A stretch of 64,000 bases of DNA, taken from contig JANNVX010000082.1 in the NCBI GenBank assembly GCA_031414595.1, positions 1 through 64,000 of the forward strand, written 5' to 3'. Each line of letters begins with the position of its first letter. The stretch's first letter is position 1. This stretch comes from Deinococcales bacterium (lineage in GTDB: Bacteria > Deinococcota > Deinococci > Deinococcales > JAAFIG01). A model generated the notes under the pieces. That model was not told where the DNA came from, ran no database searches, and saw nothing but the letters and a program-made list of their open reading frames with translations. Shown here piece after piece: positions 1-64,000 of this stretch. A program made the position numbers and the translations under genes.

Positions 1-2
1 CA

Positions 3-77
3 GGACAGACACAGGGGTCTGTCCCTACAAAATCCATAAAAATACGTCAGGTAGGGGCGGACCCCCGTGTCCGCCCT
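3..77. repeat. Inverted pair of GTAG-type REP palindromes (REPIN-like)
   Basis: Minus strand GTAGGGACAGACCCCTGTGTCTGTCC and plus strand GTAGGGGCGGACCCCCGTGTCCGCCC; each is GTAG followed by a hairpin, arranged back to back. Confidence 0.75.
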
Positions 78-175
78 GTGACCAATTGTCTGTTTTTGGT
101 CTATTTGAAATCAGGAAGTTATTCTTGGACAGTTCCTTAGCAATTGAAAAACCAGTTATCAAACTCGAGGAAAAA

Positions 176-1066
176 ATGAAAAAATTGCTTTTAACATTGT
201 TTGCTTTCGCTTCCTTGTTGCCGTCGGCTCAAGCTCAAATCGCTTTTGCTCCTGCTGATTTTATTCAAAAAATCGGGGCTAAAAAAGTTGGAATGGACTG
301 GAAGGTTGGTAAAACAATTTTTCGATTTGAAACTTTAGCTGGTTCTGCTTACAAAATTGAATACATTGGCTCACCAACTGATACCCGTTTTGCTGCCAAA
401 GCCTTACAACTCATCATCAATAGTAAAATGGATATGGCTCTGCTTGAGAAGGAAATTAGATCAGATTGGGTCAAATACAAGGATTTAGGGTCATTCATCA
501 GTCCAGGTAATTACTTTGATGTTGAAGTGGATTGGACTTCAGAACGATTGCGCTTTAAGGTTATGACGCGAGAACTCTTTAACCTTGGTCAGGATAGAAT
601 TGTTTTTGGGCAGTCTGGTGTATTGATGCGGGTGTTTAGTGATTTTGAATGTCCTGCTTGCCAATCTTTTTTGACAAAGATCTTGCCTTATATGACAGAA
701 CGTTGGATTAACACTGGGCAGTTACGGTACTCATATCGTCATAATCCATTAGACTTTCACCCGAAAGCCATTCCAGCCGCTATAGCGGCTGAATGCTCGG
801 CGCGTCAGAATAAATTTTGGGAATATCATTTGTTGTTGGCTAAAAGCCTCAAGTTTATGATTCACGCCAAAGCCTTGAAGTTCAATCAGTCATTTCAAGC
901 GTGTTTGTCAGATCCTACAGCTCGAGCTGCTGTGATATATGATCTCAAGATTGCCAAAACCAATCGCATTAGTTCTACTCCGACAATATTGATTGGAAGA
1001 TTTCTTATTCGGGATTATCATCGAATTGAAAACTACATTCTTATGGCTCAGGCTTTAGGCAAGTAG
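176..1066 (+). CDS. Secreted DsbA/thioredoxin-fold protein
   Basis: Signal peptide MKKLLL..AQA; FSDFECPAC (CxxC) and STPT cis-Pro motifs; start moved to ATG 176 after GAGG. Confidence 0.85.
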   Translation: MKKLLLTLFAFASLLPSAQAQIAFAPADFIQKIGAKKVGMDWKVGKTIFRFETLAGSAYKIEYIGSPTDTRFAAKALQLIINSKMDMALLEKEIRSDWVKYKDLGSFISPGNYFDVEVDWTSERLRFKVMTRELFNLGQDRIVFGQSGVLMRVFSDFECPACQSFLTKILPYMTERWINTGQLRYSYRHNPLDFHPKAIPAAIAAECSARQNKFWEYHLLLAKSLKFMIHAKALKFNQSFQACLSDPTARAAVIYDLKIAKTNRISSTPTILIGRFLIRDYHRIENYILMAQALGK

Positions 1067-1374
1067 CGTCTGAAGTTATTTTGACGGTTTCATTTTATAC
1101 TCGAGACATGCCAGATGGGTTCTGCCGATGCTACGCCTTGGGCGATAAACCCGCCGCCTACATTACTTATCTTCTCAAGTGCCAAGATAGACCCTAGCAC
1201 CCTAAAAGTCTTGGTCAATAACGAAGACGTCACAAAACGCATTGATATTAAACAGAATACTTCGAGTGTTCGCATAGATTATAAGTTACTCACCGATTCA
1301 CACTGCCCGAGTCTCCAACAGGGTAAATTAAAAAAGGTCAAAAACCTCTTTCCTCCTTTCTCTTTCCTCTGCCC

Positions 1375-2391
1375 CTAACAAACCAGCGTGGCAAAGTCGG
1401 TAAATTCGGCGTTCATTCCGCCAGGTACGCCTTTGGCAATCACACTGACAGCATCGTGCGAGTGCAGACTCTCGAGGTGGCTGCATACAACTTGGAAATC
1501 ACGGATGCGGTTATCTTGCTCGAGTTGTTGGTAAACCAGTCTGGCAGCATCTTCAACAAATTTAACGTGTGCGCCATTCAGTTCGGCAAAGGCTTGTTCG
1601 TCTTCACGCTTGACCATGACTTGGGTTTCGGTCACGAGGGCGTTTCGCATGTGAACGATTAGGTCTTCTAAAGCCAGTTCCATGTCTGGGCTGACTTCGA
1701 CTTTGACCCGAGCTTTGCTGCGTTGGCTGTGCGGAATGGCGTATGCGCCTCGGGTATCGCGGGCGTGTTCGGCGAGTTCGGCACTGCATGGGCAGGCACT
1801 CGAGTAAACAAAATCGAGTTCGATAAAACGGCGTACCCTGCCATGACGGTCTAAACTGGCTTCATAACTGGCGGTGTAAAATTGGTAGCCCTCGAGTCCA
1901 CTTCTTAAAGACGGCACAAGGAGCGGGAAAGAAAAACCGACCTTGACTCTGGCTTGGAAACCGCCAATATTGACAGAATAATTTCGCAGTACATCTTCTA
2001 AACTATTTAAGCTAAACACTTGGTCTTTATGCTGATAAAAATTACGGATAATTCGGCTCATGTTGATGCCTTTTTTATCAGCTTCTAGGGCTACCGTACC
2101 CGTTACTTTGGCTTCTAGGGTGTGTTGCTCACCGTTTTTGGCTTGGAATTTTAATGGTAACTTAAAACCACTGATGCCAACTTGTTGAATCGCAACATTT
2201 GCGCCATCTATACCGTCTATGGTTTCGGTCATGTCTGGCAGACTGGCAATGTAGGCTGCATCGGGGCGAAAGGTTCGGTCGTAACTTCTGGTAAAAACTG
2301 GTTGGGCACCGCTATTATTTTTGAATAAGTAGGCTTTCTTAAAAGCGGGAAGGGTGATGGGTTGACTTGCGAGGATTTGCATCAAGCTCAT
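1375..2391 (-). CDS. folE2: GTP cyclohydrolase IB (FolE2)
   Basis: KGINMSR, SSACPCS, PHSQRS, VKREDE, FVEDAAR and ESLHSHDA motifs; start set at ATG 2391 after AGAGG. Confidence 0.93.
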
Positions 2392-2675
2392 AAAGAACCT
2401 CTTTCTTCGCTGGGAAATGCGCCCAACGGGGTTCATCAATTTGCAACCTCGGGAAGTCAAATTGACAAAGACGGATGGCTTTGGACTTCAAAGCATAAGT
2501 AAGATGATGCGCGTTTTGACAACAATAAACCGATGCCACAAATACATGTTTCTTGTATCGCATCTTGCAAAATTACCGTTATTTCGTCTAGTAAGCAAAA
2601 AAATCACTATGCTAAATTGCCTAGTGGTGTCTTTAGACTGCAATACAAAATAAACTCTCGAGTAGACTCTTGAGT

Positions 2676-3464
2676 ATGTTTGATTCACATATGCACACAC
2701 CGCTTTGTCATCATGCCATTGGCGCACCCATCGAGTATGCCCACGAAGCGGTCATGAGCGGCTTATCTGGAATTTGTTTTACCGAACACATGCCACTGCC
2801 CTTAGATGCCGACGCTCATGTGCGTTTAAGCGCAGGAAATTTAGCCATGTATTACGAACTGATTAAAAATACCCAAACCCTGTGCCGCAATGACCTCGAG
2901 ATTCGTTGTGGACTAGAAATGGATTTTATTCCGGGCATAGAAGCCTTTAGCCAAAATCTGCTGGCACTGCACGAGTGGGATTACATCATTGGCAGTGTTC
3001 ACCGCGTTGGAGAATTGGCTTATGGTCTACCGCCGCAGCCCAGTGACTTAGACAATTATTGGCGAGCCTATTACAACCTGATTATGGTCGCCGCCCAAAC
3101 GGGTTTATATGATGCTATCGGACACCTTGATTTACCGGTGCGTTGGGTTGCAGCCCCCGAACAGCACCTCGAGATGGTCTTGCCAGCCCTTGATGTGATT
3201 GCCAAGCACAAGTTGGCTTTGGATTTTAATACTTCTGGCTTGCGTGGCGAATTGAACGCGCCTCATCCACCACTCGAGTTTCTAAAAGCCGCTTTTGAAC
3301 GCGGTATTCCCTTGGTGCTGGGTTCGGATGCCCACAACCCCAAAGATGTCGGTTCACATTTTGGGAGTGCCATAACACTAGCCAAACAAGCGGGCTACAA
3401 GCACGTAGCTGCATTTAAGAACCGTGTCCTCGAGACCTATGCTATAGATACGGACGAGGATTGA
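2676..3464 (+). CDS. PHP-family histidinol-phosphatase (HisJ-like)
   Basis: DSHMHT, FTEH, IGSVH, GHLDL and GSDAH motifs. Confidence 0.88.
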   Translation: MFDSHMHTPLCHHAIGAPIEYAHEAVMSGLSGICFTEHMPLPLDADAHVRLSAGNLAMYYELIKNTQTLCRNDLEIRCGLEMDFIPGIEAFSQNLLALHEWDYIIGSVHRVGELAYGLPPQPSDLDNYWRAYYNLIMVAAQTGLYDAIGHLDLPVRWVAAPEQHLEMVLPALDVIAKHKLALDFNTSGLRGELNAPHPPLEFLKAAFERGIPLVLGSDAHNPKDVGSHFGSAITLAKQAGYKHVAAFKNRVLETYAIDTDED

Positions 3465-4782
3465 CATTAACCCCATTGCGTGAAACCTGAAAATGCAGTT
3501 CATCACTTGGGAATAACGCGCCACCGCCGACATTACCAATCACCTGTCCAGCCCGAACACTTTGGTCAATACCAACGCTTGGGTATTGCAAATTGCCATA
3601 AATTGTCCACAGGCTGGCGGCTTGGTCATCGGTATGCGAAATAATCACATAGTAGCCGTAATTTGCTCCAAGCGATTCGGCTTTGACCACAACACCATCG
3701 GCAACCGCCACGACTGCCCCGCCAGAATTTCCTTGAATCGTCATGTAATCGCCGTCCACACCAAACTCGGCAATGATGCTGCCGCCCGGCATTGGTGAAG
3801 CCCTAAAATTAGAGACATTGATGGGCAAAGCAATCGGGGTGATACGAACAATTTGGGCTTGCGCTCGAGCCTCGCGTTGGCGCTCGAGTTCAAGCGCTCT
3901 TTGGCGAGCTTTTTCGTCGCGGATACGGGCAATTCGCACCGCTTCTTCACGCTTAAGTCGGACGGCTTCCTCGCGTAAACGCTGCGCTTCCAAAGCCCGT
4001 TGCCGACGAACTTCGGCTAAGCGCTGGCGTTCTGCCTGAAAATTCAGGTAAATCGTAGCGGCTTTGGCACTAGCAACTTGGGCGCTCTGCACTGCTTGGA
4101 GTTGTAGGGCTTGCCGTCCTGCTCGAGTTTTTTGCAGTGTGGCGATACTGGTTTTAAGTTTAACCTGATTTTGGGTTATCTCGGTTTTTTTACGTTCCAA
4201 AATGCGTTGATAATCGTTTAACTTGGCAATCACCGCAAACAATTCACGGTTCTTATCTGAAAGCAACAAAGCATTGGTGTTTAACTCATCAATCACGTTT
4301 AAGTTGACATCTTGAATCAAGTCTAAATCCTTGGCTTTAACCGCCAAATCAAAAGCATTTTCGGCACGAACCATTAACTTTACATAGCGCCGACTGCGCT
4401 CTTTGTCTAAGGTAATCATCAGCTTAGAGAGTTGGTCTTTGCCATACGCAATTTTAGCTTCAAGCATCTGGACTTCAAGGCTTAAACTCTGGCTTTTATC
4501 TTCGGTTTTAGCCAATTGCACTTGGGTGCTGGCACGTTCCGCTTCGAGTTTAGCCAAACGTAAACTGAGGGCTTTGACTCGAGCATTCAAATCGCGTTCC
4601 TGAGTGGTTAAATTAAGAATATCGCGCTCTAAACTGCTGGCTTTTGCGCTCTGTAAGTTGCGAATTCGCTGTTGCTCACGTAAATCACGTTGTAACTGCT
4701 CGAGTTGAAGGCTACTGGTCTGTGCCAACGCCCCCACCAAAATAAGCACTAAAAAAATAATTGGAGCAAAGAATTTTTTCAT
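3442..4782 (-). CDS. envC: Murein hydrolase activator, EnvC family (coiled coil plus degenerate M23 domain)
   Basis: Signal peptide, long coiled coil, LytM-like C-terminus (LHFQV..VNPRPYL); lies downstream of ftsEX. Confidence 0.82.
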   Translation of the reverse strand: MKKFFAPIIFLVLILVGALAQTSSLQLEQLQRDLREQQRIRNLQSAKASSLERDILNLTTQERDLNARVKALSLRLAKLEAERASTQVQLAKTEDKSQSLSLEVQMLEAKIAYGKDQLSKLMITLDKERSRRYVKLMVRAENAFDLAVKAKDLDLIQDVNLNVIDELNTNALLLSDKNRELFAVIAKLNDYQRILERKKTEITQNQVKLKTSIATLQKTRAGRQALQLQAVQSAQVASAKAATIYLNFQAERQRLAEVRRQRALEAQRLREEAVRLKREEAVRIARIRDEKARQRALELERQREARAQAQIVRITPIALPINVSNFRASPMPGGSIIAEFGVDGDYMTIQGNSGGAVVAVADGVVVKAESLGANYGYYVIISHTDDQAASLWTIYGNLQYPSVGIDQSVRAGQVIGNVGGGALFPSDELHFQVSRNGVNVNPRPYL

Positions 4783-4877
4783 AGCTTATCCTCTAAGGCT
4801 AAAAACCAATCGAGCATCGTTTTTTGATTCAAAATAACAGTCATGTCCAGAGTTTAGCGCATCTTGAGTAAGTTTGA

Positions 4878-5762
4878 TTATTCGGCTTCACGCAAGTAGC
4901 GATTGGCTGCCCAAAGACTGCCAAGTAACCCCAAAAAAAGCCCAAGTAGGGTAATCGCTCCAAGCACTTGCAGCACCAGAAAAGGGTCTTTAATAATTGG
5001 AATAAACGGCACAAGTTCAGAGACTCGGCTGGCAATGGTTGAGTAGGCTGGAAAAATAATTGCCATTGTAAACAGCGAAGCCAGCAACGCCAAGGCAAGC
5101 CCCTCGAGAACATAGGGAGCGCGAATAAACCCTCTGGTTGCCCCAATCATCCGCATCACTTGTATTTCGTCACGGCGAGCAAACATCGCCACCCGAATGG
5201 TGTTGAGGATATTCAGTAACGTATTAAAAACCAGTAACAACACCAAGCCGTAACCAATGTTTCGCACCGTCTCGAGGGTGGCAAGAACAGTATTGACAAA
5301 ATCTGCGCCGTACTCGAGTTCAGCAACCCCAACAATGGTTTTGACTTGGATGGCGATGTCTTCGATAGTTCGCGGGTTCTGAACACGAATCACAATGCGG
5401 TCTGCCAGTGGATTATCGACTTGTTTACTGACCCCCTCTAAGGCTGGATATTCGGTTTTTAGTTTGGCAAAGGCTTCGGCTCGGCTGATAAAAGTGGAAG
5501 ATTCGATGCCCGCAATTCCAGACAGCACCGTTAGAACCGCGTCCCCTTGGGCTTTGGCAAGGCTGATATTTTCGGCTGGGGCTAAAAAAGCCGTGATTTG
5601 CACATCCTTCTCGAGTCCGCGCACGATGGTCTCGAGGTTGATTGTCACCAGTGCCACCAGTGCGAGTAAAGTCAGGGTTAAGGTCATGGTGGACAAAGTG
5701 GCAACGCCCGCCGTGATGTTTGCCCGAAAAGCCAACCATGCTTGTTTTAAGTGGTAACTCAC
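4878..5762 (-). CDS. ftsX: Cell division permease FtsX
   Basis: NTIRVAMFARRDEIQVMRMIGAT..FIRAPYVLEG motif; GTG start at 5762. Confidence 0.93.
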   Translation of the reverse strand: MSYHLKQAWLAFRANITAGVATLSTMTLTLTLLALVALVTINLETIVRGLEKDVQITAFLAPAENISLAKAQGDAVLTVLSGIAGIESSTFISRAEAFAKLKTEYPALEGVSKQVDNPLADRIVIRVQNPRTIEDIAIQVKTIVGVAELEYGADFVNTVLATLETVRNIGYGLVLLLVFNTLLNILNTIRVAMFARRDEIQVMRMIGATRGFIRAPYVLEGLALALLASLFTMAIIFPAYSTIASRVSELVPFIPIIKDPFLVLQVLGAITLLGLFLGLLGSLWAANRYLREAE

Positions 5763-5772
5763 AGTCTTATCC

Positions 5773-6456
5773 TCACAGTGCATACCCGCCGTTCGGGTCG
5801 TCACGCACCAGTTTTCCTTTGCGTAAAGTCAGGGTTCGGCGGCGTTGTTGTTCAACAATTTCGCGTGAATGGGTGGCTAAAATAATGGTTGTGCCTTTTA
5901 AGTTAATTTCGCTTAATAACTCCATGATTTCCCAACTGACATCGGGGTCTAAATTACCAGTTGGCTCATCGGCGAGTAACAACATTGGGTTGGTAATCAC
6001 CGCCCTTGCAATGGCGACCCGTTGCCGTTCGCCTTGGGACAACTGAATTGGAAAGACCTTACTTTTATGTGCCAGACCGACAGTGCGTAAAATACCAGTA
6101 ATCCGCTCATTCCAGTCGCGCTTGGGGGCTTCGGTAATCCGCAGCGCAAACTCGAGGTTGGCGGCTACACTTAAGTGATCCAGAAGCGAATGGTTTTGAA
6201 AGACCATCCCGATGCGCCGCCGGTGGTACGCCACCCGTCCACCTTTATATTTGGTCAGCGATTCGCCACCAATATAGACTTGCCCTTTGCTTGGTACAAT
6301 GCTTTTAATAATTAAACCAAGAAAACTGCTTTTACCAGCCCCACTATGACCAGTTAAATAGACAAATTCCCCTTTTTTAATCGAAAGGTTAATTTCTTCT
6401 AAAGCAAGGGTTTGGGTTTGGGGGTACTCGAGCGAAACGCGATGAAACTCAACCAC
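5773..6456 (-). CDS. ftsE: Cell division ATPase FtsE
   Basis: GHSGAGKS, RRRIGMVFQ, LADEPTGNLDP; adjacent to ftsX. Confidence 0.95.
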   Translation of the reverse strand: MVEFHRVSLEYPQTQTLALEEINLSIKKGEFVYLTGHSGAGKSSFLGLIIKSIVPSKGQVYIGGESLTKYKGGRVAYHRRRIGMVFQNHSLLDHLSVAANLEFALRITEAPKRDWNERITGILRTVGLAHKSKVFPIQLSQGERQRVAIARAVITNPMLLLADEPTGNLDPDVSWEIMELLSEINLKGTTIILATHSREIVEQQRRRTLTLRKGKLVRDDPNGGYAL

Positions 6457-6523
6457 AGCAGATAGTTTAACCTAAGCAAGTGAGATGTCTGGGAAAAAAT
6501 TTTGTGTATACTCGAGTCAGATT

Positions 6524-6910
6524 ATGGCTATTGTCCGATTTACCCGCCAACGTCAAGCGGTACTCGAGGCGGTGCAACACAGCACCGAACATCCAGACGC
6601 GGCTCATATCTTTGAGACTGTCCGCCAAGTTGTACCAAGTATTTCGCTGGGGACAGTTTACCGTTCGCTCGAAGCGCTGGTAGAAGAAGGTCATTTGCTG
6701 CAAATTCAGCAACCCGGAATGTCAACCCGCTACGATGCTCGGCTTGAAGACCATGCCCATTTTGTCTGCGATACTTGTGGACAGGTCTTTGATGTACTCG
6801 CCAGTCTGCCAGACCCAAGACCGATTGCTGCCAAGACTTTATCTGGCTTTGAAGTCTTGAGTGCCAAAATTGAATTTCACGGCAAATGCAACCGTTGTTG
6901 CCAAAACTAA
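6524..6910 (+). CDS. Fur/PerR-family transcriptional repressor
   Basis: TRQRQAVLE, HPDA, SLGTVYRSL, HAHFVCDTCG and C-terminal CxxC. Confidence 0.92.
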   Translation: MAIVRFTRQRQAVLEAVQHSTEHPDAAHIFETVRQVVPSISLGTVYRSLEALVEEGHLLQIQQPGMSTRYDARLEDHAHFVCDTCGQVFDVLASLPDPRPIAAKTLSGFEVLSAKIEFHGKCNRCCQN

Positions 6911-6983
6911 GCTAGAAAATTGGACTGCGTACAAATTCGCCCCAAGTACAAGCGTTTGTTACTGCTCGTGTTAGGCTCGAACC

Positions 6984-7955
6984 ATGAACGTTGGTATCAC
7001 CGCTATCGGCACGTACTTACCGCAAAAAGTCTTACTCAACACCGACTTAGAACTGACTTTAGAAACCACAGACGAATGGATTCAAAGCCGCACGGGGATA
7101 AAATCAAGGCACATTGCCGCCGATGACGAATTCACCAGTCATCTGGCGATTCGAGCCGTTGAAAACCTCGTTAAAAAACATGGGCAGGCGGTTCTCGAGA
7201 ACATAGACCTCGTGATTGTTGCCACCGCCACACCCGATGCCTATTTTCCAAGCACCGCCGCGCTGGTTCAGACCCAATTTGGCTTAAAAGCGGCTGCCTT
7301 TGACATCATGGTTGCTTGCGCTGGCTGGGTGTACGCCCTGAATGTGGCACGCGCCCAAATTATGGCTGGGACAAGTCAAAAAGTGCTGGTGATTGGGGCA
7401 GAAACCTTTTCTAAAATTGTCAATTGGTATGACCGCAACACGGCAGTCTTATTTGGTGACGGCGCAGGGGCAGCCATTCTCGAGACCGTGCCGAACGGAT
7501 TTGGTTTTGCTGGATTTTACTGGGGTGCAGACGGAAGCGGCGCAAAGTTTTTGCACTCTGGCGCACTGGGTAAACGCTTACCAACCGGCGAACCGCTCGA
7601 GCCATTTGTAGTGCAGAACGGACGCGAAGTTTTTAAGTTCGCCACGCGCATTATGCCCGAAGCGATTTTACGGGTGGTCGAAAATGCAGGTTGGAAACTC
7701 GAGGAAGTAGACCGTATTGTGCCACACCAAGCCAACGCCCGAATTATCGAAGCTGCCAGCGAACGCCTAAAACTCGAGCCAGATAAATTTGTGGTCAGCA
7801 TTGAACGCCACGCCAACAACAGCGCCGCAACCATCCCATTGGCACTCGAGCATGGCATAGACAACGGGCTGATAAAACGCGGCGATAAGGTCGTGCTGGT
7901 CGGCTTCGGCGGCGGCTTAGCTTGGAGTGCTGCCGCCCTGACATGGGGTTATTAA
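6984..7955 (+). CDS. fabH: 3-oxoacyl-ACP synthase III
   Basis: Catalytic C (VACAG), PHQAN, NNSAA, GFGGG. Confidence 0.95.
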   Translation: MNVGITAIGTYLPQKVLLNTDLELTLETTDEWIQSRTGIKSRHIAADDEFTSHLAIRAVENLVKKHGQAVLENIDLVIVATATPDAYFPSTAALVQTQFGLKAAAFDIMVACAGWVYALNVARAQIMAGTSQKVLVIGAETFSKIVNWYDRNTAVLFGDGAGAAILETVPNGFGFAGFYWGADGSGAKFLHSGALGKRLPTGEPLEPFVVQNGREVFKFATRIMPEAILRVVENAGWKLEEVDRIVPHQANARIIEAASERLKLEPDKFVVSIERHANNSAATIPLALEHGIDNGLIKRGDKVVLVGFGGGLAWSAAALTWGY

Positions 7956-8012
7956 ACGATAAATCAGGATTTGTTAAATCCCTGTTTCTTACACTCAAGA
8001 CCCTCTTGACAT

Positions 8013-8031
8013 TTGACCTATTGGTAGGTAA
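8013..8031. promoter_or_regulatory. Putative TetR operator 1
   Basis: TTGACCTATTGGTAGGTAA imperfect palindrome just upstream of the tetR start; near copy at 8598-8627. Confidence 0.7.
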
Positions 8032-8040
8032 GATAACCTT

Positions 8041-8583
8041 GTGAGTCAGACCAATACCACTGACCGTTTACTCGACGAAGCCCAACGCTTGGTGCAACTT
8101 GGCGGTTTTAACGGCTTTAGTTATGCTGACATCTCAAAAGCCATCGGTATTACAAAACCAAGTATCCATTATTATTTTCCGACCAAACAAGACCTCGCGC
8201 TCGAGTTACTACGCCGTTATCGTCGGCAATTGCAAAACGGATTTGAATGGCTCAACTCGAGTACCCAAGACCCAAAGGCTCGTCTGACACTATACATTCA
8301 GTTTTTCGCTGGCTTGGTCAAAGATGGTCGTTTGTGTTTATGTGCCGCCTTAGCCGCCGATGCAGGTTCGCTTTCCGCCCAAATTCAACTCGAGTTACAA
8401 GGCGCATTAGAGGATAAAAAAACGTGGTTGGCACAAAATTTAACTATCCTAAAAATATCAGAACCAAACAGACAAGCCGCTTTATTTGTCGCCACCGTCG
8501 AAGGGGCAATGCTCCTAGCTCGAGCCTATAACGACCTTTCAACCTATAATACAATCTGTCAGGACTTACTCGAGCGTTTTTAG
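8041..8583 (+). CDS. TetR/AcrR-family regulator
   Basis: GFNGFSYADIS..GITKPSIHYYFPTK HTH; CLC motif. Confidence 0.93.
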   Translation: MSQTNTTDRLLDEAQRLVQLGGFNGFSYADISKAIGITKPSIHYYFPTKQDLALELLRRYRRQLQNGFEWLNSSTQDPKARLTLYIQFFAGLVKDGRLCLCAALAADAGSLSAQIQLELQGALEDKKTWLAQNLTILKISEPNRQAALFVATVEGAMLLARAYNDLSTYNTICQDLLERF

Positions 8584-8597
8584 CAATTTGGTATCAC

Positions 8598-8627
8598 AAA
8601 ATTTGACCTATTAGAAGGTCAAATTTT
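8598..8627. promoter_or_regulatory. Putative TetR operator 2
   Basis: AAAATTTGACCT-ATTAGA-AGGTCAAATTTT perfect inverted repeat upstream of the hydrolase gene. Confidence 0.7.
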
Positions 8628-8639
8628 TAAGGAGTTATT

Positions 8640-9416
8640 ATGAACAGTCGAACCATCGTTTTTATTCATGGGATGTTTGTCACACCACGTTGCTGGTCGG
8701 ATTGGACAGCTTTTTTTAGCGGTCATGGGTACACCTGCCATGCACCCGCCTACCCTCGAGGGCGCGAGGCAAGCCCAGAAAAACAACGGCTAGCACACCC
8801 AAGTGCTGAAATAGCTGAACTTCGTCTGAGCGAAGTGATCGAACACTATGCACGTTTTGTCAGCCAATTACCCGAAAAGCCAATTTTAATTGGACACTCA
8901 ATGGGTGGCTTAATTGCCCAGCTTTTGGTGCAACGCGGCTTAGCTTCGGCAGCTGTTTTAATCAGCAGTGGTCCGCCAACGGGTATTTTGAGTTTAGAGT
9001 TTTCGTTTCTGAAATCCCTTTTTCCAATGTTTAACCCATTTGTCTCTGGCAATACCCCTTACCTGATGCCATTTTCCCATTGGCAATACACCTTTACCCA
9101 CAGCATCCCCTTGGCGCAACAACAAGCCAGTTACGAGGCTCAACTTGTCCCAGAATCACGCCATTTACCCCGCGATGCAATTGGTGCAACTGGAAAAATA
9201 GACCTTAAAAAAGCCCATGTGCCTCTACTTTTTATCGCTGGTTCAGACGACCAAATCATGCCAACCGAGATTAACAAAAAGAACCTGGCTGCCTACAAAG
9301 ACCCCACGTCAACTCGAGCTTACAAAGAATTTAGCGGACGTACCCATTTTATTATTGGACAAGATAAGTGGCAAGAAGTGGCAGAATATGCCCGTGCTTG
9401 GATTGCCCAACAATAA
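8640..9416 (+). CDS. Alpha/beta hydrolase
   Basis: FIHG, GHSMGG nucleophile elbow, D and H triad candidates. Confidence 0.9.
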   Translation: MNSRTIVFIHGMFVTPRCWSDWTAFFSGHGYTCHAPAYPRGREASPEKQRLAHPSAEIAELRLSEVIEHYARFVSQLPEKPILIGHSMGGLIAQLLVQRGLASAAVLISSGPPTGILSLEFSFLKSLFPMFNPFVSGNTPYLMPFSHWQYTFTHSIPLAQQQASYEAQLVPESRHLPRDAIGATGKIDLKKAHVPLLFIAGSDDQIMPTEINKKNLAAYKDPTSTRAYKEFSGRTHFIIGQDKWQEVAEYARAWIAQQ

Positions 9417-9521
9417 TCAAAAAAACGAATCTGGGATAATGAAATCAGTTCAATAATCACTGTTTTTTGACATGAAAAATGCACTGCTCCAACCTCACTA
9501 CCCTTGGGTTGCTTCTAGTCG

Positions 9522-9555
9522 CAAAATGTTTTAGGAAAGCACCTAAAACATTTTG
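9522..9555. terminator. 14-bp stem-loop between convergent genes
   Basis: CAAAATGTTTTAGG-AAAGCA-CCTAAAACATTTTG; related copy at 36031-36064. Confidence 0.6.
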
Positions 9556-9571
9556 AGGAATGTACTTAAAT

Positions 9572-9796
9572 TCATAAATCAAGCCATTGCTCAAGACTCA
9601 CGCCTACATCTCGGATAATTTTACGAATCAATCCAACGCCAACATCACCAGAGTGAATAGGAATAGGAATCAACGGAAAATTTTTGTCAGGATGCACCAT
9701 ATGCACATGTCGTCCACCCAAAAACGGACCTTCATAACCCAATGCCCGCAACTTACGAATAATCTCGAGACTTTTAAGCGGCGAAACTTTAGGCAA
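9572..9796 (-). CDS. hicA: HicA-family toxin
   Basis: IIRKLRALGY..GGRHVHM..IPIH..GLIRKIIRDVG pattern; TTG start after GAGGA. Confidence 0.85.
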   Translation of the reverse strand: MPKVSPLKSLEIIRKLRALGYEGPFLGGRHVHMVHPDKNFPLIPIPIHSGDVGVGLIRKIIRDVGVSLEQWLDL

Positions 9797-10043
9797 CGCA
9801 TTCCTCGATTTGCACACCTGGTAAAGCAGGAATATCTCGATTCAATTGTAAAGCCAAGACAACGTTACCTTCTATGGCATCCGCAAGTTCACGACGGGCT
9901 TCTTCAACACTTTTGCCTTCGGAAAAAAAACCAGCTACATCTGGAACTTCAGCCACCACCATGCCGTTTTCATCAGTTTCATACCGTGCCAATTGCAAAG
10001 CAGCATCTATGTAGCCACGAATCGAAAAACTACGAAGAATCAT
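9789..10043 (-). CDS. hicB: HicB-family antitoxin (short, upstream of toxin)
   Basis: VAEVPDVAGFFSEGKSVEEARRELADAIEG..IP. Confidence 0.85.
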   Translation of the reverse strand: MILRSFSIRGYIDAALQLARYETDENGMVVAEVPDVAGFFSEGKSVEEARRELADAIEGNVVLALQLNRDIPALPGVQIEECVA

Positions 10044-10062
10044 GGGTTGAGTCTAGCAGACT

Positions 10063-10512
10063 TTAAGACCAGCGTTGCAACTCCACAACATTGCCTTCTG
10101 GGTCGGTGGCATAAACCACCGTTACACTTTGTCCATCGGCTCGAGTCAGCGTCACCACCTCGCCGACTTGACCCCCACCATGCTCGAGAACAAGTTGTAA
10201 GGCTTGTTGCACATCGTCTACGGCAAAGGCAATATGCCCGTAACCTTGGCGATTGACTTTGGTTTCGGGTTTCTCGAGACTCGGTTGATACTCAAAAATC
10301 TCTAAAGTTGGTGCGTTATCGGTGTAACCCGGTAAGCGAAGGTGCATTCCACGTTGTCTTGCACCGACTAGATTGGCAAGCGCATCGAATTTTTCACCAG
10401 CGTAATCGCGTTCTGGAGGTACTGGCAGACAGCCAAAAACCTGTTGGTAAAAACCCGCTAGTACCCGCCAATTGGCAGCCACTAAATTGGTATGGACGTA
10501 TTTTGCATTCAC
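10063..10512 (-). CDS. VOC/glyoxalase-family protein
   Basis: HTNL, GHIAFAVDD, DPEGNVVEL. Confidence 0.9.
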   Translation of the reverse strand: MNAKYVHTNLVAANWRVLAGFYQQVFGCLPVPPERDYAGEKFDALANLVGARQRGMHLRLPGYTDNAPTLEIFEYQPSLEKPETKVNRQGYGHIAFAVDDVQQALQLVLEHGGGQVGEVVTLTRADGQSVTVVYATDPEGNVVELQRWS

Positions 10513-10521
10513 ACCTCGAGT

Positions 10522-12081
10522 TTACGACGGCAAACTCGGTTCAACAACCACAGTCTTTTGATGCGAAAAATGCACTGCCCCAGATTTTGCGCCTCTGGGT
10601 CGCCAGACATGTTTGGCAAATAAGTAATCCACTGCCACACTGGTACTTCCCCTCGCCTTAGAAAACCAAGCAGCAATACTGGCGGCTTGGAGAATATCGG
10701 CAAACGGAATTTCTTTGTTTTGAGCGCGTAAAATCACATGCGAACCCGGATAACCCTGCACATGAAACCAAATATCGGCACTTTTGGCAATTCGGTGGGT
10801 TAAAAGCTCATTTTCTTTGGAGTTGCGCCCAACCAGCACCTCGAGACCGTTTGAAGTTCGGTAACGCATTCCGACTGGCGGCGCAGATTCGGCAATTGGA
10901 CTGTGAACCTCGAGTAAACTGCGTAAACGTGTGTCAGTCGCTGTTTGTACTTCCTCGAGTAAAATCTTAAGTTGTCGTTCTTGTGTCGCCCGAATTTCTT
11001 CTCTGACCAGCAGTTTTTCCAGCACTTCATCACGGCGTTTGGCTTTGGCAAAGAGCTTATTGGCATTTTGGGCGGCACTTAACTCTGGTTCGAGGGAGAT
11101 TGTGATTGTGCCATCTGCGTACAAACTTGGCAGGGTAGCTGAATTTGCGCCACTTGGCACTTGAAAACCATACGCCAGCAACGTCTCGGCAGATTCGCGC
11201 CAAGTGACCGCAGCTAAGGCATTCTCCTCGGCTCGGTATAAATCCTGATGCTGTTTCTCGAGCAGTTTCAAGCGCTTCTCGAGTGGTTCACGAATAGATT
11301 TACGCAGTTCGGTTAGGCGCTCGAGACGGGTTCGGTCTCTGGCTTGGTCGGATAGGGATTCTTCGGAAGATAAACTCGGATTGGCAACCAAATCGCGCAG
11401 TGCCAGCACAGCATCCCCAGTCTTATCAAAGCGATGCTCGAGTTCACCCAGCAAGGTTGTGCCAAGACCATCTATTGACTTACTCCACGCAGAAATGGGT
11501 TTGCCCTCGAGCGCCGTTTTTAATTCTTCATCGCTTGCCACTCGAGGGTCAAGTTTTTCATACGGTGGCGGCGGCGTATACAAACCCCCAGAACGAATTG
11601 TTCTAAAACGATTGCGTGACTTGGTGATTTCGCGGGCAGCAATTTGAATCCGCCCCGAAAACTGGTTTTCGCCGAGTGCCTCGAGAATTAACAAATTGGC
11701 ATTCCGACCCGTTAATTCAAATAAAATCCTAGCCGCATCCGAACCAACAAAACCAGTCCCAAGACCAAACTCGAGCATCACCACTCGGTCTAGTTTAAGC
11801 TGCTGTACAGTTAATAAATCGCCCTTGACCTTATTCTCGAGCGCTCTTTGAAAAGCGTTAGAGGCATCCCCCTCGAGCTTGGCTGTACTTGTATAGAGTG
11901 TCGGACTCGGAGCTTTATACTCGAGAACCAGATTCAGGACTTTACGGTTTGAATCCTCGAGCAGTAGCGCGGCAGTGGTTTCGTTCGGAAATACCCAACC
12001 GAGGTTACGGGCTGGAAGCCGAACACGGATTTCCTCGAGTTGTGAAGCAATAAAAAGACCTTCCACAAGACTGAGAAGCAT
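10522..12081 (-). CDS. rqcH: Rqc2/RqcH (NFACT, FbpA) ribosome quality-control protein
   Basis: DRVV, ELTGRNANL, VGRNSKENE, WFHVQGYPGSHV, AAWFSKAR. Confidence 0.9.
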   Translation of the reverse strand: MLLSLVEGLFIASQLEEIRVRLPARNLGWVFPNETTAALLLEDSNRKVLNLVLEYKAPSPTLYTSTAKLEGDASNAFQRALENKVKGDLLTVQQLKLDRVVMLEFGLGTGFVGSDAARILFELTGRNANLLILEALGENQFSGRIQIAAREITKSRNRFRTIRSGGLYTPPPPYEKLDPRVASDEELKTALEGKPISAWSKSIDGLGTTLLGELEHRFDKTGDAVLALRDLVANPSLSSEESLSDQARDRTRLERLTELRKSIREPLEKRLKLLEKQHQDLYRAEENALAAVTWRESAETLLAYGFQVPSGANSATLPSLYADGTITISLEPELSAAQNANKLFAKAKRRDEVLEKLLVREEIRATQERQLKILLEEVQTATDTRLRSLLEVHSPIAESAPPVGMRYRTSNGLEVLVGRNSKENELLTHRIAKSADIWFHVQGYPGSHVILRAQNKEIPFADILQAASIAAWFSKARGSTSVAVDYLFAKHVWRPRGAKSGAVHFSHQKTVVVEPSLPS

Positions 12082-12134
12082 AACACTCTAACGTGAATTA
12101 GAAGGACTTTAAGTATATTTGGTATGGCTAAGCG

Positions 12135-12300
12135 TTATGCGCCCCACTTCGTGGCGAAATGCTGACGTACTTCTTCGGTGGTTTTACCGCGCCCAGCTTC
12201 ACTATCTGTCATTCCTCTGGCGATAGACTGACGGAATAAAACAGCGTACTGCACATCATCCCAAGTTGCATCATCGGGTAGCGTCTCGAGAATCAATTCT
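12135..12300 (-). pseudogene. Probable 5'-truncated antitoxin-like gene
   Basis: ILETLPDDATWDDVQY..IARGMTDSEAGR..TEEVR resembles small TA antitoxins; no sensible start and no adjacent toxin. Confidence 0.5.
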
Positions 12301-12659
12301 TGGCAGGGCGAACACGGGCGACGCAGGCTCAGCGATTTGACTGTGACGCAAATTTCGCCCCAAATTCTGTAAGCGGGTTCTCGAGTCGAGCTTAGAAAGC
12401 CCGCGCAAATCTGCATCTAAAACCAAGGCACTGCTACTGACGGTTTTTTGGCTGTGTTCGTGTAGCAAAACTGTGGTCTCATGACCAGAACGTGCAAAAG
12501 CAGAAGCAACCCTTGAAGCATCAAGAATAGACTCTGTGACCGCCGCGAATTGCATGGTATGACCGGCAGTATCAAATGCTAAAGTACCTTTGGGTGCTGG
12601 TGGAAAACCAGGCAAATGACCATAAAAGTGGACATCTGGGTTTAGCGTAAGCCATTAGC

Positions 12660-14180
12660 TCATTGAACTGCCCAATCGGTCACACATTTCTGCTCGAGGT
12701 CAAAAAGCACGCCAATTTTAATTACAGGCTTCTCTAAGCCATCCGCGTAATGGACTGCATTGATTTGCTGCACAGCTTGTTCGGCAGTTCCAGAGACCTT
12801 AAATTCAAAAATAATCTGATGCGTTGGAGTTGCCACGAGTGTATCCATCCGCCCCAACGAAGTCTGGACTTGGCTTTGGGTACGAAAACCCGTACTGGTC
12901 AGCATTAAGTGCATGAGTGAATGTATGTACGATTCTCTTGCAGGAAAAATCTCGTAAGGAATACTCGCCAGAACCTGATTGACTTTACTAAAAAGTATTT
13001 GCCAATCAAGATTTAAGAGTGCCTTATGCAGTGCCACACCAAATTGCGAAATTTGTGAAGCCACAAGTTGGCTGTACTCACCAATTAAACTGCTCGAGAA
13101 GGCTTGGCGGACTTCTTGGTTTGGATAGCCAAGCACATACATTTCTTGTTCAGAGGATGTTTTAGTTTGCCGAATGGTTAAATACCCTGTTTGAAACATC
13201 AAACCGATTGCATCCAAATACTCGACATCGGTAGTCGTGATGCCACTAATATCCATTTCGGTACTGTCAAACTCAAGTGGGTTCAGTTGAGCAGCCCGAA
13301 TCAGTTTAAGTAAAAAAGTTGGTGTGCCAGTTTCAAACCAAAATGACTTGAATTTCTTTTGTTCTAAAAAAATAAGAAAACTAAACGGACAATACAAACG
13401 GCTTAATCCATCCCAAGAATACCCGTTGTACCAAAAAGTAATTTTTTTCCACAAAGCTGTTATTGTCAGGTTTTGCTTTGCAGCTACCGCCTCGAGATAC
13501 TGAGGAAATACAAGTTCAATCTCTGATTTTGTGTACCCACAAAGTGTGCTGTACTTTTCGTGCAAGCTAATGTCCAATAAGTTATTCAGGTCAGAAAATA
13601 AACTAAGTTTACCGATTTTAGAAACACCAGTTAAAAACACCAAATGTAAATGGGCATCCAAGGGTTTTAAGACCCCATAAACACTTTTAAGAATCGCTTG
13701 GTGTTCGGTTCGTTTTTCTGGCTCGAGAAGAAAATCGGTAATGGGTTTATCGTACTCATCTATTAAAACCACCACTTTATTTGACTTTGAAAACTCGAGG
13801 ATAACTTCCCTGAAAGCATCTTGGGCATTATTACTTTTTAATTCGTAGCCATACTCAAGGGCGTTAATTCGCAACCAATCCACAATACCCTCATCAAGAT
13901 TTTTACTTCTAAAATTCACATTACTAAAGTCAAGCCGAACAATCGGGTGCGGCTTAAAGTCATAATGATTCTCGAGCCAAAGGTCGGTAAATAATTCTTT
14001 ACGCCCTTCAAACGCAGCTTTTAAGGTAGAAAGCAACAATGATTTACCAAAGCGTCTTGGGCGAGCAAAAAAAAATGCTCCGCCTTCGATAAAAGGCATC
14101 ATGTACATGGTTTTATCCACATACAAATAATTGTTTTCACGCAGTTTAGCGAAATCTTGAATACCAATTGGTAAACGCAT
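12660..14180 (-). CDS. AAA-ATPase-like plus PD-(D/E)XK nuclease protein
   Basis: LPIGIQDF..YVDKT, RPRRFGKS, LIDEYDKP, WYNGY, GRMD..FEFK. Confidence 0.92.
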   Translation of the reverse strand: MRLPIGIQDFAKLRENNYLYVDKTMYMMPFIEGGAFFFARPRRFGKSLLLSTLKAAFEGRKELFTDLWLENHYDFKPHPIVRLDFSNVNFRSKNLDEGIVDWLRINALEYGYELKSNNAQDAFREVILEFSKSNKVVVLIDEYDKPITDFLLEPEKRTEHQAILKSVYGVLKPLDAHLHLVFLTGVSKIGKLSLFSDLNNLLDISLHEKYSTLCGYTKSEIELVFPQYLEAVAAKQNLTITALWKKITFWYNGYSWDGLSRLYCPFSFLIFLEQKKFKSFWFETGTPTFLLKLIRAAQLNPLEFDSTEMDISGITTTDVEYLDAIGLMFQTGYLTIRQTKTSSEQEMYVLGYPNQEVRQAFSSSLIGEYSQLVASQISQFGVALHKALLNLDWQILFSKVNQVLASIPYEIFPARESYIHSLMHLMLTSTGFRTQSQVQTSLGRMDTLVATPTHQIIFEFKVSGTAEQAVQQINAVHYADGLEKPVIKIGVLFDLEQKCVTDWAVQ

Positions 14181-14209
14181 ACGTTAATTCTACTCGAGTC
14201 TGGGTTGTA

Positions 14210-15436
14210 TTACTGCCCAAGGTATTTCAAAGCTGCCTCGAGTTGCGTATCCCGCCCTTGGGTTAGTAAATCCAAATCCAGTGGCACAATTTCATCTGGG
14301 GTAACTCGAGGGGGAAGCCAAACACCATTTAAGTCTTGGTAACGGTTAGTTCCATACATCAAGAAGCCACCTTCATTGTAATACTTAAAATCAACACTGG
14401 TATCTAAACCACCAGCCGTCACTTCTCCAAAAACTCGGGCAACTCCGCTACTTTGTAGTAAATGGGCTAATTGTTCTCCTGCACTTACTGTTGTTTTTGA
14501 AGTCAACGCAGCCACTTTACCTACAAACTTACTGGTTTCTTGTAAATCCCCGTCAAATTCGCCTTTTTGATCTGCATCATCAGCATTGCGCCACGCAATA
14601 CCTAAACCGTTAAACTCGAGAATCCAGCGCACACCATCTTTTTGCACCATAATCCGACCAGGTTTATCAAAAAAAGCCGCAGCGATATTCATACTTGTAA
14701 TGCTTGTACCACCTGAGTTGTCACGCAAATCAATAATAATTGCTTTTGTTGTGGACTTAATCTGTTTAATAATATTATGAAAAAGTTGTTCTTGAAATCT
14801 CGCTGCTTCTAACAATCGTATGACTTGGATACCTGTTTGAACTGAGTAATGTACTGGAATATAGCCACGAGTGTCTGTTGCACGAATCTTAAAACGACGC
14901 TCTTGACCGTTTTTTATGACTTCAATTACTGCTTCGGAAAGACTCACTTCTTTTTCCCTAAGCCTCTGAACAATACTTTGTGGTGAAGCAGTTTGATTAT
15001 CTACTTTCACAATTTTCATACCAACTTGTATGCCCGCTTTTTCAGCAGGACTTTCAGGATACACATATGTTACAACACACTGAAGCTCATCGTATCGCAC
15101 ATAAAACCCAAAACGACTACCCGGATCGCCAAGGTCACTATTGTCTAGGTCAGTGGCATTAAATTTAAGGTGTGCATCCCCAAAAACGTTCAAGGTACTC
15201 TGCACAATTCGCTTTGCATTTTCAAAGGTACAGTCTGAAATTTTTTGACACAAACGATCTAATTTTTCTTGTCCTTGTTTTACGATAGAAGCGATGTTTT
15301 GTTCTCGAGGATTGACATAGGCTTGTGTGAGAACTTGCTCTACAAAAGAAAACAACTTTTGCCCAGGGGCATTTTCAGCCGCAAGGATAACACTTGTTAA
15401 AAACCCAAGAAAAATAATTCCACATCGCTTCCACAT
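14210..15436 (-). CDS. Secreted S41-family (tail-specific) peptidase with PDZ domain
   Basis: D-AH, SPAEKAGI PDZ, IIDLRDNSGG, TVSAGE catalytic Ser, GEVTAG; AAGGAG before ATG 15436. Confidence 0.88.
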   Translation of the reverse strand: MWKRCGIIFLGFLTSVILAAENAPGQKLFSFVEQVLTQAYVNPREQNIASIVKQGQEKLDRLCQKISDCTFENAKRIVQSTLNVFGDAHLKFNATDLDNSDLGDPGSRFGFYVRYDELQCVVTYVYPESPAEKAGIQVGMKIVKVDNQTASPQSIVQRLREKEVSLSEAVIEVIKNGQERRFKIRATDTRGYIPVHYSVQTGIQVIRLLEAARFQEQLFHNIIKQIKSTTKAIIIDLRDNSGGTSITSMNIAAAFFDKPGRIMVQKDGVRWILEFNGLGIAWRNADDADQKGEFDGDLQETSKFVGKVAALTSKTTVSAGEQLAHLLQSSGVARVFGEVTAGGLDTSVDFKYYNEGGFLMYGTNRYQDLNGVWLPPRVTPDEIVPLDLDLLTQGRDTQLEAALKYLGQ

Positions 15437-15446
15437 ATTGAACTCC

Positions 15447-15641
15447 TTAGTTAGGGCAGCTACCGTATTTAGGATCAGTAGGGCGACCGGGACCTGGCTG
15501 TAACGTAGCCCCACAAGATGTTATTGATTGTTCTGTGCCAGAAGAATTATTGGCAGATGAATTACTCGCTTGTGGAACTGGCGTATTGCCACATCCAATA
15601 CAAATCCAAGAAAGCATTACGATTAAAACCACTTTTTTCAT
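15447..15641 (-). CDS. Small lipoprotein-like peptide (64 aa) with a C-terminal Cys pair
   Basis: MKK, hydrophobic stretch, IGC lipobox-like site; ATGA overlap with the upstream gene and GGAGG RBS. Confidence 0.7.
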   Translation of the reverse strand: MKKVVLIVMLSWICIGCGNTPVPQASNSSANNSSGTEQSITSCGATLQPGPGRPTDPKYGSCPN

Positions 15642-17407
15642 ACATAACCTCCGTGCGGTTCAACAACATGCCACACATCTTTAATGTGGGCATTTCCAAA
15701 AAGCACTTTTGAAATAATTCTCTCGAGTGCATTCAAGGCAGGAATTTGGGTTGTTTGTTGCAGTTGGGGTAATAACCCAAAAGAGTGATACACTTGCCGA
15801 GCAGCTTCTTGCAATAACTCTCGATGTTTTGTTACAACATCCGCAGTTTCAAGCAAGGCAACAATTAAACGGGCAGGTGGTACAGGCTCAAACCAAAATA
15901 GGTTTTCTCCATAAGGGCGCTTCAAACAATTTGCAAATGCCTCAAGTTGCCCACCACCCATACGACTTGGAAAAATTGGAATGTTAAAACTGGTTAAGGT
16001 AAACTCGGCGGCTTGTAATGGACGCAAACCCGTCTGTCCATAAACACTAATTGGACGAGTATTTAGATTCAAAATAGTATTTTGTCCCGCAGCCACAACT
16101 ACTTCCTTGACTTGACCCAAAACGCTTAGACAAGCAAGGGCATAAGGAGTGTACAGTTGTAAAGCATCTGTAATTTGCCGTAAAACATGAACATCAACGT
16201 CATTAAGGATATTTCGCAACTCAAGACCCAAATCAAAAAACTCGGCATGTGAAACCTGAGCAGAATTCATTCGTAGAATAGCTTCTAATTTTAGAGCCAA
16301 ACCCAAGATTCGCACCCAAAGTGGATAATTTTCTAATTGGTGTATTGAAGGGAGGTTTGGCAAAACAAGACCATAGTCTCTGGCTCTCAATGAACAAAAT
16401 GCGTTCAATAATTTTTCAAAACCAGCCCGCCAAGTGTTGGAGTTATGCGAAAAATCACTTGAAGCAAGTCGTGCTTCTCGAAATACTATTTGCCGATCTT
16501 CAGAATGTAGATTCAAGCTGAATGCCGTATACAAATGTTGATATGCCATTGTTAAAGCCTGAATCCGATTTGTCAGATGCTTTGTTTGGATTTCTACTTG
16601 TGGTCTTAACAATGTAAGAAGCTGATATGCTTGAAGATGCGCTTGTAATTCTGTGCTTGCCCCCACTTGATCAGATACTAATTGTAAAGCATTGCTAAAA
16701 TCTCCTTCAAAATAAAGAGCCTGAGCAAGGTCTAAAGCAGTATAGAAACGATACGCATAATTTTTAGGGTCTTGTCTAAGTTGTTGCATCATCGTAAGAG
16801 CGGATTTTGATTGTCCTAAACAATGCAAGCACATTGCAACCAGACTTCTGGCGCTATAAATCATGGTTTCTAAACCAACTATAGGACTTAACATTGCCAT
16901 TTTACTGGCATACAAATGAGCTATTTCAAAGTCTTCTATTACTAGATATGCTTCACATAACACAAAATAAATCCGCATCTCAAGTTCAAGAGCTAAAGCA
17001 TTGCGTTTTGATAAGGCTTCTACCTGCATAAGAATATCTTTGAGTGTCGGGATAGCAGTCTGGGCTGTAATTGGTGCTTGTATATCGCTTGAAAAACCGC
17101 CACGGATGGTCAAAAAAGCGGCTTGATAACGCCCATACAACTGAATAACTTTATCTTCGGCGCACAATAATTGTCCAGCCAATTGATACGCTGTGTCAAA
17201 ATGCTCGGCTTCAACACCCAGTATTAACGTGGCACGTAGTAAGCCAATTTCTGAATTTGTGGCAATCAGGTAATCGGCTAACACTTTTCTCGAGACCCCT
17301 TCTATTTTTAGACTGGTGGTACGCCATTCTTCATAGGCTGCGGCAACACCCAAATCGGGTATCACTGGTAATGCTTGGCTAAGAACGATTGGCTGCGTGC
17401 TGCTCAT
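15638..17407 (-). CDS. TPR-like helical protein, putative regulator
   Basis: Helical TPR-like segments (LAQALYFEGDFSNALQL); divergent from the peptide gene with mirrored repeats. Confidence 0.6.
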   Translation of the reverse strand: MSSTQPIVLSQALPVIPDLGVAAAYEEWRTTSLKIEGVSRKVLADYLIATNSEIGLLRATLILGVEAEHFDTAYQLAGQLLCAEDKVIQLYGRYQAAFLTIRGGFSSDIQAPITAQTAIPTLKDILMQVEALSKRNALALELEMRIYFVLCEAYLVIEDFEIAHLYASKMAMLSPIVGLETMIYSARSLVAMCLHCLGQSKSALTMMQQLRQDPKNYAYRFYTALDLAQALYFEGDFSNALQLVSDQVGASTELQAHLQAYQLLTLLRPQVEIQTKHLTNRIQALTMAYQHLYTAFSLNLHSEDRQIVFREARLASSDFSHNSNTWRAGFEKLLNAFCSLRARDYGLVLPNLPSIHQLENYPLWVRILGLALKLEAILRMNSAQVSHAEFFDLGLELRNILNDVDVHVLRQITDALQLYTPYALACLSVLGQVKEVVVAAGQNTILNLNTRPISVYGQTGLRPLQAAEFTLTSFNIPIFPSRMGGGQLEAFANCLKRPYGENLFWFEPVPPARLIVALLETADVVTKHRELLQEAARQVYHSFGLLPQLQQTTQIPALNALERIISKVLFGNAHIKDVWHVVEPHGGYV

Positions 17408-17439
17408 AGCCAATACTTTAAGGCAGACTTGAAGATATG

Positions 17440-17461
17440 CTGCGACGGTTCTGCGACGGTT
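17440..17461 (-). promoter_or_regulatory. 11-bp tandem direct repeat (putative operator)
   Basis: CTGCGACGGTT x2; inverted copy at 17638-17659. Confidence 0.7.
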
Positions 17462-17637
17462 TGAATTGCTAAAAAGACCCTTATTGCATCAATAACAACA
17501 TCAATAATTATTTTTTATACTCGAGGCTATTTACAAGCATAGTCTCGAGTACCCGCGCCTAAGAAACCCTGATTTTCATGACCAGTACACCAAAAAAGCG
17601 TTTTATCCAAAAATCCCAAAACTCAAACCTATAAAAC

Positions 17638-17659
17638 AACTGTCGCAGAACCGTCGCGC
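17638..17659 (+). promoter_or_regulatory. 11-bp tandem direct repeat (putative operator)
   Basis: AACTGTCGCAG-AACCGTCGCGC, near reverse complement of 17440-17461. Confidence 0.7.
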
Positions 17660-17738
17660 CAATGTGGGATTATTGAAATATGGTTTTGGAGAACTCCGCT
17701 CGAGAGGAGTTGAGAAGCACAGCAAGACAGGAGTATTT

Positions 17739-18005
17739 ATGATTCGTGAATTGGAAATGCAGGAAGCGCTCGAGGTAATTGGTGGCGACCCACACGTGTA
17801 TGATGATGGATCAAGTGGCGGTGGTGGTAGCTATTCACCACCTCGACCCATAGTATGGCTCATTCCTCCAATAACATTGCCGGATGGTACAACCATTGGC
17901 GGTGTTGCACAAACTCCGCCCACAGGAACAATAGGTCCTACCACACCACCTTGCCCTATAGGTCAATCACGATGGGGAGGTATTCCATCCGCGCCATGCT
18001 ATTGA
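17739..18005 (+). CDS. Double-glycine-leader precursor peptide (bacteriocin/RiPP-like, 88 aa)
   Basis: AGGAG RBS; MIRELEMQEALEVIGG fits the ELxxxExxxIxGG leader; C39 PCAT downstream. Confidence 0.85.
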   Translation: MIRELEMQEALEVIGGDPHVYDDGSSGGGGSYSPPRPIVWLIPPITLPDGTTIGGVAQTPPTGTIGPTTPPCPIGQSRWGGIPSAPCY

Positions 18006-18131
18006 AGATGGATTTTAGGTAGGTCAGCTATTGGCAAGTTTCAAGGTATCCAGTGAAACTCACCGCGACATCTTGAAATCATCTTGCCGTCTAATCGGAT
18101 AGCAAAGTAAACAAAATGCTAAATCTATTTG

Positions 18132-18181
18132 AAGTCATCGTTGAATATGCTCCATAAATCCATAAATTCCAACGATGACTT
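18132..18181. repeat. 12-bp inverted repeat (stem-loop)
   Basis: AAGTCATCGTTG ... CAACGATGACTT between the precursor and Ere-like genes. Confidence 0.55.
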
Positions 18182-18201
18182 TTAAGAGTTGAAAGGTTGA
18201 A

Positions 18202-19317
18202 ATGAAAAATTTTATAGTTTTTATACTTTTGTTGGTCATACTGGGCTTTGGCGGATTTTCATTTTTCAATTTGATTAAAAATGAAAATGCTATTTACAAT
18301 CAAAATACTGTTAGTAATTTTGATTGTAACGGCACTAAAATTTCAGCACAAAAAATACTTATTTTGAGTGAGACCACTCATGGGAGTGAAAATATCAACG
18401 AATTAAAAAATTGCTTATTTAAGAGATTGATAATTAGTAAAAAATACGATACGTTAGTTTTTGAATACGATTATTCTGTTATGAACATAGTAGATTCTTA
18501 TATAAATAACAGAATCAATCTCAATGAAAGTGAACTACGTGGTTTCATTTATAACTCATTTTATAATTCTGTTTCTTTTTTTGATTTGATCGAGTTTTTA
18601 CGAATCTATAATCAGGAAAATTCCCATAAAATCAGGGTTTTTGGCATTGATAATACAGAATTAACTGGATTATATTTTTTAATTTCCAAAAATAGTGAAA
18701 TAAATCAAGAAACATACAATTGTATCAAATCAAACTATACTTCATTAGATTTTGTAAGTAAAAATTGCTTAAATGGATATGAATTTGATAAAATTACGCT
18801 TAACAAAAACGAATACTTACTAACTTTATTGAAAAGAGTAATAGATAATACTAATTTAGACAAAAAATATTCTAACGGTCAACGTTTTAACGAAGATAAT
18901 AGGGACTTAAATATGTTTAAGACATTTAACGACATTTATAAGAATTATCCGGAAAGAAAATTCATCTTCTCTATCCACGCTGGTCATAGTCTAAATCTTT
19001 CAAACAGATTTGGTAGTTATATGAAAAATTCGACTTATAAATTCGATAACTACATTATCAGCTTGTGTTCGGGAGAAATAACTGCATATCGTGAAATCAG
19101 TAAGGGGTTTTATACGCTATTCGTCCCAGCATTAAAGGGAAATTCAATTGAATCTGCGGTCTGCAATGGCAAAAATCCTGACCCAGAAAAAAATAACAAA
19201 TTGTTTCGATTTACCAGTATGTACTCCTCTGATGTGACTATGACAATACCTGATTATGGATTTAACGGGTTTATTGTGATTAAAAAAAGTTTACCATTGG
19301 TTTTTTCTAAAAAATAA
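18202..19317 (+). CDS. Erythromycin-esterase (EreA/TIKI-like) family protein with N-terminal anchor, AT-rich
   Basis: LSETTHGS, LVFE, VFGID, RDLNM and HAGH motifs. Confidence 0.75.
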   Translation: MKNFIVFILLLVILGFGGFSFFNLIKNENAIYNQNTVSNFDCNGTKISAQKILILSETTHGSENINELKNCLFKRLIISKKYDTLVFEYDYSVMNIVDSYINNRINLNESELRGFIYNSFYNSVSFFDLIEFLRIYNQENSHKIRVFGIDNTELTGLYFLISKNSEINQETYNCIKSNYTSLDFVSKNCLNGYEFDKITLNKNEYLLTLLKRVIDNTNLDKKYSNGQRFNEDNRDLNMFKTFNDIYKNYPERKFIFSIHAGHSLNLSNRFGSYMKNSTYKFDNYIISLCSGEITAYREISKGFYTLFVPALKGNSIESAVCNGKNPDPEKNNKLFRFTSMYSSDVTMTIPDYGFNGFIVIKKSLPLVFSKK

Positions 19318-19372
19318 ATTTGTTGTCATTTTCCGTTGTCCAAATAAATTTCTGTAGCTTTCTAAAAAAACT

Positions 19373-21475
19373 ATGAAAACCTTCCTCCAACATGACCCTC
19401 GAGACTGCGGCATCGCTTGCCTCCGCTCAGTGCTTCACGCTCAGGGCAACCTCTCGAGTGTGGATTCTCTGCGCCAAATCGCAGCCACCACAACTTCGGG
19501 TACTTCTTTACTCGGTTTGCGTTCGGCTGCCCAACGCCTAGGCTTTGAAGCAAAAGCGCTAACGGCGGAACTGGGGGACATTGCCAGTCTCGAGTTACCC
19601 TGTATTTTGCATTGGGATAATAGCCATTACGTGCTGCTTTGGCGTGTCCATAAGGGCAAAGCCCTGATTGGCGACCCTGCGTTGGGCAAGAACATCTGGT
19701 GGAAACTCGAGGGTGTGAATAAGCACTGGACGGGTAAACTACTTTGGTTGCGTCCAAGTGCAAATTTTATTCGTGGTAATTTTTCGGGTAAACGCGGTTG
19801 GGCTGGGCTATTGGTGCATTTTGGGCAGTTTCGCGGGGCTGGTCAGGTACTGCTCGAGATTGCTTTAGGAACTTTTATTTTATCTATTCTTGGGTTAAGT
19901 GCGCCAATTCTTTCGCAAGTGCTGTTTGATCGTGTACTGACTTTCCGCGAGGAGCAGTTACTGCCGTATTTACTGGCGGGTATTTTTATTTTATCGGGTT
20001 TCCAAACGGCTTTTGGTTCGGTGCGTGGCTATATCAGCAGTCATCTCGCCATGCGTTTAGATTACCGTTTACACCTTGGCTACTGGGATCATTTACTGCG
20101 TTTGCCACTGCGTCAGCATGAAACCCGTTTGGTTGGCGATTTACTCCAACGCTTCTCGGATTTAACAATGGTGCGAAATGTTTTATCCAGCCTAATTGTG
20201 GGTTTGCCAAGTTCGGTATTTTCCTTAATTGTCAGTGTAATCCTGCTGATTACTTACAATCCGATGTTGGCTTTGGTGGCGAGCGTCAACATTCCATTGC
20301 AATTGGCATACCTTTTTATTCTCTCGCCAATGCTGCGTGAAAACTCGAGGCGCGGACTCAAAAAATCTGGCGAAGTGCAATCGTTTTTGATTGGTTCGCT
20401 CGAGGGCTTAAGTACAATCAAGGCTTGGCGAGCCGAAGATTGGGCATTAAATCGTGGACGGCAACAAATTTCGGATTCGATGCAAATCGCTTGGCAAGGC
20501 ATGATGCTCTCGACTTGGGGCGGCGTGGTTTTTAGTCTGCTCGGTAGCCTTGGCAATATGCTGGTGCTGTGGTACGGCGCGACGCAAGTGCTTAAACTCG
20601 AGCTAACCGTCGGGCAATTGGTGGCAGCCAGTGGCTTAATGGGCAATGCGCTGGGGGCGTTATCTGGCATTACCAGCGCGGTCATGGGTGTTCAAGAAGG
20701 AATCGTGGCTTCGGACAGATTAGCCGAACTGCTCGAGATTAAAACCGAGACCGATAAGGGCATTCGGGAATTACAACCGCTCGAGCAGGGTGTAGAAGTG
20801 CAGAACCTAAAATTTGGTTACTTACCAGAAATTCCGATTCTAAGAAGTGTTTCGTTTAGTTTACCAAAAGGTTCGTACACCGCTTTACTGGGGTCTAATG
20901 GGAGCGGTAAAAGTACGCTGGCAACCATTCTTGCCAGAATGCAGGACGTAACCGAAGGCAAAATTCTTTGGGATGGGATTGCTCTAACCGATGTTGCCAC
21001 AGGTGCGGCTCGAGAACGGGTTTTATATCTTCGTCAAGATGTGCCACTTTTTTATGCCACGCTGCGCGAAAACATTGCACTAGGCGCAGAACTTGAGGAC
21101 ATGCAGCTTTGGGCGGTGCTGGGTGCAGTTGGACTCGAGCAGATGGCACGGCGTTTACCAGAAGGGCTGGACACGGTACTTGGTGGCGAAAGCCTTTATA
21201 AATTGTCCTCAGGCGAACGGCAAATGCTGGGGCTAAGTCGGGCATTGTGTAGTCGTGCCGATTTGCTGATACTGGACGAACCAACCGCCACGCTAGACAT
21301 GGAACGTGAACGGCGGGTGGTACAGATTTTAACGCAACTGAAACACAGTAAAACGTTATTGGTAATTACCCACCGTCCAGCCTTGATTGAACCCGCCGAC
21401 CAAGTGCTGAGTTTAGAGGATGGGGTTGTGCGGATTCTCGAGAAAGCTGCTTTGGGAATCCAGGTGATGGCATGA
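19373..21475 (+). CDS. Peptidase-containing ABC transporter (C39 PCAT)
   Basis: QHDPRDCGIAC, HYV and GDPA C39 residues; transmembrane domain; GSNGSGKST and LILDE. Confidence 0.95.
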   Translation: MKTFLQHDPRDCGIACLRSVLHAQGNLSSVDSLRQIAATTTSGTSLLGLRSAAQRLGFEAKALTAELGDIASLELPCILHWDNSHYVLLWRVHKGKALIGDPALGKNIWWKLEGVNKHWTGKLLWLRPSANFIRGNFSGKRGWAGLLVHFGQFRGAGQVLLEIALGTFILSILGLSAPILSQVLFDRVLTFREEQLLPYLLAGIFILSGFQTAFGSVRGYISSHLAMRLDYRLHLGYWDHLLRLPLRQHETRLVGDLLQRFSDLTMVRNVLSSLIVGLPSSVFSLIVSVILLITYNPMLALVASVNIPLQLAYLFILSPMLRENSRRGLKKSGEVQSFLIGSLEGLSTIKAWRAEDWALNRGRQQISDSMQIAWQGMMLSTWGGVVFSLLGSLGNMLVLWYGATQVLKLELTVGQLVAASGLMGNALGALSGITSAVMGVQEGIVASDRLAELLEIKTETDKGIRELQPLEQGVEVQNLKFGYLPEIPILRSVSFSLPKGSYTALLGSNGSGKSTLATILARMQDVTEGKILWDGIALTDVATGAARERVLYLRQDVPLFYATLRENIALGAELEDMQLWAVLGAVGLEQMARRLPEGLDTVLGGESLYKLSSGERQMLGLSRALCSRADLLILDEPTATLDMERERRVVQILTQLKHSKTLLVITHRPALIEPADQVLSLEDGVVRILEKAALGIQVMA

Positions 21476-22455
21476 TTCAACCACTTCTAAAAAACAATCA
21501 TCTCGAGTGGGAGCAACCCTCGAGCCGCGTTGCTCACTCCACTTTTTGGGTACTGGCTTTGTTCGTGGTGGCTGCCGTTATTTGGGCTTCAATCACGCAA
21601 ATTCAACTTTACGGTTTGGTACTTGGGCAACTCGAACCAGAGAAAAAACTTAGTACCGTAGAAATGCCGTTTGCTGGGCGGGTTCTCGAGATTAAAGCGC
21701 AACTCTGGCGTGAAGTTAAAAAAGGCGATGTGCTGTTTATTATAGATGGTGTCGGCACAGATGCTGCCGAAAGCACCCTTAAACTTGAGCGCGGTAAAAA
21801 TCAACTTGCGGATGCCCTGAAAACCCTCGAGACAGCCCAGACCGATGCAGCCCAACAAGCGCGAAAACTCGAGTTGGTCAGGGCGGTTTATGAAGTTGGT
21901 GCGGCTTCACGAATGGAATTTAAGGAAGCACAAGAAAATGCGGCTCGAGCCAAGGTGATTCTCGAGCAAGCACAACTGCGGATTCAGGGCTTAAAGCTCG
22001 AGCAGGTGCAGCAAAAACGCTTGCTGCGCTTGATAGTTCGTGCGCCAATTTCTGGGACAGTGGCAAATTTAGGCGTGGAACAAACGGGAAAATTGGTAGG
22101 CGCGGGTAATCCGTTGGTAGATATTTTACCAAGTGGTGCAAAGTTATTACTGCGTGGTTATTTATCCGAATCTGACCGTCCCAAAGTCAAAGAAAATGCC
22201 AAAGCAGAAGTGGCTTGGAATGCTTATCCACGTCAAAAATATGGTGTTACCCATGGTGTGGTCAAAGCCATTTCGCCAACCAGCAGTGGTAAGTACGCCC
22301 TCGAGATTCGTTTTTCTAAACTTATCCTCGAGGGTCCGCTTGGGAATCGTCCCTTGCTGCCTGGTATGACCGCCGAAGCTCGAGTGATTGCTGCCACCAA
22401 ACCCGCCCTTGGCTTACTTTGGGATTGGCTACGTGGCGTTAGCCCATTGGATTAA
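21472..22455 (+). CDS. HlyD-family membrane fusion protein
   Basis: TM helix, VKKGDVL, coiled coil, RAPISGTV, YG..G.V..ISP, LLPGMT. Confidence 0.92.
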   Translation: MIQPLLKNNHLEWEQPSSRVAHSTFWVLALFVVAAVIWASITQIQLYGLVLGQLEPEKKLSTVEMPFAGRVLEIKAQLWREVKKGDVLFIIDGVGTDAAESTLKLERGKNQLADALKTLETAQTDAAQQARKLELVRAVYEVGAASRMEFKEAQENAARAKVILEQAQLRIQGLKLEQVQQKRLLRLIVRAPISGTVANLGVEQTGKLVGAGNPLVDILPSGAKLLLRGYLSESDRPKVKENAKAEVAWNAYPRQKYGVTHGVVKAISPTSSGKYALEIRFSKLILEGPLGNRPLLPGMTAEARVIAATKPALGLLWDWLRGVSPLD

Positions 22456-22463
22456 AGGAGTAT

Positions 22464-23729
22464 ATGGTTGCTCGAGTTCTTATTTTTATCTTATTCTCGT
22501 CAGTTGCCGAAGCGCAAACAATTGTTTCTAGAGCCGATTTAATGCGCCTTTCAGAACGTAGTGCTTCTGTTGAGGTGGCTCGTGCCAGAGTTCAATCCGC
22601 CGAGGCTCAGGCTGGGCAGGCTGGTTTTTCGGGTAGCGTATCTGGCTCGGCTGGCGTGGCTGGGGTTGCGCCAACTTCTGGGGAGACTGTTTTTTCCTAT
22701 CCGTGGAATATACAACTCAATTTGCGTTTTGCTGGGCTTTGGGGCGAGGCATCGGATGCTCGAGTGCAGACGGTGGTAAATCTCGAGCGGGCAAAACGTG
22801 CTTTGCTAACGGCACGAATTCGGGCGTTGGTTCAGGCAGTGAATCTGTGGCATGGCTTGCGGCGTGGTTTAGCCAGTCTCGAGGTGACGCAGTTTTCTTT
22901 GGCACTGGCAACCCTCGAGGATCAAGCGGCTGAAGTGCGGTTTGGAACTGGGGCAATTAGTTTGTCTGACCGCGAACGGGTGGGTTTATCTTTGGAAGTG
23001 GCTCGGGTTGAATTTGCCCAAGCTCAAATTGCGGTTTCTGGGGTACATTTGCAATTAGAAGTTTTGTTTGGTTTGCGGGATGTTGTGCCTAAAGATGATT
23101 GGCAGGTGTTACCTGAACCAGTCGGGTCTAATTTTGAAGCTCGAGAAGATGTATTTGAGGCTCAGTCCAATCTAAAATTAGCCGATTTGCAACGCGGTGC
23201 AGCCCAGCGTGATTTGTTACCGACGCTTAACTTGGAAACTTCTATTCGCGGCAGTGCGGGTTTGTTGTCACTCAGCACCAATCAGTTTTTGGCTTTAAGT
23301 GTGGCATATTCGTATCCTGTTGCCTTGCCAGTAGGTGTCTTGAGTAGTTTTAGTATTGGTTTGAATTTGAGTATTCCGATTCAACCTTTTGCGAATATAG
23401 CAGCCCAGACCCGTACTGTTGTGGCGGCACAGGGTTTACTCGAGACAACTTTGGCATTGGCAAGAGCCGAAGTGACCAATAAGCGTTCTGCTGTGGCTTT
23501 GGCTCGCTCAAACCTTGAATTGGCGGTGCGGACTGCCGAATTTCATGTTCGTCAGTTGGAGCGGATTAAAACTCGAGCCGTGGCTGGTTTAGTTAGTATT
23601 TTAGAGTTAAAACGAGCCGAATTAGAGGTACTTAAAAGTCAGCGTCAGATTAAAAATGCCCAAGCCGATTTGGATGCAAGTTTACTCGAGCTTGGTTCGG
23701 CACTGGCTTTTACAATGGGGGTTCAATGA
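22464..23729 (+). CDS. TolC-family outer membrane efflux protein
   Basis: Signal peptide; OEP-like repeats (RFGTGAIS, AGLVSILEL). Confidence 0.85.
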   Translation: MVARVLIFILFSSVAEAQTIVSRADLMRLSERSASVEVARARVQSAEAQAGQAGFSGSVSGSAGVAGVAPTSGETVFSYPWNIQLNLRFAGLWGEASDARVQTVVNLERAKRALLTARIRALVQAVNLWHGLRRGLASLEVTQFSLALATLEDQAAEVRFGTGAISLSDRERVGLSLEVARVEFAQAQIAVSGVHLQLEVLFGLRDVVPKDDWQVLPEPVGSNFEAREDVFEAQSNLKLADLQRGAAQRDLLPTLNLETSIRGSAGLLSLSTNQFLALSVAYSYPVALPVGVLSSFSIGLNLSIPIQPFANIAAQTRTVVAAQGLLETTLALARAEVTNKRSAVALARSNLELAVRTAEFHVRQLERIKTRAVAGLVSILELKRAELEVLKSQRQIKNAQADLDASLLELGSALAFTMGVQ

Positions 23730-24721
23730 TTCGTTTTTTAATCGTGCTGTTTTGTGTTTTCTCGAGTGTTGCCACGGCGCAAGTTCCAGAAAAATGGTTT
23801 GTAGCTGCTTTGGCGCGTTCGGATGGTTTTGCGATTGCCTTAAGCGAAGCGCAGAATGCTAAAATTCGTTTGCAGCGCTTAAAAACCGACCCGTTAGCCA
23901 CCAAACCGCTATTACTCGAGGCAAGTTCTGGGCTTGAATTGGCGGAGGCTCGAGTGATTACAGCACGGCTCGAGGTTAGGCGTGGTTTGAATCTGGATGT
24001 TTTTGCTTGGAATTCTGCATTGAACACGTTGCGTTTGGCTTCGGTACGGTTTGACTTTGCCGATGCCAGTGCCAAGGCAGCCGCAGCGCGGTTTAAGACT
24101 GGGGCAATTACCAGTGTTGAATTTAATCGTGCCGAAGCCGATGTTCGAGCCGCCCAAACCGAAGTCTCGAGCGCTCAAGCCGAATCACTAGCTGCTACTC
24201 AGGTCTTAAAAGACAGGCTTGGTTTTACGCCAGATACAAAAGTGCTTGGTGATGCAACTCCTCGTCCGACACGGCAAGTTCTGGAGCGCAATCTCGAGTT
24301 TAACGTGCGTGTTTTAGAAGCCAAGGGTATTTTAGCTCGAGCCAAATTGGATTTTGAAATTAAAGATAACGAATTTTCGGCACTTGTCGAAATCAATGAG
24401 GCTCGTCGGGTGGTATTGAATGCCGAACGCAACTTAGCCGAATTGCGCTATGCCACTAAATCGGCATTGACAACCCGATGGGAAGTGTATCAATCGGCGG
24501 TGGCAGCTTTAACGGCTCGAGAACGGGCGGTGAGTTTAGCAAGCGCAGAACTAAAAACGCAAATGCAGCGTTTAGAACAAGGTTTGGTCTCTAAATTGGT
24601 GGTTTTACAAGCCCGTGTAAGTGTAGCGCAGCAGCAAGTCAGTCTCGAGCAGAGCCAGCAGCGTTTTGCTTTGGCAGTTCTCGAGTTAGCTGTTCTGGTT
24701 AATTTGGATATTTGGCAATAA
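23726..24721 (+). CDS. TolC-family protein (second paralog)
   Basis: RFKTGAITSVE and RLEQGLVSKL OEP-like repeats. Confidence 0.8.
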   Translation: MIRFLIVLFCVFSSVATAQVPEKWFVAALARSDGFAIALSEAQNAKIRLQRLKTDPLATKPLLLEASSGLELAEARVITARLEVRRGLNLDVFAWNSALNTLRLASVRFDFADASAKAAAARFKTGAITSVEFNRAEADVRAAQTEVSSAQAESLAATQVLKDRLGFTPDTKVLGDATPRPTRQVLERNLEFNVRVLEAKGILARAKLDFEIKDNEFSALVEINEARRVVLNAERNLAELRYATKSALTTRWEVYQSAVAALTARERAVSLASAELKTQMQRLEQGLVSKLVVLQARVSVAQQQVSLEQSQQRFALAVLELAVLVNLDIWQ

Positions 24722-24723
24722 CC

Positions 24724-24758
24724 TTGTGACGCTTTTTGTGACGCTTGGCGTTTAGACT
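24724..24758 (+). promoter_or_regulatory. Direct-repeat operator plus -10 box of a leaderless promoter
   Basis: TTGTGACGCTT x2 (12-bp period), then TAGACT 7 nt before ATG 24766. Confidence 0.65.
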
Positions 24759-24765
24759 ACCAACC

Positions 24766-27507
24766 ATGAGACTTTATTTGCAGTGGCTGGCATTGGCAAC
24801 TTTAGCAATTTTGGTGGCGTGTGGTGGCGGCGCTCCAACCCCCAACCCAGCCGATTTACTAGTCACCCCCGATAAACTCGAGTACACAGTGCTACCAGAA
24901 ACCATGCAACTCTCAAGTGCGGTGGTGCAAAAAATCTCGAGTGTCAGTACCGTCAATGGCAACCTGACTTTTACAGGTAATCCAAGCGAACTGAGCAGTC
25001 TCGAGCAAGGCAGTGTCTTACTTGCGCCAAGCAGTCCACAAACCCCCAAGGGCTTATTGCGAATTGTAAAAAGTAAAAAACTCGAGAATGGCAATCTGGT
25101 TCTCGAAACCACAGTTGCTCCGATTCAACTGGCGTTTTCAAAAATGGATATTCAGATTTCTCGGCGAGTAGATGATGTTGGGGCAGCCAACGCCAGTTTA
25201 CAACCGCAATTTACCCAAACGATTCCATTTTCTCGCGGGTTACTGCTCGATTATGTGCCGTATAACGCCGACGACAATCTGGAGACCAAAAATGACCAGA
25301 TGGTGGTCAGTGGCGGGCTTGGCGTTGGCATGGTTTTTAAGTTCACCTTGTCATTTGATTGGGGTGGCAAAACGGGCATCATCAAAGAAGTTGCTAAGTG
25401 TATTGCCACAGGTGGTTTACTTTGCGATGTGGATAAACTCATTCCAGAACTCAAAACAGGACTCGAGTTTGATACTTTTGCCAAGGCGGGTTTTGGCATC
25501 GAAGGGGCAGCCAGTTTAGGGTTTGACACTGGCGAACGACCGATTTGCGAAGACAACAAAAAAACCTGCCCGCCGATTAGCCTTGGTACAATTCCAGTCG
25601 GTCCACTTGTTTTTGATGTCGGCTTGGATTTTACTGGGCAAATAGAAGGCGATGCCTCGAGCAACATTAAACTGGCGGCAGGCATGGAGCTTGGGGTTCG
25701 GGCTTCGGTAATGGCATCCACCAAAACTGGAATTGATTTTGTGCCACCGACACCCTACAAAAAGTTTACCCCACCAACGGTCAGTGCCAGTCTTAAAGGA
25801 CGCGCCAAAGTTCGGGTCGGTCCGCGTTTATCGGTTTTGCTGTACGGGGTGATTGGTCCGACAGTTGGCGCTCAGTTTACTGGTGAAGTCATAGCTGATG
25901 CTTCACAAACGCCGTGCTGGAAACTCAATCTTGGGGTTAGCGCTAGTGTCGGACTGCGTTTGCGGATTCCTTGGGAAAAAATTGGTTTTGAAGAAATTGC
26001 TGATACACTCGGGATTAACCTAGATTTATCCAAATCCAAGCAATTTGATTTAATCAACGAAACGGTTCTCTCAGGCACGTGTAGCGCTCCGCCGATAGAC
26101 AGCATTCCGCCCGGAGACAGCCCGTCCAGCCAAACACTTTTGAACCCAACCTTTGCACCATGGTCAAAGATGTTCAATGCTGCGAACTCGGAGTTTGCCA
26201 ATGGTTTTGATTTTAGTTACGAAGAAGGTCAGGTCTGGACTGGTTTTGCAAAAACCATTGATGGCTCGGACATCTTGCAATCCTCAGAGTCGCCCTACAC
26301 CATCAAAATTGCGCCAAAAGGCAACGTGCTTTGGAATAAAATGTTTCGCGGTGTAATTAACGCTTCGGGTTTTGACGAAGATTATTATTATCCGCCCAGT
26401 GCAGTCGTCTCGAGCAAGGACGGCAACCTTTTAATTGCCAGTTCGCCAAAAGGCAGAATTGTACTGTCGCAGCCACCTGTGCTAATTCGCGCTAATCAAG
26501 CTGGTGAGGTGATTGGTGCTAGACAATACTTGGTTCACCCAGAAGATAAAGCTGGTTACACTGGAACACGCAAAATGCTCGAGCTACCCGACGGAACGTT
26601 ATACATTCTGACCGATGCAACCGATGCGAGCGATAATGTCAATGTCGTGTTATTAAAACTAAAAGCCGATGGCAGTCTGATTTGGGCAAAAACCATAGAC
26701 ATTGGCTTAGATGATATGCCAACAACCTTTGAGCCTATGCCAGATGGCGGCGTGGTGCTGGCGGGCTATGATTGGCGCGAATTCCCAACGGGGAGCTTTA
26801 TCATTCGGCTTGGTGCAGATGGCAGCCAGACATGGGCAAAAAAAGCCGTTGGTTGTGGTTCTGGAAACGCCACCAACCTCGAGATTACCGCCAGTAATAA
26901 AACAGGGACAGGTGACCTACTCTTTGTTGGGACTGGTGATACTGCCCCATCAACTGGGGTTTTGATGCAAATTTCGCCGACTGGTACAGTAGTACAAAGT
27001 AAAAGTTATTCGACTGGCTCGAATGTTCGCAATGTTTGGTTTACGGGGATTCAACAATTAGCCACGACTGGTTTTATTGTCAGTGCGGTGCGTGAACGCG
27101 CCCTTAACCAAGATAGTCTTGGGCTGATTGGTTTAGACAGCCTTGGCGGGGTGCAATGGTCACGTTCTTTGAACATCAAATCCTTGGCTGGCGAAAACGA
27201 TGTTGTATCGGCTAAAACCAGTCTGCGCTTAACCACCGATGGCGGCATCATGACGCTTGGCAGTAGCGCTTTTCCAAACCCAAATGGCAACCGCATGGGT
27301 TTATGGGTTTCAAAAATCCCAGCCAAAAACGGTCAGATTAGCCTCAACTCGAATTTTGATAACGATTCAACACCCGTTATTGCCAGTAACTGCACCATCA
27401 GCCTCAGCAACATCACCCCGACCATCTCAAGCCGTACCGTACTAACTCGAGATATGATTGTCACAACCCAAAATTTTAGTTTACCAAGCACCGTCGCAAC
27501 GCCGTAA
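24766..27507 (+). CDS. Large lipoprotein with C-terminal beta-propeller-like repeats
   Basis: LVAC lipobox; repeated xDGxxxW(A/S)K blades in the C-terminal half. Confidence 0.75.
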   Translation: MRLYLQWLALATLAILVACGGGAPTPNPADLLVTPDKLEYTVLPETMQLSSAVVQKISSVSTVNGNLTFTGNPSELSSLEQGSVLLAPSSPQTPKGLLRIVKSKKLENGNLVLETTVAPIQLAFSKMDIQISRRVDDVGAANASLQPQFTQTIPFSRGLLLDYVPYNADDNLETKNDQMVVSGGLGVGMVFKFTLSFDWGGKTGIIKEVAKCIATGGLLCDVDKLIPELKTGLEFDTFAKAGFGIEGAASLGFDTGERPICEDNKKTCPPISLGTIPVGPLVFDVGLDFTGQIEGDASSNIKLAAGMELGVRASVMASTKTGIDFVPPTPYKKFTPPTVSASLKGRAKVRVGPRLSVLLYGVIGPTVGAQFTGEVIADASQTPCWKLNLGVSASVGLRLRIPWEKIGFEEIADTLGINLDLSKSKQFDLINETVLSGTCSAPPIDSIPPGDSPSSQTLLNPTFAPWSKMFNAANSEFANGFDFSYEEGQVWTGFAKTIDGSDILQSSESPYTIKIAPKGNVLWNKMFRGVINASGFDEDYYYPPSAVVSSKDGNLLIASSPKGRIVLSQPPVLIRANQAGEVIGARQYLVHPEDKAGYTGTRKMLELPDGTLYILTDATDASDNVNVVLLKLKADGSLIWAKTIDIGLDDMPTTFEPMPDGGVVLAGYDWREFPTGSFIIRLGADGSQTWAKKAVGCGSGNATNLEITASNKTGTGDLLFVGTGDTAPSTGVLMQISPTGTVVQSKSYSTGSNVRNVWFTGIQQLATTGFIVSAVRERALNQDSLGLIGLDSLGGVQWSRSLNIKSLAGENDVVSAKTSLRLTTDGGIMTLGSSAFPNPNGNRMGLWVSKIPAKNGQISLNSNFDNDSTPVIASNCTISLSNITPTISSRTVLTRDMIVTTQNFSLPSTVATP

Positions 27508-27516
27508 GGAGTATTT

Positions 27517-28134
27517 ATGAAATTTTCTCGAGTTCTGATTGGAATAGGCTGTGCAGCACTTTTGGGCGTGGCATTGGCACAGGGTATTAAGCAAATTTCG
27601 GTAGCCTTAGCCGACAAAACCCTGAAATTGAATAGTGTTGTGGTCAAGGGCGAAACGTATGTGTCCTTAAAGCAACTCAAAGCCGCCTTTCCAGTTGTGG
27701 CTGGAGGTGCAAACCAAACGGCTGGCACGACAGGTTGTGTCAACCAAATGCTGTTTAACGGCGCTTGGCGTTTTCGGGTACAAAAAGTCTTTTACAGTCT
27801 CGAGGAACGCACTTGGTTTATCACGGTAGAACTACGCAATGCCATGACCAAAACGGCTCGAGCCGACTGGAGTGGTTCAGACCGCAATGGCAGTAACATC
27901 AGTTTAATTTTGGCTTCTGGTAAATCCTTAAAACTAAACAACAATGTCTTTGATTTGGTCTTGACCGACCTTGCCCCCGGTGCAAGTGTCATCGCCAGCC
28001 TCGAGTTCAAAGCCGAAACCGATACCGATAAAGCCACAAAGTTTTTATGGGCAATGGGTGCTGAGTTTAACGGCGATAAAGCACCACTGGCTAAAGACGC
28101 AGCCTTTCGGATAGATTTGGGTTGCACAAAATAA
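27517..28134 (+). CDS. Secreted hypothetical protein (paralog A)
   Basis: Signal peptide ALA-Q; long identical blocks with the next gene. Confidence 0.8.
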   Translation: MKFSRVLIGIGCAALLGVALAQGIKQISVALADKTLKLNSVVVKGETYVSLKQLKAAFPVVAGGANQTAGTTGCVNQMLFNGAWRFRVQKVFYSLEERTWFITVELRNAMTKTARADWSGSDRNGSNISLILASGKSLKLNNNVFDLVLTDLAPGASVIASLEFKAETDTDKATKFLWAMGAEFNGDKAPLAKDAAFRIDLGCTK

Positions 28135-28143
28135 AGGAGTTTT

Positions 28144-28770
28144 ATGAAAGTAGCTCGAGTTATTCTTAGTGTTGGTATGGTTGCAATTCTTGGTTTTGCC
28201 TTGGCGCAAGCCGTGAAGCAAGTCCGTGTTTCGTTGGCTGGGAAATCCCTAAAACTAGACAGTGTGGTGGTGGGCGGCAAAACCTATGTTTCGCTGGCAC
28301 AACTCCAAAAAGCCTTACCCAACCCAGTTGGTGGTGCAAATCAGGCGGCGGGTAGTACAGGTTGTATCAATCAAATGCTCTTTAATGGCGCTTGGCGTTT
28401 TCGGGTGCAGAAAGTCTTTTATAGTGTTGAAGAACGCACTTGGTTTATTACGGTCGAGCTTCGCAATGCCATGAATCAATCAGCGATGGTCTTTAACAAT
28501 GGCTCGGAAGGTTTAGGTGATGATGTTACCCTGAGCATGGCTTCTGGCAACACTTTGAATATCACGAGTGTCAACGCGACTCAAGATAAAATTTTCTTAA
28601 AAAACCTCGCACCCGGGGCTGGGGTGGTCACAAATTTCGAGTTTAGCGCTGACACCGACACCGATAAACCCACCAAATTCTTATGGGCAATGTCGGCTGC
28701 TAATAATTCCAACAAAGCACCGCTTTCTAAAGAACCAGCCTTTCGCGTGGATTTAACTTGCACAAAATAA
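28144..28770 (+). CDS. Secreted hypothetical protein (paralog B)
   Basis: Shares NQMLFNGAWRFRVQKVFYS, WFITVELRNAM, KFLWAM and C-terminal CTK with paralog A. Confidence 0.8.
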   Translation: MKVARVILSVGMVAILGFALAQAVKQVRVSLAGKSLKLDSVVVGGKTYVSLAQLQKALPNPVGGANQAAGSTGCINQMLFNGAWRFRVQKVFYSVEERTWFITVELRNAMNQSAMVFNNGSEGLGDDVTLSMASGNTLNITSVNATQDKIFLKNLAPGAGVVTNFEFSADTDTDKPTKFLWAMSAANNSNKAPLSKEPAFRVDLTCTK

Positions 28771-28815
28771 GATTCTTGGTAGCTGTATTTCATCTGTAGC
28801 CGTTAGAATCAGGGC

Positions 28816-31266
28816 ATGACTTTAGCGGCTACAGAAGTTCTCGAGGTACGTTTATTTGGAACACCGCGTCTCGAGTCAAACGGCACAGCTTTGGTGATGC
28901 CAACCAAACGAGCGTTGGGTTTGGTGGCATATTTGGCACTCGAGGGGGCAACTTCAAGGGAAAAACTAGCCAATTTACTTTGGGATGAATTATTTTTCGA
29001 GAATCCTAAACGCAATTTGCGCCAAGAGTTGTACCGTTTATCGAACACCCCTTTGGCAGCCTTTCTTGAGATTGGTGATGTGATGAAGCTGGATTGTCGG
29101 TGTGATGCGCGGCTGGCAAATGAAAAACACCATCTGATTGACGGTGATTTTATGTTGAGGTTTGAAGTGCCACAAGCGCCCAACTTTAACCAGTGGTTGC
29201 AAATGCAGCGCGAAACCTTTGCCAAGCTGCGGCTTGGTCATTTGGAACAACAAGCTGCCAGTCTAACGGGTTTAGCCGCCCTCAATGGCTGGCTAGAAGT
29301 GCAACAACTCGATGGTTTGCGCGAAGAAGCCTTACAGCAAATTATCAGGCTCGAGACACAATTTATTGGTTTACAAGCGGCTCGAGAACGCTATCTTGAT
29401 TTTAAGGAACGCCTAAAGATTGAGCTTGGTCTCGAGCCACTTCCAGAAACGCAGGAGTTAGCAAAAGAACTGGGCTTAAGCCAAAGCGTAACCCAACCCA
29501 AGTCCGATGTGCGAATAGAGCGGATTCTCGAGGCAGCCAGTTTACTGAACCAGCCATTTGAAGCCCATTTGTTACTGGATATAACCGGTTTGACCGATTT
29601 TGAAGTGCTTGAAAGCCTTGAAAAAGCCGCCCAAATGGGTTTGTTACAACGCACTAACAGTGGTTTTGAATTGGCTCAGCCAGCCTTGGTTGCCAGAAGC
29701 ATCCCAGCCGCCAGACGCAAAATTCTCGAGCGGCGGATTGCAAAACGGCTGGGTACTTTGGGTTTCGCCCCGCAAATAATTGCTCATCATCTCGAGCAGG
29801 CAGGTGAACTCAATAAGGCGACTGCAAAATACTTGGAAGCCGCCGAACTTGCTGCCCGTCAAGACCAAGTACAAGCGGCGATGGATTTTTACAACAAGGT
29901 TTTAGCCCTAAGCAACCTGCCAGACCAGCGCTTTATGGTGCTACAAACCAGAGTCATCTTGGCACGGCGTTTGGATAACCGAATTTGGCGCGAAGCAATC
30001 AGGGATTTAGAACACGAAGCCAGAAACCGAAGCCCAGAACACCGTGTGACCGCCGATTTACAACGCGCCTTGTGGCATATGGTGGGCAACGAATTTGACA
30101 AGGCATTTGAATTTGTTTCGCCACACCTCGAGAAAACAGGCAAACTTGGCGCAATGGCAGCCTATTTACAAGGCACACTGCTGATAAAAACAGGGCAACT
30201 CTTAAACGCCGAAAGCCATTTGCGCCGAGCCTTAGAACACAAAAATGCCTTAGAAGACCAACAAACCGCCGAGATTCACAATGTCTTATGTGTTTTAGCC
30301 ACACAGCGAGGTCAGATGCAAGAAGCCAAAAAACACAATTTGGCTTCGCTCAAAGGTTTTGCCCGAAGCGGACATCAAATGGGATTAAGCCGAGCCTTAT
30401 CCACGGCTGGGGTTCTCGAGATGCTAAGTGGTCAGCACCGAGCCGCAGTACGAATGTTTAAGCGCTCGCTGGAAACCTCACAAAAAATTGGTGATGCCAC
30501 TGGGCAAATTGCGACCTTACTGAATTTAAGTAAAAGCACCTTTGAAACAAATCAATTTGAACTGAGCCACCAATATCTCGAGCAGGGATTGGTCTTACTC
30601 GAGCAGCACCCCAATGAGGACTTGCGTGGTTCGTACTTGGTCAATATCGCTGCCATCGAACGAACTGGGTTGCGTTTAGATTCGGCTTGGAATAGGGTAG
30701 AAACAGCTTTGGAACTTGCAAAAACACAGGGTTTAAGCCAAAAAATCGCCAGCCGCAGTTTAATTTTAGCTGACCTTGCCACCGAACGAAGTCGGTTTGA
30801 AAAAACCAAGATGTACTTAGCCCTTGCCGCACAACACATCACCCCAGAATTGCAAGCCGATTTCATTTTAGAAACAGCCAAACTAGAATTATACCAAGGG
30901 CAGCCCTTAAAGACCCTCGAATTACTGCTGAACCTAGAATGTCAAAACGACAACGCCCCATTCCGTGCAGCCCTGATTGGATTAGCGTATCTGGGCTTAG
31001 GGCAACCACTCGAGACGCTAAAATATGTGGAAACCCCAACCCAAACGATTTACCTGCCGTTGTTACAAGCGGCTCGAATCAACGCCCATGCTGCCCTTAG
31101 CACACTTAAAGAAAATCACTTTGAACCACTACCGAATAAACAAAGTATGCCGTATATGCGCTATTTGCTGTTTCAAGCCTTTGGCAAACATCAGCCACAC
31201 TTTAAGAAAGAAGCCCTAAAACTTGAGAAAATTTTAGGAAAAAGCCCGTTCAACAAACCAGAATAA
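28816..31266 (+). CDS. SARP/AfsR-like regulator (wHTH-BTAD-TPR)
   Basis: RLFGTP, LVAYLALEG..REKLANLLW..NLRQELYRL, ELGLEPLPET, C-terminal TPRs. Confidence 0.88.
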   Translation: MTLAATEVLEVRLFGTPRLESNGTALVMPTKRALGLVAYLALEGATSREKLANLLWDELFFENPKRNLRQELYRLSNTPLAAFLEIGDVMKLDCRCDARLANEKHHLIDGDFMLRFEVPQAPNFNQWLQMQRETFAKLRLGHLEQQAASLTGLAALNGWLEVQQLDGLREEALQQIIRLETQFIGLQAARERYLDFKERLKIELGLEPLPETQELAKELGLSQSVTQPKSDVRIERILEAASLLNQPFEAHLLLDITGLTDFEVLESLEKAAQMGLLQRTNSGFELAQPALVARSIPAARRKILERRIAKRLGTLGFAPQIIAHHLEQAGELNKATAKYLEAAELAARQDQVQAAMDFYNKVLALSNLPDQRFMVLQTRVILARRLDNRIWREAIRDLEHEARNRSPEHRVTADLQRALWHMVGNEFDKAFEFVSPHLEKTGKLGAMAAYLQGTLLIKTGQLLNAESHLRRALEHKNALEDQQTAEIHNVLCVLATQRGQMQEAKKHNLASLKGFARSGHQMGLSRALSTAGVLEMLSGQHRAAVRMFKRSLETSQKIGDATGQIATLLNLSKSTFETNQFELSHQYLEQGLVLLEQHPNEDLRGSYLVNIAAIERTGLRLDSAWNRVETALELAKTQGLSQKIASRSLILADLATERSRFEKTKMYLALAAQHITPELQADFILETAKLELYQGQPLKTLELLLNLECQNDNAPFRAALIGLAYLGLGQPLETLKYVETPTQTIYLPLLQAARINAHAALSTLKENHFEPLPNKQSMPYMRYLLFQAFGKHQPHFKKEALKLEKILGKSPFNKPE

Positions 31267-32304
31267 GCCAGCCGCCACTGCAAAAACCGAGACTGCTTGA
31301 CGCAGACGCAATTCCCACGGAAGGCGTTTTAGGGCTTGCAAAACCAAAAAAGCTGGAATCACCACAGCCAATTGCCCAATTTCGACTCCTGCATTAAAAC
31401 CAAGTAAGGACAGTGCCACATTGTTTTGCGGTAATCCAATCTCCTCGAGAACACCCGCAAAGCCCAGTCCATGAATTAAACCAAAGACAAAAGTAAAAAT
31501 CCAACGGCTGCGGGTTAAAGCTGTCACATCTTTGCGCCATAGATTCTCGGCAGCCACAAACGCAATGGTTAAAGCAATGCCGCTTTCGACCAGTTTAGAT
31601 GGTAAATGCACAATGTTTAAGGCTGCCAAAAACAGGCTAATCGAATGCGCTAGGGTAAAGGCGGTGATGACTTTTAGTAAGTAAGCCAATCCACCGCCAA
31701 GCATCAGCAGCGACAACACAAAAAGCAAATGATCGTAACCCGTTAAAATATGCTCGACACCCAGTTTAACAAAACCAATAAAATCTATACTGGCGGCTTG
31801 AGAACCGAGCCTAAATTCACGGGCATCAGGACGGAAAACAATTTCTTGTAATTGGTTATTGTAAAAAATTGTGGCAACACAACTGGCACTCGAAACCCCT
31901 TCAAGAAAAAGGTTGTACTCAATCCGAAAATCCTTGATGCCAGACTCGAGCGCATAGGTTAAAATAATCGTGCTGTGGGTATTTTCTTTTGGTCCTAGGT
32001 TTTTATTTGCTGGTGCAGCTTTAAGTTTTGCAATTACTACTTGATTACCTGAGAAGACCTTGATTTTCTCAGCCAAGAATTGGCTAAGCTCGGTATTTTT
32101 AGCTTGGATTTCGGGGCTAGAAAGTACGCCGCTTTTGTCGGTATCAAAATCCTCCACCAAACGAGTTGGAAAAGTCAGGGTCATGGTGGCTTGGTTTGGC
32201 TCGAGGAAAACTTCGGCGGCACTTAAATCAGACCAATGTGCCAAGGCATGACTTGAAAGTAAAAACAGCAGACAAAGTATCAATTTTTTAGCCCACATAA
32301 TCAT
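31234..32304 (-). CDS. HupE/UreJ-family membrane protein
   Basis: GVEHILTGYDHLLF, TAFTLAHS, FGLIHGLGFA, FNAGVEIGQ. Confidence 0.92.
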   Translation of the reverse strand: MIMWAKKLILCLLFLLSSHALAHWSDLSAAEVFLEPNQATMTLTFPTRLVEDFDTDKSGVLSSPEIQAKNTELSQFLAEKIKVFSGNQVVIAKLKAAPANKNLGPKENTHSTIILTYALESGIKDFRIEYNLFLEGVSSASCVATIFYNNQLQEIVFRPDAREFRLGSQAASIDFIGFVKLGVEHILTGYDHLLFVLSLLMLGGGLAYLLKVITAFTLAHSISLFLAALNIVHLPSKLVESGIALTIAFVAAENLWRKDVTALTRSRWIFTFVFGLIHGLGFAGVLEEIGLPQNNVALSLLGFNAGVEIGQLAVVIPAFLVLQALKRLPWELRLRQAVSVFAVAAGLFWFVERAFS

Positions 32305-33638
32305 TCTCCTTTTTTCTCGAGACCAAGAACCAACAGCACCGAATCCAATTTAGGATTGATTTTTTTAGCTTGGTCAAACCATTTCTGAGCAGTTTTTGTA
32401 TTACCTAACGCCATTTCTATTTGCCCCATTCGGTAGCTCATCACCGCGTCTTGAACCCCAAAACGCAAGGCTCGCTGCATGGTGGCTCGAGCCGCTTGTG
32501 TTAAGCCAGATTCAAACTGCGCCCAAGCCAGAATATGCAGGGTTTGGGCATCGGAACGCATCAAACTGTCGGACTTAGCCAATGCCAAGGCTTCTGGGGA
32601 ATCTGACTTTAAGCCATCTTCAAGCAGCAAGACTGCCAATTCTCGAGCATGACCAAAAGCCCCGTTTTGTAGTTCTAAACGCAAAGAATCCTTGGCTTGT
32701 TGCCACAACACTGGGTTGTCCTGTCCTCGTAAACGTGCCACTCGAGCCAGACCGCGCAGGGCAGCGTGATTGTAAACCGTTAAATTTGCTTGGCTATTTT
32801 CTTGCAAATCAGTAAAAATCTTTTCTGCCGCCTTCAGATTGCCAAGCTGTATAAACGTTTCACCTAACAACAGCAGAATTTGTGCATCATTTGGCATAAT
32901 TTTACTCGCCTCGAGTAACAAATCCTGCGCCAATTGCACCTGACCATGTTGCAAATACCAACGCGCCAAAAACGTTCTGACTCGAGCCGAACCAAGCAAA
33001 TCATCGGCTTCCTCGAGTTGTAAGGCTGCCAGATAATCGGCTTTGGCATCTAAACCTAATGCTTCATGCAGCAGCCCCAACAACAACAAATGCCCAGTGG
33101 TCGGAAGACCTTGGGCTAAAGGTTCAATGCTCTTTTTTGCCCGTGGTATATCCCCTAGCGCCAATGCCAAAGTGGTCTCTAAGGACAAAACCGCCGCACT
33201 GCGCGGTGTGAAGGTTTTTAATTGCTCGAGGTAGACTTGGGTTTTAGAAAAATCGTGTTTTGCCAGTGCAACCTCGGCAAGCACCAATAACGCACCAGAA
33301 TTTAAGATAGGCAATGCCGCTAAACTGCGCTGGGCGGATTGTTCAGCTAAAAAGTACGCATTGACATCACCCGTCACTCGGGCGCGTTTCAAATACAACG
33401 CCGCCAAAGCCGCCCGATCTAAGCCATCGGTGGGATTGCGCTGAATTCGGGACAAGTAAAACGCCGTTTCTTGCTGGTATGCCCCAGTACGGGTCTTGGC
33501 TCGAGACTCAAGCGAAGGCATAAATGGGTAGCGCAGGGCAGTAGGTAAGGTGCTTCTCGAGGTAAAGACAATCGTTCCAATCAAGGCAATAACAACCGTG
33601 ATGATCAAAAAAAGTTGTAGCCCATTTGGTTTATACAT
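32301..33638 (-). CDS. TPR protein
   Basis: N-terminal TM helix and TPRs; sits between DUF4331 and HupE genes. Confidence 0.85.
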   Translation of the reverse strand: MYKPNGLQLFLIITVVIALIGTIVFTSRSTLPTALRYPFMPSLESRAKTRTGAYQQETAFYLSRIQRNPTDGLDRAALAALYLKRARVTGDVNAYFLAEQSAQRSLAALPILNSGALLVLAEVALAKHDFSKTQVYLEQLKTFTPRSAAVLSLETTLALALGDIPRAKKSIEPLAQGLPTTGHLLLLGLLHEALGLDAKADYLAALQLEEADDLLGSARVRTFLARWYLQHGQVQLAQDLLLEASKIMPNDAQILLLLGETFIQLGNLKAAEKIFTDLQENSQANLTVYNHAALRGLARVARLRGQDNPVLWQQAKDSLRLELQNGAFGHARELAVLLLEDGLKSDSPEALALAKSDSLMRSDAQTLHILAWAQFESGLTQAARATMQRALRFGVQDAVMSYRMGQIEMALGNTKTAQKWFDQAKKINPKLDSVLLVLGLEKKGE

Positions 33639-33657
33639 ATTTACCTCGAGAAACTAA

Positions 33658-34878
33658 CTAATTTGCTTCGGCTAAGAACGGGAAGCTCTCGAGCAGGGGC
33701 TTGTGCTTTGTGCCGCCAGCGTTTGGTCCATCGTAAGAAACGTTGTCGCCTTTGACTGCGCCGTTCGATAAGACTTGCAAGGTAATATCAATCACATCGT
33801 CTTTGATTAAGCGTCCACGGATTGGGCTGCCTTTGGCATTCAGTGCATTGGCATAACCAGACGCACCAGTCGTGTCAATTCGCATCACATCGGGCAAGAA
33901 TGCACCCAAAAGCGCTCCGACTCGGGCTGGGTCGTTACCAAGAAGTTTTAGCACCGTGCTGACTTCGCCAATGATTGGCGCTGCCGCTTCCCCTGCGGCT
34001 TTATCGCCGTTCAGGACAGCCGCTTCAAAATCTGGTCCAACCGCATTTAAGGTGTTTAGGTAATCATTGGTCAGCAGTAAGCCTTCGTTGACGGCTGGGC
34101 GGGCGAGACGCTCAATTTGCATCCATTCGCTGGGTTTCTTCGGGTTTCTGACCGAAATGGTTTCCCAAATATCAAAAGTGGTTGCGCCACTGACACTGGC
34201 TAACCAACCCATTGGGACTCGTACCGCCACGGTATTGACATTGTAACCAGCCGTAAAATCTACGCCGGGACTGCGGAAACCGACACTTGGACCTAAGCCA
34301 GCCAAGCCAGCCCGAACCCGAAAGAATTGTTCAACATCAAAAAAGAACGGGTCTTCACGCAAACCGGCATAAACCGTGATTCCACCGCCAGCGCTGTCCA
34401 CCGCCACTTGATTGAGTTTAGGGGCTGCACCGAGTGGGGTGGTCATGATTGGCTGACCTTCAGTGTTGGTTTTGACAATCCTTTGAGCGCCATCACGGAT
34501 TCCAGTCACGGTGATGGCTTGCTGACCTTTGGCATCAGGTGCGGCAAATTCAAAGCGCAGCAGCGCATCGGTTTTGCCGGTTGCCATGTCGTCCTTGTTG
34601 CGAACTCGAGTGACCTTAAATTCGTACCTTGCATTGCTCGAGAAAGCATATTGCTGACGAGCCACTGAACGCGGATTGGTGTTCATGATAAAAATTAGGT
34701 TGTCGTCGGTTACGCTCGGGTTTTGATCTTTTTCACGAAAGACATAAAGGTCAGTTAAGTTGAGCGCCCTTGCTTTGCTGTCGGATTCGCCGTCGTCATG
34801 ATCCGAGGCGGTCACCAACGCCCCAATGCCTGCTGCTGCCAGAATACCTGCCACGCCTAGCCATAACCGCTTTTTCAT
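33658..34878 (-). CDS. DUF4331-family secreted protein
   Basis: ASDH, TDLYVF, REDPFFFD, QIERLARPAVN, GR..DDVID, FPFLA. Confidence 0.88.
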   Translation of the reverse strand: MKKRLWLGVAGILAAAGIGALVTASDHDDGESDSKARALNLTDLYVFREKDQNPSVTDDNLIFIMNTNPRSVARQQYAFSSNARYEFKVTRVRNKDDMATGKTDALLRFEFAAPDAKGQQAITVTGIRDGAQRIVKTNTEGQPIMTTPLGAAPKLNQVAVDSAGGGITVYAGLREDPFFFDVEQFFRVRAGLAGLGPSVGFRSPGVDFTAGYNVNTVAVRVPMGWLASVSGATTFDIWETISVRNPKKPSEWMQIERLARPAVNEGLLLTNDYLNTLNAVGPDFEAAVLNGDKAAGEAAAPIIGEVSTVLKLLGNDPARVGALLGAFLPDVMRIDTTGASGYANALNAKGSPIRGRLIKDDVIDITLQVLSNGAVKGDNVSYDGPNAGGTKHKPLLESFPFLAEAN

Positions 34879-34990
34879 GATTACTCCTTGAAACCATAAC
34901 AAAGCAGACCACAAGCCCGTTTTATTGCAACCGGGCAAGCCGCTCTGACCCAAGGTTTATCCTCGAGTGATTTTGGTTTCTATTTGGGTG

Positions 34991-35016
34991 TACGAACCTC
35001 ACGACCCAATTGGATG
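34991..35016 (-). promoter_or_regulatory. Putative ECF (SigK-like) promoter
   Basis: Minus strand CATCC-N17-CGTA upstream of the DUF4331 operon. Confidence 0.5.
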
Positions 35017-35072
35017 TAGCCCACCTCACATTCGTAACCTTCAAAAGACAAATAGCTGATATGCTGTCCTCC

Positions 35073-36020
35073 ATGCTGACCATCCGCGAATTCGGGCAAG
35101 GCGATTATGAAGGCTTGGCATGGCTTGATAATGCCCTGTTTGGTGGTCAGACCACGGTGTATGACCTCGAGCAGCGCGATGCAGCCCGCGACCCGAACCT
35201 TGGATTTGTGCGTTTTATTGCCACTTGGGGTTGGGGCGAAACCATCGGCATGATTGAAGCCACCCAGCGCCCAGCCCCGTGGTACTCGAGGGGCGAAGTG
35301 CGGGTTGGGGTGCGGGAAGATTTTCGGCGGCGCGGCATTGGTGGGGCATTGCTTGGGGTTCTCGAGACGATTCTAAAAGAACGCGGTAACGATGCAATCC
35401 TTTTGTACACAGGAGAATTTGACTCGAGTATCAATCACTTTTTGTGGCATCGCGGCTACGCTGAATCATTTAGGGGTTACTCGCAGTGGCTACCACTCGA
35501 GAATGCACACCCGGAAGCCCACCATGTAGACTGGGAACGCCTTTCCAAAGCCGATATTCACTTGCGTTCACTCAGTCAGTTGCGTCATGAATGGGATTGT
35601 GCCGAAAAATTTTATGATTTGTACTTATGCCTAGAAAACGATGCGCCTCGAGCCGATGCTGAGTATGTAGCGCTTAGTTTTGAAGAATTCTGCCAAAATA
35701 ATTTTGACAGTCCATCTGCCTTGCCAGACGGGGTGACCATCGCTGTGCAGTACGGCAACTACATTGGCTTAAATATCTTGTACCTCGACTCGAGCGGTGA
35801 TGTACTGCACAACGGCTTGACTGGGGTTCGCAGCCAATTTCGTGGGCTTGGCTTAGCACTGGCACTAAAACTCGAGGGGATTCGTTACGGGCAGCAACAT
35901 GGTTTTTCTGGAATCACCAGTTTTAACGCCAGCAGCAACACTGCGATTTTACGGCTTAACGAAAAACTGGGCTTTATTCGCAGCCCAGCCACCATCGAAT
36001 GGCGCAAGCGCCTGAGTTAA
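35073..36020 (+). CDS. Tandem GNAT acetyltransferase
   Basis: RRRGIGGALL and TGVRSQFRGLGLALALK, N..LNEKLGF. Confidence 0.9.
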   Translation: MLTIREFGQGDYEGLAWLDNALFGGQTTVYDLEQRDAARDPNLGFVRFIATWGWGETIGMIEATQRPAPWYSRGEVRVGVREDFRRRGIGGALLGVLETILKERGNDAILLYTGEFDSSINHFLWHRGYAESFRGYSQWLPLENAHPEAHHVDWERLSKADIHLRSLSQLRHEWDCAEKFYDLYLCLENDAPRADAEYVALSFEEFCQNNFDSPSALPDGVTIAVQYGNYIGLNILYLDSSGDVLHNGLTGVRSQFRGLGLALALKLEGIRYGQQHGFSGITSFNASSNTAILRLNEKLGFIRSPATIEWRKRLS

Positions 36021-36030
36021 GTACAATCCC

Positions 36031-36064
36031 GAAATGTTTTAGAGTCTTTTTCCTAAAACATTTC
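36031..36064. terminator. Stem-loop related to 9522-9555
   Basis: GAAATGTTTTAG..CTAAAACATTTC between convergent genes. Confidence 0.55.
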
Positions 36065-36153
36065 CGACTAAAGGGAGTAAGGGTAACGTATCTCACGCTG
36101 GAATGACAGAATTGACGTTTTTCTGGAAATTCTAAAATGAAAGTGTGAGATAC

Positions 36154-36417
36154 CTAATTTTTTTCTCGAGACTGTTCGGGCAATACCAACAAACTTTGTT
36201 GGGCTAAACGTTCCTCAAAAAGTAGGTCTACCACCCGTAACCAACGCGCTAACCAACGCCGCATCAGTTCGGCGCGGCGCGTTAAACCAATCGCTTCAAG
36301 CGCATCGCAGACCATTTCAAGCTGTCCCGCAATGGTTTCGGCATAACGACTGGCATCCTCGAGTTCAAGACCAAGCTCTAACCCAGTTATTTCGCAGCGA
36401 ATACGTTCTGGCATCAC
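36154..36417 (-). CDS. Hypothetical protein
   Basis: ORF fills the gap, with TAGGCT -10 just upstream of the start. Confidence 0.55.
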   Translation of the reverse strand: MMPERIRCEITGLELGLELEDASRYAETIAGQLEMVCDALEAIGLTRRAELMRRWLARWLRVVDLLFEERLAQQSLLVLPEQSREKN

Positions 36418-36477
36418 GAGGTCATTAGCCTACAATAATTTTAAGCCAAACCGAAAAGTTTCAAACTGAGCTTAAAA

Positions 36478-36822
36478 TCAGTTGTCCACCCACCACCAAA
36501 GGCGTTTTAGCTCGAGTCTGCCTGTTTTTGAAAAAACGATCCCTTCGGATTCGAGCAGTACCCTCTGTAGGTCGCCAGTCCCGACTTTATAAGTAGACAG
36601 TCTGCCGCTCGAGTTGATGACCCTGTGCCACGCAATATCTTGGGCGGTTTCTTCGCCAATGCCACGCAGCAAATGCCCAACCTGCCGAGCGCGTTTTGGG
36701 TATCCCGCCATCAATGCCAGAGCGCCGTAGGTGCTGACCTTGCCGTGTGGGATTTGCTGGACTAACCCTAAGACTTTACTTCGGAATTCAGGCTCGAGTT
36801 TCATATCTGGGTATTCTCTCAT
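36478..36822 (-). CDS. Alkyltransferase-like (ATL/MGMT-family) protein
   Basis: IPHGKVSTYG, ARQVG, AWHRV (Trp in place of the catalytic Cys). Confidence 0.9.
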   Translation of the reverse strand: MREYPDMKLEPEFRSKVLGLVQQIPHGKVSTYGALALMAGYPKRARQVGHLLRGIGEETAQDIAWHRVINSSGRLSTYKVGTGDLQRVLLESEGIVFSKTGRLELKRLWWWVDN

Positions 36823-36844
36823 GTTGTGTAATAGAATTCACGCC

Positions 36845-37699
36845 GTGAAAAGTCCGATAGGTGTCTTTGATTCTGGGGTAGGCGGTCTGACCGTCCTGCG
36901 TGCCATGCGCGAATTGCTGCCTTTTGAGGATTTTGTCTACTTAGCCGACACCGCCCGTTTTCCTTATGGACGTAAACCAAAAGCCATGATAGCTGGTTTT
37001 GCGCGTCAGAATGCGGCTTTTCTTGAGTCTTGCGGCGCAAAGATGGTGGTTGTGGCTTGTAATACTGCCAGTACCTGTATTGACCCGAGTACCGCCTTCG
37101 TGCCAATCATTGGGGTCATAGACCCCGGGGTGTTGGCGGCTAGTGCTGCCAGTACCGGTGGTGTGGTTGGGGTGCTGGCGACTCGAGGCACAATTGCCAG
37201 TGGTGCATACCAAAGCCGGCTCGAGGCACGGGGGCATGATGTTTGGGCGCAGAGTTGCCCGATGCTTGCGCCTTTGGTCGAAGAAGGACTTGCCGATCAA
37301 AAAGAGGCACAGCTTTTAATTGAGTTTTATTTGCAACAACGCCCAAAAAATTTAGATGCCTTAATTCTAGGCTGCACCCATTATCCAGTCCTCAAAAATG
37401 CAATTGCCACCTACCTTGGCGATACCATTCAAGTAGTAGACAGCGCTTTTGCCACCGCCAATGTGGTGGCAAAAGAATTACAAAAGTACAATTTAAGCAC
37501 CACCCAAGAAACCTTTGGGCAGATTACCCATTTTATCACTGGCGACCCGCAAAGTTATCAGCACACCGCCAATGTGATTGGTGGAGTAGACGGCGAAATG
37601 CACCATCTCGAGATAGAATCACTGTTAGCAGCGATTCATAACCTAAAGCCCATAGCCCAAATAAAGGAAACCCATGCCACTGCGTCAAAATCGCCATAA
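36845..37699 (+). CDS. murI: Glutamate racemase
   Basis: IGVFDSGVGGLTV, ACNTAS, LGCTHYP. Confidence 0.96.
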   Translation: MKSPIGVFDSGVGGLTVLRAMRELLPFEDFVYLADTARFPYGRKPKAMIAGFARQNAAFLESCGAKMVVVACNTASTCIDPSTAFVPIIGVIDPGVLAASAASTGGVVGVLATRGTIASGAYQSRLEARGHDVWAQSCPMLAPLVEEGLADQKEAQLLIEFYLQQRPKNLDALILGCTHYPVLKNAIATYLGDTIQVVDSAFATANVVAKELQKYNLSTTQETFGQITHFITGDPQSYQHTANVIGGVDGEMHHLEIESLLAAIHNLKPIAQIKETHATASKSP

Positions 37700-38411
37700 C
37701 TTAGAACTCCGTACCTTAGAAGTCAAAACCCATGCAAACCCTTATGCCGAAGGCTCGAGCCTTGTGAAATTGGGCAAGACTCATGTGCTTTGTACGATTA
37801 CCCTAGAACACAATGTGCCGCGTCATATTATGGAGCGCCGCGATGCCAATGGCAAAAAATTGCCACCGACTGGCTGGTTGATGGCGGAGTATAGCTTACT
37901 GCCTCGAGCCACCCACGAACGCACCCAGCGTGAACGCCAAAAAGTCGGCGGGCGCACTCAAGAAATTCAGCGTTTGCTCGGCAGGGTTTTTCGGGCAACC
38001 GTAGATTTAGATTTATTTAAGAACAAAACCCTTGTTATAGACTGTGATGTGCTTCAAGCCGACGGTGGTACTCGAGTCACCAGTGTGCTGGCGGGTTATG
38101 CTGCCCTACACGACCTTTGTAACCGTATGACCAGAGCCGGGACTTTGGATGATTGGGCGCTTCGAGCCGAAGTTGGGGCGGTCAGCGTTGGTTTAGTGGA
38201 TGGCGAGATTCGTTTAGATTTAGATTATATCGAAGATTCTAATGCCCAAGCCGACATCAACGTTATTGCCACCAGCACAGGAAAAATTGTTGAGGTTCAG
38301 GGTGGCTCTGAGGGCGAAAGCATCGAGCCAGAGCAGTTTTTTGAGATGGTTAAAATTGGCGCAGAGGGTGTCAAAACCTTAGTCGAGCGCATGAAGCCGT
38401 ACCTCAAATAA
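37674..38411 (+). CDS. rph: Ribonuclease PH
   Basis: AEGS, EYSLLPRAT, GRTQEIQRL, DCDVLQADGGTR, LDLDYIED. Confidence 0.96.
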   Translation: MPLRQNRHNLELRTLEVKTHANPYAEGSSLVKLGKTHVLCTITLEHNVPRHIMERRDANGKKLPPTGWLMAEYSLLPRATHERTQRERQKVGGRTQEIQRLLGRVFRATVDLDLFKNKTLVIDCDVLQADGGTRVTSVLAGYAALHDLCNRMTRAGTLDDWALRAEVGAVSVGLVDGEIRLDLDYIEDSNAQADINVIATSTGKIVEVQGGSEGESIEPEQFFEMVKIGAEGVKTLVERMKPYLK

Positions 38412-38412
38412 G

Positions 38413-38477
38413 TTGCAGTTGGCTTATAAAAGGCGTAGACTTGAATCCCGTGAGGTGAAAACCCCTCGGGTTTTTTT
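38413..38477 (+). promoter_or_regulatory. pyrG promoter with 5'-proximal terminator/attenuator hairpin
   Basis: TTGCAG-N17-TAGACT, then CCCG..GGTGAAAACC..CGGG followed by T7. Confidence 0.6.
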
Positions 38478-38580
38478 ATGTCTTTTTGCAGTTTGGCTCG
38501 AGCCTTCTTTGAGTCACTCGAGAAAAACTTTGGTTATTTTCGGGGAATTACATTTGCAAGTTAAAAGTTAAGGAGTATTT

Positions 38581-40203
38581 ATGAAATATATTTTTGTGAC
38601 AGGTGGCGTGGTCTCGAGTCTGGGTAAAGGCATTACCGCCAGCAGTCTTGGCGCAATTTTACGCGCCAGAGGGCATAAAGTCACTGCCGTTAAAATAGAC
38701 CCGTACATCAATTTAGATGCTGGCACAATGCGACCCTACGAACATGGCGAAGTTTTTGTGACGGGCGACGGCGCAGAAACCGACCTTGACCTTGGCAACT
38801 ACGAACGCTTTTTAGACATAGACACCAACCGTAGCAGCAACATTACCACTGGGCAAGTCTATAAAATTGTGATTGAACGTGAACGCAAAGGCGAGTATTT
38901 AAGCCAAACAGTCCAAGTCATTCCGCACATCACCGATGAGATTAAAAATCGTATCCGCGCTGTAGCCCAAGCTGCCAACGCTGATATTACGGTTATCGAA
39001 GTTGGCGGGACAGTTGGCGATATAGAATCTTTGCCATTTCTCGAGGCGATTCGCACCATGCGTTTTGATGAGGCTTACGAAAATACCGCCTATTTGCACG
39101 TCACTTTAGCCCCTGAAGTCAGCACTGGTGAAATCAAAACCAAACCAACCCAACACAGTGTGGCACAACTTCGCAGCACTGGTATTTCGCCAGATTTTAT
39201 TGTGGTGCGCTCGAGTACCGCCCTCGGCGACGAATTACGACGCAAAATTGCGCTTTTTACCAGTGTCGAACCAGAACGGGTCTTCTCGAGTTACAACGTC
39301 GAATACTTGTACGAAGTGCCACTGGCTTTTGAAGAACAGGGCTTAGGGCGTGAAATCGAAAAGCGCTTAAAACTAGAGTCCATCCCACCAAGCCTTGGAT
39401 TTTGGCACGATGCAGTCAAAAAATTAAAGCACCCGACTTTTGAAGTCAACCTTGGTTTTGTGGGTAAATATGTAGCCATGGGCGATAGTTACCTCTCGAT
39501 TCTCGAGGGGTTGCGTCACGCTGGAATTGCCAATGATACTCGGGTCAATATTCATTGGGTCAATGCCGAGGACTTAAAAACCGATGAGGATGCCAAAGCC
39601 GCCCTCGAGTCTTTGGACGGCATTCTGGTCGGACCCGGCTTTGGAATGCGTGGTATTGAAGGAAAAATCCGTGCTGCCAAATACGCCCGCACCCATCAAA
39701 AACCTTATTTTGGAATCTGTTTAGGCTTACAGATTGCAGTCATCGAATTTGCTAGACATGTGGCTGGGCTAGAAGGGGCAAATAGCACCGAATTTGACCA
39801 GTACAGCAAAAATCCTGTGATTGGCTTAATGCCCGAACAACTCGAGACTGTCGGCTTAGGCGGCACAATGCGGCTTGGCGACTGGGAAATGATTATTCAA
39901 AGCGGCACACAACTCGAGAAGGTTTACGGCACGGCTGGCACAGTTCTTGAGCGGCATCGGCACAGGTATGAAGTCAACCCAGATTATGTGCCGCAACTTG
40001 TTAAGGCTGGCTTAATTGTCAGTGCCGTCACACCGGGTAAACAAAGCCGAGGGGCTGGCTTGGTCGAAGCCATCGAACTACCAAACCACCCGTTTTTTGT
40101 TGCCTTACAAGCCCATCCAGAATTTAAGTCCCGCCCAATGCGAGTCTCACCACCATTTAGGGCGTTTATTGCCGCCGCCCTCGAGCAGCGTACTGATGTA
40201 TGA
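38581..40203 (+). CDS. pyrG: CTP synthase
   Basis: KYIFVTGGVVSSLGKG, GTVGDIES, KTKPTQHSV, GICLG, ERHRHRYE, HPEF. Confidence 0.99.
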   Translation: MKYIFVTGGVVSSLGKGITASSLGAILRARGHKVTAVKIDPYINLDAGTMRPYEHGEVFVTGDGAETDLDLGNYERFLDIDTNRSSNITTGQVYKIVIERERKGEYLSQTVQVIPHITDEIKNRIRAVAQAANADITVIEVGGTVGDIESLPFLEAIRTMRFDEAYENTAYLHVTLAPEVSTGEIKTKPTQHSVAQLRSTGISPDFIVVRSSTALGDELRRKIALFTSVEPERVFSSYNVEYLYEVPLAFEEQGLGREIEKRLKLESIPPSLGFWHDAVKKLKHPTFEVNLGFVGKYVAMGDSYLSILEGLRHAGIANDTRVNIHWVNAEDLKTDEDAKAALESLDGILVGPGFGMRGIEGKIRAAKYARTHQKPYFGICLGLQIAVIEFARHVAGLEGANSTEFDQYSKNPVIGLMPEQLETVGLGGTMRLGDWEMIIQSGTQLEKVYGTAGTVLERHRHRYEVNPDYVPQLVKAGLIVSAVTPGKQSRGAGLVEAIELPNHPFFVALQAHPEFKSRPMRVSPPFRAFIAAALEQRTDV

Positions 40204-40305
40204 CTCGAGCAGCGTATGGATTTACAGGTAGCACCAGTCCGGGGGTATACTTCCGCTTAGATTTTATCTTTGACGAAGGCTGATTTCGGTAAAAGTCCTT
40301 AATCT

Positions 40306-40425
40306 TGTAAACGGAAACTAAATTTGCGAAAAAACAGGCACTTTTCGTGATTTATTATAGCTAATTTTGCGAAACTTTTATAGCTAATTTTGCGAACGTT
40401 AGTTTTCTATAGTTAAATCTGCGAA
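40306..40425 (+). repeat. Tn7-like transposon end: terminal TGT plus four TnsB-binding-site-like repeats
   Basis: TGT at 40306; AAACTAAATTTGCGAA 40315-30, TATAGCTAATTTTGCGAA 40356-73 and 40379-96, TATAGTTAAATCTGCGAA 40408-25. Confidence 0.82.
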
Positions 40426-40470
40426 TGCTTTATAGACTTCGCTTCCGTTTTGGGGCATACTATAAAATAT

Positions 40471-41103
40471 ATGCCTGTTCGCAAAATCCCTATGAATTAT
40501 TTGGTAGTCACAGGAAAATCATTGGGACGCGGACGTGTAGTTCAATATGAAGGCACACTCGAACCAGAGCTTCACCTTCTATTACGCTTTGATCCAGTGG
40601 TCAAAGATTACGAAGAACAACCTGTGACGATTAAATACGTTAATCTAAAAGGAAGAAAAACACATTACACACCAGACCTTCTTGTCCATTTTCGAGATTC
40701 ACGCCTTCCAGAACTGATTGAAGTCAAACCATCAAGCTATTTAGAAGAGCATGCTGCCGAATTGTTTCCTAAATTTGAAGCTGCTCGAGCTTATGCTCGT
40801 ACTCAAGGATGGACATTTAAGTTGATGACTGAGAAGGAAATTCGTATTCCCAGACTCGAGAATTTGAAATTTCTTTCAGTTTATGCGGACATTTACACCG
40901 AAGCCACAACAGTGACCCAAATTCTAACTACAGTTTCAAAACAGCCGATTTCAGTTAAGGACTTACTCAGTACCTTGTGCAAAAATGTTGACCAGCAAGA
41001 CATGGTTGTACCAATGATTTGGCATCTTGTGCTAGGTGGAAAACTTAACGCCAATCTAAGTGTTCCTATTTCTATGACTACAGTGTTATCCAAGGGTGGT
41101 TGA
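40471..41103 (+). CDS. tnsA: TnsA endonuclease
   Basis: YEGTLE..YEEQP..HYTPDLLV..IEVKP PD-(D/E)xK core and C-terminal wHTH. Confidence 0.92.
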   Translation: MPVRKIPMNYLVVTGKSLGRGRVVQYEGTLEPELHLLLRFDPVVKDYEEQPVTIKYVNLKGRKTHYTPDLLVHFRDSRLPELIEVKPSSYLEEHAAELFPKFEAARAYARTQGWTFKLMTEKEIRIPRLENLKFLSVYADIYTEATTVTQILTTVSKQPISVKDLLSTLCKNVDQQDMVVPMIWHLVLGGKLNANLSVPISMTTVLSKGG

Positions 41104-43034
41104 CAATGCCAGATGAATTGTTTCAAGCAGGAAGTCTTGTACGACACCAACAAACCGAGCAGCGACTTGAAGTGCTGGGGTTTGACGGTGCCGATGAATC
41201 TGGTGAAAGTCGTTTACTGCTGCGAAACACCCTGACAGATGAGATTGTTTCGGTTGCCAAGTACCTCTTAAAAGCTGAAGAGAATATTGAACCGCAAAAA
41301 ACCAAAAAAAGTCAAATGGGTGTTGCATCGCAACTCCTGACAGCATCACCCGAAGAAATTCATATTGCCACAGAAAAACTAGAATTGCTTTCCCCTTTGT
41401 TAAATTCAAATTCATTGCATCAAGACATCAATGCTTTAGCCGTCAAAATGGAAGTTCACAGGGCAACCATTTATCGTTGGGTAAAGCGATTACAAGAAAA
41501 TCCTGAGAACCAACTCTCAGCTCTGATGCGAATAAAAGAACAAGCAACCCGCGAATCTCGCTTAAAAGATAAACTGGTGAAGGGTATCATTGATGCTACC
41601 TTAAAAGATTGGATAGAAGAATCAAAAAAACAAGAAAAACGGATCACAATTACGCAGATTATTCGACGTATTAACCGTCGTTGCACTGAGCTTAAGTTAC
41701 AGTCCCCTAATCATCTTACAATTCGTGCTTATATCAGAAAGCTTAATGCTGAAGATATTTATCTAGTCTTAAAGGGAACCAAAACCGCTCGGCAACTCAC
41801 CCAGATACATAGCAATGGAGTCACCATACTTTACCCATATGATACGCTTCAAATTGACCATACACCCTTTGACCTCGAATTGGTTGATCCGACGCGACGC
41901 GATATTGTACTTGGAAAAGCAAACTTAACTCTAGCAATTGATGTATTCTCGAGAATGGTCGCTGGCATGTACATTTCATTTGACCCCATTGGTTCCTTAT
42001 CCGTTGGGGCGTGTCTTGTCCAAGCAATGCTGCCCAAATACGCGATTAACTACAAATACCCAGAAATTCAGTCACCGTGGCCCTGTGAGGGTAAACCTCG
42101 TGTCGTGTTTGTGGATAATGCCAAAGAATTTCGTGGCAATATGCTCGAACAAACAGTGCTTGAATATGGATTTCAGATTCAATTTCGTCCAGCAGGACAT
42201 CCAAATGTGGCAGGGCATATTGAACGTGCTTTTCGGACGTACTTAAAAGAAGTTCATCAATTACCAGGAACAACTGCTTCAAACCCACAGAAAAAAACTG
42301 GACATGAAGGCATTCCATCTTTGACATTAGATGAATTAGAGCATTGGTTTCATACATTTATCCTTGATGTCTATCACTTACAGAAACACTCAGCAATCAA
42401 CATGCCACCAATTGAAAAATGGAGGCAAGGTATTCGAGGTACAGATGACACACCAGCGCGTGGAATTGTCCGATTAAGCAGGGACCCCGCTCGAGTTCGT
42501 CTGGATTTTTTACCCTTGATAAAAGATGTCACGATTCAAGCTTATGGTATCCGAAGAGACTATATCCATTACTATGACGATGTTTTGCGAACTTTTCGGC
42601 GTGAAAATATCGAAGTTACAGAAGCAAACGCAAAGAAGAAATTTATCGTCCGACGCGACCCTAGGAATATTAGTGTTTTATATTTGTACGACGAAAAAAA
42701 TGACATTTATCATACGATTCATTCCAGAACACATTTGCCACCAATATCACTTTGGGAATGGAGAAAAGCTAAAAAAGCAGCTATTTTAGCAGGCAATAAA
42801 CTCGAGGAACTGAATGAAGACATTATCTATGCTGCGCTGTTAAGAATGGATAACATTGTCTCGAACGCACAAGCTGAAACCAAAAGAGTAATCACCGAAC
42901 AAGCAAAACTTAAGCAAGGACTGAAAAAACGCAAGGAGGAAGGATTAGCCAGCCCACTGCCTGTTTTTGTGAACCCCTCAGACAATAGTTCAACCGATTC
43001 TTTTTCTGACGAAGAAATCCAGTCGTATGGTTAA
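41100..43034 (+). CDS. tnsB: TnsB/TniA DDE transposase
   Basis: HTH (TIYRWV), QIDHT, IDVFSR, VDNAKEF, GHIER, Mu-type C-terminal DPRNIS, acidic tail. Confidence 0.93.
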   Translation: MTMPDELFQAGSLVRHQQTEQRLEVLGFDGADESGESRLLLRNTLTDEIVSVAKYLLKAEENIEPQKTKKSQMGVASQLLTASPEEIHIATEKLELLSPLLNSNSLHQDINALAVKMEVHRATIYRWVKRLQENPENQLSALMRIKEQATRESRLKDKLVKGIIDATLKDWIEESKKQEKRITITQIIRRINRRCTELKLQSPNHLTIRAYIRKLNAEDIYLVLKGTKTARQLTQIHSNGVTILYPYDTLQIDHTPFDLELVDPTRRDIVLGKANLTLAIDVFSRMVAGMYISFDPIGSLSVGACLVQAMLPKYAINYKYPEIQSPWPCEGKPRVVFVDNAKEFRGNMLEQTVLEYGFQIQFRPAGHPNVAGHIERAFRTYLKEVHQLPGTTASNPQKKTGHEGIPSLTLDELEHWFHTFILDVYHLQKHSAINMPPIEKWRQGIRGTDDTPARGIVRLSRDPARVRLDFLPLIKDVTIQAYGIRRDYIHYYDDVLRTFRRENIEVTEANAKKKFIVRRDPRNISVLYLYDEKNDIYHTIHSRTHLPPISLWEWRKAKKAAILAGNKLEELNEDIIYAALLRMDNIVSNAQAETKRVITEQAKLKQGLKKRKEEGLASPLPVFVNPSDNSSTDSFSDEEIQSYG

Positions 43035-43106
43035 TTGAAATCCAAGAATTCAACTGTCGCTTAGGAATTCTGCTTTTGAAACGGGGAAAGAATCGGCTAA
43101 TCTTGA

Positions 43107-43283
43107 AATGCTAGAGCCTTAGAAACCAGTCACGGACGAATCATAGCCCTTGAGAATGCAGTCAATCTCGAATTAAAAAGTATTACAGCCGTAGCGTCAG
43201 AACTTGGTTTTGATGTGGAAGTTAATTTGATTCCTCGAGATGGCGGAACGAGTTTAAGGGCGATGTTACAAGGCGGAAATTAA
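43107..43283 (+). pseudogene. Remnant of an XRE-type HTH gene
   Basis: Start-less frame ARALETSHGRIIALENAVNLELKSITAVASELGFDVEVNLIP, preceded by an in-frame stop. Confidence 0.5.
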
Positions 43284-43358
43284 GCAATTTTGGAGAAGAT
43301 AAAACCCACTTTTTGAAGGTGGGTTATTATTAGCTCGAGAATACCCAATGGCAAGTTC

Positions 43359-43775
43359 TTATAATTTCGAGCGTTCAAACACAGCATCCATAGCCTTAAC
43401 AACAACCATCTCGAGTTGAGCCGCAAAAGAAGTGGTATTTGTTCGGTACGAATCCTTTAAGTCAAATACGCCTAGTACCGTGTTGGTTTCTTGAAATGCG
43501 AGTAACACCAGTACATTTTCGGCTTCAAGCATGACGCTTTGGATTTCTTTTACCACAAGCCCAGTGGGTTGTAGCACATAAATACTCGAGTCTTCTAAGC
43601 GCTTGTTGAATTCGCGGATGGCTTTGAGAATGATTGGTTCGGCATCGCTACTTTTGGCTTTCCAAACCAAGTCATTGGTGGTAGTGAGGTCTTCTATGTA
43701 TTCACTTGGGTTTGTGTCGGTGTTGCTTGGGGCGCAAGCAAACAGCAGAAAAACGAGCATAAGAAGGTATTTCAT
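43359..43775 (-). CDS. Hypothetical lipoprotein
   Basis: LFAC lipobox; GGAG RBS. Confidence 0.75.
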   Translation of the reverse strand: MKYLLMLVFLLFACAPSNTDTNPSEYIEDLTTTNDLVWKAKSSDAEPIILKAIREFNKRLEDSSIYVLQPTGLVVKEIQSVMLEAENVLVLLAFQETNTVLGVFDLKDSYRTNTTSFAAQLEMVVVKAMDAVFERSKL

Positions 43776-43894
43776 GTTGACTCCAAGGGTTGTGGTTTTA
43801 CCAATTGGGATTTGAGCTATAAGTTATCCCTCGAGATTTGGATTTGTCCTGAAATGACTTACCGATTTGAGAATGAAATGACACATCTCCCACA

Positions 43895-43962
43895 GGGCGA
43901 ACACAAGGTTCACTCCTACAGAACAATGTTTTTTCGTAGGGGCGATGCTTGCGACCATGCCC
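43895..43962. repeat. Second inverted GTAG-REP pair
   Basis: Minus strand GTAGGAGTGAACCTTGTGTTCGCCC and plus strand GTAGGGGCGATGCTTGCGACCATGCCC. Confidence 0.65.
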
Positions 43963-44029
43963 GCGAGGTGCATCTTATGGTCAAGAAGTCATCGCCCAGC
44001 TACTTACGGAATTTATTCTTGGACAACTC

Positions 44030-47000
44030 CTATGGTTTACCACTTGGCACACCTTCGATTAGACCATCGTAGACAAGGGTCAAGAATTTGCTTTCCTCAA
44101 GTTCATTATCCAAGTATCTTCTGAGGTCACGGGGTTCTTTTCGGGCATTGATCAGGTCACGCATGGCTAAATACTGGTCAGTCGTAATTTTTTTGGCTCT
44201 GGCAAGTTCTAGTATTCTTGCCACTCGAGCTTCGACGGTGGTACTCGAAGCGGTTTGCGTGGTGGTTGGTGGTGGTTGCGTGGTGGTGGGTGGTTGTGCA
44301 ATTGGTTCTAGGGTTGCGGTAATTCTGATTGTTTGTCTGGCAATAACAGTGATGGTTTGAGTGAAGGGTTTGAAACCATCGAGTGTGACTGTTATGGTGT
44401 ACGTTCCAGGGGCAATAGTTTGGATACTTGTGGCTGTCTGGTCATTGATACTAATTCTGGCATTGGCAGGGGCAATAATTTGAACTGTGGCTAAGGTTTT
44501 TACAATGTCAAACACAGGTTTTAAGTCGGGTGTGCTGTAAATCCGAGCGGCATCTATGCTGCTTGTGGCGACTCGAGTGCCATCGGAAGAAAAGGCAACT
44601 GCAAAAACAATTCCGTAACTACCTTCGAGTTTCCTGATTTCCTTGGCACTGGCAATATCCCATATTCGAGCAGTATTATCGTAACTTCCGGTGATTAAAT
44701 TCCGTCCATCTGGACTAACGGCAAGACTGACCACAGAACCCGTATGACCAGAAAAACGATTGATTTCTTGTCCACTCGAGATACTCCAAATTCGGGCTGT
44801 ACTCTCAGCATTGGCTGTGGCTAAAAACTGACCATCTGGACTAAAAGCAGCCCTAGAACCCGAGAAGCGATTGATTTCTTTACCACTCGAGACTTCCCAA
44901 ATTCGGGTGGTATCGTCGCTACTTGCTGTGACTAAAGTCAGACCATTGGGACTAAACGCAACACTTTGCACCGAACCTGTATGACCGGTGAATCGCCTAA
45001 TTTCTTGTCCACTCGAGACATTCCAGATTCGGGCTACGTTACCACCACCCGTGGCTAAACTCCGTCCATCTGGACTAAAAGCAACACTGTCCACCGTACC
45101 TGTTAAGCGTTTGAGTTCCTTTTTGCTCGAGACTTCCCAAATTCGGGCAGTCTCGTCTTCTCCACCTGTTGCAAAGGTCAGACCATCGGGGCTAAAGGCA
45201 ACACTGACCACACGACCTCTATGACCTGTAAAACGCGCAAGTTCCTGTCCGCTTGCAGCATTCCAGATTCGGGCTATTCCATCATCGCCACCTGTTGCAA
45301 AACTCTGACTATCTGAACTAAAAGCAAGACTTCGTACATAATCTGTATGCCCAGCGAAGCGTTTGGTTACTTGAAAACTCAAGACACTCCAAGTTCGGGG
45401 TATACCATAGTTCCAGATTCGAGCGGTATCGTCATCACTTCCTGTGGCGAGTCTAAGACCATCAGGACTAAACGCAACACTCCACACAATACCACTGTGT
45501 CCTGTGAATTGTTTAATGGTTTGTCCACTCGTGACATCCCAAATCCGAGCAGTGCCGTCAGCACTTCCTGTTGCGAGGGTACGACCATCAGGACTAAACG
45601 CAACACTAAACACCCAATACGTGTGACCTGTGAATTGTTTAATGGTTTGTCCACTCGAGACACCCCAAATCCGAGCGGTATAGTCAGGACTTCCAGTGGC
45701 GAGTCTAAGACCATCAGGACTAAACGCAACACTGGTCACAGGACTCTTGTGACCTATGAATTGATTAATGGTTTGTCCACTCGAGACATTCCAAAGCCGA
45801 GCAGTCCTGTCACCACTTCCTGTGGCGAGGGTACGACCATCAGGACTAAACGCAACACTCCACACAGTATTCGTGTGACCTGTGAATTGTTTAATGGTTT
45901 GTCCACTCGAGACATCCCAAATCCGAGCGGTATCGTCCGTACTTCCTGTGGCGAGGGTACGACCATCAGGACTAAACGCTACACTCCACACTTGATCCGT
46001 GTGACCTGTGAATTGTTTAATGGCTTGTCCACTCGAGACATCCCAAATCCGAGCGGTCTTGTCCGTACTTCCTGTGGCGAGGGTACGACCATCAGGACTA
46101 AACGCAACACTGGTCACAGGACTCTTGTGACCTATGAATTGATTAATGGTTTGTCCACTCGAGACATCCCAAATCCGAGCATTGCCGTAATCACCTCCTG
46201 TGGCGAGGGTACGACCATCAGGACTAAACGCAACACTCTGCACATCAGTGTTTGAGTTCAGACTTTCAAATTCTTTACTCGATAGTTCTTTACTCGATAG
46301 TTCCCAGATTCGGGCAGTATAATCACCACTTCTTGTCACTAATCGCTGACCATCTGAACTAAAAGCAACACTTTGCACCCGACTTGAATGACTTAATCGT
46401 TCAATTTCTTCACCACTCGAGACTTTCCAAAGTCTGGCAGTCGTATCATTACTGCCTGTGGCTAAAGTTTGACCATCTGGACTAAAGGCAACACCGTTCA
46501 CTGTGCCTGCATGACCATTGATACGACTTACTTCTTGTCCATTTGCAACATTCCAAAGTCTGGCGGTTTTATCACCACTGCCTGTGGCTACCCTCTGACC
46601 ATCTGGACTAAAGGCAACACTGGTCACAGCACCTTCATGACCAGAAAAGCGCCTGGTTCCTAGTCCACTGGCAACACTCCACATTCGAGCGGTTTTATCC
46701 TCACCAGCCGTGGCTATACTCTGACCATCGGGGCTAAAAGCAACACTGTACACCCCACCTTCATGCCCTCTGAAACGCTTGGTTTCTTTTTCACTTGCAA
46801 TACTCCAAAGTCTGGCGGTTTCGTCCTCACTTGCTGTGGCTATACTCTGACCATCGGGACTAAAAGCAACACTGGTCACCCAACCTGTATGCCCTGTAAA
46901 ACGCTTGGTTTCTTGTCCTGTTGTAACATCCCAAATTCGAGCGGTTAGATCAACACTGCCTGTGGCTAAACTCTGACCGTCGGGACTAAAAGCCAGACTC

Positions 47001-47296
47001 GTCAAATCTCCGGTATGACCTGCAAAGCGCTTAATTACCGTACCACTCGAGATTTCACGCAAAATAACAATGCCGTCCCCTCCGCCTGAAGCCAGTAAAA
47101 GCCCATCGGGAGAAAAAGCAACTGCTGTAATTGGTCCAGGATGCCCTGCAAGTGTTGTTCTTAAAACCACTGCTGATAAATCCACGGTGTTTTGAGCCAA
47201 TGCGACAATCCCACAGAAAATAAGAATGCTACCCAGAACCCAACTCGACATTGATTTGAGTAAGACTGTGCCGTTAAGCGTACCAATTTTTTTCAT
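44030..47296 (-). CDS. Secreted WD40-repeat protein (about 20 repeats) with PEGA-like domain
   Basis: GH..V.SVAFSPDG..LATGS.D.TARIW repeats; PGTYTITVTLDGFKPF; Thr/Pro linker. Confidence 0.92.
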   Translation of the reverse strand: MKKIGTLNGTVLLKSMSSWVLGSILIFCGIVALAQNTVDLSAVVLRTTLAGHPGPITAVAFSPDGLLLASGGGDGIVILREISSGTVIKRFAGHTGDLTSLAFSPDGQSLATGSVDLTARIWDVTTGQETKRFTGHTGWVTSVAFSPDGQSIATASEDETARLWSIASEKETKRFRGHEGGVYSVAFSPDGQSIATAGEDKTARMWSVASGLGTRRFSGHEGAVTSVAFSPDGQRVATGSGDKTARLWNVANGQEVSRINGHAGTVNGVAFSPDGQTLATGSNDTTARLWKVSSGEEIERLSHSSRVQSVAFSSDGQRLVTRSGDYTARIWELSSKELSSKEFESLNSNTDVQSVAFSPDGRTLATGGDYGNARIWDVSSGQTINQFIGHKSPVTSVAFSPDGRTLATGSTDKTARIWDVSSGQAIKQFTGHTDQVWSVAFSPDGRTLATGSTDDTARIWDVSSGQTIKQFTGHTNTVWSVAFSPDGRTLATGSGDRTARLWNVSSGQTINQFIGHKSPVTSVAFSPDGLRLATGSPDYTARIWGVSSGQTIKQFTGHTYWVFSVAFSPDGRTLATGSADGTARIWDVTSGQTIKQFTGHSGIVWSVAFSPDGLRLATGSDDDTARIWNYGIPRTWSVLSFQVTKRFAGHTDYVRSLAFSSDSQSFATGGDDGIARIWNAASGQELARFTGHRGRVVSVAFSPDGLTFATGGEDETARIWEVSSKKELKRLTGTVDSVAFSPDGRSLATGGGNVARIWNVSSGQEIRRFTGHTGSVQSVAFSPNGLTLVTASSDDTTRIWEVSSGKEINRFSGSRAAFSPDGQFLATANAESTARIWSISSGQEINRFSGHTGSVVSLAVSPDGRNLITGSYDNTARIWDIASAKEIRKLEGSYGIVFAVAFSSDGTRVATSSIDAARIYSTPDLKPVFDIVKTLATVQIIAPANARISINDQTATSIQTIAPGTYTITVTLDGFKPFTQTITVIARQTIRITATLEPIAQPPTTTQPPPTTTQTASSTTVEARVARILELARAKKITTDQYLAMRDLINARKEPRDLRRYLDNELEESKFLTLVYDGLIEGVPSGKP

Positions 47297-47432
47297 AAAG
47301 ACCCCTTTTGCTTGATTTTCCAAAAACTGTACCTCAGATTGGTGTTACCCGAGGGGATTTGTAGGGTTAGAGTTTGAAGCTGAGGGTGTTGTCTCGAGTT
47401 GGGATGAGTTCTACAGATGGATTCCTTAGCCA

Positions 47433-49877
47433 CTATTTCTCCAGCAATACGCTTTTACTGGCAAAGGTTAGTCCACCAGATACGGCTACTGGTGCTGATG
47501 TACTTGTAGTGCTGTTATTCCCTATTTGTCCAACGTGATTATAACCCCAGCAATAAGCTATTCCTGTGCTGGTCACACCACACGTGTGATACCCACCTAT
47601 TGTGATGCTGGAGAAGATTAAGCTACCCGAAACGGCTATTGGTACTAAACTTGGCGTGGTGCTGTTATCACCCAGCCCACCTTCACGATTTCTTCCCCAA
47701 CAATAGGCTGTGCCTATGCTGGTCAAACCACACGTGCTGGCAATGCCAGTTGTAATGCTTGTGAAACTTTGATTACTACTAACAGCTGTTGGTATCAATC
47801 TGCTTGTGTTACTGTTGTCACCCAGTTGACCCTCGAGATTGCTGCCCCAGCAATAGGCTATGTTGGTTGTTGTAAGTCCACAAGTGTGATCATAATTAGT
47901 TGTAATGCTTGAGAAAGTAAGATTACTATTCACAGCTATTGGTGCTAATTTGGTTGTGACGCTGTTATCCCCAAGTTGCCCATAGGTGTTAATCCCCCAG
48001 CAATAGGCTTTCCCTGTACTGGTCAAACCACACGTGTGATCCCTGCCTGCTGTGATACTCGAGAAGGTTAGATTATTGGCAACAGCTACTGGAACAGAAC
48101 TGTTCGTGGTGCTGTTATCCCCAAGTTGCCCACCATTACCTCCCCAGCAATAGGCTTTCCCTGTACTGGTCAAACCACACGTGTGATTATAGCCTGCTGT
48201 AATGCTTGTGAAACTAAGATTACTACTGACAGATGTTGGTATTAATCTGCTTGTGGTGCTGCTATCGCCAAGTTCCCCAGAAACATTCCTTCCCCAGCAA
48301 TAGGCTTTCCCTGTACTGGTCAAACCACACGTGTGATTAAGACCTGCTGTAATGCTTATGAAACTAAGATTACTATTCACAAACGTTGGTGTTAATCTGG
48401 CTGTGGTGCTGTTATCACCCAGCTCACCCTCCAGATTTCCTCCCCAGCAATAAGTTCCTCCTGTTGTACTGAGTCCACAAGTATGAAAGCGATTAGCCGC
48501 AAATTTAATAGCAGGTATTGGTTTTGGATTGACAGTTATTGAAGCGGTATCTGAAACACCAGCCGCCGTAGCTTTAACACTGACATTTAAAATAGCAGAT
48601 ACGCTGCTTGGTGGCGTGTAATTTACGGATGTACCCGTGGTTGCACTTAAACTACCACTACCTGTGGCTGGCTCGAGGGTCCAATTGATCGTTTCAGTTG
48701 AATTTTCTAAGACTGCATTGAGTGGAATAGCAGTAGCTCCTGCTTGAAGGGTTTGTGTTTTTGGTGTTACCGAGATTTTTACAGTATTGATTGGAATTAT
48801 TAAAGAACTAAGCTCTTCTAAAATTGTCCCTGTAGTAATTTGGGGGTCACATCCTCCTGCAAATTTGCTTGCACTGTAATTTAGTTTGGGAAGTGTAGCT
48901 TGACCAAGCTTGTCTTTTTGTACGCTGATGGATAATTCTCCCTTTCCAGCCCTTAGAGGCGAACAGTATCTAATTGAATAAAAGCTGTTTCCTTGCTGAA
49001 GAAATGCCGTTGCAGCTTCGCCGAGTTTTGTGGATAATTCTGCAAAATCTTTGGCAAATATTGAACCATCTCTGCCTATTTCTATTAAGGCATTTTGGTC
49101 TATTTCAGTTCCAAGACCAACTGTTTGAATCAAAAAATTGCCTTTTAATTTAGAATTTATTTCTGAAAGCACTTGGGTTTTTGTAATTCGTCCAGCACGA
49201 TCTTTTCCATCTGTGAAGATTGTGATGTTACTGAGTAAACTATTTGAATTTAACGGAGTATTTATACTTTCTGATACCAATTTTTCTATACCTTGAACCG
49301 TTGCGCCATATAGATTTGTGGAACTGTCTTTTGAATCGGGGATAGCGTCTTTTAGTTTTAGTAAAATCGCGTCTTTACTGGTATTGAAATCTACCAGAGT
49401 CTTTATTTTGTCTTCACCGTCAAACCAAAATACACCGAGCTTTGCAAATGACGAACCAGAACTGTCAAAAATTTGAGATACATACTTTTCAACAGCGGCT
49501 CTGATGGTCGATAAACCATTTGGGTCGTCTCTGACACTACCACTTAAGTCTAAAAGTAGTAAATTTGAAGTACCGAAATTTTGACGGGCGGGATCGAATC
49601 CCACTTTACTCTCGCTTACCGAAAGCACATCATTGTTTTCTTTTAGAGTGAAGTTTGAAATTTCGAGTCCAGTAACCGCTTTGGGTTTTGGATCACATGT
49701 TTGTACTTTTACTAAAACTTGCACCAATGCAGGCGACCTGACCTGTCCTGCAATGAATTGAGGACATAAATTGGTCGGTGGAGTCACAGGAAGACATCCC
49801 ACTAGAAAGACACCGATGAAGCATAGTTGCAAAAGCCAAACTGCTAATTTATTTTCATGTGCTTCTAAATATCTCAC
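47433..49877 (-). CDS. Lipoprotein with vWA, Ig-like and RCC1-repeat domains
   Basis: LVGC lipobox; DLSGS and FTDG MIDAS; HTCGLTSTGKAYCWG.N..GQLGD repeats. Confidence 0.9.
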   Translation of the reverse strand: MRYLEAHENKLAVWLLQLCFIGVFLVGCLPVTPPTNLCPQFIAGQVRSPALVQVLVKVQTCDPKPKAVTGLEISNFTLKENNDVLSVSESKVGFDPARQNFGTSNLLLLDLSGSVRDDPNGLSTIRAAVEKYVSQIFDSSGSSFAKLGVFWFDGEDKIKTLVDFNTSKDAILLKLKDAIPDSKDSSTNLYGATVQGIEKLVSESINTPLNSNSLLSNITIFTDGKDRAGRITKTQVLSEINSKLKGNFLIQTVGLGTEIDQNALIEIGRDGSIFAKDFAELSTKLGEAATAFLQQGNSFYSIRYCSPLRAGKGELSISVQKDKLGQATLPKLNYSASKFAGGCDPQITTGTILEELSSLIIPINTVKISVTPKTQTLQAGATAIPLNAVLENSTETINWTLEPATGSGSLSATTGTSVNYTPPSSVSAILNVSVKATAAGVSDTASITVNPKPIPAIKFAANRFHTCGLSTTGGTYCWGGNLEGELGDNSTTARLTPTFVNSNLSFISITAGLNHTCGLTSTGKAYCWGRNVSGELGDSSTTSRLIPTSVSSNLSFTSITAGYNHTCGLTSTGKAYCWGGNGGQLGDNSTTNSSVPVAVANNLTFSSITAGRDHTCGLTSTGKAYCWGINTYGQLGDNSVTTKLAPIAVNSNLTFSSITTNYDHTCGLTTTNIAYCWGSNLEGQLGDNSNTSRLIPTAVSSNQSFTSITTGIASTCGLTSIGTAYCWGRNREGGLGDNSTTPSLVPIAVSGSLIFSSITIGGYHTCGVTSTGIAYCWGYNHVGQIGNNSTTSTSAPVAVSGGLTFASKSVLLEK

Positions 49878-50020
49878 TTTTGTTCTCCTTATACATCAGT
49901 CCTAACACTCATAAAATAAAATTTTTGGACTGGGATAGCTCATGCCATCAGAACCCTATTTCTTTAACCGTAATCAGACCTATCAGATTTTTCATATGTA
50001 CAAAATGTACAAAACCAACC

Positions 50021-50053
50021 CTGAAAAAACCGTGAAAAAAAGCTGAAAAAAAG
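50021..50053. promoter_or_regulatory. Three 11-bp tandem repeats (putative SARP-type sites)
   Basis: CTGAAAAAACC-GTGAAAAAAAG-CTGAAAAAAAG between the divergent genes. Confidence 0.5.
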
Positions 50054-50224
50054 TTAGATCAAAATGAGAGATTTTACAGACTCAGATTATTTTAGTTGTT
50101 TTTTACCAAGTTTTGTTTGAATAACACTATTTTAACTCATTAGTAATTATAGACTCAATTTGCCCCATTCGCGTATTTTTGTTGTCTGTGTCATACTGTT
50201 TGCATTCGGGGAGTGGTGAATTAA

Positions 50225-52129
50225 GTGCGTTATAATTTTTTTGGTTTTGATTATTTTAGTGTTGCGAACCTGCCAAGAAAAGCCTTTGCTTTACTGGCAT
50301 ACTTGGCACTCGAGGGTCGGGTTTTGAAGCGGCAAGTAGCGGGATTACTTTGGGTTGGTAAGCCCGATGCAGTCAATAATTTGGCTAAGTTACGAGCAGA
50401 AATCAATAAGGTTCTTGGTGCGGATGCAATTATCACCAACGGTAAGTTCTTGGCACTTGGGGCAATAGACTCAGATTTGCTCGAGTGGCGTTCGGCGGGT
50501 GCGGCGCGACGTTGGGAGTTGTACGCTGGTGAGTTGCTGCGTGGTTTTGCATTGCCTGAATGGTCGGTTGGGCGTGGTGAGGAATTTCAAGAGTGGCTCG
50601 AGGGGCAACGCAGGGGTTTTGCCTTGCAAAGAATCGAAGCTGGTTTGGATTTAGTCCTAGAAAAATTGGGTCGTTCCGAATTCGCTTCGGCTTTACCGTA
50701 CCTGAGTGTCTTGGCGACTGATCGTTTTGATCCTCGAGAAGTGGCGTTGCGTTGGTGGTTGTTGGTTCTTGGGGTGCTTGGGAAAACAGATTCGTTGCAT
50801 GGGAATTTCAGGGCAGGGAAAGCAGCTTTGGAACTAATTGGCGAAGTGGTTTCGGCTCGGACGCTGGCAGCTTATGATTTGGCAATGGCTAAGAACACCA
50901 AAGCGTGTTTGCAGCTTCTGCAATCAGAATTAAGTTCACTTAGCCAGAAGCAGCCTTTGCCTAGCAAAGTTTTATTTGGTCGTGAAACCGAATGCAAACG
51001 CATGGAAGCCGCATGGACGGCGGGTCAAATTATTCTTATTTCAGGTGTTTCAGGGGTTGGTAAAACCCATTTGGCGCTCGAGTTCGCTCAGTCCAAAGGC
51101 AATGTTTGGCGGTTTCCGGGTCGTCCGAGTGACCAATTTGTACCGTATGCTTTGCACGCTCGTAATTATGGTTGGGTGTTTCAAAAATTCCCTGATTTTT
51201 CTGTACCAGATTGGGTTCGTCTCGAGATGTCGCGTTTAATTCCTAATCTTGGTGGTGTGCCAGCGCCGATGGTCACACCCGAGGACAAATTGCGTTTTTT
51301 TGAAGCTCAAGCCGAAACGTTTGTTTTAGCATGTCAGCAATTGCAATTTGCCACAATGTTCATAGACGATGCACAGTTTACCGATGAAGCTTCAGCGCAA
51401 GCTGGAATGTACCTTCATTCAAAGATGCTGCCGTACCAAGATGGTTTCGCACGAACCATTTTTGCGTTTAGAGCAGGTGGTTTTGCGCCGCAGATCGAAC
51501 AGAGCTTACGGGCTTGGGTTGACCAGGGAATTGCCATTTGGATTGATCTCGAACCACTTTCCGAGGCGGCTGTCGGGCAGTGCTTAGCAGCAATTTCACC
51601 AAAACTCGAGCCACTACACAAATCAATTATGGCGTACACAGGTGGGAATCCAATGCTGGTCACAGAGACTGCTCGGTGGTTACTCGAGCAGGATGATTTT
51701 ACGAGTCTGAGTTTGCCTCGGAGTCAACGGGCTGCCAGTTTAACCCAAGCTCGTTTGTTGCCATTATCCGAGGATGCGTTGTTGTTGTTGCGTTTAGCCG
51801 CAATTATGGATGGGTATTTTGATTTAGAGGCAGCCCAAAGGGTTTTGGGTTGGTCAACAAGCAAATTGCAAAGCCAAGTGCAGATTCTCGAGCAAGCTCA
51901 TTTGTTACAAGCCAATCAGTTCACTCATGATCTGATTCTCGAAGCGGTTTTGAACAGTATTCCAGCCGAAATTCTGGTTTCTTTGCATGGCTTGGCATTG
52001 CAGATTCTGGAGTTACAAGGTGCTTTGGCTGCCAAGTTGCTGATTCATGCACAAGCGGCTGGGCATATGGTGGCAATTCAAAAATACTTACCTCAAGCCG
52101 ATGCCGAAGCTAGAGCATTAATGGTTTAG
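50225..52129 (+). CDS. SARP-like wHTH/BTAD plus AAA ATPase regulator lacking a C-terminal TPR region
   Basis: LLAYLALEG..AGLLW; FGRETE, GVSGVGKT, FIDDAQF, TGGNP, FTHDLI. Confidence 0.85.
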   Translation: MRYNFFGFDYFSVANLPRKAFALLAYLALEGRVLKRQVAGLLWVGKPDAVNNLAKLRAEINKVLGADAIITNGKFLALGAIDSDLLEWRSAGAARRWELYAGELLRGFALPEWSVGRGEEFQEWLEGQRRGFALQRIEAGLDLVLEKLGRSEFASALPYLSVLATDRFDPREVALRWWLLVLGVLGKTDSLHGNFRAGKAALELIGEVVSARTLAAYDLAMAKNTKACLQLLQSELSSLSQKQPLPSKVLFGRETECKRMEAAWTAGQIILISGVSGVGKTHLALEFAQSKGNVWRFPGRPSDQFVPYALHARNYGWVFQKFPDFSVPDWVRLEMSRLIPNLGGVPAPMVTPEDKLRFFEAQAETFVLACQQLQFATMFIDDAQFTDEASAQAGMYLHSKMLPYQDGFARTIFAFRAGGFAPQIEQSLRAWVDQGIAIWIDLEPLSEAAVGQCLAAISPKLEPLHKSIMAYTGGNPMLVTETARWLLEQDDFTSLSLPRSQRAASLTQARLLPLSEDALLLLRLAAIMDGYFDLEAAQRVLGWSTSKLQSQVQILEQAHLLQANQFTHDLILEAVLNSIPAEILVSLHGLALQILELQGALAAKLLIHAQAAGHMVAIQKYLPQADAEARALMV

Positions 52130-52235
52130 TTTTTTACTCGAGTGGTACAAGTAATTGGTTCAGGTCGTCTTGAGTAAGGGCTACAGCGCTGCTCAAACCC
52201 CCCTCGAGAATTCCTTTGCCTTGAAGTGATTTGAT

Positions 52236-52394
52236 CTATTGCCTAGGTCGTTGCAAGGCTCGAGCCAAACGCACTGCCATCACCGCCGTAAAAAAGATAG
52301 TCATGATAACTGCCCAAGCTGGAAAATGGAGCATTGAAGCAATGTGATGCCCATAAATCCCAGCACATAAGAAAATCACAGGATAAAGCACCAT
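52236..52394 (-). CDS. Small membrane protein (52 aa), similar to the C-terminal half of 52863-53207
   Basis: Own translation MVLYPVIFLCAGIYGHHIASMLHFPAWAVIM..; TGATG overlap with the upstream gene. Confidence 0.55.
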   Translation of the reverse strand: MVLYPVIFLCAGIYGHHIASMLHFPAWAVIMTIFFTAVMAVRLARALQRPRQ

Positions 52395-52789
52395 CAGCCG
52401 TTTCGACTGGTCAGCCCAAACACATGAATCGGTGGTTTCTTACCCATGCTCTTATAATCCTCTTCAATTTGTTCTCGAGCAATGATTTGACGTTTAATAC
52501 CACTTGGTTGTAACTTCGTCATCCATAAATCAAGTGCATCATCTGGTTCTTCTTTATAAACCTCGAGTAGATCAGGTTCGGTTGGAGTTGTTTTATACCA
52601 ATTGATGTAGCGGTTTAGGCGTTGTAAATGCTGTTCTGGACTTTGACTCGAGGCGATTAGACCCAGCATCTGTGATTCCTCGAGCATCAGTGTTCCAGAT
52701 TCCTCTGTTTTCAAGAGTTGTAAGAGTTTACTGGTGTATTCACGCCAGACAGTGTTGAGTTCTCGTTTCTCACGGTTTCTTTTGCTCAT
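52394..52789 (-). CDS. Hypothetical protein
   Basis: GAGGAG RBS; part of a minus-strand operon. Confidence 0.7.
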   Translation of the reverse strand: MSKRNREKRELNTVWREYTSKLLQLLKTEESGTLMLEESQMLGLIASSQSPEQHLQRLNRYINWYKTTPTEPDLLEVYKEEPDDALDLWMTKLQPSGIKRQIIAREQIEEDYKSMGKKPPIHVFGLTSRNG

Positions 52790-52862
52790 AAAATTTGCTC
52801 CTCTTGTACTTCAATTAGATTGCTTAGTGATTCGTGCCTAACGACTTTTTAGGGGTTGAAGA

Positions 52863-53207
52863 TTACCGAATTTTCTTTTGTACCCAATAGCAACAAGTGC
52901 TGATGGCGATACCCACCACCAAAATGACTGCCCAAATTGGCAATCGTAGAATGATCGCAAAGCTGTACAAATAAATTCCGACACAAAGTGTCAAAGACCA
53001 GTGCAATGGGATTTTGGCGAAGAAGTGTAGAAACGCATCAAGGTCATGCCCATAGCGCTTCTCGAGTGAGAATAGGACAATGGCAAAGACCATCAGGCTT
53101 GAGACGATACAAAGCCCAATCGAGGCATTGAAATGCACCAGCACCCTTATGGTCAAACCTCCAGCCAGAACTGCAAAAACAAGCAACTCGAGGTGAACAC
53201 TTTTCAT
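52863..53207 (-). CDS. Small multi-pass membrane protein
   Basis: About four hydrophobic segments; ATGA coupling. Confidence 0.65.
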   Translation of the reverse strand: MKSVHLELLVFAVLAGGLTIRVLVHFNASIGLCIVSSLMVFAIVLFSLEKRYGHDLDAFLHFFAKIPLHWSLTLCVGIYLYSFAIILRLPIWAVILVVGIAISTCCYWVQKKIR

Positions 53208-53557
53208 GGTGTCTCCAAGTTCGACTTGCCAAAAAACCGAGTATTCAGTTGTTCTCGTAACCGATGATTCTCAAGGGTGAGTTTGCCAAGTAAGCGCTCG
53301 AGCAGGATTTCTTGGGCTTTTGACCGCTCGAGTTGTTTTTGAAGATTCAAATTTTCAGTCTCGAGTAAACCAGATTGTTGTTCTGAACTTATAAAAGCAT
53401 CATTTCCAAAGCGTTCGTACAAAGCTCGCCAAGAAAATAAGGTTGAGGCTAGGATTTTATGTTCTCGAGCCACAGCACTAGGTCGTTTGTGTTGTTCGAT
53501 GACTTCCTTGACCATTCGTAACTTAAATTCAGGGGTGTATAACTTCCGATTTTTCAT
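53204..53557 (-). CDS. IS3 OrfA-like HTH/coiled-coil protein without OrfB
   Basis: RKLYTPEFKLRMV..VAREHKI..TLFSWR..LERLLGKLTLEN. Confidence 0.75.
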   Translation of the reverse strand: MKNRKLYTPEFKLRMVKEVIEQHKRPSAVAREHKILASTLFSWRALYERFGNDAFISSEQQSGLLETENLNLQKQLERSKAQEILLERLLGKLTLENHRLREQLNTRFFGKSNLETP

Positions 53558-54024
53558 GTTCTAGTCCTTACAGTAAACATGATTTGGTGAATCACAGTAT
53601 CTTCTGTGTCTCGAGGAAGCTCAGTAAGCTCCAAGTGATGCTCGTGATTTAGAGTAAAAGCTATGGTGATTCGGCTTTTGGTTAAAGTCCAGCTACCCGC
53701 ATTTACAGCACTTGATTCAAGAACTTGTAAAAAGGTGGTTAGAGCATTCTCGAGGGTCGTCATAAATTGGGGGATTGGTGTTCTAAAAGCCTGAACAGTA
53801 AAACTTTGGCTATCTACTGAAAATTCAATGTGTACAAGCTCTTCCTTGGTGGTTACGCTGGTTGCAAGGTTTAGTTCGCTTGCTTTGCGGGTTTTGCTTG
53901 CTTTATCGAGATAGAATGCCCATGTCACTTGGGTAATCTGGATTCTTGTGCCTAAAAGGTTATAGGTGTGCGCTAGATTGAAGGTGCTTTGTACCGCACC
54001 AAGGTAATCAATGGGTCGGTTCAT
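53554..54024 (-). CDS. Hypothetical protein
   Basis: Coupled in the operon; start set at MNRPID. Confidence 0.6.
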   Translation of the reverse strand: MNRPIDYLGAVQSTFNLAHTYNLLGTRIQITQVTWAFYLDKASKTRKASELNLATSVTTKEELVHIEFSVDSQSFTVQAFRTPIPQFMTTLENALTTFLQVLESSAVNAGSWTLTKSRITIAFTLNHEHHLELTELPRDTEDTVIHQIMFTVRTRT

Positions 54025-54091
54025 TCTTGTACCCATAGAACAAACTCGAGGGTCATTGAAGTCTTTCTCTTTTTGCCTGTTTGAAGCCCAG

Positions 54092-54679
54092 TCATGATTT
54101 TCTCCATTCGGTGGTTGCAAGTTCTATTTCCCTTTGTGGTTTTGCTGGAATCATCAATTCGATTGGCTCGAGAGCATGGGCTTGTAACTGCTTTCCTAGT
54201 AATCCACCACTGATTTTGACGCACTGATGCAATTGACTCGAGAACCATTGTGCGTTGGTCACACGAAAAGTCACTCGAAATGAAGGCTGACGATTTTGCT
54301 CAGGGAAGACTTTTATGGTCATCAATTGCTTACTTGGATCGAGACGAACAATCTCACCAGCAGCACTCCAAATGGTGCTGGTATCCATTTGTTGATCTGA
54401 AGGACGGATTCTGCGGAGCATCACAGGTTCAATCAAGTACCCAGCTTTATTAGTCCGAAAATGCAAGCTGGCACGATAACTGCCTTGGCTCGAGCCGAGT
54501 TGTCTTAGGGCTTCGACTGTGATTTGAGCGCGTACTCTAAGCCCAGATGCCAAGGTTAGGTGAACAAGATTACCTTTGCCCGAATCTACAATTTGGGCGT
54601 TCAGGAGTAGAAAGGCATGGAAACGCAATCCGACCTCGAGTGGAAGGGATGGTTCTTGGATTGGACTGGTTTGGTTCAT
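54092..54679 (-). CDS. Hypothetical beta-rich protein, first gene of the operon
   Basis: GAGGAG RBS before ATG 54679. Confidence 0.65.
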   Translation of the reverse strand: MNQTSPIQEPSLPLEVGLRFHAFLLLNAQIVDSGKGNLVHLTLASGLRVRAQITVEALRQLGSSQGSYRASLHFRTNKAGYLIEPVMLRRIRPSDQQMDTSTIWSAAGEIVRLDPSKQLMTIKVFPEQNRQPSFRVTFRVTNAQWFSSQLHQCVKISGGLLGKQLQAHALEPIELMIPAKPQREIELATTEWRKS

Positions 54680-54915
54680 TGGTGTTTCTCCTCGCAACAA
54701 TAAGAACAGCGCCATGCAAAGCCCATTGGGAGGGGCGGCGCGGAGCGCTGGAGGAAACAACAATGCCTTATGGCGGTTTGGTACATATTAACTGATTTCA
54801 AAGCGGATTTGCACTTGTGGTGACCAAAGGTAGAGTTTTGGTTGGGTTCACGCAATGCAGTTTATTACTACCACAGTAGACAATGCAATTGGGTTAGACC
54901 AAGTAGCTTCAAGAC

Positions 54916-55152
54916 ATGCCCGCTCGAGTTAAATGGAACATCAAACCACTACTCGAGAAAAACAACATCAGTCCATACATGCTGGCAGAACAAGCTGATT
55001 TGCACCGAGCCACGGTGTACGAGGATATTCTTAAATCTCGAGGGAGTGGACTGAAATTTGAGGTTTTAGGGCGAATACTCTCGGCGCTTGAGGTGCTGCT
55101 CGAGCGAAAAGTGGGTCTCGAGGAGATACTCGAGGTTCAATGGGAAGAATAA
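54916..55152 (+). CDS. Cro/XRE-family HTH regulator
   Basis: LLEKNNISPYMLAEQADLHRATVY..LGRILSAL. Confidence 0.85.
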   Translation: MPARVKWNIKPLLEKNNISPYMLAEQADLHRATVYEDILKSRGSGLKFEVLGRILSALEVLLERKVGLEEILEVQWEE

Positions 55153-55350
55153 TCCTAGAAGCCCATTAAACACGTTTGATAATCCCGTAATTTTTGAGTT
55201 CATGTCAAACAGTTTGCTCTAAGGGATTTTGGTCAGATGCGATTTGGACGGTGCTTAAGCACAATCAAGACTATTTTTTGTAGTGCCATAAGTATTTATG
55301 CAAATCATCATTGGCTTGTCCAATGTTCGATATATGCTTAGAATCATCAA

Positions 55351-55791
55351 ATGGCAAGACCAAAAAATGCACCGCCTAACCAACGAATTCGTTTCACACA
55401 CAACAACCGTGAAACGATCATTTCGTTTGCTTCATTGGGGCAACTGCTTCGGGCAGCGCGTAAATCAAAACAACACACCGCAGAACAAACTGCCACTGCG
55501 ATCAGTCCGCAAAAGATCATGAACCGTGCAACCCTCTCGAGGCTCGAGACAGGTCAGTTAATGCCTAATTTAGCAACAGCACAAAAAATTTTGCAGTATG
55601 TATATGGGAATGTTTATATCTTTCCAGATGATCCTCTTGACTATCAGCCCAAGAGTGCGGCTGCATTATTTCAAAATGTACTTGAACATATGACCGAACT
55701 AGACCCAACTGATCGTGAAACCATTTTTCAAGTGTATAGCGCTTTAGCCGAAGCTCGAGATACGATTCGTAAAAAAAAGGGAGTCAAATGA
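55351..55791 (+). CDS. XRE-family HTH protein
   Basis: LGQLLRAARK..RATLSRLETG..PNL; TAGAAT 6 nt before ATG. Confidence 0.85.
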   Translation: MARPKNAPPNQRIRFTHNNRETIISFASLGQLLRAARKSKQHTAEQTATAISPQKIMNRATLSRLETGQLMPNLATAQKILQYVYGNVYIFPDDPLDYQPKSAAALFQNVLEHMTELDPTDRETIFQVYSALAEARDTIRKKKGVK

Positions 55792-56189
55792 AAACCATAC
55801 TAATCGCAACCCTTGGAGGATCGTATAAAACTGTGGTCAACGCAGTGATTCAACATAACCCAGAATTTCTTTGGATTGTATGTACACCCCAAAGCGAAAA
55901 TAAAATTTCAGATATTGAGGCAGAACTGAAAAAACAAGCCATACCAATGCCGCCATTACTGGGTAAAACACTTGTGATACACGATGACCTTAGTCATATT
56001 TTTAAGCAGGTAAAACATTTACTCAATCAACTTAACAAAGACTACGTTGTGACTTTTGATTTAACTGGTGGAACTGTGCCAATGAGTTTAGGCGCGTGGG
56101 AAGCCAGCAGCTACTTCACAGACGTAATTATTTCTTGGGTTGACAACACTGAACCACCTAAAACCCATATCCTTAATCGCCCTACTTAA
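55788..56189 (+). CDS. Stand-alone CARF-domain protein
   Basis: ILIATLGGS (motif I), P..L.IVCTPQS, FDLTGGTVPMS (motif II); near a type III operon. Confidence 0.8.
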   Translation: MKTILIATLGGSYKTVVNAVIQHNPEFLWIVCTPQSENKISDIEAELKKQAIPMPPLLGKTLVIHDDLSHIFKQVKHLLNQLNKDYVVTFDLTGGTVPMSLGAWEASSYFTDVIISWVDNTEPPKTHILNRPT

Positions 56190-56323
56190 GAATAAACATT
56201 GTCCTAAAAAAGATTTGCAGATATAATTTTATTTTATTAGTTATTTAATGCGTCTGAAAAGTATTAAATAGCTATTGGAAACTCACAAAACAAAACATTT
56301 ACATTAACATACTACGCCAAATA

Positions 56324-56357
56324 GCGCTATAGATGCGCTATTTTCGTATGCTACCAT
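56324..56357 (+). promoter_or_regulatory. Putative promoter of the peptide gene with 11-bp-spaced repeats
   Basis: GCGCTAT at 56324 and 56335; TG-n-TACCAT extended -10 at 56349-57. Confidence 0.5.
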
Positions 56358-56485
56358 TACTGCACGTTCGAGCCAAGCTCGAGGAAAGGAGACACTGTAG
56401 AAAGCCCTTCAACAACTCGCTAGGCGCGGCTCATCCGCCAAGAATCCACCGCGCCCATTCATATCCACCTGTCTAGGAGGACATC

Positions 56486-56617
56486 ATGGATTATATTCAA
56501 AAATTCACCCGCCGTGCCATCGCCCTGATTTTTGCTGTTTTTGCTCTTGGTTTTGCTGTTTTACCAAGTAGCATTGCCCATGCGGAGGATGGTGGAAAAG
56601 TCAACACAGGCGGTTAA
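56486..56617 (+). CDS. Secreted propeptide, 43 aa (signal peptide plus predicted mature EDGGKVNTGG)
   Basis: AGGAGG 5 nt before ATG; MDYIQKFTRRAIALIFAVFALGFAVLPSSIAHA|EDGGKVNTGG; A-x-A cleavage motif; hairpin follows. Confidence 0.85.
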   Translation: MDYIQKFTRRAIALIFAVFALGFAVLPSSIAHAEDGGKVNTGG

Positions 56618-56627
56618 ACCCTCTTTC

Positions 56628-56646
56628 GGGGCGGCATGTCCGCCCC
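56628..56646 (+). terminator. GC-rich hairpin after the propeptide gene
   Basis: GGGGCGG-CATGT-CCGCCCC; no strong U-tract. Confidence 0.5.
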
Positions 56647-56663
56647 CAATGTTAGACTAACCC

Positions 56664-58295
56664 ATGAAACGACCCCGAGCGCCGCTTCTTGACAGTCTGA
56701 ACAGCACTCGAGCCTTGTTGCACAACCAACAAACCAACCTCGCCCAAGAAGTCATCCAAAACGCCATTGATCAAATAAAAACCAGTAACCAGTGGCAGCA
56801 AATCAAAACTATTTTTGACGAATTCCCATTTTTGGTACAATCTTGGCAAGACATTTATTGCCAAACCCTGACTGGAATACGAAATACCAATGCCATTCTC
56901 GAGTTTACCAAAACCATGCCAACCGATCAAACAACCGCTATTTGCCTACTCGAGCGGGCTTGGGCTTTGCTTCAAGTCGAAAATTATTCGGCAGCCCAGC
57001 AAATTCTGCTACAAGTGATTCCGCATTTAAGTAGTGATCGTTTAGGTGTAGCCCATAAGCGCCTTGGTTTAGCCCAATTTCATTTGCAACTTAATTGGCA
57101 AAACCACTTTGAACAAGCAGCTAGTTTACTCAGTGGACGATTGCTTGGCTTAACTTTAATTGACCATGCTTGGTGCGCCCAACAATCAGGCAAATTAGAC
57201 AGTGCCAATACACTACTAACCCAAGCCCTACCCAAACTGCGTGGTGATCAATATCACCTTGCTTGGGCGCGTTACAATCTTGGTGAAATTACAATCCGCA
57301 CCATGAATCCAGATGCAGAACGCCATTACCTCGAAGCTGAAAAACTCAGCCGACAATCAGAAGCCAAATCATTTCGCTCTCGAGCCTTACAAGGCATTGC
57401 CAAATGGCGCAGATACAACCAAGACTTTACACGCGCCGAAGCTGCATATCGCCAAGCCATAGAAACCGCCATTGAAGACAATGATCTACGGGCTGCCTAC
57501 TGGAGTTTAGGGCGTACATTGCGATTGCAACATCGCTACCAAGAAGCCCTCGAGACCCTTGAACACGCCAGACAAGTACAAGCCACCACAGGCATAGAAA
57601 TTGAAATAGCAGCTTGTCAATTGGCACTGGGGCGTTTCCAAGATTTCAAATCAGCCTTGCATGAACCGTACCGTAGCATAGGTTTGATTTTACGTGCCGA
57701 ATTTGCCAGGCAAAACAAAAACGGTGCGATGGCACTGGAATTACTTGCCCAAGTTGACTTTTCGAGCTTAAATGCCAAAGAAGAAATAAGGATTTGGATA
57801 GACTTGCGAACATTTGCCAGCCTTGCAGGAATTGTAATTCCATCAGCTTCACAACCACAACAAGTCAACACAGTCGAAGTACAGGCTTGTGGGGTTTTAC
57901 AGGTGGTGGTCAACCGCTCAAAGATTGCCTTAAAACCAACCGGACGAATTGGCGAATTGCTTGTTTTGTTACTCGAGCTTGGCGGATTTGCCCATGTGGA
58001 AAAAATCATAGAGAACTTATACCCAACAGAAAAAGAAGCCAAGAATAAAAAAAGTGCTGTCTGGGATTTGGTTAAACGTTTGCGCTTAGCATTGGGCTGG
58101 AAAGACAGTATTTTGGTTTTAGGCAACACCATTCAGCTCGAGACAAGCACGAACTGGATTTATGATGTAAGCCTAGCTCGAGATTCAAAAACACCACGAG
58201 CTTTTCTCGAGGGAGTTCGCAGTGACTGGGCATTGGATGTGGCTTTAGAGCTTGGAACACTGGGTTTAGAGACTCGAGAGCGGTATTTGAATTGA
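56664..58295 (+). CDS. TPR-repeat protein with C-terminal OmpR/SARP-like winged helix (putative peptide-sensing regulator)
   Basis: Multiple TPRs (AWARYNLGE, AYWSLGRTLR..YQEALETLE); C-terminal VQACGVLQV..ELLVLLLE..IIENLYP..VKRLRLALG; TAGACT 5 nt before ATG. Confidence 0.8.
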   Translation: MKRPRAPLLDSLNSTRALLHNQQTNLAQEVIQNAIDQIKTSNQWQQIKTIFDEFPFLVQSWQDIYCQTLTGIRNTNAILEFTKTMPTDQTTAICLLERAWALLQVENYSAAQQILLQVIPHLSSDRLGVAHKRLGLAQFHLQLNWQNHFEQAASLLSGRLLGLTLIDHAWCAQQSGKLDSANTLLTQALPKLRGDQYHLAWARYNLGEITIRTMNPDAERHYLEAEKLSRQSEAKSFRSRALQGIAKWRRYNQDFTRAEAAYRQAIETAIEDNDLRAAYWSLGRTLRLQHRYQEALETLEHARQVQATTGIEIEIAACQLALGRFQDFKSALHEPYRSIGLILRAEFARQNKNGAMALELLAQVDFSSLNAKEEIRIWIDLRTFASLAGIVIPSASQPQQVNTVEVQACGVLQVVVNRSKIALKPTGRIGELLVLLLELGGFAHVEKIIENLYPTEKEAKNKKSAVWDLVKRLRLALGWKDSILVLGNTIQLETSTNWIYDVSLARDSKTPRAFLEGVRSDWALDVALELGTLGLETRERYLN

Positions 58296-58399
58296 GTGTA
58301 TGCCACTCAGATAATATAGTTTATTTTGTTTTTAACAGAACGCTCCATGAATGCTTGAAGGTAGTTTGTAGAATATAGCACCAAATTAAAGGAGGTCTC

Positions 58400-58462
58400 A
58401 TGGCGTATATTCACGATTTGGCAGGGGTTGCTCGAGATATATGGGTGGTGCATCATGGCTGA
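58400..58462 (+). CDS. 20-codon upstream ORF overlapping the cas10 start
   Basis: AAGGAGG RBS; MAYIHDLAGVARDIWVVHHG*; stop overlaps the start of cas10 (ATG 58455). Confidence 0.45.
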   Translation: MAYIHDLAGVARDIWVVHHG

Positions 58463-60314
58463 TTATTTGCTTTTGATTGCCCTCGGACCTGTGCAGGACT
58501 TTATCATGACTGCCCGAAGAACAAGGGATTTGTGGTTTGGGAGTTATTTGTTAAGTGAATGCAGCAAGGCAACTGCAAAGACACTTAAAGATGGTGGCGC
58601 GGAATTGATTTTTCCAAGTCCAGTAGACCCTGAAAAAGACCTCAAACCGAATCGACCCGATGGTTTAGGTGTCGTCAATAATGTGTTGGTTCGTGTGGAA
58701 ACGGATGAACAAGGCATTGTTGAATTGGTGAAAAAAGCACAAGAATCATCGCAAAACCAGATTACAATTCTCTTTGAAGCAATTCTGAAGCGTCTTAAAA
58801 AACACGACCTTAATAATCGTTTAGACGAGCAGACCGCTAAAAAGCAACTTGACGATCTGTTGGAATTTCAATGGCTTGCTGTTCCGATTAATGGCAACTA
58901 CCAAAAAGCCAGAGAACAGGCTTCTGAATTGATGGCTGCTCGCAAAACCACTAGAAATTTCAAGGCTGTATCTTGGATGTCAGACGAAATTGGAATCCGT
59001 CCAAAATCAAGTCTCGATGGCGCAAGAGAAGCAGTTACAGAGGGATTAACCCCAAGATCACGTCGAATCAATGGTATGCGCGGCTCTGAGAATCTGTGTG
59101 GTGTTGGGGTTTTAAAACGAATGGGCGCACGAGGACTACAAATTGACGGTACACCATCGGATCGGTTTTTCTCGACTTCTCATGTTGCGGCACTGCCACT
59201 AATTCGTAGGATGACGGAAAAACATACTCAAGCCGTCACAACTTACCTTGGCACTTTGCAAGACATTGAACCGAATATTGAACTTGGTTATGTGCCAAGT
59301 AAGCCTCGAGCTGGCTTTGGAAATTATGATGGGCATCTTCTGTTCGAGTCAAGACTAAAAGAATATATGACTAGCTATCAACTGACTGAGCCAGAACAAA
59401 GAGCTGAAATTGATGAAAAGACCAAATTAGCATCACTAGCCCTTAAAACACTTTTTGATACCACGGGGCTTCCATCTCCGATGCCATACTATGCGCTTTT
59501 CCATGCCGATGGCGACCGAATGGGCGAAGCCATCAGTAGCCCTCACTTAGAAGAGCAGTTTAAGGTCAAAGGGCATTTAGAAAGGCATAAAGCACTCTCT
59601 TCCAAACTGAGTGAGTTTGCTGGTTCAGTGCGTGAAATTGTCGAACGACATTGGGGATCATTGGTTTTTTCTGGCGGAGACGATGTTTTGGCGTTTCTCC
59701 CACTTGATACAGCACTTGAGTGTGTCAAGGAATTAGCCGAAAAATTCAAAGTGTCGCTGCAAGACTTTAAGAACAAAGATGGAGAAGCCCCAACACTATC
59801 TGGCGGTTTGGTGATTGCCCATCACCTTGATACACTTTCAGAAACGCTGCAACTGGCTCGATCTGGTGAAAAAATTGCCAAGAGTATCCAAGGTAAACAT
59901 GCCCTTGCCATCACCCTATGTAAGCGAAGTGGTGCAGATCGAACCATCAAAGGACATTTTACCGATTTGGCGGGAGAATCAGATTTCCCTAAACGAATCG
60001 CATTTTTTACCGATTTGCACCGCAGTGATTCAATTCCAGATGGAGCAGCTTATGAACTTCAAAAGTTGGCTCGAGACTTATCAGGTCTAGATCTCGAAGT
60101 GGCAAAACGCAAAGAAGCCAGCCGGATTTTGAAACGTAAACGTGCCAAAAGTGGAACAGAATTGGTTGATACAAATATGCGCCAAGAGCTTGAAACATAC
60201 TTAAATAACAATACTTTAGAGGACATTGCTCAAGAGATCATTGTTGCAAAAATCTTCGCCCAAGCAGCAGACATAGCAAACGGCAAATTTCAGGTATCCG
60301 AGGTGAACGCATGA
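58455..60314 (+). CDS. cas10: Type III-B Cas10/Cmr2 (no HD domain, intact GGDD)
   Basis: GPVQDFI..ARRTRDLWFGSYLLS, YYALFHADGDRMG, FSGGDDVLAF, LSGGLVIAH. Confidence 0.96.
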   Translation: MADYLLLIALGPVQDFIMTARRTRDLWFGSYLLSECSKATAKTLKDGGAELIFPSPVDPEKDLKPNRPDGLGVVNNVLVRVETDEQGIVELVKKAQESSQNQITILFEAILKRLKKHDLNNRLDEQTAKKQLDDLLEFQWLAVPINGNYQKAREQASELMAARKTTRNFKAVSWMSDEIGIRPKSSLDGAREAVTEGLTPRSRRINGMRGSENLCGVGVLKRMGARGLQIDGTPSDRFFSTSHVAALPLIRRMTEKHTQAVTTYLGTLQDIEPNIELGYVPSKPRAGFGNYDGHLLFESRLKEYMTSYQLTEPEQRAEIDEKTKLASLALKTLFDTTGLPSPMPYYALFHADGDRMGEAISSPHLEEQFKVKGHLERHKALSSKLSEFAGSVREIVERHWGSLVFSGGDDVLAFLPLDTALECVKELAEKFKVSLQDFKNKDGEAPTLSGGLVIAHHLDTLSETLQLARSGEKIAKSIQGKHALAITLCKRSGADRTIKGHFTDLAGESDFPKRIAFFTDLHRSDSIPDGAAYELQKLARDLSGLDLEVAKRKEASRILKRKRAKSGTELVDTNMRQELETYLNNNTLEDIAQEIIVAKIFAQAADIANGKFQVSEVNA

Positions 60315-61510
60315 CCTTATACATCCTCGAACCTCGAGAACCACTGATTGCCCGCGACGGTAGACCATTTGGAGCTGACCCTGGAGCTAAAGCCAGCACG
60401 TTACCGTTCCCAATGCCAAGTACCATAACAGGTGTCACCAGAACTCGAGCAGGCACTGACATGGCGACTGGTCACTTTCAGAATTCTCATGTTAGCCAAT
60501 TACTGTCACAAAGTGTGCGTGGACCAATACTGGTCAATCCAACCACCCTTGAGTTTTTTGCTCCTGCCCCCAATGACGCGCTGATGCTTAAAGATGGCAC
60601 GATTAAATACTTGTTGCCAAAAAAATTTCCAAGAGATGTAATCAGCGACCTCGAGTCAGACTTGATGCCAATGATGTTGCAAAACCCAGAGCAAGAAAAA
60701 CCCAATGACAAAGCCCCTAAATTCTGGCGTTGGGGAGTGTTTGAACAATGGTTGCTTAAACCTGAAGAAATCAAACCAAGAACTTTCCAAGTAACTCCAG
60801 CCACACAGCAAACAAAGGCAGAAGTCAAATCAACTGATCCTGAGAATTTGTTGATTGGTTTTAAAGCACTACCTGTTCAAACCCGCTCTCATGTCAGCCT
60901 AGACCATGATTCGCAAACAGCAATCAATAGTGCATTATTTCAAACCAGTGGACTCGAGTTTATCCATCAGTCCGCTCAACTCTCGAGTGCCACACCGTTA
61001 GCATTAGCTATTGAAACCAGTTTAGATATTCCAAACCAGATTGCCCCTGCTGGTGGCGAACGCCGTTTAGTGCGTTGGGAAAAACAACATGGTCAACTCC
61101 CACAAGCACCACAAGGTTTACTCGAGCAGATTAAATCAGACCAAGCCTGCCGCGTGATCTTACTCACTCCAGCTCATTTCCAGCAAGGGTATCGCCCTAC
61201 GTGGTTGCTAGAAGGATTAACCAATCACGGGATCAATACCCACCTCAAAGCTGTTGCTTGTGGAAGACCTGTGGTGGTCAGCGGTTGGGATTTTGTTAAA
61301 GATAAACCTAAACCAACCCGCCGCCTTGTACCTGCAGGCAGCGTCTATTACCTCAAGCTCGAGTTCTTAGAGAACCCTGACATAAAAAGCTGGTTGAGTG
61401 AAATTTGGCTTCAAGGTGTCAGTGACGAAGCTCAAGACCGTTTAGATGGTTTTGGCATTGCTGCAATTGGCACATGGCAGCCAGAACAGGAGGTCAGTCA
61501 TGCGTCCTAA
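60311..61510 (+). CDS. cmr3: Cmr3
   Basis: EPREPLIARDGRPF, FPMPST..G, LLTPA, SGWD..PKP..VPAGSVY, GFG. Confidence 0.95.
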   Translation: MTLYILEPREPLIARDGRPFGADPGAKASTLPFPMPSTITGVTRTRAGTDMATGHFQNSHVSQLLSQSVRGPILVNPTTLEFFAPAPNDALMLKDGTIKYLLPKKFPRDVISDLESDLMPMMLQNPEQEKPNDKAPKFWRWGVFEQWLLKPEEIKPRTFQVTPATQQTKAEVKSTDPENLLIGFKALPVQTRSHVSLDHDSQTAINSALFQTSGLEFIHQSAQLSSATPLALAIETSLDIPNQIAPAGGERRLVRWEKQHGQLPQAPQGLLEQIKSDQACRVILLTPAHFQQGYRPTWLLEGLTNHGINTHLKAVACGRPVVVSGWDFVKDKPKPTRRLVPAGSVYYLKLEFLENPDIKSWLSEIWLQGVSDEAQDRLDGFGIAAIGTWQPEQEVSHAS

Positions 61511-62813
61511 TCCATCGAGCCCCTCGAGTATCGTTAATCGTAAAACCGATGCAGAACTTGGTTTGGTGACTCAGACCAGAACGTACCAACTGATTACCCC
61601 ACTCTTTGGTGGTGGGGTTGAAGCGGGTAGAAATGATTTTGATCTACCGGTCAATGGAAAAAGTATTCGTGGACAATTGCGCTTTTGGTGGCGAGCTATT
61701 CGTGGGTACAACCAAAACATTCAACATTATTTGGACGCAGACCTTGGTCAAATTCAGAACCAAACCAAGCGTCAAGTTCGTGAGCGCCAAATAACCGCTA
61801 TGTCAGAGATAGACAAGCTGCGCTGGCTCGAGGGGCTTATTTGGGGAATGGCTGCGGGAGATGACAGGCAGCCCTCGAAGATTCAGCTTCATGTGGAAAT
61901 TCTTCAAACAGGTCACGAAATTGACTACAACAGCAACAGTAATAACGTTAAATACGGTGCTTTTCCGTTGCAAACCGCTCAGCACAAAACCATCTTAGAA
62001 GGCGTTCAGTTCAAACTGTTGCTGAGCTGTCCTCAGCACTACTGGACGGAAGTCGAAGCTGCGCTATGGGCGTGGGAGCATTTTGGGGGCATCGGAGCAA
62101 GAACCCGCCGTGGCTTTGGGGCAGTGCATTGCCAAGAAATAGATGGGATTGAGCAACAACAAACCCAAACTCAAGTTCGAGAAAGTATGGCGAAGCGACT
62201 CTCCGAATTATCCCAAAAAACATGGTGTCGAGACTTGCCCCACCTCAGCGCAGAACCAACAAGGTCAGTTTTGACCAATCAAACATGGGATGCAATGCTT
62301 GGCAAACTCAAGGCTTTTCGCCAAAGCCGTGCAAGTGGAAATCCTGCTGGGCGTAGCTATTGGACTGAACCAGATGCAGTTCGAGCTTTGTACAAACAAG
62401 GCAAATGGACATCTTCAGAAAAACATAAACACCCGTCACTTTGGAATGATCCACAAATCATTGCATTTCCTCGAGCTGCTTTTGGCTTACCAATCCTTTT
62501 CCACTTCCGCACCGACAATGATAACAAAGGTGAACCTCGAGATACGTCGTTGCAAGGATACTCCCATGACCGACTTGCCAGCCGACTTATTTTCAGACCC
62601 ATTCGCTGTAAAGAAGGCGATAAGTGTGTCGCTATTATTCTGGATGCACCTATTACACCACCAAGAGGGCTGATACTTAAGAACGCAGGTGGAAGTCCAC
62701 AAGTGCGCCACCAAGTAACAAGCGCTGAAGCTTCACGCATCGAACCACTGAAAACAAGAACTGTTGACCAAGGCGAAACCGATGTTCTCAAAGCTTTTTT
62801 GCAGTCACTATAA
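61500..62813 (+). CDS. cmr1: Cmr1
   Basis: ITPLFGGG, SIRGQLRFWWRA, GGIGARTRRGFG, FGLPI, RLAS. Confidence 0.94.
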   Translation: MRPNPSSPSSIVNRKTDAELGLVTQTRTYQLITPLFGGGVEAGRNDFDLPVNGKSIRGQLRFWWRAIRGYNQNIQHYLDADLGQIQNQTKRQVRERQITAMSEIDKLRWLEGLIWGMAAGDDRQPSKIQLHVEILQTGHEIDYNSNSNNVKYGAFPLQTAQHKTILEGVQFKLLLSCPQHYWTEVEAALWAWEHFGGIGARTRRGFGAVHCQEIDGIEQQQTQTQVRESMAKRLSELSQKTWCRDLPHLSAEPTRSVLTNQTWDAMLGKLKAFRQSRASGNPAGRSYWTEPDAVRALYKQGKWTSSEKHKHPSLWNDPQIIAFPRAAFGLPILFHFRTDNDNKGEPRDTSLQGYSHDRLASRLIFRPIRCKEGDKCVAIILDAPITPPRGLILKNAGGSPQVRHQVTSAEASRIEPLKTRTVDQGETDVLKAFLQSL

Positions 62814-62826
62814 GGAGCAAGAAATC

Positions 62827-63702
62827 ATGTCCATTCAAATGCTATTTGTTCATACCCTTTCACCACTACATGCTGGCACTGGTCAAGGTGTTGGCGCAAT
62901 TGATTTGCCTATCGCTCGAGAAAAAGCCACAAACATTCCCTACTTACCCGGCTCGAGTATCAAAGGGGTATTGCGTGACCTCGAGACAGATGCCAATATT
63001 CAACAAGCCATTTATGGTCCAAAAACCCAAAATGCCAGTGATCACGCAGGCGCAGTGCAGTTCGCTGATGCAAGGTTACTTTGCTTACCTATTCGGAGTG
63101 CGGCAGGTACATTTGCTTGGGTAACTTCGGCATTTATCCTAAGACGTTTTGAACGTGATGCAAAAGATGCACAATTTTCCACTCCCACTAACCCAATTCC
63201 AAATCCAACAGGTCAGATGTGCAGCGTCACCCAAGCCAGTCAACTTGGTATTGGTCAACAGGTCTACCTTGAGGATTTGGACTTAAACTTGACTGCATCC
63301 TCTGAAACCGACGAATGGGCAAAGAGTATTGCGATGGGTCTATTCCCCTCAGAACCTCAAGGCTGGCAAATCGAATTTATCAAACGCTTTTGTGTTGTTT
63401 CAGATGATGTGATGAGTTTTCTGCTTGAGACAGCAACCGAAGTGGTGGCACGAATTACGTTAGAAGATGAAACCAAAACAGTTAAAGAAGGTCAGTTGTG
63501 GTACGAAGAGAATTTACCTGCCGAAAGTGTTTTGGTTAGTTTAGTTATCGCCAGTGACTCGAGATTTAAGCAGCAGCAATTATCGGCAACACAGGTGATA
63601 CAGGCTGTACGATCCAAAACAAGTGGAAAAACAGTGCAGATTGGCGGCAAAGCCAATGTAGGGCGTGGTTTGTGCCGCCTGACCATGCTTGGAGGTGAAT
63701 AA
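62827..63702 (+). CDS. cmr4: Cmr4
   Basis: PLHAGTG..IDLPIARE (catalytic Asp), PGSSIKG, LWYEE.LP, QIGGKANVGRG. Confidence 0.96.
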   Translation: MSIQMLFVHTLSPLHAGTGQGVGAIDLPIAREKATNIPYLPGSSIKGVLRDLETDANIQQAIYGPKTQNASDHAGAVQFADARLLCLPIRSAAGTFAWVTSAFILRRFERDAKDAQFSTPTNPIPNPTGQMCSVTQASQLGIGQQVYLEDLDLNLTASSETDEWAKSIAMGLFPSEPQGWQIEFIKRFCVVSDDVMSFLLETATEVVARITLEDETKTVKEGQLWYEENLPAESVLVSLVIASDSRFKQQQLSATQVIQAVRSKTSGKTVQIGGKANVGRGLCRLTMLGGE

Positions 63703-63704
63703 AT

Positions 63705-64000
63705 ATGCCAACTCGAGACCAAGAACGGGCTGCAATTGCCTTCACCTGCGTTACTAAGCGTATTGGCTGGAGTCTAACTGAATGCAAAGAATATACGAAT
63801 ATGGCACGTTCAGCCAGTGCTTTGATTCGAGCTTCTGGACTAGCTCAAGCTCTTGAATTCATTGATACCCGCAGCAAAAACACACAACAAGCGGTTCTGG
63901 CAGATTTGGGACAAATCGTTTTGCGTCATACCAATCATCTGAATAAGGGTCAAGCTCTGAAAACGCAAAGCCGAAATGAAGTTCAACTTAGTAACTACAT
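63705..64000 (+). CDS. cmr5: Cmr5 (runs off the window)
   Basis: Own translation MPTRDQERAAIAF..EY..MARSASALIRASGLAQALEFI; follows cmr4. Confidence 0.9.
   Translation, partial: MPTRDQERAAIAFTCVTKRIGWSLTECKEYTNMARSASALIRASGLAQALEFIDTRSKNTQQAVLADLGQIVLRHTNHLNKGQALKTQSRNEVQLSNY

Follow-up and report, generated by a model that had tools for sequence, protein, structure and literature searches.

Background

Can a bacterium use a secreted peptide to time its CRISPR immunity? The question is raised by a locus in the window analysed here (the whole stretch of 64,000 nucleotides from a Deinococcales contig), where a very short gene and a gene for a TPR protein stand directly ahead of a type III-B CRISPR operon. 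The original prediction had read the two as a peptide and its receptor. If this is true, bacteria would decide by secreted peptide when CRISPR immunity turns on. To our knowledge, peptide signalling through cytoplasmic receptors has not been described from Deinococcota, whose envelope is complex and includes an outer membrane; that envelope weighs against a peptide-signalling reading. Quorum sensing by acyl-homoserine lactones (AHL) does control CRISPR-Cas in Pseudomonas aeruginosa and Serratia, where cas expression is raised when density, and with it phage risk, is high.

Results

Organisation of the locus

The features of the locus are collected in Table 1. Pfam and NCBIfam matches bore out the proposed series cas10-cmr3-cmr1-cmr4-cmr5, downstream of the receptor gene and on one strand. 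Cas10 lacks an HD domain and carries the GGDD cyclase motif, and its start is more likely the ATG at 58458, which aligns with the paralog, than the one at 58428. Beyond the window, the same contig continues with cmr6 and cas1 (panel matches) and a CRISPR array (C82 70754-71698). Upstream, the XRE gene is the first of a two-gene pair and overlaps the CARF-like gene by 4 nt. The stand-alone CARF-like protein scored below cut-off in every case (Pfam CARF_Card1 E 0.0021; NCBIfam TIGR02710 CARF E 1.9e-4; Csa3 E 0.0029). In a tblastn panel, two other loci, L007 and the paralog locus of contig C69, showed an XRE homolog in the same position, and at both the CARF-like gene is conserved upstream of the peptide gene. 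The pair looks like a split Csa3-type regulator.

Table 1. Genes and candidate regulatory elements of the locus, in window coordinates
Feature	Position	Strand	Details
XRE-type HTH protein, 146 aa	55351..55791	+	Pfam HTH_31 E 1e-06, HTH_3 E 8e-06
Small CARF-like protein, 133 aa	55788..56189	+	Matches weak, below cut-off
Promoter-like site TTGTCC-17-TATAAT	56199..56227	+	Right behind CARF stop; best consensus match in scan, 10/12
Near-invariant element, 32 nt	56424..56455	+	7-bp inverted repeat flanking 19-nt conserved centre; ~30 nt before peptide start codon
Ribosome-binding site AGGAGG	56475..56480	+	5 nt ahead of ATG 56486; direct reading of sequence
Putative pre-peptide gene, 43 codons	56486..56617	+	Basic N-end, hydrophobic core, A-H-A, tail EDGGKVNTGG
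G+C hairpin between peptide and receptor genes	56628..56646	+	7-bp stem, 5-nt loop
Putative receptor, 543 aa	56664..58295	+	TPR solenoid ~8-387; SARP/OmpR-type winged helix ~403-508; two more helices
Promoter-like site TTGAAT-17-GATAAT	58287..58315	+	Overlaps receptor stop codon
Palindrome TGAGT-N7-ACTCA	58293..58309		Whole 17-nt spacer of promoter-like site 58287..58315; candidate operator
Heptamer direct repeat	58339..58355	+	11-nt register; between palindrome and cas10
cas10/cmr2	58428..60314	+	Pfam Cas10-Cmr2_palm2 E 1.5e-32, Cmr2_N; TIGR02577 E 7e-56
cmr3	60311..61510	+	Pfam Cas_Cmr3 E 1.3e-66
cmr1	61446..62813	+	TIGR01894 E 6e-16; RAMPs
cmr4	62764..63702	+	TIGR02580 E 5.6e-69
cmr5	63705..64000, continues past window	+	Pfam Cas_Cmr5 E 2.3e-11

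The peptide gene and its pairing with the receptor

The 43-codon gene, its AGGAGG motif, the signal-peptide-like front, A-H-A and the tail EDGGKVNTGG were all found in place as first described. The gene had also been thought to escape gene calling, which was mistaken: the ORF and its homologs are present in public protein sets as 'hypothetical protein'. The signal peptide was called purely on sequence features, namely a hydrophobic stretch of 16 residues after a basic start and before A-H-A, and no Pfam or NCBIfam family matched the micro-ORF above cut-off. The gene is under purifying selection (pS 0.50-0.55 vs pN 0.14-0.19), with 5-6 synonymous and 0-1 non-synonymous differences in tail codons 33-43, and we take the ORF to be translated and its tail to be constrained.

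Of 364 Deinococcota genomes, 113 carry the receptor family; by genus the figure is 16 of 60. Homologs were expected to have an adjacent signal-peptide micro-ORF, and a same-strand peptide ORF was indeed observed upstream of the receptor in 64 of the 73 loci with at least 300 nt of upstream DNA, while the same detector gave 1/73 antisense, 1/66 and 1/66 far upstream, and 5/70 and 3/70 downstream. A motif-blind filter that looked for signal-peptide-like micro-ORFs in the 500 nt ahead of the receptor, on its strand, retained 24 of 34 homologous loci; in controls over the same number of loci it retained 1 in antisense, 3 and 1 downstream, and 1 and 0 within the gene. The presence of a micro-ORF upstream of these receptors is far above chance. 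In the window's own genome, each of the six receptor paralogs is preceded by such a micro-ORF on its own strand, and all six micro-ORFs have a hydrophobic front and end in related tails. A profile of 32 peptides searched against all 87,242 small frames of this genome returned only six matches (E <=2.5e-5; next E 2); these six peptides were in the profile's training set, so the informative result is the absence of further copies, that is, of orphan peptide genes in this genome. A chance open frame would suit the shortness of the ORF and its lack of a family match, yet its probability is close to nil, and we rejected it on the excess over controls, on pN lying well below pS and on the one-to-one pairing with receptor paralogs.

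The peptide gene precedes the receptor gene in all loci, and the distance from micro-ORF stop to receptor start ranges from ~10 to >800 nt. Two loci (L011 and L014) have two tandem peptide genes, and in three related genomes (L068, L069, L071) the peptide gene was not found.

Linkage to cas genes

It was also predicted that cas genes would lie near the homologs. Among the 70 loci with enough downstream DNA, at least 43 have panel cas genes within 9.5 kb downstream of the receptor (I-E in 19, I-C plus III-B in 12, I-C in 5, cas3 only in 5 and III-B only in 2), and 50 have a WYL regulator within 1 kb downstream, an identity checked by Pfam in 7 loci. Neither was present in 18/70 loci, so that the receptor family cannot serve cas regulation alone; some non-cas paralogs adjoin S8 subtilases and large BTAD-ATPase-TPR proteins. 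The usual family layout is peptide, receptor, WYL regulator and type I-C or I-E cas genes, often followed by III-B. The window's clade is a variant in which WYL is absent, the split XRE and CARF pair lies upstream, and the receptor is directly ahead of cas10.

Tail classes and specificity

Alignment of the 32 peptides showed that the N-terminal part varies in length and sequence and that the C-terminal tail is the most conserved part, with a near-invariant Asp inside the consensus D-x-P-K-x-(G/C)-x-G-G. Many homologs have 20-30 residues between the hydrophobic core and the conserved tail, with Val as the last residue before the tail. Both properties misfit signal peptidase I, so that maturation would require a second protease.

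Tails were GG-ending, CC-containing, or had two spaced Cys; the commonest class, the window's included, is without cysteine. The suggestion that tails co-vary with receptors held up, as tail class follows the receptor clades: the tree needs 4 changes where shuffles need 13.2 (0/200 shuffles as low), although this link may be plain co-inheritance of neighbouring genes. Paralogs within the own genome differ in their tails, save the two III-B-linked ones, whose tails are identical. Across genera, tails are strongly conserved, a pattern that a housekeeping ligand or a role outside signalling would explain equally well. The Rap-Phr, ComX and arbitrium pheromones diverge fast, whereas the Deinococcota tails are far more conserved.

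Structure of the receptor

The fold confirmed a layout described at the outset as unlike RRNPP systems: a peptide gene upstream, a TPR sensor, and an OmpR/SARP-type winged helix at the C-terminus of the receptor. The sole Pfam match was TPR_12 (E 4.7e-13). In the AF2 model (pLDDT 92.3, pTM 0.86), the C-terminal 148 residues form a winged helix, and the solved structures that match it best are those of AfsR, EmbR and OmpR/PhoB effector domains; the Foldseek ranking began with AfsR 8hvr_I (E 1.7e-5, TMq 0.72) and continued with EmbR and PhoB-type domains. Trans_reg_C matches occur in 13 of 37 family members. When the TPR part was compared with 48,161 chains, RapI ranked first (Z 23.0, rmsd 4.4, 308 aligned), and RapH (20.2), a phage Rap with bound peptide (20.1) and NprR-NprX (18.6) were in the top 20. 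These scores are tied with those of the generic TPR proteins OGT, LGN and BBS4, and the modelled likeness to Rap and NprR is no closer than that to unrelated TPR proteins.

Hairpin, promoter-like sites and candidate operator

The hairpin predicted between the micro-ORF and the receptor is present (fold -18.8 kcal/mol, z -1.9). Its stem is kept at the same place in three loci, the window and two relatives, with a compensatory change, and no T-run follows it; it is a candidate attenuator or transcript-stabilising element. No Shine-Dalgarno motif was found upstream of the receptor start. The promoter-like site behind the CARF-like gene contains a 9-mer (56214-56222) that is invariant in the alignment of three loci, and it may function as a promoter. 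The 32-nt element (fold -13.5 kcal/mol, z -2.0) has only two copies in the 4.49-Mb genome, one upstream of each of the two III-B-linked peptide genes.

Of 75 loci (6,689 nt), 11 have the palindrome, with at most one mismatch, at the stop of the receptor gene (~0.1 expected; 18 background sites in 1.27 Mb), a count that includes the four loci on which it was first defined. The own genome has 70 palindrome sites, five of them at the stops of five of the six receptor paralogs. SARP-type domains mostly bind direct repeats rather than palindromes, which counts against the receptor as the palindrome's binder; the XRE protein or another may bind it instead. The heptamer repeat is conserved in the alignment of three loci, its pattern has five matches genome-wide, two of which are here and at the paralog locus, and it may be functional.

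Discussion

On balance, we think it probable, with ample room for doubt, that the genes at 56486-58295 form a peptide-receptor signalling cassette controlling the downstream type III-B operon. The 43-residue product would be a Sec-type pre-peptide, exported and cleaved near A-H-A to give the ~10-residue EDGGKVNTGG. This peptide would build up outside the cell and be re-imported by an oligopeptide permease, for which the own genome offers 15 matches to the Opp/Dpp-type binding-protein family. Inside, it would bind the TPR solenoid of the cytoplasmic receptor and alter the seating of the winged helix on DNA. The likeliest receptor site would be the palindrome over the receptor's own stop codon, from which the receptor would set transcription of cas10-cmr3-cmr1-cmr4-cmr5-cmr6. 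A strong peptide ribosome-binding site, the hairpin and a receptor gene without a Shine-Dalgarno motif may together yield much peptide and little receptor. In the window's clade, cmr expression would respond both to the population, through the peptide, and to infection, through cyclic oligoadenylate from Cas10. We infer that the peptide is exported, where it is cut, that it is taken up and bound, which site is the operator, and that cas transcription responds, whether by activation or by repression. The conserved pair before CRISPR genes across the Deinococcus-Thermus phylum suggests that adaptive immunity is timed by a secreted peptide.

The short product could instead be an uncleaved membrane signal-anchor with its tail outside, acting within its own cell rather than as a diffusible signal, a reading that we consider unlikely but take seriously. 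Such a protein might report stress at the envelope or in secretion, or an attack by phage, or it might tether or release the TPR regulator through its cytoplasmic N-end, and cas would then be induced by damage rather than by cell density. Its hydrophobic core is long enough for a membrane span, many homologs have Val at -1 and no good site for signal peptidase ahead of the tail, the tail is kept across genera instead of diversifying, and WYL and CARF, the other partners of the family, are infection or damage sensors. By the positive-inside rule, however, the conserved tail would lie outside, away from the cytoplasmic TPR domain, and the part left in the cytoplasm is the poorly conserved one. 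The window's own peptide has a textbook A-x-A site, and the distinct paralog tails in one cell suit a specific ligand better than a generic anchor.

We give little credence to leader-peptide or upstream-ORF control, in which translation of the micro-ORF, with the hairpin, does no more than adjust how the receptor gene is transcribed or translated, and the receptor's input is of another kind, for instance a phage protein or metabolite. The conserved hairpin, the receptor's missing Shine-Dalgarno motif and the constant gene order speak for it; but attenuator leaders are constrained at few codons and do not have a signal-peptide-like core with a tail under purifying selection, and neither the variable spacing nor the tandem peptide genes fit it. 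Less probable still is a secreted natural-product precursor, for example of a short peptide that is modified, binds metal or acts against microbes, the TPR protein being a pathway-specific SARP-like activator and the cas genes merely part of the same defence island. SARP-type DNA-binding domains are typical of pathway activators, two tail classes have paired cysteines, and subtilases and BTAD-ATPase-TPR proteins lie beside some non-cas paralogs. Against this, no conserved modification enzyme or dedicated exporter adjoins the pair, its conserved neighbours are WYL and cas genes, and the commonest tail class, which is also the one found here, is cysteine-free.

The signalling cassette, as we prefer to read the locus, most resembles the Bacillota RRNPP systems (Rap-Phr, NprR-NprX, PlcR-PapR, PrgX, Rgg/ComR and AimR-AimP 'arbitrium') in its small, presumably exported pro-peptide adjoining a cytoplasmic TPR-superhelix receptor, in the coexistence of several paralogous pairs, with differing peptides, in a single genome, in the solved chains nearest to its TPR part, and in the Opp-type uptake route available. 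It differs in that the RRNPP HTH is N-terminal and XRE-type, in the peptide gene lying upstream, in showing no sequence-level match to RRNPP models (ComR_TPR E 0.074, below cut-off), and in its host phylum and presumed CRISPR-cas targets. A large RRNPP survey was, in its accessible part, limited to Firmicutes and viruses (PMC10075063). With SARP regulators (AfsR, EmbR, DnrI/ActII-ORF4 type) the receptor shares the C-terminal module, which superposes best on AfsR (8hvr_I, 8k60) and EmbR, and, with the large SARPs, TPR repeats. In contrast to SARPs, its domain order is reversed, with TPR first and winged helix last; two helices follow instead of a full BTAD (a Pfam BTAD search gave no match), there is no NB-ARC ATPase, and it is paired with a peptide gene.

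Known cas-linked regulators include Csa3 (CARF plus HTH), WYL-domain regulators and the Myxococcus DdvS/DdvA sigma/anti-sigma pair (PMC6061681, PMC11506125). Like these, the pair is encoded beside cas operons, and it is itself accompanied by WYL or the split XRE and CARF genes; as far as the accessible parts of those papers go, none of the known regulators works with a TPR sensor or with a small peptide that is exported. A census of type III accessory genes lists 'C3a198, TPR protein' (Mrub_1490, from a Meiothermus genome), a III-B-associated family of 3 members with no function proposed in the accessible text (PMC6546367), which is probably the same family as the window's receptor. That text makes no mention of a winged helix, a peptide gene, a WYL link or a type I link, and beyond this table line we found no published description of the pair in the accessible literature.

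The AHL circuits rely on global LuxI/LuxR proteins acting at a distance through small-molecule signals, whereas here a gene-encoded peptide and its putative receptor lie inside the cas locus. This arrangement recurs in many species and with three CRISPR subtypes.

Gene order at the III-B locus

The peptide gene and the receptor gene stand directly ahead of the III-B cas operon in the window, and the layout described in the original prediction (ribosome-binding site, 43-codon ORF, hairpin, 543-codon TPR gene, and cas genes, all on one strand) was found as stated. Cas10 keeps its GGDD motif and lacks an HD domain. Past the window end, the same contig carries cmr6, cas1, and an array with 14 or more CRISPR repeats. 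Upstream of the pair lie two overlapping genes, of XRE type and CARF-like, which from their sequences resemble the two parts of a split Csa3-type regulator. These two genes are conserved in the paralog locus on another contig of the same genome (L015, contig C69) and in L007, the closest relative of both.

Features of the peptide-receptor module and its surroundings
Feature	Position	Strand	Remarks
XRE-type HTH gene	55351-55791	+	4-nt overlap with CARF-like gene
CARF-like stand-alone gene, 133 aa	55788-56189	+	weak matches, below curated cut-offs
Promoter-like site upstream of peptide gene	56199-56227	+	10 of 12
32-nt near-invariant element	56424-56455	+	~30 nt before peptide start codon; 7-bp arms, 19-nt centre
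Ribosome-binding site AGGAGG	56475-56480	+	read from sequence; 5 nt before ATG at 56486
Peptide ORF, 43 codons	56486-56617	+	basic N-end, 16-residue hydrophobic core, A-H-A, tail EDGGKVNTGG
7-bp G+C hairpin	56628-56646	+	between peptide and receptor genes; without T-run
Receptor gene, 543 codons	56664-58295	+	without Shine-Dalgarno motif
Promoter-like site TTGAAT...GATAAT	58287-58315	+	17-nt spacer filled exactly by palindrome
Palindrome TGAGT-N7-ACTCA	58293-58309	+	starts at receptor stop codon
Heptamer direct repeat, 11-nt register	58339-58355	+	kept in three cas10-linked loci
cas10/cmr2, cmr3, cmr1, cmr4, cmr5	after receptor	+	same strand as the pair

Conservation of the pair across Deinococcota

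By whole-genome profile search, 113 of 364 genomes of Deinococcota, representing 16 of 60 genera, encode the receptor. Within the family to which the window belongs, 17 of the 18 other genomes carry it, as do 59/125 and 34/68 genomes of two more families and 2/128 of a fourth; named carriers include Calidithermus roseus (NBRC 110900, locus L013) and C. chliarophilus (DSM 9957, L012). Among 1.84 billion cluster representatives, 470 matched at E ≤ 1e-30. Given these numbers, a word-index protein search (13 relatives only) and a metagenome scan (2 loci only) badly under-report the family.

To describe the surroundings of the receptor, we assembled the window, five paralog loci from its own genome, nine loci from a contig scan, and 60 stretches of ~19 kb. 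The latter were picked from the upper part of ~150 listed places, skipping those close to contig ends, so lower-scoring places are under-sampled. One locus was dropped as a copy of another (L021, of L020), and in L012 no receptor match passed the coverage filter; the set holds 75 receptor genes, two of them in L081.

The check proposed with the original prediction was whether homologs have an adjacent signal-peptide micro-ORF, a co-varying tail, and cas genes nearby. An upstream peptide ORF was detected at 64 of the 73 loci with at least 300 nt of upstream sequence, using a detector whose loose tail pattern was chosen after seeing the data. The same detector was positive at 1/73 antisense positions, at 1/66 and 1/66 positions two kilobases upstream, and at 5/70 and 3/70 downstream. 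An earlier filter blind to the tail motif, which requires no more than a basic start followed by a hydrophobic window and a short tail, found 24/34 against 0–3/34 in controls. The first expectation thus holds, with the two genes conserved one to one at most loci. Three of the misses are related genomes of one genus (L068, L069, and L071), which may have lost or relocated the peptide gene. The others are L060, L090, L098, L108, the second receptor gene of L081, and L057, the counterpart of L036, where a tail can be read but the front is out of frame. In the receptor clade of L068, L069, and L071, the WYL regulator gene is displaced 0.6–4 kb downstream. Two loci, L011 and L014, carry two tandem peptide genes upstream of one receptor, with tails that are related but not identical.

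The genome containing the window (4.49 Mb, 120 contigs, 94% complete) encodes six receptor paralogs of 26–58% identity. A look-up of sequencing runs listed four DNA runs of one study, which may have given rise to the assembly, and no RNA run. Each paralog is preceded at 33–65 nt, on the same strand, by a micro-ORF that starts with basic residues, continues with a hydrophobic core, and ends in a short acidic tail. T-G-G closes four of the six tails, and two contain a pair of cysteines each; the tails are identical in the two paralogs preceding III-B operons (window and C69), and the remaining four all differ from each other. When all 87,242 small open frames of this genome were searched with the 32-peptide profile, only these six were found (E ≤ 2.5e-5; the next at E 2). 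Since the six were themselves part of the profile, the informative result is the absence of orphan copies. The second III-B locus, L015, occupies a whole 13.5-kb contig and has the same head of XRE, CARF, peptide, and receptor genes; after it come cmr2-3-1-4-5-6 and genes for a 383-aa uncharacterised protein and a SAVED-like protein, and the contig ends in a reverse-transcriptase fragment.

Selection on the peptide tail

The 32 aligned peptides have a basic start, a hydrophobic core, a linker of 0–30 residues, and a tail with one nearly invariant Asp and the consensus hydrophobic-(A/V)-x-D-x-P-K-x-(G/C)-x-G-G. Measured against the D-x-P-K-x-(G/C)-x-G-G part, the tail in the window retains Asp, Lys, and the T-G-G at its end. 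Comparing the peptide ORF among the window, its paralog, and the closest MAG gave pS of 0.50–0.55 and pN of 0.14–0.19, with 5–6 synonymous versus 0–1 non-synonymous differences in the eleven tail codons. Because pN is well below pS and the tail differences are nearly all synonymous, the substitution pattern indicates that the frame is translated and that selection acts to hold the tail. In public annotation, several of the peptide ORFs are entered as 'hypothetical protein' and the receptor as 'tetratricopeptide repeat protein'.

Two other readings of motifs in the peptide were considered and rejected. T-R-R in the window's peptide suggested a twin-arginine export signal, but the family does not conserve R-R. 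For the C-terminal Gly-Gly, a ubiquitin-like or adenylation function would call for a conserved E1-like gene nearby, and there is none.

On a maximum-likelihood tree of 45 receptors, all seven double-Cys tails fall in one receptor clade (support 100). Spaced-Cys tails fall 6/7 in another (support 99), the seventh, L006, standing apart on a long branch, and the window's tail type goes with its 10-member receptor clade. Tail class changes 4 times on the tree, compared with 13.2 in shuffles, and 0 of 200 shuffles were as low. The tail therefore follows the receptor clades, as had been expected. This match shows linkage and is compatible with co-evolution without proving it, because neighbouring genes are inherited together.

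Receptor fold

An AlphaFold2 model of the receptor built on 45 homologs was confident (pLDDT 92.3, pTM 0.86). Residues 8–387 form a TPR solenoid and 403–508 have the strand/helix pattern of a winged helix, after which two more helices follow. Pfam recognizes TPR repeats only (TPR_12, E 4.7e-13), and the N-terminus has no hydrophobic segment. The C-terminal 148 residues modelled alone reached pLDDT 89.8, and their best solved Foldseek matches were the SARP AfsR on DNA (8hvr_I, E 1.7e-5, TMq 0.72; 8k60), with EmbR and then a long list of OmpR/PhoB effector domains (PhoB, VanR, CovR) behind them. A profile search of PDB sequences with this domain returned EmbR (E 0.012), CarR, CadC, and AfsR, and 13 of 37 family members match Pfam Trans_reg_C on their own. 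Together these matches confirm the claim that the receptor ends in an OmpR/SARP-type winged helix.

On the TPR part, generic TPR proteins were all that came back, both from Foldseek run on the model of the whole receptor and from a PDB sequence profile. An exhaustive structural search of 48,161 chains placed RapI first (Z 23.0, rmsd 4.4, 308 residues), with RapH at 20.2, a phage Rap with bound peptide at 20.1, NprR-NprX at 18.6, and the pLS20 Rap at 17.5; OGT, LGN, and BBS4 lay within one Z unit of the top score. In these model comparisons, the TPR part appears compatible with RRNPP-like peptide binding without being discriminated from generic TPR proteins. Co-folding of the whole receptor (alignment of 45 rows) and the 43-residue pre-peptide (32 rows), in a run without controls, scored 0.03 against a mark of 0.32, which weighs neither for nor against binding.

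Neighbouring genes

Neighbour counts cover the 70 receptor genes that have 2.5 kb or more of downstream sequence. A same-strand WYL regulator lies within 1 kb downstream in 50/70, with WYL plus WCX domains confirmed by Pfam in the window's own genome and 7 further loci. Panel cas genes occur within 9.5 kb downstream in 43/70, a lower bound because the cas panel is small, and the third expectation, of nearby cas genes, holds as well. The panel cas genes comprise I-E (19), I-C then III-B (12), I-C (5), cas3 only (5), and III-B only (2). Half of the paralogs in the window's own genome precede cas operons, two of them III-B and one I-C with WYL.

The window itself has no WYL directly downstream, and cas10 starts 132–162 nt after the receptor. 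Among the 70 genes counted, cas genes without WYL were observed only here and in L015, with L007 similar on a short contig; in all three, the XRE and CARF pair stands upstream instead of WYL. WYL without panel cas genes was found in 9/70 (L056, L066, L069, L070, L085, L092, L097, L098, and L106), of which L069 and L098 have no detected peptide ORF. The peptide-receptor-WYL trios among these may be remnants of lost cas operons, trans regulators, or controllers of other genes.

Neither WYL nor panel cas genes were found in 18/70. The three non-cas paralogs of the window's genome each have different neighbours: a MazF pair, a LuxR-type gene, or an S8 subtilase together with a large BTAD-ATPase-TPR protein. 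The subtilase/BTAD context recurs in other genomes. Non-cas paralogs at L016 (contig C72 of the window's own genome), L051, L053, L103, L010, L011, and L014 adjoin S8 subtilases and large BTAD-ATPase-TPR (SARP-like) proteins, sometimes accompanied by RCC1-repeat proteins. The subtilases are candidates for a protease that would mature the pro-peptides.

Candidate regulatory elements

Allowing one mismatch, the palindrome at the receptor stop codon recurs no farther than 90 nt from the stop at 11 of 75 loci, where ~0.1 would be expected; the pattern was defined on four of the loci counted, and seven further matches are independent of the definition. The remaining 1.27 Mb contain 18 sites. In the window's own genome, 5 of 70 palindrome sites fall at receptor stops, those of 5/6 paralogs. 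The 32-nt element ahead of the peptide gene has two copies in this genome, both at III-B-linked modules, and one more in L007. Both its 7-bp arms and its 19-nt centre are better conserved than the coding sequence next to it. A permissive Rfam search of positions 54000–64000 gave no match, and neither this element nor the hairpin fits a described RNA family.

Comparison with known systems

The pair would work like an RRNPP system without being a member of that family. The likeness lies in a TPR-type superhelix as the sensor, the RapI match being tied with generic TPR proteins, and in an adjacent small pro-peptide gene whose sequence features predict export. RRNPP receptors have an N-terminal XRE-type HTH, absent only in Rap phosphatases, whereas here the N-terminus is the TPR solenoid and the DNA-binding domain is C-terminal and of SARP/OmpR type. 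None of the RRNPP sequence models passes against the receptor (ComR_TPR, E 0.074, is below cut-off), and the host phylum is Deinococcota rather than Bacillota. The RRNPP_detector survey, in the portion of the article available, covered Firmicutes and viruses only (PMC10075063).

The OmpR-type winged helix is shared with the SARPs AfsR and EmbR. In SARPs, however, it is N-terminal and joined to a full BTAD, while in the receptor it lies near the C-terminus followed by two helices, and Pfam BTAD has no match there. Compared with the peptide/TPR-wHTH/WYL/cas module seen elsewhere in Deinococcota, the window has the upstream peptide and the downstream cas genes without WYL.

A full-text literature search of main texts turned up no article that describes a pair of peptide and TPR genes in Deinococcota, or cas genes under the control of a peptide. 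Our single find in print is one table line of a type III accessory census (Shah et al. 2018), 'C3a198, Mrub_1490, TPR protein, III-B, 3 members' (PMC6546367); judged from that line, it is probably of the same family as the receptor. A CRISPR-linked gene census preprint, in the parts available, mentions TPR only in STAND NTPases (10.1101/270033).

Proposed mechanism and alternatives

As far as sequence analysis goes, the peptide-communication interpretation is supported, and we consider the odds somewhat in favor of the pair being an exported-peptide/cytoplasmic-receptor switch. The data establish the gene pair, its one-to-one conservation, selection on the tail, the folds, and the linkage to cas genes, and from these we infer each physiological step, as well as the sign of regulation. 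The peptide would be made in excess over the receptor, given a strong ribosome-binding site on one side and a hairpin with a weak receptor translation start on the other. It would be exported, trimmed to ~10 residues, and re-imported by one of the genome's many Opp/Dpp-type systems, for which 15 matches were found. The TPR groove would then bind the peptide, and the winged helix would alter its hold on a candidate operator heading the cas (or WYL-cas) operon. In the window, the XRE and CARF pair, as a putative sensor of cyclic oligoadenylate, would add feedback from Cas10.

The main alternative keeps the two genes as a functional pair and makes the micro-protein a membrane-resident, cell-autonomous sensor. 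Many homologs have poor signal-peptidase sites, and the tail is conserved across genera, which is unusual for pheromones; both points speak for a sensor that stays in the membrane, which we nevertheless regard as unlikely. Control by a leader peptide fits the observations less well and seems distinctly improbable, and a natural-product precursor, also a poorer fit, is slightly less probable again. A chance frame as the source of the micro-ORF is excluded.

More broadly, and with confidence a little short of even, we suggest that Deinococcota own a gene-encoded form of peptide communication that arose independently of the Bacillota RRNPP systems, built on TPR plus a C-terminal SARP-type winged helix and mainly gating adaptive immunity. 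The pair would be built into I-C, I-E, and III-B loci of Deinococcus, Meiothermus, Calidithermus, and uncultured relatives, where a population signal from the peptide would be combined with an intracellular infection signal from WYL or, in the window, CARF. Paralogs with other tails would form separate channels serving other gene sets within one cell.

Significance

Signalling by peptides that act on cytoplasmic TPR receptors is seen as particular to Bacillota and their phages. What is new here, on the sequence evidence, is a putative, independently built combination of a peptide and a cytoplasmic TPR receptor in a new phylum, embedded in CRISPR-cas loci; if true, a second independently built version in another phylum would widen that picture. 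To our knowledge, how bacteria decide when to express CRISPR-Cas is poorly understood, and the quorum-sensing inputs we know of are global small-molecule circuits. In these genomes, the putative signal gene and the receptor belong to the cas locus, in many species and for three subtypes, so that the idea of 'immunity on demand by population signal' is open to direct testing. Suited organisms are cultured and partly genetically tractable (Deinococcus, Meiothermus, Calidithermus, and possibly Thermus). The pair also offers a candidate function for a protein listed only as 'TPR protein' or 'hypothetical' and for unannotated 40–60-codon genes, and the short peptides and candidate operator are possible tools to switch cas expression.

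Further observations on the surrounding sequence

Upstream of the module, positions 44030–52129 hold three large genes. On the minus strand are those for a WD40-repeat protein of 1097 aa and a VWA plus RCC1-repeat protein of 814 aa, with 126–150-nt tandem repeats in the DNA, and on the plus strand that for a 634-aa AAA_16 ATPase. The interval 53204–53557 holds an IS-type HTH_Tnp_1 gene. Ahead of cas10, an ATG at 58399 with its own ribosome-binding site opens a 20-codon frame (58399–58461), whose TGA overlaps the ATG at 58458, the start aligning with the N-terminus of the paralog's Cas10. Relative to the paralog, the window has ~57 extra nt here, CTCGAG among them, which possibly represent a small insertion creating a coupled upstream ORF.

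The hexamer CTCGAG occurs 23,235 times in the 4.49 Mb of the genome (~1 per 193 bp), 24 times the 972 copies expected from base composition, and is found in the window at, for example, 56367–56372, 56377–56382, 56949–56954, and in the 58427–58440 region. Other 6-bp palindromes are nearly absent from the genome (GAGCTC 6, GGATCC 24, GTCGAC 27, and CTGCAG 52). CTCGAG thus looks like a highly iterated palindrome similar to cyanobacterial HIP1, alongside strong restriction-site avoidance, and its excess is visible in related loci too.
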